A DNA stretch of 64,000 nucleotides. Origin: Octopus vulgaris. Its lineage: Eukaryota. Every line of letters starts with the position of its first letter. Position 1 is the first letter of the stretch. The notes under the pieces were generated by a model. That model was not told the DNA's origin and made no database searches. It saw only the letters and a list, made by a program, of their open reading frames with translations. The stretch spans positions 99,758,001-99,822,000 of the forward strand of contig OX597817.1 in the NCBI GenBank assembly GCA_951406725.2, written 5' to 3'. Positions 1-64,000 of the stretch are shown in pieces. Position numbers and translations under genes: made by a program.

Positions 1-409
1 TAAAAATACCACATGAACATGACATCCCAAATAGAACAAAAAAAAAAAAAGAATAAAGATTACAGTAAAATCTGCACAATAAAAAACATTTCAATCATAA
101 AATTCTGAAAATATTCTGCTTATCGTTACCATTTATAGAAGTACCACACAAACACGATATTCCAAATAGAACAAAATAAAAGCAAAACAGAGATTAAAAT
201 TTGCACAGTTGAAATATTACAAATAAGAAAACATATTTTAATCTTCAAATCCTGAAAATATTTCACATTATTACCCTTTGCAAAAATTTCACATAGATAT
301 GATAACACAAACGTTACAATTAAATTACAAGGAAAAAGACTAATAAGTGTGCAAATATTAAACATATGAGAATAATGCAAATAGTTCACTCTTCAAATCC
401 AAAAAACTG

Positions 410-2124
410 ACTGCAGTCATCCATAGTCCCAAAACCAGAAAAATCATCAGGGTCACCAATACTGTCCAAAGTGTCCCTATCTTCAAACAGAATGTCATAT
501 TTTGTGCCATCTAATGCATTATTGGTGCCACATTTTTAAAAAGATTTTACTGCTACTTCAATTTTCCCAGCATTCCATGATATCAGGACCCACTTGCACA
601 CTTGAGCAATTGTTGGCCTTTAAAAACAATTTGTTGGTGTTAGGTAATTTTCCTTGACTCTCACCCACTGATTCTACCCTTCTCTCATAAATGCCTTAAA
701 AGGCTTGTTGATTGATATGTCCAGTGGTTGTAATTGGCTTGTTAAATCACCAGGGAACTGCCATTTTCGTAGCCTTTGTTTTGTGGACACAAAACTGGTC
801 TCACACAAGAAGGGATGCTTTTTTATCCATGCTGGTAGCACGTAAAAAGCACCATTTGAGCGTGATCATTACCAGAGCCACTTTACTGGCACTTGTGTTA
901 GTGGCACGTGAAAAAATATTTGAGTGAGGTCATTGCCAGTGCTGCTGGACTGGCTCCTGTGCAGGTGGCATGTAAAAAACACCATTTGGGCGTGGCCATT
1001 GCCAGTACTGCCTGACTGGCCCTCATGCCGGTGGCACGTAAAAGCACCCACTACACTCTCGGAGTGGTTGGCATTAAGTAGGGCATCCACCTGTAGAAAC
1101 TCTGTCAGATCAGATTGGAGCCTGGTGCAGCCATCTGGTTTGCCAGTCCTCAGTCAAATTGTCCACCCCATGCCAGCATGGAAAGAGGACATTACACGAT
1201 GATGATGTCACCAGAATGCCTTGACCAGACATTATCTAGTCATAACTTCACTCCCTCTTCATCTATCCACCTCTGTTGGTGGACATGAACAAAAATTCCA
1301 CATGGAATTTTGTCTTTTGGTAAAGTTTTTCTCTTGAAAATAAGCAGCAGTGGCAGTTTTGTTTCATCAGCACAACACGATAGTACCACAGTATATTGGG
1401 TTTTCTCATGTCCAGATGTCTTTACACTTACAGTTTTGAACCCTTTAACATCTACTGTTCTATTTGATACCACATCAAATGTTAGTGACACCTCATCCAT
1501 GCTTCTGATCTGACCCACTTCATAGTCAGTCTTTCTTGCACTGATTGATAATTATCAACCTATGAAATTAGATTATTTTGTTATCATAATCTTCAGGCAT
1601 TTTTGTGCTATTCTTGTTTTCATTCTCATTGCCTGTCCATGCCTCTTCATAAATCTATAACACCAGCTTGATGTTCCATGAAAATCCTCCAGACCCTGTG
1701 CTGCTGTCCTCACTTTTGATTCGTTAATAACCATTTTTATTGATACTGCAAGACCCGAATTTCTCTCCGCAACTATTCACTCTTTCATCTCTTGCTCCAG
1801 TTCTGGCTACTTAGCTGCAGTCTGATGCAGGTTACGTTTAAGTCTTGATGCATGCTTCAACAAGTCCTCTTGTTTCTCCCAGTAGTGGATCATTTTCTCA
1901 GTTGGTGGTATTCCAAAATGCTACTCTGCAGCCCTATTGCCATGCTGTTTGGCATATTCAATCACTTGTATCTTGTAGCCAATTGTGTAAGAGTATCTTC
2001 TGCTTAAGGTTGACATAACAGTTGTGCTAAAAGATTTAAGTAAAATCTTCTGAAGTTCAGGATCACTCCTAACGTCAGCAGGTCTAGGTTTGAACTGGTT
2101 AAGACCATAGCTTTCAGAGATCAA
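410..2124 (-). mobile_element. Decayed pogo-family DNA transposon (POGK-like: Brinker-type DNA-binding N-terminus plus DDE_1 transposase), interrupted by an RTE 3' tail
   Basis: Minus-strand fragments RRYSYTIGYKIQVIEYAKQHGNRAAE (1921-2124), MDEVSLTFD...TSGHEKTQYTVVLSCCAD...LLIFKRK (1240-1518) and PGDLTSQLQPLDISINKPFKAFMRE (~690-760). Many stops and frameshifts. Confidence 0.85.
810..1208 (+). mobile_element. 3' UTR fragment of an RTE-type LINE ending in (GAT)n, inserted in the pogo element
   Basis: ~60-bp subrepeats (gactggctcctgtgc...ggcacgtaaaaagcacc) and a gatgatgat tail, matching the UTR that follows RTE coding sequence at 4900-5381. Confidence 0.75.
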
Positions 2125-2578
2125 GGAGAAAGCCTATGTTGCTGTCTGAACACAACATGTTTCATCACAGAGAGTGAGTAAGGGATGAATGAACGCAGCA
2201 CGTTTCATTACAGAAAATTAGCAATTACGATAGTATTGTTATTAATATTTGCTTGTAAACTCTTTTAACATACCAAGTTTTACTTCTTTGGTCACTTAAT
2301 AATGTTCCCCTAAATTCAGGTTGTGTGAAGAGAGTGACAATACTGGCAATATAGATACACATGTAAAATATCACTCGTCAGTTGCCTCATCTAACATACA
2401 CTGCCCATGCGGGAATGAATTTTTGTGATTGTATATATTTAAAAAATTTTTTATGATACTTTTGTTTATTTACTACTTTAACAAAGTATAATTTATACAT
2501 TTTACTGAGCAGTCATATACAGGGGTTCAGATTACTGTCAAGCATACATAATTTACCCATTGCACCCCATACATATAT

Positions 2579-3694
2579 ATGGGGTGCAATGGGTAAATTG
2601 TTGCCACTTTATATTTTTAATTTCACGCATGCACATTGTTTGTTTTTGATTTTGTCAACTACACAGTATAGTAGGGTCAGTTGGGCATCATCTGTGAGAA
2701 AAACAGCACCATGATGTAATTCACTCATGACGCAATTCACAATTTGGAAACGACATGAGTACTACTTGGCATTTGCACCAGAAGCTCCAATACAAACATT
2801 TCAGAGTGTTTGGGTGTCATTCTGAGGATAGTGCAGAGGATTCGGAAAGAGTTGGATAAGTCTAATTGTGATTATACAGGTATGGCAGCTCAGAAAACTC
2901 ATTCTGATAAGAAAAGAACTCCGGAATTTGTTGGTGAGATCCAGCAGGGACATGGGAGTGTCTGAGTTTCTTATCGGGCAGGTAGTGCATGAAGACATTC
3001 AGCATTCCTCATACAAGATGAGAAAGGGCCAATTTTTAGCCCAAGCCATCAAGGACAAGAGGAAATACCATGCTACAAAGCTTTTGAACAAACTCAAGCA
3101 TCCCCTGCAACTGAACGTGCTTTGGTTTTTCTCAGACAAGAAAAAATTCTGCCAGGATCAGATGGTGAACACGCAGAACAACCGTCAACTTGCCGTGCCC
3201 CAAAACATGTACTGAAAGTGATAAAAATCAAACATCCAGTCAACCTCATGGTTTGGGGAGTGATCATAAGTGATGATGACATTATGCCTCCATTCATCTT
3301 CACACACGGTCTCAGACTCAACACAGAGGCCTACATCACCCCTAACATCTGACCACCTAACTCCCCAGACTACAAACCCCTTGATTATTATGTGTACAGC
3401 ACAGTTGAGGGAGAGACCAACAAAACTTCTTGTAACAACAAAGATGAACTGACGGCAAGGATTATGGCAGCATTCACCAACTTAAACAAGGAGACTGTCC
3501 AAAAGAGCTGCAGGAGATTCTGAAGTCATCTGAAGGGCATGGTTATAGCCAATGGCGATTTTATTGAATAAAGTTAATCTTTAGTATTCCAAGATATCTT
3601 AATGTAATTTTGGTAAATATATCTGTTAAAATGAGATATCAGTGTTATTATAATTTTTGCGTACTTTAGACAACGATGTATTCACCGCAGCCTG
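2579..3694 (+). mobile_element. Internally deleted maT (DD37D-type) Tc1/mariner element
   Basis: Fragments WFFSDKKKFCQDQMVNTQNNR, KHPVNLMVWGVI and PPNSPD..PLDY. Ends in cctg|TA. Paralog at 28698-29554. Confidence 0.8.
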
Positions 3695-3772
3695 TATATT
3701 GAGGCCCATTATGTGCATGTGTTTATATATATATATATATATATACCAGGTGGTATTAGAAATCTGTGTAGA

Positions 3773-3809
<37 letters not shown>

Positions 3810-3874
3810 AGGTGGTGCTATTAAGTTAGACATGGCCTGGGCCAATAATGGCCGAAACCTATCAAAGTATCAAA

Positions 3875-3924
<50 letters not shown>

Positions 3925-4010
3925 GGAAAGTTTACGAAAATAAACAAAAGACGAAGGCAGGTGGTACAAACAAACAGATGTATTAGTATAGCGCTCAGGA
4001 TTAGGAAAAG

Positions 4011-4053
<43 letters not shown>

Positions 4054-4094
4054 CACACACACACACACACACACATATATATTATATAAGCTGT

Positions 4095-5381
4095 GGACAC
4101 ATAAGAGGTGCAGCAATATCAAAGAAGGCTAACTGGAAAGATAGTTTTGTGTGTGGCAAATGCTCAGGAGCAATAAACACTGAAAATGTGCAGAGAACAG
4201 CTTCCGTCACATTCCAGGGGAAAAAAAAAAACTACAAGTAGTTGATAGCTTCTGTTACCTAGGTGATCAAGTCAGTAGCGGGGTTGGATGCTCTGAAAGT
4301 GTAGCTGCTAGAATAAGAATAGCCTGGGCAAACTTCAGAGTGCTCCTACCTCTGCTGGTGACAAAAGGCCTCTCACTTAGAGTAAAAGGTAGACTGTATG
4401 ACATGTGTACGAACAGCCATGCTACATGGCAGTGAAACATGGGCTGTGACTGCTGAAGATATGTGTAAGCTTGCAAGGAATGAAGCCAATATGCTCCACT
4501 GGATGTGTAATGTCAATGTGCATACATGACTGTGTAAGCACCCTGAGAGAAAAGTTGGACATAAGAAGCATCAGATGTGGTGTGCAAGAAAGATGACTGC
4601 GCTGGTATGGTCATGTGTTGTGAATGGATGAGGACAGCTGTGTGAAAAAGTGTCACAGACTAGCAGTTCAGGGAACCTGTGGAAGAGGTAGACCCAAGAA
4701 GACCTGGGATGAGGTGGTGAAGCATGGCCTTTGAATGTTGAGCCTCTCCAAGACAATGACTAGTGACCGAGATCTTTGGAGATATGCTGTACTTGAGAAA
4801 ACCCAAAAGGCCAAGTGAGACCATAACCATGGCCTATGCCAGTGCTGCATAACAAGCCCATTTATCAACCCATTTAAGAGTACCCTTCAAACATTGGGCA
4901 ATAATATCCGCTTGTGAAGACCTGTTGAGGAAAGTGAAATCGTTGTCATGGCCGATGACAGTACCGCCTGACTGGCACTCATGCCAGTGGAATGTTAAAA
5001 GCAACATTCAAGCATGATCATTGCCAGTGCCACCTGACTGGCTCCTGTGCTGGTAGTACATAAAAACCACCATTTAAGTGTGGTTGTTGCCAGCATTGCC
5101 TGACTGGCTCCTGTGCAGGTGGCACATAAAAAGCACCATTCGAGCATGGTCAATGCTAGTACTACCTGACTGGCTCTTGTGCTGGTGGCACATTAAAGCA
5201 CCTACTACACTTCCGGAGTGGTTGGCATTAGGAAGGGCATTCAGCTGTAGAAACTTTACCAATTCAGATAGGAGCCTGGTGCAGCCTTCTGGCTCACCAA
5301 CCCTCAAGTCAAGCCATCCAACCCATGCTATCATGGAAAGCAGACATTAAATGGCGATGATGATGATGATGACGATGATGA
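4095..5381 (+). mobile_element. 5'-truncated RTE-type LINE (ORF C-terminus, 3' UTR, (GAT)n tail)
   Basis: VVDSFCYLG...RIRIAWANFRVLLPLL...LHGSETWAVT...LRWYGHV...GRGRPKKTW motifs with stops, then a subrepeated UTR and (gat)n. Confidence 0.85.
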
Positions 5382-5694
5382 TATATACATATATATAGTA
5401 AAATGAGGATTCAGATAGAATCAGGTTTTCGAAAAGGTATGCATCAGGTAGGGTTGAGTAATCTCTGTGGTTTTGGCCTATGGTTGGTGAGAGTTGAAAT
5501 ATCGGATAGGATATTTCAGTTGTGTACACAAAGAAAACCAACCCTATGAGTATTTAGCGCCTAAGGGGCTGGTCCAAATCACACATTACTTTGAATAGTA
5601 CATTGTTGGTATACTCTAGGGTGTCTGACAAGTCATAAAATCTCTTGGTGTAATATAATCAAATGACTAATAACATACGATTGACAATTGTCAG

Positions 5695-5771
5695 CTCATT
5701 TCAGCTGTTTCTTATGTAATAGAAGAATGAGAACATTACATCATTATAAAAGACCGTAATCATCAGATGAG
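5695..5771 (-). ncRNA. Degenerate type I hammerhead ribozyme motif
   Basis: Minus strand: ctcat-CTGATGA-stem II-GAAAC-AGCT-GAA-atgag. Stem I is perfect, but the cleavage triplet reads GAA instead of GUH. Confidence 0.55.
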
Positions 5772-6081
5772 AAGTAATTTTACAAAACAAAAGAATATCC
5801 CAAGAATACAGCAGGGATATGGCTAGAGTCTATCGAGGCCAACTATGAAACAGTAGAATGACTAACTATGTTGCCTGTTTAAGTTAAGAATGCAGTTCTT
5901 GAAAGTGTGTAATATGATATCTAAGGTCAGTGATTCAGGTGAGAAGGAGTCTGCTAGACTAGATTATGGGCAGACTGGAGTGGAGTGTAGGAGATAATTT
6001 ATTATAGTAGGATTAGAGTAGCAGGAAGTAAGGAGAGGTCATAAAACAATTAAGGATACGGGGGGGGGGGGAAATGATAAA

Positions 6082-6594
6082 TCTATATATATAAAACTGT
6101 AGTTGTGTGAGTGTCTGTCCCCTTCGATTTAGATTCCTAACTACTCCCGCATTTTGCGGTGCAGTTTAACCAAATTCGGGTATCTTATAGTCGTGATTCA
6201 TATCGAGCCCGTCTGAGTATTAGCTAGCGTCTACGATGAGTCTACGATTTTAAAAATAATTTAACATCATTTTTTATTCCATTTTAATGCATAATTTTTC
6301 GTGTGTCGATGGCGGCGGAGTTGGCGTCCATGGTCACACCTGCACCTGTTTGCTTCTCCCCCTTATTCCCTCCCTCGTGAAGCTGTGGGGAAGGGAGTGT
6401 AAGGAAATCAACGTAGTAAAGCGTTGTCAAGGAGACCAGCGTTCTTTTAGAACAACGACTTCATGACTTGAAGATACCAAAACAGAAATGGCTAAGAAAG
6501 CCCGAATTGGCATCTATAAGGGAAGTAACTCTCTACAAATGCTTATATAGTTATTTCCCTTACAAACCCGAGCAACGCCGGGCGATACTGCTAG
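6082..6594 (+). mobile_element. Non-autonomous Helitron
   Basis: 5' TC (tctatatatataaaa), 3' hairpin cccgagcaacgccggg then CTAG, inserted between A and T with no TSD. Close inverted copy at 27820-28332. Confidence 0.85.
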
Positions 6595-7189
6595 TCAAAT
6601 ATAAGGGTAAAGGAAAAATAAAAAAAATAAAAGCATATAAGTCAATCAGATATAGGGTCAGGGCATAGGAATCTCTAGCTAATGGTAAATGACCAAGGGA
6701 AAGGGACAGAGAAACAGAAATTTAGGGATATTCAGTGGATATTGGTTGAAAGCAGGGGTGGGGTATGAAGGTCATCAAATAAAATCAACTATTTATGGAT
6801 TTGAAGTTATAGTAAAGTAGAGTGCTACCTATCAATAAGGAGTTTAAAGAATTTAAAGAAGGATGAGGCTATATAATGAACTACACATAGTACAGAGTTA
6901 GAGGAGATAGGAGATCCAATATCAAGGAAAGCCAGCAGTAGGCAGTAGTCTAATGATGCAGAAACTGATAATCTCTTGCTACCTTTGCTGTCAGAAATGC
7001 AGTGAAACTGATTTAACCAACAAAACTCTTGTTCACAAACTGGGCTATATAACAAGCAAAATAGATAAACAAACAACTGTCTCAGCTATATCCAATATCT
7101 ATCTCTATTACCATTTACTCACTATTATCTACACAACATTGTAGCATCGATTTGAAACTTAACTGCTAGATACTCGGTCAGACACCACA

Positions 7190-8325
7190 AGTGAACTACC
7201 ATAGTTTCACATGATCAGTCAATGAATTGGTCAATCAACATCAGTTTGTGGCATGATATGTTTTTCTTGATTGCTCCAGAACCTCTTGTCCTTTATAAAA
7301 ACTATCTGGCACATAGCTTAGAGCAATGATAGCTAACAGACCTCTGTCACCATGGAGATTTGTGTAGATGACTTCATGTATTTTTGGACTGACCATGTTG
7401 TCACACAGATAGCTTTCTATAATTTCAGAGCATTTTTTCTTCTTCCCAGTCAGCAGTTATAAATATTGTTCATTGTAAACAGCCAACACCAAATATCTTC
7501 ATGTCCAGCAATAAATATTCAGTTAAATGTTCATGGGTTTATTTCAGTTATAATTCACACAGCCAACAAAATATATATCTTTATTGATCAGTTCAAATCG
7601 AGTGACAGCAAGCATCCAGTGACATCATTATGATTGCCATCATTTTAGTTATTCTTTCAATAAATATTGATTTCTAATATCAGATAAGGCCACAACTTTT
7701 ATTGGGGGCGGGGAACGGTTAGTTAAAATATTTCCATTATTTGAAAGTACTTATTTTATCAACTTCTGAAGGACGAGAGACAAAGCTAACTCTGATATGA
7801 TTTGAATTCAGAATACCAAAGTTGTGTGACATTCTACCTTCTCTGCCAAACCACTGCCCTCATTTTTATATCAAATATTGGTGTGGCAAAGTGGCTTAAT
7901 TGCTTGAGTAGCAAAGAAATGAAGGTATATTTTGTTAGCTGCATGAATAATAACTGAAGTAACTTGCAAACATTTAACTGAATATTTATTCCTGGACATT
8001 TGGTGTTGAGTATTTACAATGAACAATATTAATAATTCCTGGCAGGAAGAGATGTTGACTTATGAGACATTATGTGAATGTTCAGTTTGGTTAGTCTGAG
8101 AACCTGAAGTTTTCTGTGCAAGAGTCTAGAATTATCAGTGTAGCAGAGTGAGGTGTATGTTGGTTGGCTGCCTTCAACAATGTGATTAAAAAAGCACCAA
8201 AAGTGGTTCTTATGGGAGACCAGAAGCCAAATTCAAGAACGTCTGAGAAAACTATATCATGCTACAGCTTCACTTTCATCATTTGATTAATAGACTGATC
8301 ATATGAAACTATGGTGGTTCGATTG
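7190..8325. repeat. Old inverted duplication (arms ~7190-7570 and ~7915-8325) with hammerhead relics at the outer ends; SINE remnant between the arms
   Basis: tttggtgttg..tttacaatgaacaatatt and aacatttaactgaatatttatt occur in opposite orientations in the two arms. Both outer ends carry GAAAC-TATG-GT(A/G)-gttc. Confidence 0.6.
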
Positions 8326-8371
8326 TAGTATCTGACCAATTATCTAGAGGTTAGGTTTCAAATCACTGCTC

Positions 8372-8585
8372 TGTTGGTTTCAAATTTTGTCACAAGGCTA
8401 GCAACTTGAAGGGAAGGACTAAGTCAATTACATCGACGCCAGTGCTCAACTGGTACTTATTTTATCAACCCTGAAAGGATAAAAGGTAAAGTTAATTTCA
8501 GTGGAATTTGAACTCAGATTGGATGAAATGTTACTAAGCATTTTGCATGGTGTACTAATGATTCTGCCAGCTCACAGCTGCCTTA
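8372..8585 (-). mobile_element. Decayed tRNA-derived SINE (same family as 43958-44350)
   Basis: actggtacttattttatcaaccctgaaaggat...ggaatttgaactc matches the reverse complement of the SINE body and B-box. Confidence 0.7.
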
Positions 8586-9825
8586 TACCAAATATTAACT
8601 AATGAATATGGTTGATAGTATAAAATATTATGTTGTTTAGCTCCAGTTCAATCTTGACTTTGTCAACTAATGAACATATTGTCCTCTCAAGCATTGTGCA
8701 TCTAGGATCACATCAGCCAATGTCCTTTTTAAATTTAGAAGGGAGTAATTTTATAGAGATTTGGCTATTATTTCTTACAAGTATACATGACTGATGTCAT
8801 CAATATTAACAAGCACATGTAACTGACGATGTCAACATAAATGAGTATATGTGGTTGATAGTCTCAACATTAACGAGTATACGTGATTATTGACATTGTC
8901 AAGGGCATTAATAAACGGCATCAAACAAAAAAATGTGTCGATGACATTATTTATAGGTTCTTGTTATAGATAGTATCACCGTAGCAAATATGTGATTATA
9001 TATTACCAATGTTTTAACAATTTATATAAAAACCACGCAAAACTGAGAGTATCAGTTTTAACATTTACAGTTGACAGATACACCAAGAAAATGAAGCATG
9101 AACATAAACTAGAATAAACAAAGGGAAATTAAAAGAAAAGAATATAAACAGTTAATTTAATAGACAACAATCGGCAAAAGTATGTGAAATTACACGATAA
9201 TTAAGAGGGAGAGTAAGTAAAAAAAAAATGAACTTAGAAAAAGGAAATAAGGCCATTGAAAAGTATGAATGATGATTTCTGGTAATAATAAAATTAAAAG
9301 GAACAAATAGAATCAATGAAAACGAAGAGAAAATTTAAAAAAGAAAACAAAAATTGCGTCAAAAAATGAAAGGAAAAAAGAACGAAGGGTTATACAATTG
9401 TGTATAAAGAGAGGGAGAAAAGGAGACAAAGAGAGAGAGAAGAGAAAAGAGAGAAAGGGAAAGAGAGAACAAGAAAGAAAGATCACATTCTCACTAAATT
9501 GTGTGGGTGTGTGAATGTGGTATGACTTCACAACAGGATGGCCTGAACTAGTTCACTAAGGTATTTCCCTGCTATTATAATAGCTTCCTCCTGTCCAACT
9601 AAACAGCTAAAACGTTACTTACAGTGAAACTCTTCCGCATTGCTTAACAATGGCCGCTAAAGCTGAATGTAAACGTGTGTGTGTGTGTGTGCGTGCGTGC
9701 GTGTGCGTATGAGTATGTGCATTAAACGCACTATACTTCACTGGCGGTGCCCCGGCTTAGCCGTAGCCTCAAGGCTGAAACATGAAAAAATTAAAGAATA
9801 ATTATATTATCCATTTATACACACA

Positions 9826-11640
9826 CAGTAGTCCCCCGGTATTCGCGGGGGTTACGTTCCTAGAGCACCCGCGAATAGTGAAACCCCGAATATTGGACGT
9901 GGTTCATAAAAATGCCTATAAGTGTCTATATATATCTATTATACAAAATCCGTTCTGTCTGTCTCTGTGTGTGTCTTCTAGGATCTCGGACATCCTCCAT
10001 CCGATTGCGCTCAAATTTGAAATGTAGATACCGACGGTATCAAGGCGTGTATAAATCTTGAAAAAAATTACAAAATTCGATTCCAGTTGAGAATGCGATC
10101 GATAAAGCCGCGGGAACGTGCATTTGTACGCGCAAGTACACCAGCTGTTGCGGTCGATACTAAGCGTACACGAGAAAAATGCACGTGCAGTTTGTGCAAA
10201 AAAAAGCCGGCCTGTTTGGTATCTCAAATTTAGGCTAAATCAGTATTTCTCAGAGGGGACGGTCAGACAAGTTGTTTTGAGAAAATTTGGTTTAGATGTT
10301 TGACAACTCAGACGGGGGGGGGGGGGGATTTTTGCTTGTATATATATATATAAAATATTTAATAGTAATTTAATAAAAAAAATAAAGTAAAATGTATGGT
10401 TACTCACCAATAATGAATGATATTGATTTAAGATGATGATGATGAAAATAATAAAGTTAATGACTGCACAGCAAAGAAGATTTAAAGCTCTTCGGGTGAC
10501 GCCTCTTCATCAGGTGTTCTAGGAGATGTCGTATCTTCGTGCAAGGCTTTTTTAGTGGCCTTGGGAGAAATTGTGATAGAAAGTTGCTGTCGTTTCTTCA
10601 TGGTGGTGAGGAGAGTTTTATATATCTGCATAGCAGCATCAATGGCATTTTTAAATTGGAGAGACCGAACTATATAGGGATCCCATGCTTCTGCCTTCCC
10701 TTGCAATTCCTTTGCTTTCCTTAAAAGGTCGGGCAGATGTTCAACTGCCAGGCCCACCTCATCCTCCTCTTTGCTTACAGACTCCGTTAACTCCAACAAA
10801 TCTTCGTCTGTCAGGGTTTCAGAGTGGGTGTCGATGAGGTCATTAACCTCATCTTATGTGATGTCGTCAAAACCTTCGCCACCAAGTACCTTGGCCAGTT
10901 TCACCGCATTGTTGACAGCTTCGTGCTGAATATCTTCAGGTGAGAAGCTCTCATAGTCCTGGCCACACTCTGGCCACACATTCGTCCAGCATGCGATGAG
11001 GGTTTCTGTTTTCATGTCTTTAAGTGCAGTGTGCGGTCATAAAGTTACACCAGTATTCCTTTAACTTGAAATTCTCGTCTGAATCCATTGCGTCAACAAG
11101 GTGTTTGAGAGTTTCGAGTGTAAAGTGCCTTGAAGGCACGGATCACGCCTTGATACATTGGCTGGACGAGGGGGTGGTGTTGGCAAGGAGGAACTCGACT
11201 TGGACTCCTTCGTGATTCAGATCCAAAGGGTGACCACCAGCATTATCCATAACAAGCAACACCTTGAATTCCATGTATACGTTTTGGACATATTCCTTGG
11301 ATTGAGGGATGAAGCATTGGTGAACCAATTCAAAGTTAAACATTTGGTAATTCAGGTCTTGGGGGTTGTGCATCCAGTGGACAAGAAGCAGGTTATAATT
11401 CTTATTTTTGAAGGCCCTCAGGTTCGCGGATAAATCCTGGTTTCATCATGAAGCCAGCAGCATTGCCACACATAATTAGCATCACTTTGTCCTTCTGTGC
11501 CTTAAATCCTGGGGTTCTAGCTTCATCCTTCATGATGTACGTTCTGGAAGCCATCTTCTTCCAGAACAAACCAATCTCAACCATATTGAAAACTTGTTAC
11601 GGCTTGTATCCCTTGTTCTCGCTGATCTGCCTGATCTTTC
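9826..11640 (-). mobile_element. Tigger/TIGD-like pogo transposon, one end missing, transposase decayed
   Basis: TIR-like cagtagtcccccggtattcgcg at 9826. Fragments GLFWKKMASRTYI..PGFKAQKDKV..CGNAAG and KVLLVMDNAGGHP..VEFLLANTT. Confidence 0.85.
9935..10338 (+). mobile_element. Probable non-autonomous Helitron nested in the Tigger-like element
   Basis: Starts A|TCTATTATACAAAA followed by a (ctgt)-rich tract like the other Helitrons. Ends CTTG|T (variant of CTAG). Confidence 0.55.
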
Positions 11641-11842
11641 TTGTCTCCTTTCAATTGATCATTCTTCACAAGCCTTCTAGCAGTTCATAACAACTGAATA
11701 TTCTGAATATTCTTCAGTCAGTTGATAAACTCTACTACCTTAATGTTCTTAAAATTTAAATCGACATCTTTGTCTATATATCTACCTTCTCTATAATGTT
11801 ATCAATTGATATGAAAATTATGTATTAATGGAAAACCTCTAT

Positions 11843-11929
11843 TAATTGCTGATGATTGCTCAACATTTTAAAACTGTTGTAATACAACATTTAATAAAAT
11901 GATGTAGCGTGAAACGATCGTACCAAATT
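11843..11929 (+). ncRNA. Type I hammerhead ribozyme motif with intact core
   Basis: CTGATGA at 11849-11855, GAAAC-GATC-GTA at 11911-11922. Imperfect stem I (taattg / ccaaatta). (TA)n begins ~40 bp downstream. Confidence 0.7.
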
Positions 11930-11959
11930 ACCAAAGTTATTCTTGTTGCTTATTTTGAT

Positions 11960-12443
<484 letters not shown>

Positions 12444-12517
12444 CATAGAATATACTTCTGTGTATACATACACAGACACATGTATGTATATGTGTGTATT
12501 TATGTGTATGTGTGTGT

Positions 12518-12770
12518 GGAGGGGTGTGGCTTAGTATGCTGGATTCATGATCATAAGATTGTGATTTCAATTCTTGGAGCAGGTAGTGCACTGTGTTCTT
12601 GAACTAAACACTTCATTTTACATTGTTCCAGTTCATTCAACTGATAAGAATGAGTAATCTTGCACCAGATCAGCATCCCATCCAGGGTGGGGTGGGCAGT
12701 GGGAGAGGAATAATATACCCTACAGAAACCAGGAAACCGGCCTTATGAGTCTATATCACTCAGAAAAAAA
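12518..12770 (+). mobile_element. tRNA-derived SINE
   Basis: A-box-like gtggcttagt and B-box-like gatttcaattc, followed by the body gtgttcttgaactaaacacttcatttt shared with 46745-47080. Confidence 0.7.
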
Positions 12771-12829
12771 AGCTTCATGATTTGTATATGTATTTGTGTG
12801 TGTGCGTGCATTATACATATGTATGTCCC

Positions 12830-13141
12830 ATATTACAATAAATGCAAACAAACTATTGTTTGCTTTTTAGAAGCATTGAGATGTATTGTAAGATACAGAT
12901 AAGGAAATAATTAATTGTCAAATGCAGAAATGCTGATAGAACAGCAGAGACGGGATAAAATAGCCATATAAAGTGGAAAAAATTGTCAGCAGACCAGTAA
13001 TCAAAGGGATGTAAGTTTGAGTCTCATGGCTGGTTGTTGACAATTTTTTCCACTTTATATGGATATTTTATCCTGTCTCTGCTGTTCCATCAGTGTTTCT
13101 GCATTTGGGAATTATTTCCTTATCTGTATCTTACAATACAT
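12830..13141. mobile_element. tRNA-derived SINE with an inverted partial duplication
   Basis: Arms 12881-12990 and 13036-13141 are reverse complements. The spacer resembles the tRNA-like head seen at 27575-27650. Confidence 0.7.
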
Positions 13142-13152
13142 ACATACATACA

Positions 13153-13711
13153 TGGTGGCTGCCCCCTCGTTATCGAGTATGGCCATTGCACGAAGCTTAA
13201 TCAATGTTGTTTTCATGCAATGCCAGTGCAAGATTTTTTTTTAAATGAGGAAAGGCTGAAGGCTGTGTACTGAGTCAATCCCAATCACTAAGCAACAGCA
13301 GCCATAATCTGAAAAAAAGAACAAATCAACATCATCAGTAACCACTGAGCCACAGGTTTTATGTTGGAGTTATCCCAGTTACCTGAGTTACCTTCTCCTA
13401 GAAGGATGCCCTAACAAAGGCTAGGAGTCCTTCACTCCCAATGGTTTAACCGCGCGATCGGGTATTCAGTCCGATTATTTCTATGTCCCTGCGCATGATA
13501 CAGCCTTAAGACATTTATTGGATGGCTGTTGACTCTCAAGAGTTCCTCCACCCTTTGACTGGTTTTGTTTTTCATCCCGCAGGGTGTCCAATAAACACTC
13601 TCCTCACCAAGCAAGCTTGGTGGGGTTGCCGGTTTAGTCGCCACCGACCCGACCATGCAACAGGTTGTACTGGGTTACATGTAACCAGTAGCACTCGAAA
13701 GTGACCTGACA
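13153..13711 (-). mobile_element. Non-coding RTE-related short element (5' UTR-like plus 3' end-like parts) in a (TACA)n run
   Basis: Minus-strand ...tctaggagaaggtaactc resembles RTE 5' UTRs. The 3' end gagggggcagccacc resembles gagtagacaaccacc at ~63310. (taca)n on both sides. Confidence 0.5.
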
Positions 13712-13735
13712 CTACATACATACATACATATATGT

Positions 13736-14107
13736 GGAGGCACAATGGTCCAGTGGTTAGAGCAGTAGACTCACAGTCATAGGATCGAAGTTTCAATTCT
13801 CAGACCAGACATTGTGAGTGTTTATTGAGGGAAAACACCTAAAGCTCAACAAGGCTCTGACAGGAGGTAGTGGTGAACCCTGCTCTACTCTTTTACCATA
13901 ACTTTCTCTCACTCTTTCTTCCTGTTTCTGTTGTACTTGTATTTCAAAGAGCCAGCCTTGTTATATTTTGTGTTACACTGAATCTCCTTGAGAGCTACGT
14001 TAGGGGTACATGTGTTTGTGGAGTGCTCAGCCATGTTAATTTCATGAGCAGGCTGTTCCGTTGATCAGATCAACTGGAACCCTCGTTGTCATAACTGACG
14101 GAGTGCC

Positions 14108-14110
<3 letters not shown>
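13736..14110 (+). mobile_element. tRNA-derived SINE
   Basis: Head tggtccagtggttagagcagtagactcacagtcataggatcgaagtttcaattc has A/B-box spacing. Ends at (TA)n. Confidence 0.7.
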
Positions 14111-14146
<36 letters not shown>

Positions 14147-14202
14147 TCTGTAAAAAACAAATCCGAAAGAAGAAACACACTCTAAGATGTAGAGCAGCAT
14201 AT

Positions 14203-14734
14203 ACTAAAAGTGGGAAAGGCTAGTTTATGGGATTACCTTAGGCTTCCCACTCATAAAGGGTTTAGCATTATGGCGTATCAGATACCAAAAACCTGTTGGC
14301 CCAAGATCTCTTAAAAATATGGAGGAGAAAATGCCTCACTACCCAAAGGTAACAATTGGAGATTATTTCCCTTTGCTCTTGGCTATCGACTTCAGGCTGT
14401 GCCATCATCTTGTGGCTCCAAAAAGCTAGCAGGAACCTCCTGAAATGGCCCAGAATTCTCCACTCTGGAGTTAAGAATTTTTGAGCCATGTTTACATTTC
14501 AGGAGTTCCTGCTAGCTTTTTGGAGTTCACAAGATGGCGGCACAGCCTGAAGTTAATAGCCAATAACAAAGGGAGATAATTCCCAATTATTACTTTTGAG
14601 TAATGAGGCATTTCCTCCTCTATATTTTTAAGAGGTTTGGAGCCAACAAATCTTTGGGATCTGATGATATGCCATAAAGTTAAACCCTTTATGGACAGGA
14701 AACCTAAGGTAATCCCATAAACCAGCTTTCCCCA

Positions 14735-14742
<8 letters not shown>
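14203..14742. repeat. ~245-bp-arm imperfect inverted repeat between (TA)n runs
   Basis: tttatgggattaccttagg...aaaagctagcaggaa (left) versus ttcctgctagctttt...cctaaggtaatcccataaa (right). Confidence 0.85.
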
Positions 14743-14777
<35 letters not shown>

Positions 14778-14799
14778 TATATATATATATATATATGTA

Positions 14800-16377
14800 T
14801 ATGGTGGGCTTCTTTCAGTTTCCATCTACCAAATTCATTCACAAGGCTTTGGTCGGCCCAAGGCTACAGTAGAAGACATTTTCCCAAGGTGTCATGCAGT
14901 GGAACTGAACCCAGAAGCATGTAGTTTGGGAAGCAAACTTCTTTATTTCATTAAATTGGCCATATAGGCCTTATACAAAAAAGCTTGTGGGCTACCCTCC
15001 TCCGCCACCTGTACATTCTTTGGTGAGCAACCATTGTTGCTCACCTTTCTTTTTCTTTTCATGGAGGCAACTTCCTCCACGACTTCCACTGTCTCCCCCT
15101 CCAATGAGGGGGCAGCGGGCATCTTCTCTTTATCATGCTCCAGGGCTCCACCACGGCCCCCTGGACAGTTCCTCTTGATATGGCCAGGCTCCAGGCACAG
15201 GTGACACTTGGTGGGGGGGCGTCCCTCAAGTATCACCAGGTACCTGTACCCGGCCATTTTTAGGAAGTCCGGGAATATCATATCTCCCACGCCACCGGGA
15301 TCCACAGGGTCAAAGTTGCCTTTGACCCCTCCCAGTCGACCGCAGGAGCAATCTTCACACTCAATAGCCTGGGCCCACTATCCCCCAGGCCTCGCCGGAT
15401 GGTATTCTCGATCTATCCCACCTCCGTGCCCAGGGGCAACCCGCACACCCAGGCTCTTCTCATCTTCCTCCCACAATAAGTGGGGAGGAACAAAATTTCC
15501 TTCCCCTCAAGGGGCTCGCTGGCAAATCTGCCAGCTTCCTCGGGGGTACCAAACAGCAAATTTAGTCCCCTGTGAAATAAATTTTATAGTTGGCAGGTAG
15601 TCTGCCAACTCTCTTGTCGAATAGGGCGATGGCACCACACAACCTAGAATAGGTCCGCAGTACCACTGTCCTTTTCTCAAGATCTTTAATCCACTGTTTG
15701 GGTGGGACCACCTCCCACTCCAAAACAGCGGCACCGTTTGTTTTTGCCATGTGCAAAAAAGAAAGTCTTAAAAGTTCCAAAAAATGTTCAAAGTTCAAAG
15801 AGAATGTAAAAAAGGTACACAAAAAGTTTTTAAAAAAATAAAATAAAACAAAGTAAGTTCAAAAATTAATTAATAGTTCAAAAGGAAAGAAAAAATCAGG
15901 AAGGATAAACGGAAAATAGAAAAACAGTTCACACAGCAAAAATCCAATCTCCTGGCCAACAGGTAATCCCGGCCTAATGTGGATAGGATCCTTGGCATAA
16001 ATCTTTTTTTTGTCCGGTAATTGGTAAATTAATCTAAAAATTCAAACACAATGCTGGCTACAGCCAATGGTAACTGCAACAGCAACAGGTTCTATTTGGG
16101 CTAGGATACGCCCCACCCAAAATGAATTCAATAAATTCTCGATATACAAAAATAGCAGCTGCCGAAAGCAGGCGAAATTGTCCCAGAGCTGAGCACAATT
16201 TACTGAAAAAATAATTCACACGCAATAAATTATGCCCAGCTCACAACAAACAAAATCACCTACCTCGACAACCTTCTCTGTTTTTGTTCTTTTTTCTTTT
16301 TAGGACGGAGCTCAAAGCTCACGTCCTCACTGTTCAACCAGAAGCAAGCTTCTTACCACACAGCCATGCCTGTGCCT
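14800..16377 (-). mobile_element. tRNA-derived SINE (22590 family) split by the ORF1-only insertion
   Basis: SINE body at 14800-14943 continues at 16341-16377 (cttaccacacagccatgcctgtgcc). Confidence 0.75.
14944..16340 (-). mobile_element. ORF1-only (gag-like, CCHC knuckle) non-LTR retroelement, L1/Tx1-like, decayed
   Basis: LVILEGRPPTKCHLCLEPGHIKRNCP. 14-bp TSD gaagcaa(a/g)cttctt at 14930-14943 and 16341-16354. No RT between the TSDs. Confidence 0.75.
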
Positions 16378-16384
16378 ATATACA

Positions 16385-17765
16385 TGCTGGCATTGCACAG
16401 TTTGATAGGATCCAATGTGTCCAAGGACTGCATTATTGCTCCAGTGTCTCCTTCTGCATGTCTTCACAACTGGATGCCCTTCCTAATTCTAACCACTTTA
16501 CACCATGTATTGGACACATTTTGTATGTTACCAACACTAGTGAGATTCTCATGCAGCTTGCAGACTGTAAAACCCATGGGTGGGGATATATGTGAAAAGA
16601 TAAGCATATAGGGCATGGAAGGAGGGAAAGAAGGAGGGGACAAGTGGTAGGTCATCTTGGGAGTCTCATATTACTAGACATTCCAGCCCTTTGTCATCTC
16701 CTCTGTGAGGTTTGGGGTTCTGAGATCATTCTTTATCACTTAATCCCATGTCTTCCACAAGCCCCAACCACACTTAGTGGTCAGCACTTCTCAACACAGC
16801 TGTCCTTATGCATATGTATCACATGTCCATACCAGTGCAATCTTCTTTTTTGCACACTACATCTGATTCCTCTTACACCCAGTTTTTCTCTTAGCACATT
16901 TATTCTGTGTTGTTTATGCACACTTACATTGCACATCCAAGAGCATGATTACTCCTTTTCTTTCCAGTCTTCTCAAGTCCTTTGCCTTCAAGGCACTTAT
17001 CTTACTACCATGCAACGTTGCAGTTCTAACACAAACATTATACACTCTGCCCTTCACTCTGAGAGAAAAGACCATTCTGTCAGCAACAATAGTAGCTCCC
17101 TGAACTTTCTCCAACCCATTCTTATTTTGGCAACTATATTTACAGAGCAACCTCCCTTGCTAAATACATCTCCTAGGTAATGAAAGCTATCAAAAACTCC
17201 AAGTGAGCTATCCTCACATTCAAGAGTATTTATTTCTAGTGTGTTCATAGAACATACTGCTCCAGTGCAGTATGCATCTATCACATACAAAACTTAAGTT
17301 CTCTGCCTATGATTCTAAAACATCTCTTGTGTGTCCATAACTTACATTGTGTACAATGCATGGAGCTTATACCTACTTCTTTTCTGCATACTGTGCAAGG
17401 CCTTTTCTCTGGAGATATTAGGATCCTGTCTTCTTTCCTACTTACAAGAACCTTCATTTTTACTATGTTTACCTTAAGACTTCTCGTTTCTAGGTTTAGT
17501 TTCCATGCTAGGAATTTCCTCTTTGATTTTCCAATAGATTCAGCTAGATCATCAGCATATAGAAGTTCCCTCCTCTCTGATGGCCTGTAGGACTATGATG
17601 AAGAGGAGAGGACTGAATACTGAATCTTGATGAACTACCTTTACACTTAATTCATCACTGAAATCATTGTTGACTCTCATTTTATTTATTGCATCTTTAC
17701 ATAGATTGTTCAGTCCCCACAAGCCTTTTATCTACACTCAGTTTCTACAAAGACCAACAAATTAC
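16385..17765 (-). mobile_element. Decayed RTE-type LINE (RT to C-terminus)
   Basis: HQDSVFSPLLFIIVLQAI, a YADD-region remnant (tatgctgatgatcta), DSFHYLGD..KIRMGWRKFRELL and VKGRVYNVCVRTATLHGS. Confidence 0.85.
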
Positions 17766-17819
17766 TGGTTGCTGGTTGATAGGATCAGCAAAAATGTACT
17801 CAATTCTGTACTTTAATGA

Positions 17820-19410
17820 CTACAGGAATTATATGTAAATTACCTCAAGTTTCATGCTCCTATAATATAGGAATTGGACTGGGTTGTATAGTGTACCATG
17901 CATGATCTAGCAATCATTCTGGCTCAAATAACATTGCTACTACTTGAAGAAATGTAAGAAAAAAAAAACAAAAAAAAAGATATATGTGGTAAAATAAGAA
18001 AAAAGCATTATGAAATATCTTAAGGTAAAGGGGGATAACAATTATGTCCTTTTAACCCATTAAAATAAGAATATTGTTAATGTTGAGTAGTAATGTGTAA
18101 AAATAAATTATGTTGAACAGGTGTAGTTGAAAGGTGTAGAAGAAAGGCTAAAGTGCATTGAACTGTGCATCTATAAAATCTGGTAGGAGGATCATTTTCC
18201 AGCTCAATAATAGAAACTTGTGAAGATGCATATATCTTATAAAAATATCTGGTCTTGAGTTTAGAAGATCAGTACAGTTTTTTGAACTAATAAGGATGTC
18301 TGTTAAGTCAGCTATACAGAGCCTGCACCCTTTTGACCTGTTAAAATATGGCTTAGCTCTTTCTATGATAACATACTTGATGATGTGTGGTATACTGCTA
18401 TCCCTTAGATTCCCTATATGGCTTCCTAGCTTTGTGCTTTTCTTTTTGAATACATGCTTGAAATAAGACTAGTCATTGGCATACCATTTTGATGTCACTT
18501 TCAGACAGGCTAGTTTATTTTTTTCTTTATGTTATTTTATTTGGCAGAAAAGAGGTGAATTTAGCTTTGTAGATAACTAAATTAATCATGCATACCTTTC
18601 TAGTGAGCAATTATCTGGGTTCCTGAAGATGCAGCCTGGAGTGAGGATTTTTGTTGGCTTATGTGAAATGATGCTTTTCATAGTAGGGCTGCAGCTGTAG
18701 GAAACTTTTATAAAATACCTATTGAAGATTTTCTTTTATCTACAGCTATTGAGGAAATTTCTATCAAGAAAAGAACTTTATTACTTACTTAGGTCTATTT
18801 TTAGACATGGTTCTTTGTTTGGGTTAGAGTGTTATATTCTCTTTTAAGCTGCTGTCAGCCAGGGTGCTTTTGCATATTTGGAACCTGAAGAACAGCAATA
18901 TGCCACACACTATCAAGTGGAGCATTACGAAGAGATCTAGGACCATTAGTGAGTTAAAAAAGTGCAAGCTCTATATAGTTGACTTAACACACATCCTTAT
19001 TAAATCAAAGAACTGCACTAATCTTCAAGCTCAAAATCAGAAATTTTACAAGATATATGGCAAGTTTCTGTTATTGAACTGTAGGACACCCCCTCACCAG
19101 ATGAGATGCCTTGTTTCCCCATTTGTATTCCCACTATGCATAGTTTTTTAGCTGTTAACATTCAATATTAACAATATTCTTCATTTAATGGGTCAAAGGG
19201 ATATAAACTTTTATTCCCTTTACCCATAAACATTTCAAAACATTTTAATCTCATTATATCTCATAATTTCTTCGCACATTTCCTCAAGAAGCAGTCATTC
19301 CATTTGAGCCTGAACAATTACTGGATCATGCATGGTACACAATACAAGCTCATCCAAATACTTCACTATCTAAGCATGAAACTTAAAGTAGTTCACATAT
19401 GGTTCCTGTA
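17820..19410. mobile_element. Penelope-like element remnant: GIY-YIG endonuclease C-terminal region in two inverted copies (17820-18860 minus, 18864-19410 plus) with hammerhead relics
   Basis: Plus: HIWNLKNSNMPHTIKWSI...KCKLYIVDLTHIL. Minus: STKLGSHIGNLRDSSIPHIIKYVIIERAKPYFNRSKGCRLCIADLTDIL. Outer ends are diverged reverse complements. Confidence 0.8.
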
Positions 19411-19847
19411 TTTATTAAACGATATATATGTGAGTGTGTGTACATTTGTGTTTCTTTGTCTTGACATTGCATTGTAAACAAGTATCATCAACTTACAAGC
19501 AATGTCCTTCATTTTCAGTCTTACATCATAACATACCCAGCTATGGGGAAATATTACCTTACTTGGACACAATGTGAGGGCCAGCAACATAAAAGGCAAT
19601 TGGGCATAAAAAAATCTAGTTTGATGAATTCTGTCCACTGCATGCAAGTGGATGTTAAAATAATGATGTTGATGATTTTGGTATACACACAAACACACAC
19701 ACACATGTACATGCACACACATGTACATGCACACACACACATATATATGCATATGCACACACATATTTATACATATATTATGTACATCTATATAATATAC
19801 GATACAAATCTATAAGCATACACATTGATACATATATATGTGTGTTT

Positions 19848-21186
19848 GTGGTCTGATAAATAAGTATCCAGATTTTCCTTTTGAGTGTTGGGCCTCACAG
19901 AGGCAAGTGGCTGAGTTCCTTTCAAGCGTTGGGCCTCATGGAGGCAACGTGGTTAAGTTCGTTTCATGCATTGGGCCCCATGGTGGCAAAATGGCTGAGT
20001 TCCTTTTGAGTGTTAAGCCTTATGGAGACAATAACCAAGACCTTTGGCATTATGTGATGCTTGAGAAGAAGACCCATTAGGCTGAGCAAAATTGTAGTTG
20101 TGGTAAATACCAGTGTCACGCAAATGGCACCCACGCCAGTGGCATGTAAAAACACCCATTACACTTTCAGAGTGGTAGGTGTTAGGAAGAGCATTGAGCT
20201 GTAGAAAACCATGCCAAATCAGACTAGAGCCTGGCGCAGCCTTCCAGTGTGCCAGCCCAGTCGGACCATCCAACCCATGCCAGCATGGACAACGGATACT
20301 AAACGATGATGATGATGATGATGATGATGATGACTATTACCATTGTAATGATGCTAAAGCACACAGAATGAAACCACTTGGCACAGATTGGCCTTGAACT
20401 CTGCTGTGTATACGCACTAAGTTTTAATGTTCTAGCTCACTTCTGCTGTTTACAGCAGTGCTTGGAAGGAACGCGTATAGTGTGTGGTCATCACATTGAC
20501 CATAACAGAGAAGGTTGAACAGAGAACCTACATCAAATTTTGCCAAAAGCTAGGTGGTACCTGCTCAGGGACCTAGGAAAATTTTTCAAAAAGTTTTTAT
20601 CGTTCTCAACACAATTAAGATCTTGTGCAACTGAAACCAAAGTGTCTTTTTGGTCAGCTGAAAGCAGTTTTGGCACAAACTTGGCAGTCACAAGTCTTAT
20701 ACCCAAATCTTCAGTGATAATAGTCTAAACTAAACCGTAACTAATCTGCACATCCTCTGATAACTCATGGATGGGGATTCAACAATTTCCCCTCACCGCT
20801 GCATGCACCTCTGCAATGTTTTTCTCAATTCTGCTGGTTGCGAGTCTCACAGAATGTTTGTCAGTATCGACATTTTTTCAGTCATCTTGGAAATGTCCGA
20901 ACCCCTCATACACTTGTGTGAGGCTCATACACTCCTCTCCATACATTTTCTGCAACTCTGCATAAGCCTCTGAGCAGGTATTGCCATGACAACTTTCTCT
21001 GTCATAGTCAATGTGATGCTCACACGCTGCACATGTTCTTCCAAGCATTGCTGTAAAGAGCAGAAGTGAGCTAGAACATTAAAACTTAATGAACATGCAC
21101 ACCAGAGACCAAGCTCAATTTATGCCAAGTGGCTTCTTAGATTCGTTACTATGGCAACAGTCTAGATACTTATTGATCAGACCTTG
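19848..21186. mobile_element. Mariner derivative built from two left ends in inverted orientation
   Basis: TIRs ggtctgataaataagtatccaga / tctagatacttattgatcagacc. 20360-20480 is mirrored at 21030-21150. Transposase start EKVEQRTYIKFCQKLG on plus; ...EDLGIRLVTAKFVPKLL on minus. Confidence 0.75.
19880..20333 (+). mobile_element. RTE 3' fragment with ~39-bp tandem subrepeats and (GAT)n tail, nested in the mariner derivative
   Basis: About four copies of (gtgttgggcctcatggaggcaa..tggctgagttccttt), then the RTE ORF end, UTR and (gat)n. Confidence 0.7.
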
Positions 21187-21484
21187 TATATATGTATATA
21201 TAGTTAAATCATATGGTATATTATACACCTGATAGATTGGTGGTAAAGGATGTTCACTGTCTTAGTATTCATTGTATATGTAATCAATGAGGGAGAAAGC
21301 CAATGGAGGATATGAGAGTCTTTATTCACTACAATCATTTTGACTCAATCTACACCGAGGGATACACCTTGCCAAGCTACTAAATGATGGGAACATAATT
21401 TAGCAGCTTGGCAAAAGTGACTGGTAGAATAAGTACCAGACTTTTAAAAAATAAGTACTGAGGGTGATTTATTTGATTGCCTAA

Positions 21485-21794
<310 letters not shown>

Positions 21795-22297
21795 TAAGTC
21801 AGGGAAAAGATGCACTCATATATTTGTCAGAGTGAAGGTATTATCTGAAATATTTAGTATTATATATCCATCATAGCTGATCTTACCAATTGGTTTCATG
21901 CAAGGAATACAATGGAGTGTTAGGTAATAATTTGATTATACAACTTTATGCTCATCAGAGTTAGCTGATATGGAAGGGAATATGGTGACTCTTTATTGTT
22001 GGAAGTGGATTAACACAACCTGTCATCAGCTGCTGTGAAAAAGGGTCAGGGCATTAGGTTAGAAGTTATGCCCTTGAACATCTTATATATAATCATTTTA
22101 TATAGAATTAAAAAGATCCTCTTTCACCAGAGTTACTCTGCTAAGACAGATATTAAGTTAGAAAATTTAAGATATCATGTATCGTAATTCATCTAATTGA
22201 AGTATCTATCCAAAGATAATGCTGTATCTAATAAGAAAGTAGTTGAGACTATGAACATTGTGTGTGTGTGTGTGTGTTTGTGTGTTTGTGTGTGTGT

Positions 22298-22339
<42 letters not shown>

Positions 22340-22588
22340 GTGTGTGTATGTGTGTGCATGCATGTAAACGTTAATTTGAAATTTATCAATGAATAAAAAA
22401 TGTATTGAATGCATACAGGACTTTATTAATTTATTCAAAGCTAGGCCATCTCTTCATTGCTTGTACTGAATTATGTTTGTTTTTATATATTTTACTTTTC
22501 ATGGCGAAATGTGAAAATATGAAATTCAGATTAGCAATGGACCAAGAATCACCTTCAAATAAAAATGAATATATATATATATATATAT

Positions 22589-22985
22589 AGGCGCAGGAGT
22601 GGCTATGTGGTAAGTAGCTTGCTAACCAACCACATGGTTCATTCCCACTGCGTGGCATCTTGGGCAAGTGTCTTCTGCTATAGCCCCGGGCCGACCAATG
22701 CCTTGTGAGTGGATTTGGTAGACGGAAACTGAAAGAAGCCTGTCGTATATATGTATATATATACATGTGTGTGTGTTTGTGTGTCTGTGTTTGTCCCCCT
22801 AGCATTGCTTGACAACCGATGCTGGTGTGTTTACGTCCCCGTCACTTAGCGGTTCGGCAAAAGAGACCGATAGAATAAGTACTAGGCTTACAAAGAATAA
22901 GTCCCGGGGTCGATTTGCTCGACTAAAGGCGGTGCTCCAGCATGGCCACAGTCAAATGACTGAAACAAGTAAAAGAGTAAAAGAG
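22589..22985 (+). mobile_element. Full-length tRNA-derived SINE
   Basis: Head ggcgcaggagtggctatgtggtaagtagcttgct, central ttgggcaagtgtcttct and tail gactgaaacaagtaaaagagtaaaagag. Partial copies at 50040-50220 and 60420-60655. Confidence 0.8.
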
Positions 22986-23000
22986 TATATATATATATAT

Positions 23001-23031
<31 letters not shown>

Positions 23032-24049
23032 ATACTTAACAACTTAACATCCATATTTCATGCTGGCTTACATTGGATGGTTCAACAGAATTCAATGAAC
23101 CAGAAAACTACATTGAGCTCCAAAGTTTGCTTTGCTATGGTTTCTGTGGCTGTGATACCATTCCTCATGCCAACCACTTTACAGAGTGTACTGGGTGTTT
23201 TTTTTTTGTGACACCGGCATTAATGAGGTCATCAAGTAACTTGCAAGACAGGACCCCTTGACAGAGTGGGGTGCAGTATTAAGGGAGGTGGCACTGTGCC
23301 AGGTGTTGAGTGGCTAAAGTGCGACAAAAGGACAGGAACAGGTGTCTTGCTGCATACATAGAGGTATATGACTATCCCAGCTGGAAAGGAATGATGGCAG
23401 AGATGAAATATCATCATATACACTCAGAGTAAAAAAAGAGAAGTGGAGATAGAGAATCAAGGATGGATGGGTAGTTCACGGGTATGAAAGGAAAGTGACA
23501 AATGATTATAGAAGGGGAACAGAAATGAAGTTAGTGAATAGTGAACATGGGTGGAGTTGTAGACACTGGTGAATCTCAGTTTGAAGGAAAGTAAAAGAAA
23601 ATAGTAGTGGGTAAGAGAGGAGGAGGTAATAGGTCGGAATACATAAAAATGGGAGGTGGGAGTAATAGTATGATAAAACAGTACATAGATGAGAAATAGG
23701 GAGATGACATGTGGGAGAGAGGAAAGATGCATGGTGACAGAGATAGGGATCAGAGGCCATAGGGCTGGAGATGTGTGTGGGTGTGTATTATATACACCGT
23801 GATGGAACAATTCCGTGTCTGTCAATTCAGTGCCAATAATTCCATGCTGACAGTTCAGCTCTAGATAATTCAGTGCATAGACAATTCAGTGCAGACCATC
23901 TTATTGAACTTAAGTAAAGATTATTTTGGGGATGAAAACAGAAAAAGGAAGAGAAATTTCAATTATATATTTAAAAACATATAAAGATATAAAATACAAA
24001 AAGAATTTAAAATGCTAAATTACATTCTTTATATATGTATATAAAAAAT

Positions 24050-24630
24050 AATGCATGTGTATGATGCATGTGAGCGAACTGCTATGCTACACAGCAGTGA
24101 AACATGGGCCATGACTGCTGGCAACATGCGTAGGTTTGAAAGAAATGAAGCTAATATGATCCACTGGATGTGTAATGTCAGGAAGGAACCTGTGGAAGAG
24201 GTAGACCCAGGAAGATATTGGATGAGGTGGTGAAGCATGACTTTCGAACAATGGGCCTCACAGAAGCAATGACGGAAGGCCGAGACCTTTGGAGATATGA
24301 TGTGATTGAGAAGATCCAGCAACTAAAGTGAGATCACAGCCATGGTTGATGCTAGTGTTGCATGTCTAGCCCATTTAGAAGTACCTTTGATGCATTGGGT
24401 GATATGATATGCTTAAGAAGACCTGTTGAGTCAAATAAAACCAAAATCATAGCTGTAGCCAGTGCCTCTTGACTGGCTCCTGTGCCAGTGGCACATAAAA
24501 TGCACCATCCAAACATAGTCAATGCCAGTGCCCACTGACTGGCTCCCATGCCAGTGGCACGTACAAAGCACCATCTGAACATGGTCAATGCCAGGTTCGC
24601 CTGACTGGCTCCTGTGCTGGTGGGTATATG
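24050..24630 (+). mobile_element. RTE-type LINE 3' fragment with internal deletion
   Basis: VYDACERTAMLHSSETWAMT...RFERNEANMIHWMCNV followed by UTR subrepeats. Confidence 0.8.
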
Positions 24631-26191
24631 ACACACAAATCTCATTCAACAACACAAAGACTCAATCATTGCACATAACAAGGGAACAATTAAAACAACT
24701 CAAAGCCACTACAGGGCCACACCTAACAATCTCTGATGGTCCAGTATATGTAGTATTTCAGAAGCTGCATCCCAAAGCTTATCCTTTCTGTTCAGAGTAA
24801 GAAAATATTTCAGCTCTAATTCTTTGGAATGATTCTTCCATATTTAAGATGGTGATGTACTACACTCATAAACATCTAAAGGTACACCCAAAAGATTTGC
24901 AAAGTTTCACTTACCAGCACAATTTAACCACTGGCTTACAGACAGGCCATTATTTCTCTTAGCTTGTTTGTCAATACAACAATGGCTTCTGTTCCTCTAA
25001 ACTAACTAGTTGCATATCCCTCTCTTGCTCATACAATATCTGAAGTTTGGTATTGCTGAAGTTGCCAAGCAATACCAGAATTCAAAAACTCTGCCTAGAG
25101 ACAAAAAGCAGACTTGGAAGATACTGAAATTAATGAAGTTAAGCAATGCAAGCACAGGAAATGAGTAAGTCTTGAAAGAAAGGCAAGTATTGAAGAGGTG
25201 ACTAAAACCTGAAGTACACCTTAGTTGTTAGAGTAGCTTTCAGTGTAAACAAATCAACACATTGTGAAAAAAGGTATCCTGACAACTTTATTCCCAATCC
25301 AATTATTAACTAATATATATGAGATGTATTATTTATTCCCACTTAAACATGGAACAAACTATACTGCAGTAAATCCCATAAAGGGCACTCTCATATTGGC
25401 TTTTGGGTCTAAATCACGTGATCTGATGGTCCCAGTGCTGATGATGGTAGAGATTTATCTCCCCACTATGCAATATAAACAAGAGTGTATTTTAAATCTG
25501 GAAGCCAAAATGAGAGTTTCTTTCATGGTAACTACCACAGTATAGTTTGTTCTAACAGAACATCCACATTTAAGTGGGGATAAAAATCCAATAACTGTTT
25601 GAGATTTTTAGGCTCTCCTAGTTTGGAGATTGTGGATAATTGATAACAGCTGAAGTGATACTTGTTCAGTTAGTGCTAACATATTTGATGCATGGAACAT
25701 TAAACAGCTAACTAGAAATAGATATACAGAGAAGAAAACCAATATCAGTCAACTAATATTAATATTAGTATTATTTTCATTGTTCTAGCAACTTTTAGAG
25801 ACGAGTATGGATATATTTTGGTTTATTTTAACTTCATTAGCAAAGCATAATCTTTACAATATTTGCGAAAGTAATGTTAAGAAAATCACTTAATCACTGT
25901 ACATGACAATACATTTGCTGATGTAAGAAAACAGAATTGTTTAGAACTTAAATAAATTTAGTTGGAAATGCTTCTTGTTGGCAGATGCGGGATACAAAAA
26001 AGAGAAAGGATTTGCAGAGTATTGACTTCTGGGGATTAAGGATTGGTAAAGTACTTAGTCTGGATGATTGGAGGAAGAGAAACTAGTTTGTCAACTGATT
26101 TTAAGTTGTAAAAATATACAACAATAAATTCAAATTACAATAAATATAAACAAAGATTGCTTTTAGAAGGATTGAGATGTATTGTAAGATA

Positions 26192-27482
26192 CGAGGGATG
26201 TTCAATAAGTAATGCCTCTGACCCACTTGCAGTTGTTTGATCTAGCTGAAATTTTGCATGTGCAATCATTTATATCTCTATAGAGTAAGTGGCAAATTAC
26301 AGCTCTGAATTAATTGTGGTTTCTGATTTACAGGTGTTTGAACCGAGTCAAGTGTGAAATGGAGCCTGTTGAGTGTCGAGCAGTGATCCGGTTTTTGTAT
26401 TTGAAAGGACGCACACCACGGGAGACTTTTGATGAAATGAAAGTAACTTATGGTGATGATGCCCCATCATATGACCTTGTAAAACGCTGGCATCGTGAAT
26501 TCAAACATGGTCGGAACTCTGTGGAAACAGCTCCCAGATCTGGTCGCCTCTTCTGCCATTGATGAGGCATCTGTCTGTCAAGTTGAGGCTGCCATTTTGG
26601 AAGATCGACGCATAATTATTCGCCAAATAGCCCATGAGGTCAAGATTAGTACCGGGTCTGTGGAAACTATCATTCATGACCATTTGCATATGCAAAAGGT
26701 GTCTGCCAGATGGATTCCCAGGTTGCTCACACCTTTCCAGAAGCAAGAACGCATCGAGTGCTCGAGGGTGAATTTGGAGATGTGCCAAGAAGATGAGTCA
26801 AAATTTTTCAAAAGACTGATTACACAGGATGAAACCTGGGTCCATCACGATGATCCAGAGACCAAAGCCCAGTCAATGCAGTGGAAGCACCGTGACTCAC
26901 CCCCCCCCAAAGAAGGCAAGGGTGCAGCCCTATGCTGACAAGGTCATGCTCACGGTCTTCTGGGACCAGGACGGAGTAGTGATGACAGATTTCCTGGCAA
27001 AGGGTACCACAATTGCAGGAGCTTATTATGCTTCACTTTTGAGGAAATTAAGAGAAGTTATCAAAATCAAGAGGCGGGGCAAGATCAGCAAAGGCATCCT
27101 CCTCCTGCAGGACAACGCTCCGGTCCACAACTCGCTTGTCGCCAGATCAGAAGCACAGGCGTATGGCTATGAACTCCTCCCCTATCCCCCTACTTTCCTG
27201 ACCTTGCACCCTCTGATTTTCACCTCTTCCCAGTCATGAAGTTGTTTTTGAAAGGAAAGCGTTTCCCAGATGATGCAGCCTTGATTTCTGAAGTCACGTT
27301 CAGGTTGGAGGACCAAGCTAGGGTCTTCTACAAAAACGGTCTCCAGAGCTGCATCAAACAATGGGAGAAATGCATAACTCTGGGTGGTTCCTATGTAGAA
27401 AAAGACTAATAACTGTGCCAAGTTTCGTTGCTCTACTGCTATGGGAAGTGGGTCAGGGGCATTACTTATTGAACGCCCCTCG
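26192..27482 (+). mobile_element. Full-length mariner element (1291 bp) with TA target duplication
   Basis: TIRs cgagggatgttcaataagtaatgcctctgaccca / tgggtcaggggcattacttattgaacgcccctcg flanked by TA. Interrupts a SINE-family sequence (gtaagaTA|cagataagg, compare 12888-12903). Confidence 0.95.
26359..27409 (+). pseudogene. Frameshifted mariner (DD34D-type) transposase
   Basis: MEPVECRAVI.., WIPRLL, ITQDETWVHH, LLQDNAPVH and PDLAPSDF split over several frames. Confidence 0.9.
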
Positions 27483-27484
27483 TA

Positions 27485-27650
27485 CAGATAAGGAAATAAT
27501 TTATTCTCAAATGTAGAATAATGCTGATAAAACAGCAGGAACAGGATAAAATATCCATATTTTGTGGAAAAATTTGTCAGCTATGAGACTTGAACTCACA
27601 TCCCTGTGATTACCAGTCAAGTGTTTTACCAAATAAGATAAACTGCCCTC
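27485..27650 (-). mobile_element. tRNA-like-headed SINE remnant
   Basis: Minus strand ggcagtttatcttatttggtaaaacacttgactggtaatcacagggatgtgagttcaagtctc, a degenerate tRNA-like head followed by a repeated body. Confidence 0.6.
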
Positions 27651-27819
27651 TAACAAACTGATCTGCAATTTTTGAACTTATGAATCTAGCTCACAAGGCA
27701 CTGTATGATAAATTCAAATTACGATAAATGTAAACAAAGTCTGCTTTTAAGAACTGTTGAGGTGTATTGAGATGTGGATACTTTATCTTGTTCCGTAAAG
27801 TGTGAAATAATATTAATAA

Positions 27820-28332
27820 CTAGCAGTATTGCCCGGCGTTGCTCGGGTTTGTAAGGGAAATAACTATATAAGCATTTTTAGAGAGTTACTTCCCTTATAG
27901 ATGCCAATTCGGGCTTTCTTAGCCATTTCTGTTTTGGTGTCTTCAAGCCATGAAGTCGTTGTTATAAAAGAACGCTGGTCTCCTTGACCACACATTATGA
28001 CGTTGATTTCCTTACACTCCCTTCCCCACAGCTTCACGAGGGAGGGAAGAAGGGGGAGAAGCAAACAGGTGCAGGTATGACCATGGATGCCAACTCCACC
28101 GCCATCAACACACGAAAAATTATGCATTAAAATGGAATAAAAAATGATGTTAAATTATTTTTAAAATCGTAGACTCATCGTAGACGAGTGCTAATACTCA
28201 GATGGGCTCGATATGAATCACGACTATAAGATACCCGAATTTGGTTAAACTGCACCGCAAAATGTGGGAGTAGTTAGGAATCTAAATCGAAGGGGACAGA
28301 CACTCACACAACTACAGTTTTATATATATAGA
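27820..28332 (-). mobile_element. Non-autonomous Helitron
   Basis: Reverse complement of 6082-6594 with TC...CTAG ends and an A|T target. Confidence 0.85.
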
Positions 28333-28496
28333 TAAGAACAGTGGAGGTTTGCACATGAGTAATTTATTTTATAGTTATTTACAGCACATTACAAATATGC
28401 TGTAAATAAATGTAAAATAAATTATCGATGTTCAAATCTCCATTCTCCTTATTATTAATGTTATATATATATATATATCATCATCATCATCATCAT

Positions 28497-28558
<62 letters not shown>

Positions 28559-28622
28559 TCATCATCATATATATATATATATGTGTATATATATATATAT
28601 ATATATCATCATCATCATATAT

Positions 28623-28687
<65 letters not shown>

Positions 28688-28697
28688 CATATATATA

Positions 28698-29554
28698 CAG
28701 GATACGATGGGTAAATTGGTGCCATTTTATATTTCTAATTTTGCACATTGTTTTTAATTTTGTTGACTACACAGTATAATAGGGTCAGTTGGGCACCGTC
28801 TGTGAGAAAAACAGCACAATGACACAATTCAGTCTGCCAGAAATTTGGAAATGACATGCTGCACTGCTTGGCATTCATGCTGGAAGCTCCAATATGAAAA
28901 TTTAGAGTGTTTGGGTGTCAATCTGAGGACATGTACAGAGAGTGATAAAAATCAAACATCCAGTCAACATCATGATGTTTAGAGTGATCACTAGTGTTGG
29001 CAATATTATGCCTCAATTCATCTTCCCACATGGCCTCAAACCCAACATGGAGGCCTACATCAAATGCCTGGAGGAGGTAGTGCTGCCCTGGGTCAAGAGA
29101 GTGGCTGCTGGAAGACCCTATGTCTGGCAACAGGAATCTGCACCATGCCACACATGCAGGAGAACTCAGTCATGGCTGTGAGGCAATTTCTGCAACCACA
29201 TCATCCCTAACATCTGGCCACTTAACTCCCCAGACTGCAAACCCCATGATTATTATGTGCGCAGTTGAGAGAGAGACCAACAAAACTCCTTGTAACACAA
29301 AAGATGAACTGAAGGCAACGATTATGGCAGCATTTACCAAGTCAAACAAGGAGATGTCCTAGAAGAGTTGCAGGAGATTCTGAAGTTGTGTGGAAGTCGT
29401 GATTGAAGCCAATGGTGATATTATTTAATAAATTTACTCTTTAGAATTTCAAGATATTTTGATGTAATTTTGGTAAATATATCTGTTAAAATGAGATGTC
29501 AGCGTTATTTTCATTTTTGTGTAATTTAGACGACAGTTTATTCGCGGCACGCTG
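28698..29554 (+). mobile_element. Internally deleted maT-type Tc1/mariner element
   Basis: TA|cagg...gctg|TA ends. KHPVNIMMF...PYVWQQESAPCHT and WPLNSPDC. Paralog of 2579-3694 with a different deletion. Confidence 0.8.
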
Positions 29555-29689
29555 TATATAAGAGTATGAAAATTTATGTATCTTTAATTTTTACACACAT
29601 ATAATCTGAAAATTACAGTAAGTAAAGTGAGTCAATGGGTTCAGCTATGAATTTAGTAGTCTATCCTCAATTCCTTCTTAGCTCTACAG

Positions 29690-30600
29690 GCTATCACAAA
29701 GGAGTTTAAGACTGGTTGTCCTTGGACGCTTCTATAAACTGAATTTCTTCTTGGAGCTGAATCTATAGTGGAATTAGAGATGAAATTCCAGGACTTGAAG
29801 CAAAATCTAGAATCAAGAGGCCTTAGCAACTTAGCAAAGATTAATATATTAGCAAGAAGGAAAGAAGAGAAAAGTCTGGCACCATCAGGAAAAAAGTAGG
29901 TAATACCCAGTGTAAGCTATGAGCACATAAGTAGTTTTAGTGGAATTAACTGAGAAGATGAATTTTGTAAGTAGAAGATGTACTGGAGCATTATGCATAA
30001 GAAGCATATCAAAAATAGATTCTTTGAAATTCCTGGTTGGCACACTAGAAGTAGTTGATAGTTCATGCCACTTAGGTGACACAATTAGTAGAGGAGGCAG
30101 TTGTTCAGGAAGTATTGTAGTCAGGATAAGAATCGGTTGGAAAAAGTTCAGGGAGCTACTACCTCTACAGGCAACAAATGTCTCCTCCCTCAGTTTGTAA
30201 GGTGCTAATGTTAGAGCTGAAATGATGCAAGTGATGGGACACAGGTATTGAATGCAGAAGACTTGCAAAGGTTAGAATGAAATGAAGCAAGCATGCTCTG
30301 ATGGATGTGTAATGTCAGTGTGCACACATATTAGAATACACTTGAAATGAGAGAAAAACTGGTTATCAAACAGATCAGGTGTAGTGTATAAAAAAGATGC
30401 TGCACTGGTATGGACATGTGATGTGTATAAAGGATGACTGCTGCATAAGAAAGTGCCAAGTACTCCATATTAGTGGAACCTGTAGAAGAGGGAAACCAAG
30501 GAAAACTCAGGAAGATTACTCTGAAGGCACTGCATCTCAAAGAGAAGATAACAAAGGAATGTATGGATTAGCAGAAAACCCAACCACCCACAGCAAAATA
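29690..30600 (+). mobile_element. Decayed RTE-type LINE fragment
   Basis: LEVVDSSCHLGDTI..RIRIGWKKFRELLPL and LHWYGHV...RGKPRKT. Confidence 0.8.
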
Positions 30601-31159
30601 TACATTGAGGTAAGGGTAGTGTCTAGAGGTGGAGATATTTTGTATCCAACTTACTCCGTCTGACATCCTTGACTTCCACCTCATTCATCATGAATGGATT
30701 TATAGTGTTTGTTCAAAATAATTCTAATGTTTGTCATAAAGTTAAGTGAACTTGATGATGAACATTAAGGATATTTTGGATAGTACATCCTATACTTGAT
30801 GTGAGGGAAGATTTTATTTACAATGATAAATACTGAAAAATCCTATAGATTACTGATAAATCTCTGCTTAATATTTTGTTTCTTTCCGGTAATTTTTCTT
30901 TTTTAATGGCAGTAAAACTTCAATTCATATTGCTTCAAATTAAGCTACCATAGCCAGTCTTGTCAGTAATCAGCCCTATTAGATGCCTTATCTCTAACAA
31001 TGAAAGTAATTATTTCTAACAAAATTGTTTTATGCCAAGGTAAAAGAGTCTTCTTCTGCAAGGGAAATTAATTGAACTGGCCCTGTATATTATTTTACTG
31101 ATTCTAAAGAATCAAATTTAGTCAATTTGATCTAAAAATATTAAAGCATTGAACTCATG

Positions 31160-31607
31160 TTAACCATTTAATTACCATATTTCTATTGAAATATATTGCT
31201 TTTGTTTCAATTAATTTTGGAAATAAAGAATTTAGTCAAATAACTTTGTCATTATTAAATTGGTGTTTTAAACAGAACCTAGCATGAAAATTTGATGGAT
31301 AGTTTTAATTTAAATCACTTTAAAAAAAAGAAGTTAGTATTATGTTACCAGAGGCAATCTCAGGTGGGTTGGGATCAAAATAGTTAATCAAGATTTTGCT
31401 TTAACCTTTTAGAATTCAGATTACTCTGTCAAATGCTTATTTATTCAAATTGTTTTGAACTAATCATGCATTATCTCAAAGCTTTGAGATTTCAATGATA
31501 TAATTGTTTTTACAATGACATTGCAGGATAGGTTTGAGAGGCTGGATCTGGTCAGACTGAATGTAAAACAGGTTGAAAATTTGGGCCAGATATGGCTAAA
31601 GGGTTAA
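31160..31607. mobile_element. Two adjacent TTAA-flanked (piggyBac-type) MITEs
   Basis: ttaa|cc...gttaa ends at ~31160-31387 and ttaacctttt...aaagggttaa at 31401-31607. An inverted relative of the second lies at 33386-33596. Confidence 0.6.
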
Positions 31608-31788
31608 ACATAGTTACTGATTTTGACACATCTCACTTGACTTCATATTCTAGAAGGAAAAACTTCAATTTTATTTTGTGATCAGACTCTATTTAAAAGA
31701 GTATTGAGAGAAGACTGAAACACATTAATGCCAGGAATGTGACACAAGAACACCAAGAGACAGCTTTTGACAAAATAAAAGTACAAGC

Positions 31789-31833
<45 letters not shown>

Positions 31834-32560
31834 CACAGGACCAAGCTCTGGCCACGAACTGGGGAGTCAACCTGAGGCAAGTGCCTCTGCTGTGCTGCAT
31901 CTACAATAGAGTAGATGAAACTATTGCCCATATCATGAATGATTACCCTAGACTTGCCCCAAACCACTACAAGTTGTGGTGACATGACCAGGTAGTGAAA
32001 GTGTTACACTGGAAACTGCGAAAAGTGGGGGCTAGGGAGAAGCAAGATGTGGTATGAGCACAAACCATAGAGAGTGGTAGAGTCAGAGACTAGCAAAATC
32101 CTCTGGGATTTCCCAATCCAAACAGATCAGGTGCTAGAGCATAACAGACCGGATCTAGTGGTGGTGGGCAAGATGCACCACATTTGCCATATAGTTGACA
32201 TTGCATGCCCCTTTGACCGATGAATAGTTAAGAAGGAAGGCGTAAAGATAAAGGGATACAACTCTCTTAAGTATGAAATAGCCCGGCTATGGAAAATGAA
32301 GAAGGTAAAGACAGTGCCAATCATTGTTGGGTCTTTGGGAACAGTATCAGAAGGCATCAAGAGGAATATAAAGGAAATTGGTATAAAATGCCCAGTAGAA
32401 CTGTTATAAAATGTTTGTCTCCTTGGCATGGCCAGAATAATCAGGAAAGTATTAGATAGCTGAAAAGAACAAATAGCACATTACCATAGGCTGCAGGTAG
32501 CAAGCCTGCTACGCATGCAAGACTCCAGGAGCTCCAGCAAAACTTGTGATAAAGAGAAAA
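31834..32560 (+). mobile_element. R4/Dong-clade LINE 3' end (restriction-like endonuclease domain) at a (TAA)n run
   Basis: HDQVVKVLHWKL, KILWDFPIQTDQVLEHNRPDLVVV..IVDIACPFD, VPIIVGSLG and LLGMARIIRKVLDS*. The 5' junction abuts (TAA)n, the known Dong target. Confidence 0.85.
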
Positions 32561-33385
32561 AGTGTGGATTCATTATGAAACAATTCCTTTTGCCCTCAGA
32601 TAAGAATTTCTTTTTAATAAAGAAAGCACAAACAATTGAATTGATTATATTGTCATCATCTGGCTAAATGGTTTAAAGCAGGAGTGGAAAAACCTTTGAC
32701 CACAAATGAAATTTCACTTTCCTTCAAATTTGAAACAATATGAAAAAAGAAAAGACAAAACAAAATAAGACTTAACATCAAAACAATAGTAAGCCATAAG
32801 ATGAAAAAATTCTTTTTGTACGTTGTAATGCTTGTCTTGTGACCTTAATCATGAGTTGAAACATCTATGAACTTTTAATGTAACAGTTACATTTATTACA
32901 GCCAACTAATGGATTTGTATCTGTTCTTGTAATTCTCCCATTTATAGGAGTTTATTATTTTTTACCAAATATGATTTTTGACGAATGTGAATTTAAGTTT
33001 TGTTCAGGTTGCTAGCTAATCACATTATCAGAAATTTAGTAGTTCATTTGCCTCATTTAACTATTTTTCATTGAAGATTTAAAATTGATATTGTAAACTA
33101 TTTAAAAGTAGTTGATATTAATATATATAAAAAAAAAGATTTGATAGATTAAAAATGGACAATAATCATTTTTTCCCCTAAATGTAAAAAAATGGATTTT
33201 CCACCCCTAGATGTATATGAAAGATTTAACTGCAGTTTATGAATGCCACTACTTTACCAAGTAAAAAGAATAGAAAAAACTGGATAGAAATCTGTGTTTA
33301 CTCAAGTTAACATTTTAAAAAGAATTATATCTCAGCAACAAAAGAAAGTTATGAACTAATTGCAATGAAAGCTAAACTACCATGT

Positions 33386-33596
33386 TTAACCCTTTAACAT
33401 TTAAACTGGTCATAATATTCTACTTGTTTTATGTTCAAACTGGCCAGAACTGGTCTCTCACACCAACCCTTCAATATCATTCTAAAAATTAACAGTTACC
33501 TCATCAAAATCTCAAAGCCACAAAATAATTAATTCAAAACTATCTAAATAAATAAACATTACTTTTGACAGAATAATGTGAATGCTAAAGTATTAA
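33386..33596. mobile_element. piggyBac-type MITE
   Basis: ttaaccctttaac...gctaaagtattaa. Reverse-complement relative of 31401-31607. Confidence 0.6.
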
Positions 33597-33929
33597 AGGT
33601 ATGTTAAAGTTGTGTTGTTACTGTTTTAACTCTAGAAAAAGCCAGTTTGTTTCAGAGTATTAGTTTATCCCAGAGGAGTATATAAGCAACATAGTTAACA
33701 ATATCCAAGTAACCTAATAACAAACTTTGTGTTTTATTCAGTAGATGTATGTGAGACAACATATAGTAAATCCAGTATAGTAGACCCTATTTGTATGTGA
33801 GATATTGGTAAACTTTACTTTATGAGATTTATTTGCTTTAAAATCAATTCACAGAACCACCAGAGGTGAAAATTTTTCCAGGTCAAATCAGCAATTAGTG
33901 ATTTTCATTTATCCAACAAAATACTTAGC

Positions 33930-34720
33930 AATGTAATGATGGACAGTGCACCATCTATTGGATTCAGTGTATTGTAGTGAAATTTGTTTGCTTAGTAAAT
34001 AGCCTGTGCTCAAGCATGTTTTAGTTGAAAGATGAAGTGAAACACTTCATGCAAGTCAAAGGCATTCCAGTTATGGAATTAGTGGACCAAAAATAGTTAC
34101 GTGATTTTGGTACTGGCTGATGTCCATAGCCATTTAAATAATCTAAACTTAAAGTTACAAGGGTCAAATCAGTTTATTACTTCTCTTCTTTAAATCAATG
34201 CTGGAATTGTTCCTAATTCATCTGAAAAAGCACTGCAGGGTACATTATTAAACACCGAAACAATAGAAACCAAAATAAATATTGAAGTATACTAGAGTGT
34301 TTCAATCTTTTTGATCAATTTCGAAAGAAGCTTCAATATTGAGAAGTCCTTGAGCTGAAACTATGAATATGTGAAATTACTTGTGGTGTAATGAGAGATG
34401 GAGCTATTAGTGTCTTACAACTCATGTTAATTCATTTTCAATCAAATATTTTCATATCCACATGTCATAGTTTAATTGAGAATTTTATAAATCCTGAGTA
34501 GATACTGAAGATTAACCACTTTTGAGGAAAGACTTATGAAAATTTCACTTACTGACCGATGTCAATAGTTTTTCTCAACTTAAAATTTAGCCAAGAACCA
34601 TTTGTGTGTAAGACTTATAGCTAATAATTATATAAACAAATAAAAATTGCTGCAACATCAGTCCCATATCACCTCACTGAGCTTTGCAAAGCAAAGCAGA
34701 ACCAAACTTCTCATACTGAT
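33930..34720 (+). mobile_element. Highly decayed hAT (Buster/SPIN-like) transposase remnant
   Basis: MDSAPSI, HLNNLNLKLQGSNQFI and a C-terminal CQ*FFS-like dimerisation-domain trace. Confidence 0.55.
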
Positions 34721-35747
34721 GCAACGTAAAAAGTTAAAATTTAAAACATATTTTGTATGGCGTCTTCAATATCTCAGTAATTAAAACATTATAATTTTCT
34801 GGCTAATTAATACATTTTAATGAATTTTGATAAATTTTATTTAGTATTAAACTTCCTGTTTTAAAAATCTTCTAAAAACATCACATCAAAATCTATTAAT
34901 TTATGTTCCAAACACCAGCAAATTTTTCTTAATAAATTCTTCATTACTTTCATAATTAATTAAGAGAAACAAAAGGATTTAAAATTCTTTATTTTCCTCA
35001 GCATAAACGTGTCCCACAAGTTCTTATGAATTTGCAATTCGCTCCTGTTACAAAACGGGTCCTTACTTCTGAACACTGGCATAGATAACTATGTCAGTCT
35101 CCTTGGTAATATACGTAAAAATATTACAATGTCAAACGTCACAAAACTCATTCAATGCTGTTTTCATTGATTGGACAACTCACTGTTACACATTCACATA
35201 CACATTTACAACTATATCTACCACTTATAGAATTGTGCTTTCGGTAATTAGGTTTGTTTATTATTATTATTATTTTTAAATAGTGACAGATTCGCTCGTA
35301 TATACCATGTCTGTCACCCTTCCTAATTGATACAATCGCTGACTTGGAGGGAGCCTATACATGGTAGATCAACTTGTTAGAAATAGTAGCCAAGTGTCCC
35401 TCAAATCAAACAGAAAAAGTGTGGGGGATAATCATGACTTGAATGCCTTTAGTCGACTTGGAGGTAAATAACTAATGTAGGGATTAAATGGTTGAGTGGA
35501 TAAGATAGTGATTATTTTGTTGCGTATCTGACTCGAAGACTTTATTTCTTTTTACCTCGGCTTCCAAATGTATCCAAATGTATATTTGGGAATGTTAACT
35601 GCAAAAGACTAGCGCCTTGTCCCGGGAGAGATTTATTTCTCATTTACTTTATATAAAGCTTGAGCTAATTACAAACCATAAAACAGTCCTTGGTCATAGA
35701 AAACATTTACTTCCTTACACATACGCACACACATACGTGTGTATTGT

Positions 35748-35795
<48 letters not shown>

Positions 35796-36412
35796 GCGTG
35801 CGTGCGTGTGTTTGTGTGTGTGTGTAGATAATATCGAGAGGAAACCTATTTTCTTCACACATGATCGATATTACACATCATGACGGGACTTGAATCAACA
35901 TGAATATCCAATACTGAGAAGCATCTCCGTCGTACTTACTATTTTCATAAGGAAATAATTCAAATCATCTTTTAAAAAATTTAACATAAAGAACTGGAGA
36001 ACAGAAACAAGGTATGCGACAACGAATTTAATCTGAAGTACTGCGATGATATAATTATCAAAAAGAAAGAGAACAGAGTATCTAATAAATCGGAAGATTA
36101 CCGAGGAAAATAGAAAGGGAAAATTAGAAATAAATTGTTCTGATGTGAAAATATTCCAGACTAAATCGCTAATTCAGTTTACACGCATTATATCACGTAC
36201 GTACGTACGTACGTATGTACGTATGTATGGATGTATGTATGTATGTATGTATGTATGTATGTATGTATGTATGTATGTATGTATGTATGTATGTATGAAT
36301 GTATGTATGTATGTATGTATACTCGCGCGCGCACGCACGCACACACATCGTTTGTAGAAATACATAATTCCGGAGGAGAAGTACACTCTAAGATCTCAGG
36401 CCAGCAGTGTTT

Positions 36413-36472
36413 GGTGTCTGAAGATACACCGTAAGGTTAGACCCTTATGAGCGAGAAACCCAGGGTAACCCC
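36413..36472 (+). ncRNA. Type I hammerhead ribozyme motif with intact core
   Basis: ggtgt-CTGAAGA-[gtaagg/ccttat stem]-GAAAC-CCAGG-GTA-acccc, ~25 bp before (TA)n. Confidence 0.55.
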
Positions 36473-36496
36473 CTAAATCGGCCTACCCCACTATAA

Positions 36497-36603
<107 letters not shown>

Positions 36604-36728
36604 GCAGAGAGGGAGAGAGAGAGATTTTGTTTTAAGTTATTCTTAATAAAATGAATAATAACAACAATAATATAAGTGGTTTCTTCGACTCCGATTTTTT
36701 CAGTAATGTTAGTACCTTAATTATAATC

Positions 36729-36767
<39 letters not shown>

Positions 36768-38082
36768 CATATGATAACATGTTGAAAACATATATGATCA
36801 TGTGTTTGCTTTAATGTACAAGATTATGCAATGTACATAAAAAAAATCATATCATTGTGCTGCGTGAATGTAATAAACATGGGGAAATACATTTTCAATT
36901 ATGAACCTAGAAGAAAAAGAAGAAAGTTAGGCGAAGCTGAGAAAGAGGGAAGGGAGGTAATTAAAAGGAGTGAAAGGAAAGCAGCTGGTTGTATCTTACG
37001 TGGCATTCCGATAGATGGGGAGGGGTGGTAGCGTAGCACTCGTTCGCCGTCACGTTGTTATCGTCATTGTTGTGGTCGCACTGTTAGTGTTTGTAAGCAG
37101 AATCCTCACAGATGATCTTTGTGTTGATAAAATCGTTGCCTTACTCTCACTTATTATTACTATTCCCGATCTTGTTATGGTCGTCATTGCAGTACAATCA
37201 CGGTAACGTTATTTAACTCGAATAGCTAAACAGAATGTTGAAATGTCTGTTAATGTATACTTGTATGTGTTTATAAACATGTACTATTATGTATATATAT
37301 GTATCTATGTATGTGTGTGTGTATATATATATATATATATGTTTGTTATTACTGCAATCGTTGACGACAACGGTGGTGGTGGAGGTATTGGGTATAAATT
37401 CCTGATGAAAAATCGAACAACAGGTATCGTCGATTTAATTCATCTGAGGGATGTTGTTTCGTTTCCATGTTCGACAGACAAGGGCAAGGATGGGGCAGGA
37501 GTAAGTAGTGGGAGCCAGGGTGGGTAGTGTTGCAGCGGTGACGTCAGGTGCTTTGACGGTCCCGACAACTACATCATTAACGCCCTACCGAGAGATTTGA
37601 ATTTAATTTTGCTGTCAGGTGCTGATTGCGGCAGGTGATATCAAGAGACAATCTCTTGACAGGGAGTTGATTCAATCATCAACATCAATTGCTATGAATG
37701 TCAGTTACCGGCTGTCAGGGTTCGACTCCATCCAGTTCTTTTCGATACCCCGCCTCCCTCGGTGCAACTGTTGCGCCAACTACACTGTTTAGCGGAAACA
37801 TTTAATACGCTGGAGAGTGGTTTCCAGAACAGGTAGAATCCTGGCTTAGGTGGCAACAACTACACTAATATGTAGAATCCCTTTTTATTAGTACTGTCTT
37901 GCGACAACTATCTTCTGTTGTTACATTTACAAATGCAGAGTAAACTGAAGATGCAGTCACAAATATCTTGATTCTCTATGCATACCTATATATGATTTTA
38001 TACACAAACTCACGCGCGCGCGCACTCACATTTAGTCACGGAGCTTCATAAGTATCTTATGGACTTCAAACGTAGCCCTTGT

Positions 38083-38126
<44 letters not shown>

Positions 38127-38151
38127 AGATTCGCTACACACACACACACAC

Positions 38152-38199
<48 letters not shown>

Positions 38200-38290
38200 T
38201 CACACACACATACATACGTTGCATAGATACGCCAGCTTTAAGATAGCTTATTTGGCATTGACATTTGGTTTTGTATTTGGTGATCAGTGC

Positions 38291-38394
<104 letters not shown>

Positions 38395-38906
38395 ATACGC
38401 TCATACACTTTGAAGCGCCGAGTGAGTTGGTATTACACACACACATATGTTCACTATCGCCAAATGGTTAAGAATTTCGTCTCACCATCTCGTGGATCCG
38501 GATTCGATCCCACTTATTTGGCATTTTGGGCTAGTATCATTTATTTTCGATTGGCTCATTACCTTATGAGTGAAATAAGTTAGAAGGAAACTGATTGAAC
38601 GGTGTAATTTGAAGGTGTAGCCTTGTCACATTGTGTCAAACTAATTCTGCCAGAGAATTATATTAGGAATAAAAACGTGTCTGTGGAATGAGGTAATTCG
38701 GCTGATCAAACAACTGTAATACGGTGGAGATCTGTCTAAATCTTCACACACAAACATAACTTTAATCTTGTACTTGTTTCAGTCATTGGACTGCCGGCCA
38801 TTCTGAGGCATTACCTTGAAGAGTTTAATCGAATAAAACGGTCGCATTATTAAGTTTGGTACTTAATCTATCGATATCTTTCAGCTTGTGAGGCGTAAAA
38901 AAACCA

Positions 38907-39676
38907 AGGGGCTAAACACAGAGGGGACAAACAAGGACAGACATAGGTATTAAGTCGATTACATCGACTCCAGTGCGTAACTGGTACTTAATTTATCGAC
39001 CCCGAAAGGATGAAAGGCAAAGTCGACCTCGGCGGAATTTGAACTCACAACGTAACGGCAGACGAAATACCTATTTCTTTATTACCCACAAGGGGCTAAA
39101 CACAGAGGGGACAAACAAGGACAGACATAGGTATTAAATCGATTACATCGACCCCAGTGCGTAACTGGTACTTAATTTATCGACCCCGAAAGGATGAAAG
39201 GCAAAGTCGACCTCGGCGGAATTTGAACTCACAACGTAACGGCAGACGAAATATCTATTTCTTTATTACCCACAAGGGGCTAAACACAGAGGGGACAAAC
39301 AAGGACAGACATAGGTATTAAGTCGATTACATCGACCCCAGTGCGTAACTGGTACTTAATTTATCGACCCCGAAAGGATGAAAGGCAAAGTCGATCTCGG
39401 CGGAATTTGAACTCACAACGTAACGCAGACGAAATACCTATTTCTATTTCTTTATTACCCACAAGGGGCTAAACACAGAGGCAACAAACAAGGACAGACA
39501 TAGGTATTAAGTCGATTACATCAACCCCAGTTCGTAACTGGTACTTAATTTATCGACCCCGAAAGGATGAAAGACAAAGTCGATCTCGGCGGAATTTGAA
39601 CTCAGAACGTAACGCAGACGAAATACCGTTAAGCATTTCGCCCGGCGTGCTAACGTTTCTGCCAGCTCGCCGCCTT
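38907..39676 (-). mobile_element. tRNA-derived SINE with four tandem ~184-189-bp body units
   Basis: Unit ggggctaaacacagagg...ggaatttgaactcacaacgtaacg starts at ~38907, 39092, 39276 and 39465. A single head (ggcggcgagctggcagaaacgttagc) lies at 39645-39675. Confidence 0.9.
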
Positions 39677-39743
39677 ATCAATACCAGTTGTCAAGACATA
39701 CACAAGCACAAAGACGCATATACACACATGTACGCACGCGCAG

Positions 39744-39778
<35 letters not shown>

Positions 39779-39779
39779 A

Positions 39780-39816
<37 letters not shown>

Positions 39817-40899
39817 ACACTTAAGTGCAAAATAAAGAAAACAAGGTGCAGAAAGTATTCGAATACTGAAAGTAGAGTAAATAATGTTATGGAAGCTGAA
39901 AAGAACTTCACAAATTGTTGCTCAGAGTTTCACGTAATCGTTCGCCACACAGTCGTGAATACCACAATACAATAGTTCGCAAGTATTTATAGATTACAGC
40001 GGATTAGGCGACTACTTTTCAAGATAACGGGAATATGTTGGATAAAAACGCCTGACCATTGTGGGGGGAAATGCATAAACGTTAAAATGGGTCGAATTAA
40101 ATGATAACTAGGAATTAGATTGCGAAAATTCGTAGGAACGGGTGTAAAAGTGCACATAAGAAAGAACTTATCAGAAACGAGATATTTCAAGTTATTAAGT
40201 TTGAATTAAAACGGAAATAGAATTAAAACTACAATATGGGCAAATGAGTATCACAGGAATAATAAAATAATAGCAAAGTAATTATAAGAATAAATATATA
40301 AATTACAAATGAGCATACTAATACTAAAACGACTTTGGGAGAAAAAAGAAAAGAATAAGGCTAAAAGAAGGAAAGGAGAGAAAAAAGAGACAGAAAAACG
40401 TAGCTAGAGACTGAGACTAAGAGATGTTTATCTGTGTGTGTATATATGTATGATGTACTGTCAATTTAGCTGTCTTTAACTCGAAGTTAATGATAGGGGT
40501 GACAACAAATTGAAAGGGTATAAGAGAAAGGTAAGTCAGATAGAAAGAACAAAGCCCGAACACAGAAAATTAGAAAGTGTATGTGTGTGTGTGTGTGTGT
40601 GTGCGCACACACACACACACACACACACGCACAGAGAGAGAGAGAAACAAAGTCTGATTTTGGTATTCCTTTATTTCCTCCATTACACATGTTTCTGTGT
40701 TCGATGATAAATAATGTCAAATTATAAATGCGATTTGATAAGATCATGTGATCGTACCGAATAATATACGGGTTACACTTTAATATTAATAATAATAATA
40801 ACAATAATAATGATGATGATGATGATAATAATAATGATAATAATGATATATATATATATATATGCATATATACATACGTATATGTACGTACATCTATAC

Positions 40900-40994
<95 letters not shown>

Positions 40995-41020
40995 TAAGTG
41001 GGCACAGGACATTACGGAAC

Positions 41021-41560
41021 GTGTACAACAAAAAATTACAAAGTACGAGTACATGGAATACGAACTATTTTTTCGAACAACGAAAGACACAAATGGAAAA
41101 CAAGACACAGCACAAAGAACGCCCCTTCATCAGTTGTTGGCTGTTTTTCTACTCTCATATTTCGAGTATTTAGCAACAATATACACTTTCGAGAAAACAG
41201 TTGCTCCCGCAAATCAAATTAAATAAAATTTAGGATTTGCGGAGGGTTGAAAGTTGGTAACACAAACAAGACAGTGAAAACAAACAAGAAGGGCCTTTGT
41301 TTTCACTGTCACGTTTGTGTTACCAAATTTGACCCTCCGCAAAAACATCAAATTTTATTTAATTTGCTTTGCGGGAGCAACTGTTTTCTCGAAAGCATAT
41401 ATTGTTAAATAGTCGAAATACGAGAGTAGAAAAACAGCCAACAACTGATGAAGGGTCGTTCTTTGTGTTGTTTGTTTTGTTTTCCATTTGTGTCTTTCGT
41501 TGTTCGAAAAAATAGTTCATATTCCATGTACTCGTACTTCGTAATTTTTTGTTGTACACA
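41021..41560. repeat. ~265-bp-arm inverted repeat between (TA)n-rich runs
   Basis: gtgtacaacaaaaaatt...gacagtgaaaacaaa versus tttgttttcactgtc...aattttttgttgtacac with a ~11-bp spacer. A diverged relative lies at 41655-41950. Confidence 0.9.
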
Positions 41561-42363
41561 TATGCATATATATATATATATATATTAATAAATAAAACAT
41601 ATGCATATATATATACATATACATATATGTACTACCTACCTCTTCATGTATATATGAGTACAGGACACCAAAAAACGTCGAACACAATGAGAAACGAAAA
41701 CATAGACACAAACCCAAGGAACTGGACATTTTTCTTAAACAACAACAAAAAAAAAATAGAGTACAGGACAAATAACACAAGGAAAAAAACCCTTCTTCAG
41801 TCGCCATGGTTTCATCTACTCTACGTTTCGAAGGTGAAGGCGAGACGTATCTTCGATAGAAACTTTCCTTCCTGCGAAAAGCAAATCAAATAAAATTTTA
41901 GATCTTTTTGCAGAGGGGTAAAAATGGTAACAAAAATAGGACAGTAACGACAGTACAAAATATAAGCAGTAAAAGACAGGACAAGGAAAATAACAAGACA
42001 AGAAGAGCTGTTAAGCCGAACGAGATAAAATATTACGAACGCTATTTATGTGGACGGCGAAGGGGGCAAAGAAAATTGCCGTCCACACCTCAAGAAGGTC
42101 AGGCGAGAAAGCTTTCATTCTTTGATTTCCTTTTCTTCCACTTAACTGTCTCTCCCTCTCTCTCATTCTTCATTCTTTCTGGTTTCCTCCCAACCATTCC
42201 CCTTTCTTCTCTCCCTTTCTCTTACTCCTCCTCCTCCCTCCCGCCGTTAACCCGCGACGAGAGCCTTGCCACCTTCTTTCTCGCCTGACCTTCTTATATA
42301 TATATATACTTATATATAAGTATATAGTAAGTATGTACCTATACGTATGTATATATGCATATA

Positions 42364-43204
42364 TCTATATATATAAAATTCAACTTGTGTGTCTGTGTGT
42401 TTAACTTCCCGGCACATCTCCTAGCCAACAAATCGTAGAACCACAAAAAATGGGTCACTTAAAGTTTAGGCGAATGAAAATTGAACTGCGCTATTTCTGT
42501 TCCGAAATCCATCTCGCAAGTGTAAAAATCGATAATGTGTTTGTTTAGGCCTTATCCCATGCATTTAATAGTAAACTTTACTCAGTCAGCTGTTTGACGT
42601 GAACTGTGTTCACCACGCGTGCAAGCATGCGTAAACTGCATGAAAAATGAAAAATCAATATATAAAAACGAATCGCCGTAAACATTGTAGAAATTCGGCA
42701 AAGAAATGAATTTTCGGGATGTAGCCTGGAGGGTTTTTTCGTATTAATCGTTTTCCTAACATTTTTAACGCTTTGAATTAAATGTGACCATTTTGCGTTG
42801 GTTCTGCAGTTTGAATCACTTTAATCAAATTTTAGCAGGCTGGATTTTTGATCATCAGGATACATCGCCAGCGACTCCCTGAAACTCTCCCCTGAAATCC
42901 CCGTTGAGAAATACTGATCTAAAAGAATAATTCAACAATGCAATTATTTGATCGACAAAAATTTATGAAACGCTTCTACGTACTTCCTATTGAGGAAATG
43001 GAACACATAAGCGCAAAAATAGAGGGCTTGATTTTAAAACCAAAATAATTGAATTTTGATTGAACTTCATCCAAGTTTAGCTTAATTCGCGCGTGCATAG
43101 AACGCACGAGTGCACGTACGTACATTGTGTAAGAAAGTATTGATTTTGCACTCGCAGATTAAACGATTTTCCTCAGTGCGATTAAAGCCGGGCAATACTG
43201 CTAG
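42364..43204 (+). mobile_element. Non-autonomous Helitron
   Basis: A|TCTATATATATAAAA start and gccgggcaatactgCTAG|T end, shared with 6082-6594. Confidence 0.8.
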
Positions 43205-43565
43205 TATATATATATGATCACAACCATATGTGAACGATATGGTGATCACATATTAAGATAAACAGCGCATGACCTTGCAGCTGGGGCCCAGTTAGAATTT
43301 TCTTCAGGTCGAGTAGCTCATCCTGCTCAAAAGGTGCCCGAATAAGGTTTGTTTCAAGGATGATGAACAAAACCCCCATGTTTCCAGCAGTGAACTATTC
43401 AAACCCCAAACTATTCCTCTCAACACATGGCTATGATGCACCCCAACTACGTCTGCTCATGATCAGAGATACATATATCGTCAGCCAGTAAGAGTTAAGG
43501 TAAATAACTAACAAGCAAATCTGTGGTATTGAGCAGAATATTTGTTGTAAGCCCATCCCTTATAC

Positions 43566-43731
43566 CAGTGGTTCCCAACCTTTTCACTACCAAGGACCCC
43601 ATTTATCTAAATGAGTTTTCCCACGGATCACAGAATATTGAAAGGTCTGTCAGCTTAACATATTCGCAGACCCCTCAGTACTACCTTTGCGGACCACCAG
43701 GGGTCCGCGGGCCACAGGTTGGGAACCATTG
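43566..43731. mobile_element. hAT (Charlie-type) MITE
   Basis: TIRs cagtggttcccaacc / ggttgggaaccattg. 8-bp TSD ccttatac / ctttatac. Confidence 0.85.
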
Positions 43732-43841
43732 CTTTATACCAAGACAAAACAATGTATATGAAAACACTTTTAACCAGTTAGGATCAAAAGTCATGACAGT
43801 CACTGCCTGGTACTGCATCAGAGTATTTTGTTGTTGTTGTT

Positions 43842-43949
<108 letters not shown>

Positions 43950-43957
43950 TATATAAA

Positions 43958-44350
43958 AGCGGCGAGCTGGCAGAAACGTTAGCACGTCGGGCGAAATGCG
44001 TAGCCGTAGTTCGTCTGCCGTTAGTTCTGAGTTCAAATTCCGCCGAGGTCGACTTTGCCTTTCATCCTTTCGGGGTCGATTAAATAAGTACCATTTACGC
44101 ACTGGGGTCGATGTAATCGACTTAATCCGTGTGTCTGTCCTTGTTTGTCCCCTCTGTGTTTAGCCCCTTGTAGGTAGTAAAGAAAGAGGTATTTCATCTG
44201 TCTTCATGTTCTGAGTTCAAATTTCGCCGAGGTCGACTTTGCTTTTCACCCTTTCGGGGTCGATAAAATAAGTACCAATGACATACTGAGGTTGATGTAA
44301 TCGACTAGTGCCCTCCCCCATATCTCAGGCTTTATGCCTATAGTAGTAAG
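43958..44350 (+). mobile_element. tRNA-derived SINE with two tandem body units
   Basis: Head gcggcgagctggcagaaacgttagc, and gagttcaaatt..gccgaggtcgactttgc..cctttcggggtcgat twice. Confidence 0.85.
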
Positions 44351-44367
44351 AATTATTACTGTTGTAG

Positions 44368-44481
<114 letters not shown>

Positions 44482-44658
44482 ATATATAAAGGACTGAAGA
44501 TATAGAGTCAAAATTTAAAGAAGAGTGCCATTGTTATCTAGTGAACGATATTTCGATATCTTGTGTGTCTTCAACTGGCTCAAAAAATAAATATGTCAAT
44601 CTACTTCATTTTGGTTAATATATAAAGGAGTGAGGTAACTCCTCCTGAAGGAGATACT

Positions 44659-45247
44659 TGTAAAGAACTTAGTGTGAATATCTTCTCTGGACCTCTTGGG
44701 GGTGCGAGAAACAATCACTTTCCGTTGCTTTAATAATCCAGATTCTCTACCAGTCAGAAACAACAAGACGCAGACGTAAATAATATATATACTTTATTGT
44801 TTTATGGTGAGAGATCAGTGGTATATCTGATATCCTTGGTTCTGGGCGCGCAAGGCTGAAAGTTAATCGATTGTAATATTTACAATGTTCAGCCGCTAAA
44901 AACAGAACGGGTTAAAGATGGCCGCGGAATATGAAGACGATGTTGTCCGCAACAATTTGGTAAAAACCTTCGGCCGACTGCTATCAAAGCTGGACAGCGA
45001 GAAAATATACGTCCGTCACCTTCGGTCGCTGCTGTCTCAAGTCGCCGCTGTCTGCCGGACGCTAATGGTCAACGCTTTACGCTCCCTTGCCTCTTTTTTA
45101 AGGCTCGCGCTCCCTTGCCTCTTTGTTAAGGCTCGCGCTCCCTTCGCCTAAATAAGCTAAGGCCACGTCAGCAAAATTCCCTCTTCCGGACTTCGTGTAT
45201 TCGCGAGAGGGCGTTGCGCGCGCGCGCTGTTGTATAGGATCACTACA
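44659..45247 (-). mobile_element. Solo LTR (589 bp, Gypsy-type)
   Basis: TGTA...TACA ends, 4-bp TSD TACT (44655-58 and 45248-51), AATAAA on minus. Homologous to the LTR at 53103-53644. Confidence 0.85.
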
Positions 45248-45251
45248 TACT

Positions 45252-45492
45252 TGATAAGTGGAATGTGCACCGCTTCTTCAGAGCAGCATACAAGCCCAGC
45301 GGAAATGGGATCGTGGAAAGACATCTTCGAACGATCAAGGCCATGGTGGAGATGGGGCGCATCTCGCCGCTGGAAGCAGTGTTCTAGTACACTATGCCAC
45401 TCTGATCAGGACAGGCTGAAGTGTCCGTGCCACAGAGCGATGTTCAGATATGAATGGTGGCATCCGAATAAACCAGCAAAATGCCCTGCGGA

Positions 45493-45524
<32 letters not shown>

Positions 45525-46190
45525 AGAGAGAGAGCCTATCTTCGTGGAGGTGGGAGATGAAGTCTGGGTCAAGCTCTCAAAGGCACGCTACACATCTCAG
45601 AGGAAGTGACGGCTGTTGACTCCAAGAATAACGTTTCTGTAGATGGAATGCCGCGTCACGTCTTGGATGTTCGCAGGATTGTCACTTCGTCGGATGGAAG
45701 AGAGGAAGAGAACGACTCTACTTCCCTACGGAAGTCACACCGTCCACCCGGGTGGATGGCAGATTTTGACGTGGAGTAAAGTGAGGAGGTGATCTTTGAA
45801 ATCAGGGGTGTGGATGAGATGAGCCGGAAGGAAAGGGCTGTGGCGTCAACGGTAAAGGGGCTTGACCAGAACAGGAAGGGTGAGAGAGGAAGGGAGGGAA
45901 GGATGGCCAGGGTCATCCTCTTTTGCCTTTGGCACACACGACGAACAGACGTGAGGCGAGCGAGCTGACAGAGATGGGTACTAGCAGCTGCTATCGTTAG
46001 GTGCACGTGTTTTGGATTGAGTACAGCTGGACAACAAAACGACGGGAAGGTAGGCGAATTGTTTCTTATTTCCCCGCATTACAGTTCCCTCGCACGACAA
46101 TGACGTAAAAGGTAGGTGCACTTGTGCAGATTTCAACTTCCACTTCGATAGGAAAATTACGTGAATTTCTTTGTCAAGTGAATATTGACA
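45252..46190 (+). mobile_element. Gypsy-like integrase C-terminal remnant with PPT and probable 3' LTR (from 45809)
   Basis: RTIKAMVE, VGDEVWVK, NNVSVDGMPRHVLDVR..RPPGWMADF*, then aatcagggg|TGT. The LTR right end is uncertain. Confidence 0.65.
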
Positions 46191-46539
46191 TATGTTTTTC
46201 TCTCTGCTGTGCTGAAGCAAATTGCCTTTTAACAGAATTGTTGCGAAATCGAAAAGGAAGAACGGAGAACTTCTTTTGCGTACATCAGAAGACTTTTAGT
46301 CATTTAATGAGAGTAAAAGGACATTATCCAAGATCACATTATTAACTCACCCGATACAAGATGCACCCCTTTCTCTAGCAGTAAATCCTTCAGACGTGGG
46401 AAGCGGTGGTATTTTATAACAAATTGTTTATGATACTTGACAGTTTTAGTTCTTTTCTCAAAGTGGTTCATTAATATAAATATATTCTTTAACCATATAA
46501 CACAAGCCTTCTGTAGTTTTTCATTCTTTTTTTGTCTTT

Positions 46540-47080
<541 letters not shown>

Positions 47081-47143
47081 ATATATATATATATGTATAT
47101 ATATATGTATATATATATACACATACACACATACATATATATA

Positions 47144-47209
<66 letters not shown>

Positions 47210-47398
47210 ACATTTTATAAAGGGCTTAGTAAAATAAATTACTTTGCCACATACTGAACTCATTAGAAATAGCAGCCCCAAAAATTTTTTTAGCCATTTC
47301 TAATACTTAAAGAAAATTTCTCTCAGATAGTGTTTACTCAAAATAACCCACGAAGGTATGGGGGTAAAAACATTAAAAAATCACAAGTGCAAAGATTA

Positions 47399-47460
47399 TT
47401 TGAGAACGTACGTTTCTAGATCAGCCGAATACAATTCGACATTTCTTTTGTCAGCTCAAA
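47399..47460 (-). ncRNA. Hammerhead ribozyme copy with G8A core change
   Basis: tttgag-CTGACAA-stem II-GAAAC-GTAC-GTT-ctcaaa. Confidence 0.7.
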
Positions 47461-48110
47461 ATTTCTTAATTCGGATTTGTAAACACTGAAAGTAGGAGCA
47501 TACCCTTTTGGCGACTTTTCACCTCCGAAGATCCGCTCAAACTAACAGTGCCAACAAATTCAAAATATGCAAGCGAAGAATTACTGCCCTCCCTTTCCAC
47601 CCACGTGTGCTAAACTAGCAAACACCATGTTTTATCGGTGAAAACCGAAGCATTAAACAGAGAGAAATGAATTATAATTTCAACAATTGAGGGTAAAATT
47701 AATTAATTATTAATCAATTTCAATTTTTTTGGGCTGCTATTTCTAATGAGTTCAGTATGTGGCAAAGTAATTTATTTTACTAAGCCCTTTATAAAATGTA
47801 ATATTTTGAATTCGCCTTAAATGGTCCCTTTACATACTGAATACTTGGTGAAATTGATTAATAATTAATTAATTTTACCCTCAATTGTTGAAATTATAAT
47901 TCATTTCTCTCTGTTTAATGCTTCGGTTTTCACCGATAAAACATGGTGTTTGCTAGTTTAGCCCACGTGGGTGGAAAGGGAGGGCAGTAATTCTTCGCTT
48001 GCATATTTTGAATTTGTTGGCACTGTTAGTTTGAGCGGATCTTCGGAGGTGAAAAGTCGCCAAAAGGGTATGCTCCTACTTTCAGTGTTTACAAATCCGA
48101 ATTAAGAAAT

Positions 48111-48172
48111 TTTGAGCTGACGAAAGAAATGTCGAATTGTATTTGGCTGATCTAGAAACGTACGTTCTCAAA
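48111..48172 (+). ncRNA. Type I hammerhead ribozyme with intact core
   Basis: Stem I tttgag/ctcaaa, CTGACGA (48117-23), stem II aga..gtcgaat/atttggc..tct, GAAAC-GTAC-GTT. Predicted cleavage after 48166. Confidence 0.85.
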
Positions 48173-48453
48173 TAATCTTTGCACTTGTGATTTTTTAATG
48201 TTTTTACCCCCATACCTACGTGGGTTATTTTGAGTAAACACTATCTGAGAGAAATTTTCTTTAAGTATTAGAAATGGCTAAAAAAATTTTTTGGGGCTGC
48301 TATTTCTAATGAGTTCAGTATGTGGCAAAGTAATTTATTTTACTAAGCCCTTTATAAAATGTAATATTTTGAATTCGCCTTAAATGGTCCCTTTACATAC
48401 TGAATACTTGGTGAAATTGATTAATAATTAATTAATTTTACCCTCAATTGTTG

Positions 48454-48516
<63 letters not shown>

Positions 48517-48697
48517 TAGATAGATAGATAGATAAAGAAGTAAATATATGGCACAACGAAGTACCGATATTTACTGGAAATAGCGAACGTAATAATACGT
48601 ATTTACTTCTTTGTATATTTCTCCCTCACGGGCTATTCTTTACTGGAAAGCAATACTCTAGTATTGCATTACTAATTTATATATATATATATATATA

Positions 48698-48895
48698 TAA
48701 AGGGAAAGTTTACGAAAATAAACAAAAGACGAATGCAGGTGGAGTACAAACAAACAAATGTATTAGTATAGCGCTCAGGAATAGAAAGAGTCTTTTACGT
48801 TTCGAGCCTACGCTTTTCGACAGAAAGATACATAGAAAAAAACAAGGAGAGAAACCAGGAGAGAAAAAAAAATGCGTGTAGGAGCTAACGATCTA
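48698..48895 (-). mobile_element. Short (TA)n-associated repeat with a variant hammerhead-like motif (48791-48828)
   Basis: First ~100 bp match 3920-4016. Minus strand tcttt-CTGTCGA-aaagc-gtag-gctc-GAAAC-GTA-aaaga. Confidence 0.5.
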
Positions 48896-48933
48896 TCATA
48901 TTATTATTATTATTATTATTATTATTGTTGTTG

Positions 48934-48977
<44 letters not shown>

Positions 48978-49002
48978 GTTATTGTTTTTATTATTATTAT
49001 TA

Positions 49003-49047
<45 letters not shown>

Positions 49048-49130
49048 GGGAATATTACTTCCGAGTACACAAGAAAAAGACATTCAAATTAGATGTACTA
49101 AAATGAACATCTCTCATTGTTTAATTCGTA

Positions 49131-49578
49131 TATATATAAGTAGTTTCAGAGATAGAACCATCTTCAACTCAATCAACACTGAAAGATTTTATACCCGACC
49201 ACTCCATAAAATATAAAATGTTAAATCTTTTTCTAACTATATCTATTCTGAATTCCGTATTTTCCGTTTATAAGACTACACGTGAAGATATAGAGTATAA
49301 TGTAGGTATATAAAAGGTAGGGGTAGTGAAAAATGTTGAGGAACCCAGACCTGAAGATTGAGAGTGTGTCGACCCGATTAAGTATTGAAACTAGATACCT
49401 CGTATCATATCAATACCGACGTACTTTCATGAAACACGTGTAGTCTTATAAACGGAAAACATGGAATTCAGAGTAGATATAGTTAGTATCAGATTTAATA
49501 TTTACTATTTTATGGAGTGGTCGGATATAAAATCTTTCAGTGTTGATTGAGTTGAAGGTGGTTCTGTCTCTAAAACTA

Positions 49579-49590
<12 letters not shown>
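49131..49590. mobile_element. Hammerhead-bearing non-coding element with ~150-bp inverted arms, in (TA)n
   Basis: 49131-49284 and 49435-49590 are diverged reverse complements. Confidence 0.8.
49347..49446 (+). ncRNA. Type I hammerhead ribozyme with intact core and long stem II
   Basis: agac-CTGAAGA-t[tgagagtgtgtcg...cgacgtactttca]t-GAAAC-ACGT-GTA-gtct. Predicted cleavage after 49442. Confidence 0.8.
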
Positions 49591-49635
<45 letters not shown>

Positions 49636-50222
49636 GCACACACTCACATAAATAGACACGCGCGCGTTTTATAGTCCGCTTAGGCTTAATGATGCTAATA
49701 ATTTGGTGTTAGAACTCAATTTGCATATGCTTCAGAAAAAAGCATTTGGCAGTTACAGAGCGTAATAAGAGATAATTTAAATGATTAAGAAACAAGAAAC
49801 TATGAAATGAACTCCATTAGCTAACAGTTGTTTCTGCCGCCAGATGCATTGCATTCATAGTTGAGGGTTTATGTATCACTTCAAAGCTTCGTCGGTTATA
49901 TATGTACATATATACCGTTTAGTATTAACTGTACTAAATGTATATATATGGTACTCAATGCTATGATAGTGTAGGGATATCTTATTTTAGCCGAGTCAGC
50001 TTCTTGTTAGGCAAACAGGGTGTGTGTGTGTGTGTGTGTGTGAACTTACCCAAGTGTAAGTGGGACTGAACCCGGAGCCATGTGGTTGGGAAGCAAGCTT
50101 TTTAACACAGCCACGCCTATTCTTTTTCTTTTATTCTTTTACTTATTTCAGTCATTTGACTGCGGTTATACTGGAACACTACCTTAAAGCCTTTTTAGTC
50201 GCGGAAATCCAGCCCAGGACTT

Positions 50223-50365
50223 ACTAGCGTAACTGTGTGTGGGGGGGAGGTCCGCATCGGGCGGCACTTTTGGGTCTGCTGTAGGCAATATGTGTTTTTT
50301 GAGGGGTTCGGGGGCGGCAAACGGAAGGGCCGCCCCAGGCGGCACACACTCTAGCCCCGCTAGTG
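50223..50365. mobile_element. Small GC-rich MITE-like element
   Basis: Inverted ends actagcg...cgctagt with internal gggcggca-type motifs. Confidence 0.45.
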
Positions 50366-51234
50366 TTTCTACATGGTCGTTATGAAATGTGCCACATAAT
50401 TTTAATATTGAAACAAATGCCGGCGTGTATAATACTTTCTATCTCTCAAGTTTAAACAAGATCCATTTGAAGTGTTACGGTAGTTACCTTCCTTCCTGGT
50501 AGATATATACACAGAATTAAAACAATGAACGTACGAGTTTGCTTTAAAGTTGAGTTAGAAATCTCAGTTGAGCACCCTTCGTTTCATTAAAATTTAAATT
50601 AACACATTTCCAGTAAGCATTCATCCTAATTCTTATCTGGTCGTATCTCATTTTTCACGACAGTTATATCTGTCTCTTAGTTTCATTAACTTTGTAATGT
50701 ATTGGACATCGTTCCATCCACATATGTCACATAATTGTCAAAGATGACAACGTTATTTGTGAACCATCTATTACATTCGTTAGTCATTTGAAGAGTCCGA
50801 TTAATAATCATCACCATCACTTTCAGTATCACTGTCCGATCCTACTCTGTCAAGGAAATCACTTTCACTAAGTTCACTGTCACTAGCAGGGTCAGAATTT
50901 GATGCGCAAGTTTCATCTTAAGTTCTTCCAGAATATCTACCAACTGACGAAGCATCACTTAACCTTCTGTTCACTTCGCTTCAGGATTCCTGCTTCCATT
51001 GTCCATCCATGTCCTTCGTCTAGGCACGGAAGGCTTTGCAATATTCGCGAACTTCTATATCCTGGTCTGGAAGTTGCTTCGCCGAACATGTTGCTCGAGG
51101 TCGTTTCTACATGGGGGTAGTGAAGCAAGATCTTATTGCTTAGATTTTGTGAAATCATCCTTCCCATCGCACTTCGCTCGCAAGGTTGTGAACCGCAATG
51201 TATTCACCTTCTTTTGTCCTTTTGTTACCATACA

Positions 51235-51665
51235 TAGCGCTGGATTAACCATTAAGCAAAATAAGCATGTGCTTAGGGTATCAAGAGAAGGAGGGGGCAC
51301 CACAAATTGTAAATGGTTTACGGCACAAAAGAAATCACTTGCTAAAATAATATTCGGGGTGTCTTAATCTCTACGAAGTATAGATGCAGATGTGTTACCT
51401 AGGATTAATTTTGAGACCTAAGATTAATTTTGAGGATCTGTTCAAAGACTTTGTAATTCTAAAAAGTAGGGGGAAACTTTTTAAATATAAAGTGGAAATA
51501 TACAAAAATAAACATTATTTTCCCTCTTACTGTTTTGTTTTGTTTGAAAAGTAAAAATTTGTTTTATGGTTTGTTAGTATTTATACTTTGAATTACATAA
51601 TCTTCTATGGGGGCACTAAAATCTTTTAAATGCTTAGGGCCTCGATGGGTCTTAATCCGGCCCTG
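51235..51665. mobile_element. hAT-type MITE inserted in the Academ-like ORF
   Basis: TIRs tagcgctggattaa / ttaatccggccctg. 8-bp TSD accataca / gccataca. The ORF reads VLYG across the site. Confidence 0.8.
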
Positions 51666-52382
51666 GCCATACAGCACACATGTGAACCTCTCCAGTTCAT
51701 TCATCACCTCTTCGTCGACTTCCCAAGACTCCCCTAACTTGGAGAACGCTTTCTGGAATGATTCATCTATTTCAACGACTTTCAGTCCCTTCACTTTCCC
51801 CTGCCCTTTGATGGCACTGGTACTATCGCACCCGTTGCAGTCGTGATAACCCAGCAACGCATAACAGAGAACAGGCATGTTAGACATAGCCAGCTTAGTC
51901 ACATCAGTACAGTCGTGCATTGCCCTTTCCAGTTTCAAACCGAATCTGAAGCCCTTCCAGGAATCTAGCATGGTGAAGTAAGATGAAAAATATGTCTGAA
52001 TCGGGACTCCTCGCGCGAATGGATTTGCATCACCGTTTTTTGGTATACATGCAATACGGGATCACACGAGTGTCAGTTTCTTGCTGTGAAGATTCGAGAG
52101 AGTGTATTTCTTGACGACTGGTAAGCTTTTCCTTCACATATCAGTACCATCTCATGTCCAGTGAGAATGTCGGCAGACACCTCACTCCTCCAAGTTGAGA
52201 GCAAAAGCTGAATGAACTGTGCCTTGTTCTCATCATTTGCAAGAAAGACTTTCCAGTTTTTCGGACGCTTTGTTTTCTCACCACTCAGGATGAGTTTGTC
52301 TCCAACACCTCGTTTGTTTCGTTCCACTCCTTTTACAGTCTACCTAGTAAATGTCAGTGCTAAATATGACAGGTGATATGTG

Positions 52383-53644
52383 TGTAGTGATCCTATACAA
52401 CGGCGCGCGCTCGCGCACCGTCCATTTGTATTTCGCGCGTGCGGGGTTGGTGCTTTCACCACCGGAAGAAGAACCCTTTTGCCTACGTAGCAGTTAGCCG
52501 AGGAAAGGGGATCGTAAGACGTTGACCACCAGCGACTTGAGACGGCAGCGACCGAAGGCGACGGACGTATATTTTCTCGCTGTCCAGCTTTGATAGCAGT
52601 CGGCCGAAGGTTTTTACCAAATTGTTGCGGACAACATCGTCTTCATATTCCGCGGCCATCCGTTGGTCACGTAATTAACAGAGAAAATTATCTGTGTCGC
52701 GCATCACACCAGCATGCTTGCATTTTTGCTTTTGTGTTACTAGCGATCTATCTGTCGATTCCATTTCCTCTCCTGCAGCAATTGACTTAACTGCTATTTC
52801 GCAGGATCAACTACCTTTAGAGAAGTTGGATTTAATTTCGCCTAGGTTCATTAACTGTGAGTTTGCTTTCCTCCCGCTCCTTACAGCGGAAGGCTCTATA
52901 CTTTGTGACGTATCCACTTTCATGCATGCACTTTTGAATTTTGCTCATTTTGAGTATTTTTTCCTTTAGTAAATTTCTTGTGCATGATGTAAATTTTGCC
53001 ATTTTATTATATTGTGTGCTATTTGGTTATCTGGTATCCACCTTGAGTTTTATAGTCACTACAGGGAATTTTGTGTCGTGCTTACGCACTGGGGTGGAGC
53101 TCTGTAGTAATCCTATACAACGGCGCGCGCTCGCGCACCGTCCATTTGTATTTCGCGCGTGCGGGGTTGGTGCTTTCACCACCGGAAGAAGAACCCTTTG
53201 CCTACGTAGCAGTTAGCCGAGGCAAGGGGATCGTAAGACGTTGACCACCAGCGTCCAGCAAGCAGCGACTTGAGACAGCAGCGACCGAAGGCGACGGACG
53301 TATATTTTCTCGCTGTCCAGCTTTGATAGCAGTCGGCCGAAGGTTTTTACCAAATTGTTGCGGACAACATCGTCTTCATATTCCGCGGCCATCCGTTCTG
53401 TTTTTAGCGGCTGAACATTGTAAATATTACAATCGATTAACTTTCAGCCTTGCGCGCCCAGAACCAAGGATATCAGATATACCACTGATCTCTCACCATA
53501 AAACAATAAAGTATATATATTATTTACGTCTGCGTCTTGTTGTTTCTGACTGGTAGAGAATCTGGATTATTAAAGCAACGGAATGTGATTGTTTCTCGCA
53601 CCCCCAAGAGGTCCAGAGAAGATATTCACACTAAGTTCGTTACA
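52383..53644 (+). mobile_element. Internally deleted LTR retroelement (partial 5' LTR, ~440-bp internal remnant, PPT, full 3' LTR 53103-53644)
   Basis: 52383-52663 repeats at 53103-53396, ggggtggag precedes the 3' LTR, TSD TGTG (52379-82 and 53645-48). Confidence 0.85.
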
Positions 53645-55438
53645 TGTGAAAAGCAGATCCCAACACCTTACGGGATATTTCCCCGAATGTTTGTGGAATC
53701 TTACGCAAGCAATGGAACACTGCATTTCCATCCTCTATGATGAAACTCTGTCTTGGATCAGGTAACTGTGCATCATCACATTCTTTCACAACATGTTTGA
53801 AGCCTTCCGATTTGTCTGCTTTTACTAAAATTTTGTCTGCCAATCCAATGCTGTATGGGACAGGTGTCAATGGGTATGTCAACAGTTTGTCACGTTCAAG
53901 ATTCCGATTAATCTGTGCTTGAGACTTCACTAGTAAGTGAAACGCTATGTTTCCCTGCTGCTTGTACTTGACAACTTTGTTCTGAGAAGTTGAGAGTTTC
54001 ACGGACTTGTGCATGTGTGCAATAGTTTTCAAATTTGGGCGTTTAATAGGGTCAAAGAAGTTATCCTTCTTCATTAGTCTGTTTTCTATGAAGTTCTCCT
54101 TTGCTAGCCTACCAACACTCTCAGCAGTGAGGGCGTCCTTCGCAACTTCTGAAGTCGGAGCACTGGATGATAGATTGTACAACTTTCCATCTTCTGGGGT
54201 GTTGAAAGGAGTGTTGAAGAACTTGATAGCTGCAATGGTCCTTGAGATAAGTTTCTCACTGGTCACAATTTCACAAGGGTGAGCATCCTTTGTCTTCTTC
54301 ATTAGACATTCCCACTAGACAAAATGCAGCCTGAAGGAATTTGGCTCGTTCTTTACCTGACTTTGATTTCATAACGGCCTTTTATAACAAACCGCTATGG
54401 TGTAGGTAGGGTCAACTTTTGTTTACTTTTGACTTCAACAACCTCTTTGAAAATATTTGCATAATTTGATGTTTCCAAAGTACCACTTGTTAGATTTTGC
54501 CTTACTTCTATTCGGCATGATCAGCAATACGCCCAAAAAGTGCAGAAATATCTCACATTCCACGGGGTAAACACTACTTCTTTACAATTTTTTTACTTCT
54601 GGTATTAAAAGCACATGTAAACCTTCGTTATAATTAATTTTCAAAAAAAAAAAAAAAAAAACGTTATGTGGTCTTGGTGATAAATAAAACCTGTGAATAC
54701 GAGATATTACAGGTAAATGTCAAAGTTCGTGACCTTTTGACCTCTGATGACCTTTTTACAGAATAAATTTGCTTATCATTTACATGAACTTGTAGATCTT
54801 GACCAGGCTATCATTTTAAGGGGTGATTTGAAATATTTTGACGAAGAGTCGCAAAGTTAGAGCTGTTTGAATTTTCCATAACCCTAATGTCTCCAGCTGT
54901 AAAAGTGGGCGTGGTCAAAAAGTCCATGGTGGGTATCATCCATCCCAGTTTTTTTTTTTTTTGGCTGACAACATCAATTTTCTGACTTGTTAGACCCAGG
55001 GCTACATGAAAATACACGTTAAAGTAAATCACAAGGAGGGTGAACCATGACCCCTACTAACCCATGGCCTACTTTGAATTAAAGGCACAACTAATTTTTT
55101 CTAGTTGAGTGGACTGAATGTGAAATAAAGGGTCTTGTGCAAGGAAACAACTCGTCACAGGGAATCGAACTCATGATCTAACCACTAAGCCACGCGCCTT
55201 CATCTTATTAACAATACATGTTGGTAGATGTATCTGTGATATGACGGTTCATTCAAACCTATGATCGCTGGTCATAATTAATTGATTAATTAATGTATGT
55301 ATGTCATTGTTCCGTTTTATTTCAAGATTTCTTGCCAACAGAGAAAGAGCCGGTTTCTAACCTAGATCCAAGGCTTCTTCATTGGAATTTCAACATCAAC
55401 AGGATATTTTTGTTTGTTTGTATGTATGTATGTATGTA

Positions 55439-55476
<38 letters not shown>

Positions 55477-57479
55477 TGTGTGAGTGTGTGTGCAGATTTG
55501 TATGTTTTGATTTATGTATGTATTCTTATCATGCATGTAAGTGCATACCTAGGCATGCTCCTATATATTTAAATACTAAACTTCTGGAAAGTTTTACAGA
55601 TTTTTACAGTTCCAGTGGTGGACTAGATCTGTAGTCTTCGAATTAGCTTTCTGCTTTCTGGTTTTGAGAAGCCTAATTTCTCAAGATTGGTATTTAGGCA
55701 GTGTGTTACACATACCAGGCCCCCTCAGCGTTTCTTTTATTTTCTTTCCCCCTCTGACCGTTATCCCTCTCTACTTAGATTTGTCAGCCGTTTCAATAAA
55801 CCCTCTTTATTAATCCTTCAACACTAGTCGACATCTCTCTTCAATGAAGTGTTACTTGTCTGAAACGTTTCATGAAAATTATTTCAATGTTTCAACAATT
55901 TGTATTATTGTTACTTCCTTATCTCTGTTATAAGAAATCTCATGAGTTTTCCCAATTTTACCACACTTTCGAATAAAAGATGTTTCAGTCATCTATCGTC
56001 TGGGATAACTCAAACGTTTTGAGAGGTTTCTATTTAGTCGCTAGACTTACCAGAAATAGTAGCCAAATCTTCTTCAAATTACATCCTACCCTTTTAAAAG
56101 ACACACACACACACACACACACACACGCACGCACACCCACATCCACACACACACACTGGATAATGTATGGTCCCTACACACAGGAAAAAGATCAGGTACA
56201 TGGTTAGAATGCCATTGGTCAAAGGTCAGCTCAAGCAATGGCGTGTTGCGAAACAACAGCAATTACTACCGTCGAAGGAGCCTCAAGGTGGTCGTTAACT
56301 AGTTTGAAGTAACTGCAAGACCACCCTCAGATTACACTCTACTGTCTTGTGGACAAGACATATTCGATAATGCAGTATACCTATCCTTAAAAAAAACCCA
56401 GATGGCCATGTCAGGAATAGCTTTTAATAGGTCCGCTAACTCAGAGTTGGTCTGGGGTTGAACATCGCATACCATCCACCATCACCATCTCACTAGACTT
56501 TTGAGCTGCCGCCCACGATTTATTAAACACTTCCAGCACATCTGATTTATAATTTTTATCTTTCAATGAAGATAGGAGTTTCTCTGAAAGTGAGAAAAAC
56601 CGCCTCACACCCACATAAAATGACGTCATGAGAAAGTAGTTTGAAAGTACGATTATCAGCAGTAGCCACAATAACAGTTTTCATTGTTAACATCAATGTA
56701 AACAACAACGTAGATATTTATTTTGAAGGGCAGAGTCTTTTAATGTAATGCGACTCAAAGAATTTCATCTGGATGAAGTTGTTCGGACGGCCGATTTAGG
56801 TCTTGGTGTTTCTGTTGCTGGTGTGATTTTTGAAGTCGTCGTTATTATTGTTGTTAATAACAGAATAAAAAATAGAGTGAATATGAAGAGAATGGCCTTG
56901 ATGTTAGTAACAATGGTGACGATGATGTCTTAGGATCCTCTACACATACGGAGGCGATGGTGAATGTGGTAGTAATTTTGATGAGATTAAAATGATGATG
57001 GAGATGATAACCAAAATAGGAAAAGAATGTTTTTAAATTGAAACTGAACTATATATGAAAAATTCTTTCAATTTACGAGTGTCTATAGCATGTGTGCCCC
57101 CTTTTGAACACATTTCTTTACAAGTCAATGAGGTCGCTCGACTGCTAGAAACAGCAGTCAAATCTCCTTCAAATTGCATTCTAATGTTTTTTAAAATGTA
57201 GGACACGTTGTACAGTGTGTTAGTAGATATATGTTTGAATAAAAGGCAGAATGGTCATAGCCCGAACGTTGATCTGCTTGATCTGGCACTAAATAACGTA
57301 ACCTTTCCAAGTACATGGTTGAAACCCCCTTAATCATGTGTATGTTTGGTCAGTGCTAACATGGAGTTAACAACATTCATTATCTCTTTTGTATTAATCC
57401 TTCAACTTCTTTTCTTATAACCATTATTAATTTATCTTTTCATGTATATTAGTGATTTACAGAGTCTCAGGTCACATTT

Positions 57480-58060
57480 TTCTTCTTGTGGTCCCAAATT
57501 ATGGAGCAAAATATCACCTGGCAGGACACTTGGAAATGGAACTTGTAGAGGATTAAGTTCTTGATTCAGAGAGTCTATGATATCCTCCCCAGCCACCCAA
57601 CCCATTTAGATGGGACTTAGTGAAAATCCCCACATGATTCTTGTGTTCCAAGATAAGGACCCTCCATCACACCCTAAGTAGCCGTTCCAGGGCACAGAGT
57701 AAGAGCTGTTATCCCTTGAGACATAATCTTTTCCTCAAGACCATTACTGAGGTGGTCAGCAAGGGAATCAGTAACAGCAGAGATGCCAGAACTACTGCTA
57801 AAGATAACCTTTGTGAAGAAGGGAGAGAGGCTGAAGAAAAGACACAAGAACAGCTCCAGTGGTTTACTTTCTGCACCACATGACTGGGTGTATGTTGTCT
57901 TGGCAAAGCTGCTAAAATTTCCATCACATATCACATAAACCTTATCAAGGAGACTAGATATCATCTTAGTTTTTGAGACAACAAGGCAGCTAATAATACC
58001 AAGGTACAAATTCAATTAGTTTTGCTTGAAGATCACCTTATCAAAAATATTGAAATGCCC
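57480..58060 (+). mobile_element. Decayed RLE-type non-LTR retrotransposon C-terminus (Hero/NeSL-like)
   Basis: RIKFLIQRVYDILP, TLHHTLSSR..CYPLRHNLFL, GLLSAPHDW, LKFPSHI and RLDIILV (RPD-like). Confidence 0.65.
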
Positions 58061-59389
58061 TCATTTTTTAGTCAACATATTCACAATAGCACTAAAGACA
58101 TATTCAACTAAACAAGTATGTTGTTGGAAAGAGCAAAAATATTTGCTGAGATTGAGTATCATATTACTATGAACATGTTTTATAAACCTCAATAATTGAA
58201 TAGTCCCAAACAGGATTAAGTCTGAAGCAGAAGGTTTTATTTGAACTGTTAATTTGTAATGGTCCTCATAGTTGCATGTACTGGTACTTCATTTTATATG
58301 TGTATAGTGTTGAAGGTACATTCTTTCTCAGTTTTGAGATCTTCCTATGAGTGAAAATCCTCCCCAAATCTCCCCGTTCTACCTCCCCATTTAAATTCCT
58401 CCCCTAAAATTTGAAATTCCTTTCCCTGGAGGCCGAGTGTTTCCTGTTTGGGGATCATTGCTATATTCTTACTCCCTTTTTGCTTACTTCTTAAAATATA
58501 TTTTAGTTTTTCTTTATTTTTAACATTTTAAGCATTTTCCGCTATATTTTATGCTATTTTAAGTTACTTTACAATATTCAATTCATTTTTTTCTTTTAAA
58601 ACTGAATGTTCCTGAAGATAGATGACTGCTGTATTTTTAATGGTTTTATTTTTGCCAATTTCTGTATATACTTTTGCATCATTATAATATGCAGTCAAAT
58701 AAAATATCAGTCAATATGTCAATTAAACCAAGTTTAAATATAAACTCATTCATACACACATATATTAAATTCAGCTCAGTGGCCTTGCCCTGTATTAAAT
58801 TCAGTTTACCAACACATTTAAAATATACAGCCTTGCTTTTGATTTAAACTATGAGAAGTCTTTGGCATACTTTCAAACTTTATTATGGTTTAATTAAAAA
58901 CTATTTAACACATGCTGCTGTGATACCAAAAAGAAACTGTAGATAAGCCTATATAAAATGTTTTAACACTAGAGTACACTCTGAATTATTTCTCTTAGCT
59001 ACTTTTCATTTCATTTATGTAAATTAGCTAATCCATAAATGGTTTTACTCTTTTTTGTATGAGTAAGTATTTTGCTGATGATGCATATACAGGTAGAACC
59101 ATGACTTAAGCTGACCTTTTGTCTTCAGACAATCAGACTGTCTTCTCCCAAATGATACGTTAGTTTCAGAGAATTCTTGATTCTTGAGATCGTCTCCTTT
59201 CCTTATTTAGACTTTGTATCAGTTGCCACCAAATGATTGTTTAACTATCTCTGGAGACAGATATAATGTCAATAAATTAAGAATTTATTTTGTATAGCAT
59301 TTAAAATATTCTTGTTTGTTTTTTGTTGTACTAATGCATACCACTTGCTATTCTGAATTATTTCTCTTACCACATTTTTTCATGTGTGT

Positions 59390-59441
<52 letters not shown>

Positions 59442-59626
59442 TGTCAGTGGATCATATATCTGAAAAAATAGTACACTCTAAAGTTTAGATTAGAGCAGTA
59501 ACGTATTTACATGAAGTTAAATATATGTCTGGTACTAGAGTGACCAATGACTCATCGTATATATATATATATATATATATAACAATAATAAATCTCTGAA
59601 CGAGATATAAACAGTAACCACTCGAC

Positions 59627-59892
59627 AACGTAAGGGTATTAGCCATCTGAATGTGGCTAGCCACTGGGGGATGGGGGTGGGGTGTTACTGATGCTTTTAG
59701 CCCCAGGCGATCAACGTCACCAGAAGGACTTTAGACACTATCTCAGTGCCCTTGTGTTACTTGCAAGTAACACAAGGGCACTGAGATAGTGTCTAAAGTC
59801 CTTCTGGTGACGTTGATCGCCTGGGGCTAAAAGCATCAGTAACCCCCCCCCCCAGTGGCTAGCCACATTCAGATGGCTAATACCCTTACGTT
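59627..59892. repeat. Near-perfect spacerless 266-bp palindrome abutting (TA)n
   Basis: Centre ...gtgttacttg|caagtaacac... at 59763/59764. Arms differ only in the G/C-run region. Confidence 0.95.
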
Positions 59893-60034
59893 ATATATAT
59901 ATATATATATAAATTTGATAAGAGGATATGTTAACCTTGTGAAGGGATGGTTGCATTCAAGGAAATACTGGTTCAATACCTAGTATCTTGGGGGTATATG
60001 TTAAGCATATAGTTTATGTCCATTTAAAAGAAGA

Positions 60035-60395
60035 ACAGAAAATGGAAATAAGGAAGTTAGTACTTGTTTATTATTAACAAACTGGTTATCTTCAGTTTTT
60101 ACAGCCGTTTCAAATAAATACTCAATAATTTGTACATTAAATTTACGCTTATGTAACATGAGTATAATTTCTTCAGAGAAAAAAAAAGATGTATCTTTGG
60201 ATGTTATTTGTGGGCCTATCAATTCATTTCAGCAGACTCTAATGAAATTATACTCATGACACATAAATGTTAATTTACTGTACAAACTTGTAATTAAATT
60301 ATTGAGTATTAATTGAAATGGCTGCAAGAAGTGAAGATGACCGATTTGTTAATAATAAACAATTATCAACTTTATCTCCATTTTCTTTTCTTCTC
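60035..60395. mobile_element. Inverted pair of hammerhead-bearing segments
   Basis: Minus 60096-60180: CTGAAGA..atactca/tgagtat..GAAAC-GGCT-GTA. Plus 60235-60330: CTAATGA..GAAAT-GGCT-GCA (decayed). Confidence 0.65.
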
Positions 60396-60658
60396 TTAAA
60401 TATATATATATATATGTGCGTGTGTGCTTATAAGTTTATGTGTGTGTGTCTTTGTTCTGTGTTTGTCTCCCCACCTTTGCTTGACAACTGATGTTGGTGT
60501 GTTTACGTCCCTGTAACTTAGCAGTTTGCCAAAGGGATCTGCCAGAATAACTAGGCTTACAACGAATAAGACCTGGCATCAGTTTCTACAGGTAAAAATC
60601 CTTTAAGGCGATGCTTCAGCATGGCCACAGTCAAATGACTGAAACAAGCAAAATATTA

Positions 60659-60714
<56 letters not shown>

Positions 60715-60744
60715 ATATATATATGTATGTATGTATGTATATAT

Positions 60745-60940
60745 ATCATCATCATCATCATCATCATTTAGCATCTGCTTTCCATGCTAGTATGGGTTGG
60801 ACGGTTCAGCTGGGGTCTGGGAAGCCAGAAGGCTGTACCAGGCCCAGTCTGATCTGGCAATGTTTCTACGGCTGGATGCCCTTCCTAACGCCAACCACTC
60901 CGTGAGTGTAGTGGGTGCTTTTTACGTGCCACCGGCACTG
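60745..60940 (-). mobile_element. RTE 3' tail fragment
   Basis: (cat)n followed by the reverse complement of the RTE UTR end. Confidence 0.75.
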
Positions 60941-61119
60941 GTATCACAGCAGCAATTTCCATTGATGTTGATCGACTTCGATTTTGGTTCTGATTTATAT
61001 ATATATATATATATATATACATACACACACACACACACACACTAATACACCTGTTTATTGTTTATACACCTATCTTCATCTTTTGTATTTCTGTAAATTT
61101 CAACTATATATATACACTT

Positions 61120-63322
61120 CTTCAATAGCTCCAGTGAGAACAGCAAGTTTGCTTCTGGCTGACACTGCTTCTATTCATAAGCACTGGGTAGAACCTTTTT
61201 CTGCATTTTTTAATAGACGTCATCCGCTGACATGAGGATGATAGAAAAAATCGAGTACCTTCCAGTTATAGAAGAGATGGCATTTGAACCAACTCTAAGT
61301 GACATTTATTTAGCTGTAAAAAAGCTTAATTACAATAAGTCTCCAGGGTCTGATGAAATCTATGCAGAAGTCTTGAAATATGGGGGTGACAAAATGTTTG
61401 AACTCTTAAATGTATTAATTTGTCACTGTTGGAGAACTAAGAAAGTGCCTCAAGACTGGATTGAGGCCATTTTAGTCTCCTTGTATAAATCGGGGCCAAA
61501 GGATCTGTGTGATAATTTTCGTGGGATTTCACTTTTGTATGTGGTTGGAAAGGTACTTGCCTGCATTTTGTTAGAGGGTTTAAATACCTTCATAGTTCCA
61601 AATATGGTGTCTGAGTCTTAGTGTGGTTTTCACTCCTCTAGGGGCACAGCTGATTGTATCTTTACTATCAGACAATTACAAGAAGAGTGCATTGAACAGA
61701 ATCTTGCCCTATATCATTGATTTGTTGATTTGAGCAAAGCAGTGAATACTGTTAATCAAAATGCTTCTGTGGTTAATTGTAAGGAAAATAGGTTACCCAG
61801 AAAAATTTGTAAACATGATCAGGGCTTTGCATTAAGATACAAAAGCTAGAGTTAACTTTGGTGGTAGGCTTTCTGAATCTTTTGCTGTGGAAAATGAAGT
61901 AAAGCTAGGAGACCTTGATGAACCCACCCTCTTTGCAATATACTTTGCTGTTGTTGTCACATGCTTTTCAAAACTCTGAGGAAGGTATTTACATAAAAAA
62001 ATTGAACAACAGGAAATGTTTTTAATCTGACCAAACTGAAATTCAAAACGAAGGTTTTTACTTTACTCATCAGGGAACTTTTATACGCTGATGATTGTGA
62101 TCATGTCAGTCATTCTGAAACAGGTCTGCAATCTCTCGTATCTGCATTTGACTCAGCTTGTGATGATTTTGGCCTGACCATCAACTTGAAAAAAACAGTT
62201 GTAATGTATAAACTTACATATAGTGCTATTTGTAACACCCCACCTAAAATTTTTGTTAAGGGTAAGTTACTTGAGGTTGTCGATTCTTTCATCTACCTTG
62301 GAAGCTCTGTACAAAATGAAGGAAATCTGGATACAGAAATACATCTGCAAATTCAAAGGGTAGCACAAACATTTGGTGGCTTGGAGTTATATGTTTGGTG
62401 CAAGCGACATATAAATAACAATACAAATTCAGCTCTTGACAAATCATTTGTCTTAAGTCTTAACATCCCTGTTGTATTCTTGTGAAACATGGACATGTTA
62501 TGAAAGACATTTTAAATTGTTGGAACAATTCCACCAAAAATGCCTTCAGCGCATTCTAAACAGTAAATGGAGTTCTTTTACTCCAAACACAGATGTCCTT
62601 GCATCTGCAGGCATCATCTCAATTAAAGCTATGATTTTGAGAAACCAAATGAGATGGCGTGGCCATATTGTTCGAATGGCGGATGAACGCATACCCAAAA
62701 AGCTGTTTTATGGTGAGCTTGCAGAGGGGAAATGCTATTGGCCTAAACCTACAAAAAAGGTTTAAGGATGGCATAAGGACTACTATGAAGTCACTTGGAA
62801 TGGATCCAGAGGACATAGAAACCCTTGCTTCGGATTGAGCTGGATGGTGAACAAAAGTGTGGAGCGGAGTGAAGTGAAAGCTTTTGAAGAGGCCAGAATA
62901 ATGCATGCAAGACTCAAGTGAGATTTAACGAAGAATGTTACTATTGAGAAGGTGAATCACAATGACCTTTTTGTGTGTATGGTTTGTGACAGACCATGCC
63001 TTTCTTTTTCTGAGCTAAAATCTCATTTTTGAACTCATGGAAAACAAATCTCCACCAACTATTCTGCCTATGTCTGTGCATGCCTTTCAATGCAATGTAT
63101 GCCAGATTTGTAAATCTAACAGAGGCCTCAAAAGACATTTTAAGATCCACAAAGATCAGAACTTATCTGTGGCTCTTGGTGGTCCAAATCAGATATGCAA
63201 TCTATGTGGGTGTCTTTTCAAAACATTACCTGGTTTAAAAAGCCACATCAGATGCCATGATGGTTATAAGGGATAGGTACAGGAGGTGGTCAAATTCTGC
63301 ATAAGGAGTAGACAACCACCAT
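61120..63322 (+). mobile_element. 5'-truncated RTE (BovB-like) LINE, decayed RT with C-terminal C2H2 fingers
   Basis: KSPGSDEI, NFRGISLL, RGTADCIFTIRQLQE, FVDLSKA, ELLYADD, VVDSFIYLGS, YSCETW, QMRWRGHIVRMADERIPKKLFYGEL. Confidence 0.9.
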
Positions 63323-63402
63323 ATATACACAAACACACACACACATATATATATATGTATATATATGTGTATATATATGTATGTATGTATTTATATATAT
63401 AT

Positions 63403-63870
63403 ATATTATATTAAATTAGAGATAAAACCACTATTAGGCAAATCATACAATGACAAACTTAAGCCAATACATAAGATTAATTAATTTATATTATTTAAAT
63501 ATATATCAAAATTATTAAAAAAGATAATTAATATAACACCACAATCGTTTCATGGCTGTTCAATTCTTAAAATTTTCGAGTTACAGTCATTCTTCAGGTG
63601 GTTTACATATCTAACTTGGCGAGGTTTAATCAATATATATATATATTATATTAAATTAGAGATAAAACCACTATTAGGCAAATCATACAATGAAAAACTT
63701 AAGCCAATACATAAGATTAATTAATTTATATTATTTAAATATATATCAAAATTATTAAAAAAGATAATTAATATAACACTACGATCGTTTCATGGGTGTT
63801 CAATTCTTAAAATTTTCGAGTTACAGTCATTCTTCAGGTGGTTTACATATTTAACTTGGTGAGGTTTAAT

Positions 63871-63873
<3 letters not shown>
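63403..63873 (-). mobile_element. Tandem dimer of a 240-bp non-coding hammerhead-bearing unit in (TA)n
   Basis: ttaaattagagataaaacc at 63411 and 63651. Hammerhead motifs at 63535-63603 and 63775-63843. Confidence 0.85.
63775..63843 (-). ncRNA. Type I hammerhead ribozyme with intact core
   Basis: Minus strand aaccac-CTGAAGA-atgactgt...acacccat-GAAAC-GATC-GTA-gtgtt. The other copy reads GAAAC-GATT-GTG (decayed). Confidence 0.75.
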
Positions 63874-63928
<55 letters not shown>

Positions 63929-64000
63929 GCGCCCTTTTAAAGCCTAGCCAGGCTCATGGGCCCGGTTTCCCGGTTTCCATGGCGTACGTGTTCCCCAGAT

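What the first reader, a model, noticed from the sequence alone, without database searches (positions are those of the whole stretch)
47208..48457. Young 563-bp permuted, non-coding hammerhead element with tandem plus inverted architecture
A 563-bp unit occurs as ~1.3 head-to-tail copies (172-bp direct repeat) preceded by a near-identical inverted ~0.9 copy, all inside (TA)n and with no ORF. It has the cleanest hammerhead in the window (48111-48172: 6-bp stem I, CUGACGA, GAAAC-GTAC-GUU). The inverted copy has a CpG-type G8A change. More than one unit with permuted ends is what reverse transcription of a circular or multimeric RNA would leave, and partial-tandem plus inverted 5' copies are typical of Penelope-like insertions.
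Basis: partly seen in the sequence, partly recalled or inferred. Interest (0 to 1): 0.8.

Follow-up and report, generated by a model that had tools for sequence, protein, structure and literature searches.

The report
Retrozyme copy with Penelope-type insertion scar
This is one young copy of a common, protein-free animal repeat whose 563-letter unit is predicted to fold into a tight RNA with a self-cutting (hammerhead) motif, and it was likely pasted into the genome by the enzymes of Penelope-type jumping genes, which makes it a new member of a known kind.

Summary
The architecture is confirmed: a 736-nt forward arm (563+173) is joined head-to-head to a 515-nt inverted arm about 99% identical to it, inside (AT)n, with no ORF over 52 aa. 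The hammerhead motif is real but atypical: GUU site, A·A closing helix II, palindromic helix III, and G8A in the inverted arm. The unit is a multi-copy family held by 20 of 24 listed runs under four species labels. The + strand folds far better than shuffles (z about -9; minus strand -4), and family variants spare the predicted helices (14 of 57 break a pair, 24 expected). Diverged relatives keep the unit's order. Best reading: a non-autonomous retrozyme-type element copied by a Penelope-like RT/endonuclease from both nicked strands, off a longer-than-unit RNA. Circle versus uncut multimer is unresolved (about 55:45). This locus has one hammerhead per strand, so it cannot itself release a unit-length RNA. 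Expression, cleavage, circularity and the partner enzyme are untested. This scan already reported many such families elsewhere in the same genome; none matched this sequence.

The parts
47081..47206 (.). Left (AT)n flank, inferred target tract
   Evidence: TRF period 2, 63 copies, 90% matches
47208..47722 (-). Inverted arm, 515 nt, equals 47849-48364; its 3' end abuts the left (AT)n tract
   Evidence: Alignment: 4 substitutions and 1 indel against the forward arm
47399..47460 (-). Hammerhead motif of the inverted arm with G8A (C3 kept), predicted inactive
   Evidence: C3-G8 pair needed for activity per PMC11167929
47722..47722 (.). Head-to-head junction of the two arms with 1 nt of overlap (unit positions 47849 and 48285)
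   Evidence: Sequence
47722..47894 (+). First copy of the 173-nt direct repeat (second lap of the forward arm)
47895..48457 (+). One full 563-nt unit, 33.7% G+C, predicted highly paired on the + strand
47903..48003 (+). 5' strand of the predicted long arm; pairs with 48180-48255 on the far side of the hammerhead
   Evidence: Helices 47903-11:48247-55, 47943-54:48233-44, 47959-73:48213-27, mean pair probability 0.95-0.98
48007..48101 (+). Predicted rod-like hairpin upstream of the hammerhead
   Evidence: Local z -5.85; helices
48111..48172 (+). Type I hammerhead motif: helix I 48111-16:48167-72, core 48117-23 and 48155-58, extended helix II 48125-53, palindromic helix III, GUU site, predicted cut 48166/48167
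   Evidence: family variants
48266..48442 (+). Three predicted 3' hairpin domains (48266-311, 48313-405, 48410-442), the part with the highest summed contig depth
48365..48457 (+). About 90-93-nt extension present on the forward arm only (tail between the two inferred reverse-transcription starts)
48458..48534 (.). Right (AT)n then (GATA)n flank

Best explanation
The locus is one young insertion of a multi-copy, non-coding 563-nt element with a hammerhead motif, and it was likely written by a borrowed Penelope-like reverse transcriptase/GIY-YIG endonuclease from an RNA longer than one unit. Shown: the two-armed layout in (AT)n, the lack of an ORF, the motif, the family in 20 listed runs. Predicted: the + strand RNA folds as one domain that takes in almost the whole unit. 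Inferred steps: (1) a source locus with two or more units is transcribed; (2) paired hammerheads, helped by the helix III palindrome, would cut slowly at GUU and a host ligase would close the monomer (about 55%), or the uncut multimer is used directly (about 45%); (3) the enzyme would nick both strands of an (AT)n tract and prime one cDNA from each, at two internal points about 90 nt apart (48457 and 48364-48367); (4) the cDNAs stop after 736 and 515 nt and are joined head-to-head. This copy carries one hammerhead per strand and is likely a dead-end product, not a source of unit-length RNA.
For: Layout matches the partial-tandem, inverted 5'-truncated copy, one-sided tail and (TA)n bias described for Penelope-like elements (against PMC8557442). 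The Anolis element cuts and extends both strands of AT-rich DNA and starts at two internal RNA sites that define the tail (PMC11167929). Independent contigs leave the unit into (AT)n at 47894 and 47898 (= 48457, 48461) and near 48357 (3 of 24 loose ends shown). Fold: circle -162.6 kcal/mol against -114.9 +/- 5.7, 0 of 100 shuffles as low; linear + strand z -9.0, minus strand z -4.0; 16 of 17 control stretches lie between -3.75 and +2.4, the 17th is a DNA palindrome; 28 of 184 pairs are G.U on + against 6 of 149 on -. Of 57 distinct family variants 14 break a predicted pair, against 24.1 +/- 3.2 by random placement, P=0.001. Helix II pair 48132:48146 occurs as U.G, U-A and C-G; a common variant gives an A-U pair at 10.1-11.1 (88, 77, 36, 9% of depth in four runs). 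No core variant is among the 80 variant rows shown. Diverged relatives keep the unit's order across 47970/47971 (5 of 64 listed pieces, 4 runs) and the share of contigs that run on into unlike sequence is 0.00 in 5 of 5 DNA or unlabelled runs.
Against: No genome was available, so no tandem array of this family and no partner element was seen. The link 48457-to-47895 is crossed by 6 of 32 listed pieces, but only one has 31 letters on both sides and its depth is 3.2; four joint rows in two DNA runs also show it. Short contigs rarely run on, and only 48 of 516 loose ends were shown, so an attached ORF is not excluded. The hammerhead lacks the conserved G10.1-C11.1 pair, has U17, and the active monomer fold has probability 7e-5 in ViennaRNA. 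The tail (90-93 nt) is longer than the 30-40 nt described. The variant test uses a fold predicted from one member and related, non-independent variants; 131 further variant rows were hidden. The one difference between the two laps (47730 T, 48293 G; inverted arm G) fits a mixed multimer slightly better than one circle, but it lies in a homopolymer 8 nt from the junction.
Confidence: 0.75

Rival explanations
1. Sub-case counted inside the 0.75 above: same element and enzyme, but the template is an uncut multimeric transcript and the hammerhead is a weak bystander; no circle is used.
For: For the Anolis element, ribozyme mutants insert normally and uncut RNA is the main substrate in vitro. The motif here has U17 and no G10.1-C11.1 pair. 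8 of 9 Xenopus retrozyme dimers did not cut in vitro. The single lap difference leans this way.
Against: Whole-unit fold with strand bias; in a mussel most retrozyme RNA is circular; core positions show no variant among 80 rows shown.
Confidence: 0.33
2. The unit is the pseudo-LTR of an autonomous Penelope-like element, and this locus is a remnant made of truncated 3' ends with no independent life as a 563-nt RNA.
For: Hammerheads sit in pseudo-LTRs and most occur as single truncated copies (PMC4209133). Summed contig depth is highest at the 3' part and has a 30-60-fold trough at 47912-47970 in the deepest run and about 15-fold.
Against: The trough segment makes 36 high-probability pairs with 48213-48255, is bridged to 47971+ by diverged relatives in 4 runs, and its loose end is a diverged homologue, not new sequence. 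No + strand frame of 40 aa follows the hammerhead, unlike the Anolis element whose ORF starts in helix II.
Confidence: 0.15
3. The layout arose at the DNA level (fold-back or template-switch repair, or unequal crossing-over) from a satellite-like monomer lying in a fragile (AT)n tract, with no RNA step for this locus.
For: (AT)n tracts and internal hairpins are present; both arm 5' ends lie in predicted hairpins.
Against: Both outer ends are element 3' ends that meet (AT)n, other copies end at nearly the same bases, and the fold is strand-biased through G.U pairs. At least two other two-armed inserts in (TA)n occur in the window.
Confidence: 0.06
4. The inversion and duplication are an assembly or chimeric-read artefact.
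For: The locus-specific junction at 47722 and the flanks were not tested with reads; the best run holds only 0.64 of the words.
Against: The arms differ at 4 substitutions, and at 48218 the inverted arm has the family's majority base while the forward arm does not; the junction is asymmetric (126 nt between the arms).
Confidence: 0.03

Closest known systems
Metazoan non-LTR retrozymes (Cervera and de la Pena 2020, PMC7229834: passages and Discussion read; Li, Clavereau and Pollet 2026, bioRxiv 10.64898/2026.07.22.740005: parts 1-3 of 5 read, supplements closed)
   Same: Non-coding unit with a type I hammerhead, low G+C (33.7%), size within the 51-972 bp range of Li et al., predicted highly paired RNA, proposed dependence on Penelope-like elements.
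   Different: This locus has 1.31 units and one hammerhead per strand, so it fails the two-consecutive-hammerhead rule for an 'active' retrozyme and is a dispersed copy. Unit longer than mussel (350-390), coral (220-245) or axolotl (330-353). Expression, cleavage and circles are not shown here.
Penelope-like element insertions (Craig et al. 2021, PMC8557442: passages read)
   Same: Partial tandem, adjacent inverted 5'-truncated copy, extension at one end only, microsatellite target with no discernible duplication.
   Different: No RT/GIY-YIG ORF; 563-nt period rather than about 3-4 kb; extension 90-93 nt rather than 30-40 nt.
Poseidon of Anolis carolinensis, PAc (Frangieh et al. 2024, PMC11167929: parts 1-2 of 4 read)
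   Same: Two inferred internal start sites downstream of the hammerhead, both target strands extended, AT-rich target, cDNA passing through the uncut ribozyme site.
   Different: PAc's ORF starts in helix II and its start site lies about 85-92 nt past the cut, not homologous to the target; here no ORF follows, the ends lie 198 and 291 nt past the cut and share 2-3 nt (AT) with the target.
Canonical and minimal metazoan type I hammerheads (Cervera and de la Pena 2014, PMC4209133: parts 1-2 of 4 read)
   Same: Helix I of 6 bp, intact core, 2-bp helix III with palindromic loop that favours a dimer.
   Different: No G10.1-C11.1 pair (A.A here, A-U in a common variant); GUU site; helix II extended by a 3x3 internal loop and a 7-bp hairpin; the same AAGAAAU/UAAUCUU-type motif frames both helix I and helix II.

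Membership tests
Metazoan non-LTR retrozyme | Type I hammerhead motif in the unit | tested here: met
   48111-48172; 0.06 expected per shuffled window; no Rfam match
Metazoan non-LTR retrozyme | No protein coding | tested here: met
   Longest frame 52 aa; 0 of 6 frames hit Pfam
Metazoan non-LTR retrozyme | Low G+C, unit of a few hundred bases, highly self-paired predicted RNA | tested here: met
   33.7% G+C, 563 nt, z -8.4 as a circle, z -9.0 linear
Active non-LTR retrozyme locus (Li et al. 2026 rule) | At least two consecutive units each with a complete hammerhead | tested here: not met
   One hammerhead per strand at this locus; hence filed as a dispersed copy, not an active locus
Metazoan non-LTR retrozyme | Family has tandem arrays elsewhere in the genome | tested here: inconclusive
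   No genome. The unit-closing link occurs in other copies but contigs are too short to show two hammerheads in a row
Metazoan non-LTR retrozyme | Expressed as unit-length linear and circular RNA | tested here: inconclusive
   Only contigs of runs guessed to be RNA were available; they cannot show ends, strand or circularity
Metazoan non-LTR retrozyme | Self-cleavage | not testable with these tools
   Needs in vitro transcription of monomer and dimer
Canonical metazoan type I hammerhead | Core CUGANGA / GAAA / UH, 6-bp helix I, short palindromic helix III | tested here: met
   Forward arm; broken by G8A in the inverted arm
Canonical metazoan type I hammerhead | G10.1-C11.1 pair closing helix II | tested here: not met
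   A.A in both arms; A-U in a common family variant. It is therefore a variant motif, not a canonical one
Canonical metazoan type I hammerhead | Loop 1-loop 2 tertiary contact | not tested
   Internal loops exist in both helices; no 3D test run
Autonomous Penelope-like element | ORF with RT and GIY-YIG endonuclease | tested here: not met
   it is not an autonomous element
Penelope-type insertion footprint | Partial tandem plus adjacent inverted 5'-truncated copy, in a microsatellite | tested here: met
Penelope-type insertion footprint | 30-40-nt tail at one end only | tested here: inconclusive
   One-sided extension present but 90-93 nt
Penelope-type insertion footprint | Homology of the unit to the pseudo-LTR of an autonomous partner | not testable with these tools
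   No genome or repeat library available

The most novel reading that the evidence does not exclude
The family replicates as a folded 563-nt RNA circle whose GUU hammerhead is deliberately damped: U17 extends the helix III palindrome to 10 nt (AACGUACGUU), so the motif acts mainly as a dimerisation latch that keeps circles intact for a Penelope-type enzyme, and A-to-I edits in the circle's long helices are written back into the genome (this copy has G where the family majority has A at 6 places, 5 of them in predicted helices, against 2 C-for-T; P about 0.07). It would be a natural test case for how animal retrozyme circles avoid re-cutting and for RNA editing driving their evolution.
Probability: 0.12. 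Interest if true: 0.65.

Novelty: new member of a known kind. Interest (0 to 1): 0.3.

Why it matters
Animal retrozymes are proposed to be copied by Penelope-like elements from RNA circles, but neither step has been shown in the papers read here. A young copy that bears the full Penelope footprint, passes more than one unit and belongs to a family with a conserved whole-unit fold is a ready substrate for testing both. The GUU site and missing G10.1-C11.1 pair bear on the open question of how retrozyme circles avoid re-cutting (raised in PMC7229834). The kind itself is published, and this scan has noted many sister families in the same genome, so the surprise is modest.

Tried and rejected
No whole genome is held, so copy number, arrays and partner could not be counted. 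Rfam: no hammerhead match (1 tRNA-like hit in the window; 3 chance hits at E<=10). A strict motif scan found nothing because it required helix II to start with a pair; the relaxed scan found it. Pattern scans gave 0 matches in metagenome contigs and viral contigs. Earlier scan notes: no look-alike by sequence or place. No RNA holder listed on record; three runs guessed to be RNA hold the unit, and 5 of their 24 listed pieces cross the predicted cut site unbroken, but these may be DNA, so expression is not claimed. The 'goes back 553-559' joints only show the normal continuation 48284-to-48285 with homopolymer variation and are not evidence of a circle. Folding linear permutations (-161 to -169 kcal/mol) cannot tell a circle from a linear RNA. 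The hammerhead region alone is not more stable than shuffles (z -0.46 to +0.64). The depth step at 47971, first read as the edge of an ORF, is better explained by sequence divergence; depth is not a copy number. An A/G over C/T excess among variants appears in 4 of 4 runs (about 2:1) but in only 1 of 4 runs (22 against 20), so editing is a lead only. One opposite-strand joint near 48288 in another copy has depth 3 and lies at the edge of the reference: not used. A frame ending in PRGLN on the minus strand recalled a GIY-YIG tail (from memory) but had no Pfam hit. Paper searches with octopus + hammerhead terms listed no study of this family; subscription papers and repeat databases were not searchable, so absence from print is not established.

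Full report
Observation. A forward arm 47722-48457 (736 nt) carries a 173-nt direct repeat at spacing 563 with one mismatch. An inverted arm 47208-47722 is the reverse complement of 47849-48364 with four substitutions and one single-base indel. The arms meet head-to-head at 47722 with one shared base, and both outer ends run into (AT)n tracts. No other copy lies in the window. The longest frame inside is 52 aa and 0 of 6 tested frames hit Pfam. No whole genome was held. Earlier scan notes call the host an octopus; I did not test that.

The hammerhead. The motif at 48111-48172 has a 6-bp helix I, CUGACGA, GAAA, a 2-bp helix III with a palindromic loop and a predicted cut at 48166/48167. Shuffled windows give 0.06 such motifs with helix I of 6 bp or more, and 0 of 200 with a palindromic helix III. 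This matches the short palindromic helix III of metazoan type I hammerheads, which work as dimers (PMC4209133). It departs from the canon twice: the site is GUU, allowed by the NUH rule but not among the best triplets (GUC, AUC; PMC9217987, passages), and helix II opens with A.A in place of the conserved G10.1-C11.1. Rfam does not detect it. The active monomer fold has probability 7e-5 in ViennaRNA, which ignores core tertiary energy. Two copies fold at -33.2 kcal/mol together against -12.7 each, pairing through the palindrome and freeing CUGACGA; that duplex also pairs A14 with U17, which the active core would not (inference). The inverted arm has G8A with C3 kept; since the C3-G8 pair is needed for activity, it is predicted dead. 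So the locus has one plausible ribozyme on one strand and cannot release a monomer by double cleavage.

The family. 20 of 24 listed runs hold the unit, from 9 studies and four species labels; the best share of words is 0.64. In eight runs laid, 25 to 6900 contigs per run fit, and all or all but one of 30 bins were covered in each. Summed depth is highest at 48294-48457 and falls in steps upstream; the tool warns that this is no copy number. I first read the trough at 47912-47970 as the edge of a longer coding element. It is better read as divergence: 5 of 64 listed pieces, in four runs and with 8-30 differences, bridge 47970/47971 with 31 or more letters on each side, and the loose end there is a diverged homologue. 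The unit-closing link 48457-to-47895 is crossed by 6 of 32 pieces, only one of them meeting the 31-letter rule (depth 3.2), and by four joint rows in two runs. The share of contigs running on into unlike sequence is 0.00 in 5 of 5 DNA or unlabelled runs and 0.03-0.2 in the three runs guessed to be RNA. Of 24 loose ends shown, three lead into (AT)n, at 47894, 47898 and near the equivalent of 48357, close to this locus's ends (48457 and 48364-48367). Only 48 of 516 loose ends were shown, so this is thin support for two fixed start points.

The fold. As a circle the + strand folds at -162.6 kcal/mol against -114.9 +/- 5.7 for shuffles, 0 of 100 as low. Linear z is -9.0 on + and -4.0 on -; 16 of 17 control stretches fall between -3.75 and +2.4, and the last is a DNA palindrome. 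G.U pairs are 28 of 184 on + and 6 of 149 on -, which points to a single-stranded + RNA. The fold has a long arm pairing 47903-48003 with 48180-48255, a rod at 48007-48101, the hammerhead with helices I and II formed (probability 0.87-0.99) and 3' hairpins at 48266-48442. The low-depth segment 47903-47973 supplies 36 high-probability pairs, so it belongs to the same structure. Of 57 distinct variants from the 80 rows shown (131 hidden), 25 are unpaired, 18 keep the pair and 14 break it, against 24.1 +/- 3.2 expected (P=0.001); two pairs vary compatibly on both sides (47946:48241, 48035:48073). Variants are related by descent and the fold comes from one member, so the P value is generous. In helix II the pair 48132:48146 occurs as U.G here, U-A in 88-97% of depth and C-G in loose ends of two runs; A48154T gives an A-U pair at 10.1-11.1 in 88, 77, 36 and 9% of depth in four runs. 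No core position is among the variants shown.

Mechanism. The layout is that described for Penelope-like insertions: partial tandem, adjacent inverted 5'-truncated copy, a tail at one end, microsatellite targets (PMC8557442). The purified Anolis element cuts and extends both strands of AT-rich DNA, starts at two internal RNA sites that define the tail, and uses uncut RNA (PMC11167929). Read this way, one arm was primed at 48457 and ran 736 nt, the other near 48364-48367 and ran 515 nt, and the ends were joined. Both cDNAs cross the predicted cut site and one passes more than a unit, so the template was longer than a unit: a re-ligated circle or an uncut multimer. Circles dominate retrozyme RNA in a mussel and were proposed as templates for Penelope-like enzymes (PMC7229834), and Li et al. 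tie retrozymes to pseudo-LTRs by distribution and phylogeny. Against the circle stand the weak-looking ribozyme and the Anolis result. I put it at about 55:45 for the circle. All of these steps are inferred; none was observed here.

Comparison and novelty. It works like a metazoan non-LTR retrozyme moved by a Penelope-like element. It meets the motif, non-coding, composition and fold criteria; this locus fails the two-hammerhead rule for an active locus and is filed as a dispersed copy; expression and cleavage are untested. It is not an autonomous Penelope-like element. Earlier notes of this scan describe many sister families in the same genome with the same two-armed reading; they are unchecked AI notes and not independent support, and none matched this sequence. 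What this family adds is the strand-biased whole-unit fold with variant support, the GUU site with its 10-nt palindrome, and a weak hint of fixed A-to-I edits (6 G-for-A against 2 C-for-T relative to the family majority, P=0.07; the polymorphism counts disagree). Supplements of the bioRxiv paper could not be seen and may list related families. Verdict: real, a new member of a known kind, interest 0.3.

Noticed in passing
window 14127-14746: A second, older two-armed element between (TA)n tracts (arms 80% alike) with a hammerhead motif at 14655-14717 (6-bp helix I, GUA site, 3-bp helix III) and a decayed inverted motif near 14230-14290. A different family from the finding.
   Followed up: partly
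window 36404-36500: Hammerhead-like remnant 74% alike to 14653-14760, directly followed by (TA)n; core kept, helix I decayed.
   Followed up: partly
window 40925-41631: Long two-armed palindrome between (TA)n tracts; it was the z -56 outlier among the fold controls. No clear hammerhead found.
   Followed up: partly
window 49129-49590, 59627-59892, 60006-60416, 12881-13141, 28332-28452: Further inverted-repeat inserts, most next to (TA)n; they may be other Penelope-type scars or MITEs.
   Followed up: no
window 63393-63892: 240-nt unit in 2.1 tandem copies, 97% alike, separated and flanked by (TA)n; no hammerhead found by the relaxed scan.
   Followed up: no
window 38905-39627: 184-nt unit in 3.9 tandem copies, 95% alike, related to 43956-44306 and 8411-8608; recalls an octopus SINE segment (from memory).
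   Followed up: no
window 46745-47080: A tRNA-headed SINE-like insert with A- and B-box-like motifs between two (TA)n tracts, directly left of the element; ARAGORN finds no tRNA gene in the window.
   Followed up: no
window 26483-27239 and 27575-27647: Mariner-type transposase fragment (Pfam Transposase_1, E 1.6e-18) next to a tRNA-like Rfam hit that overlaps a repeat shared with 12894-13128.
   Followed up: no
window 62006-62485: Reverse transcriptase fragment (Pfam RVT_1, E 1.4e-5, below the curated cut-off); looks like a decayed LINE, not shown to be a Penelope-like partner.
   Followed up: no
window 48675-48797 and 3897-4017: A 123-nt stretch following (TA)n occurs twice at 93% identity, one copy about 220 nt right of the element.
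   Followed up: no
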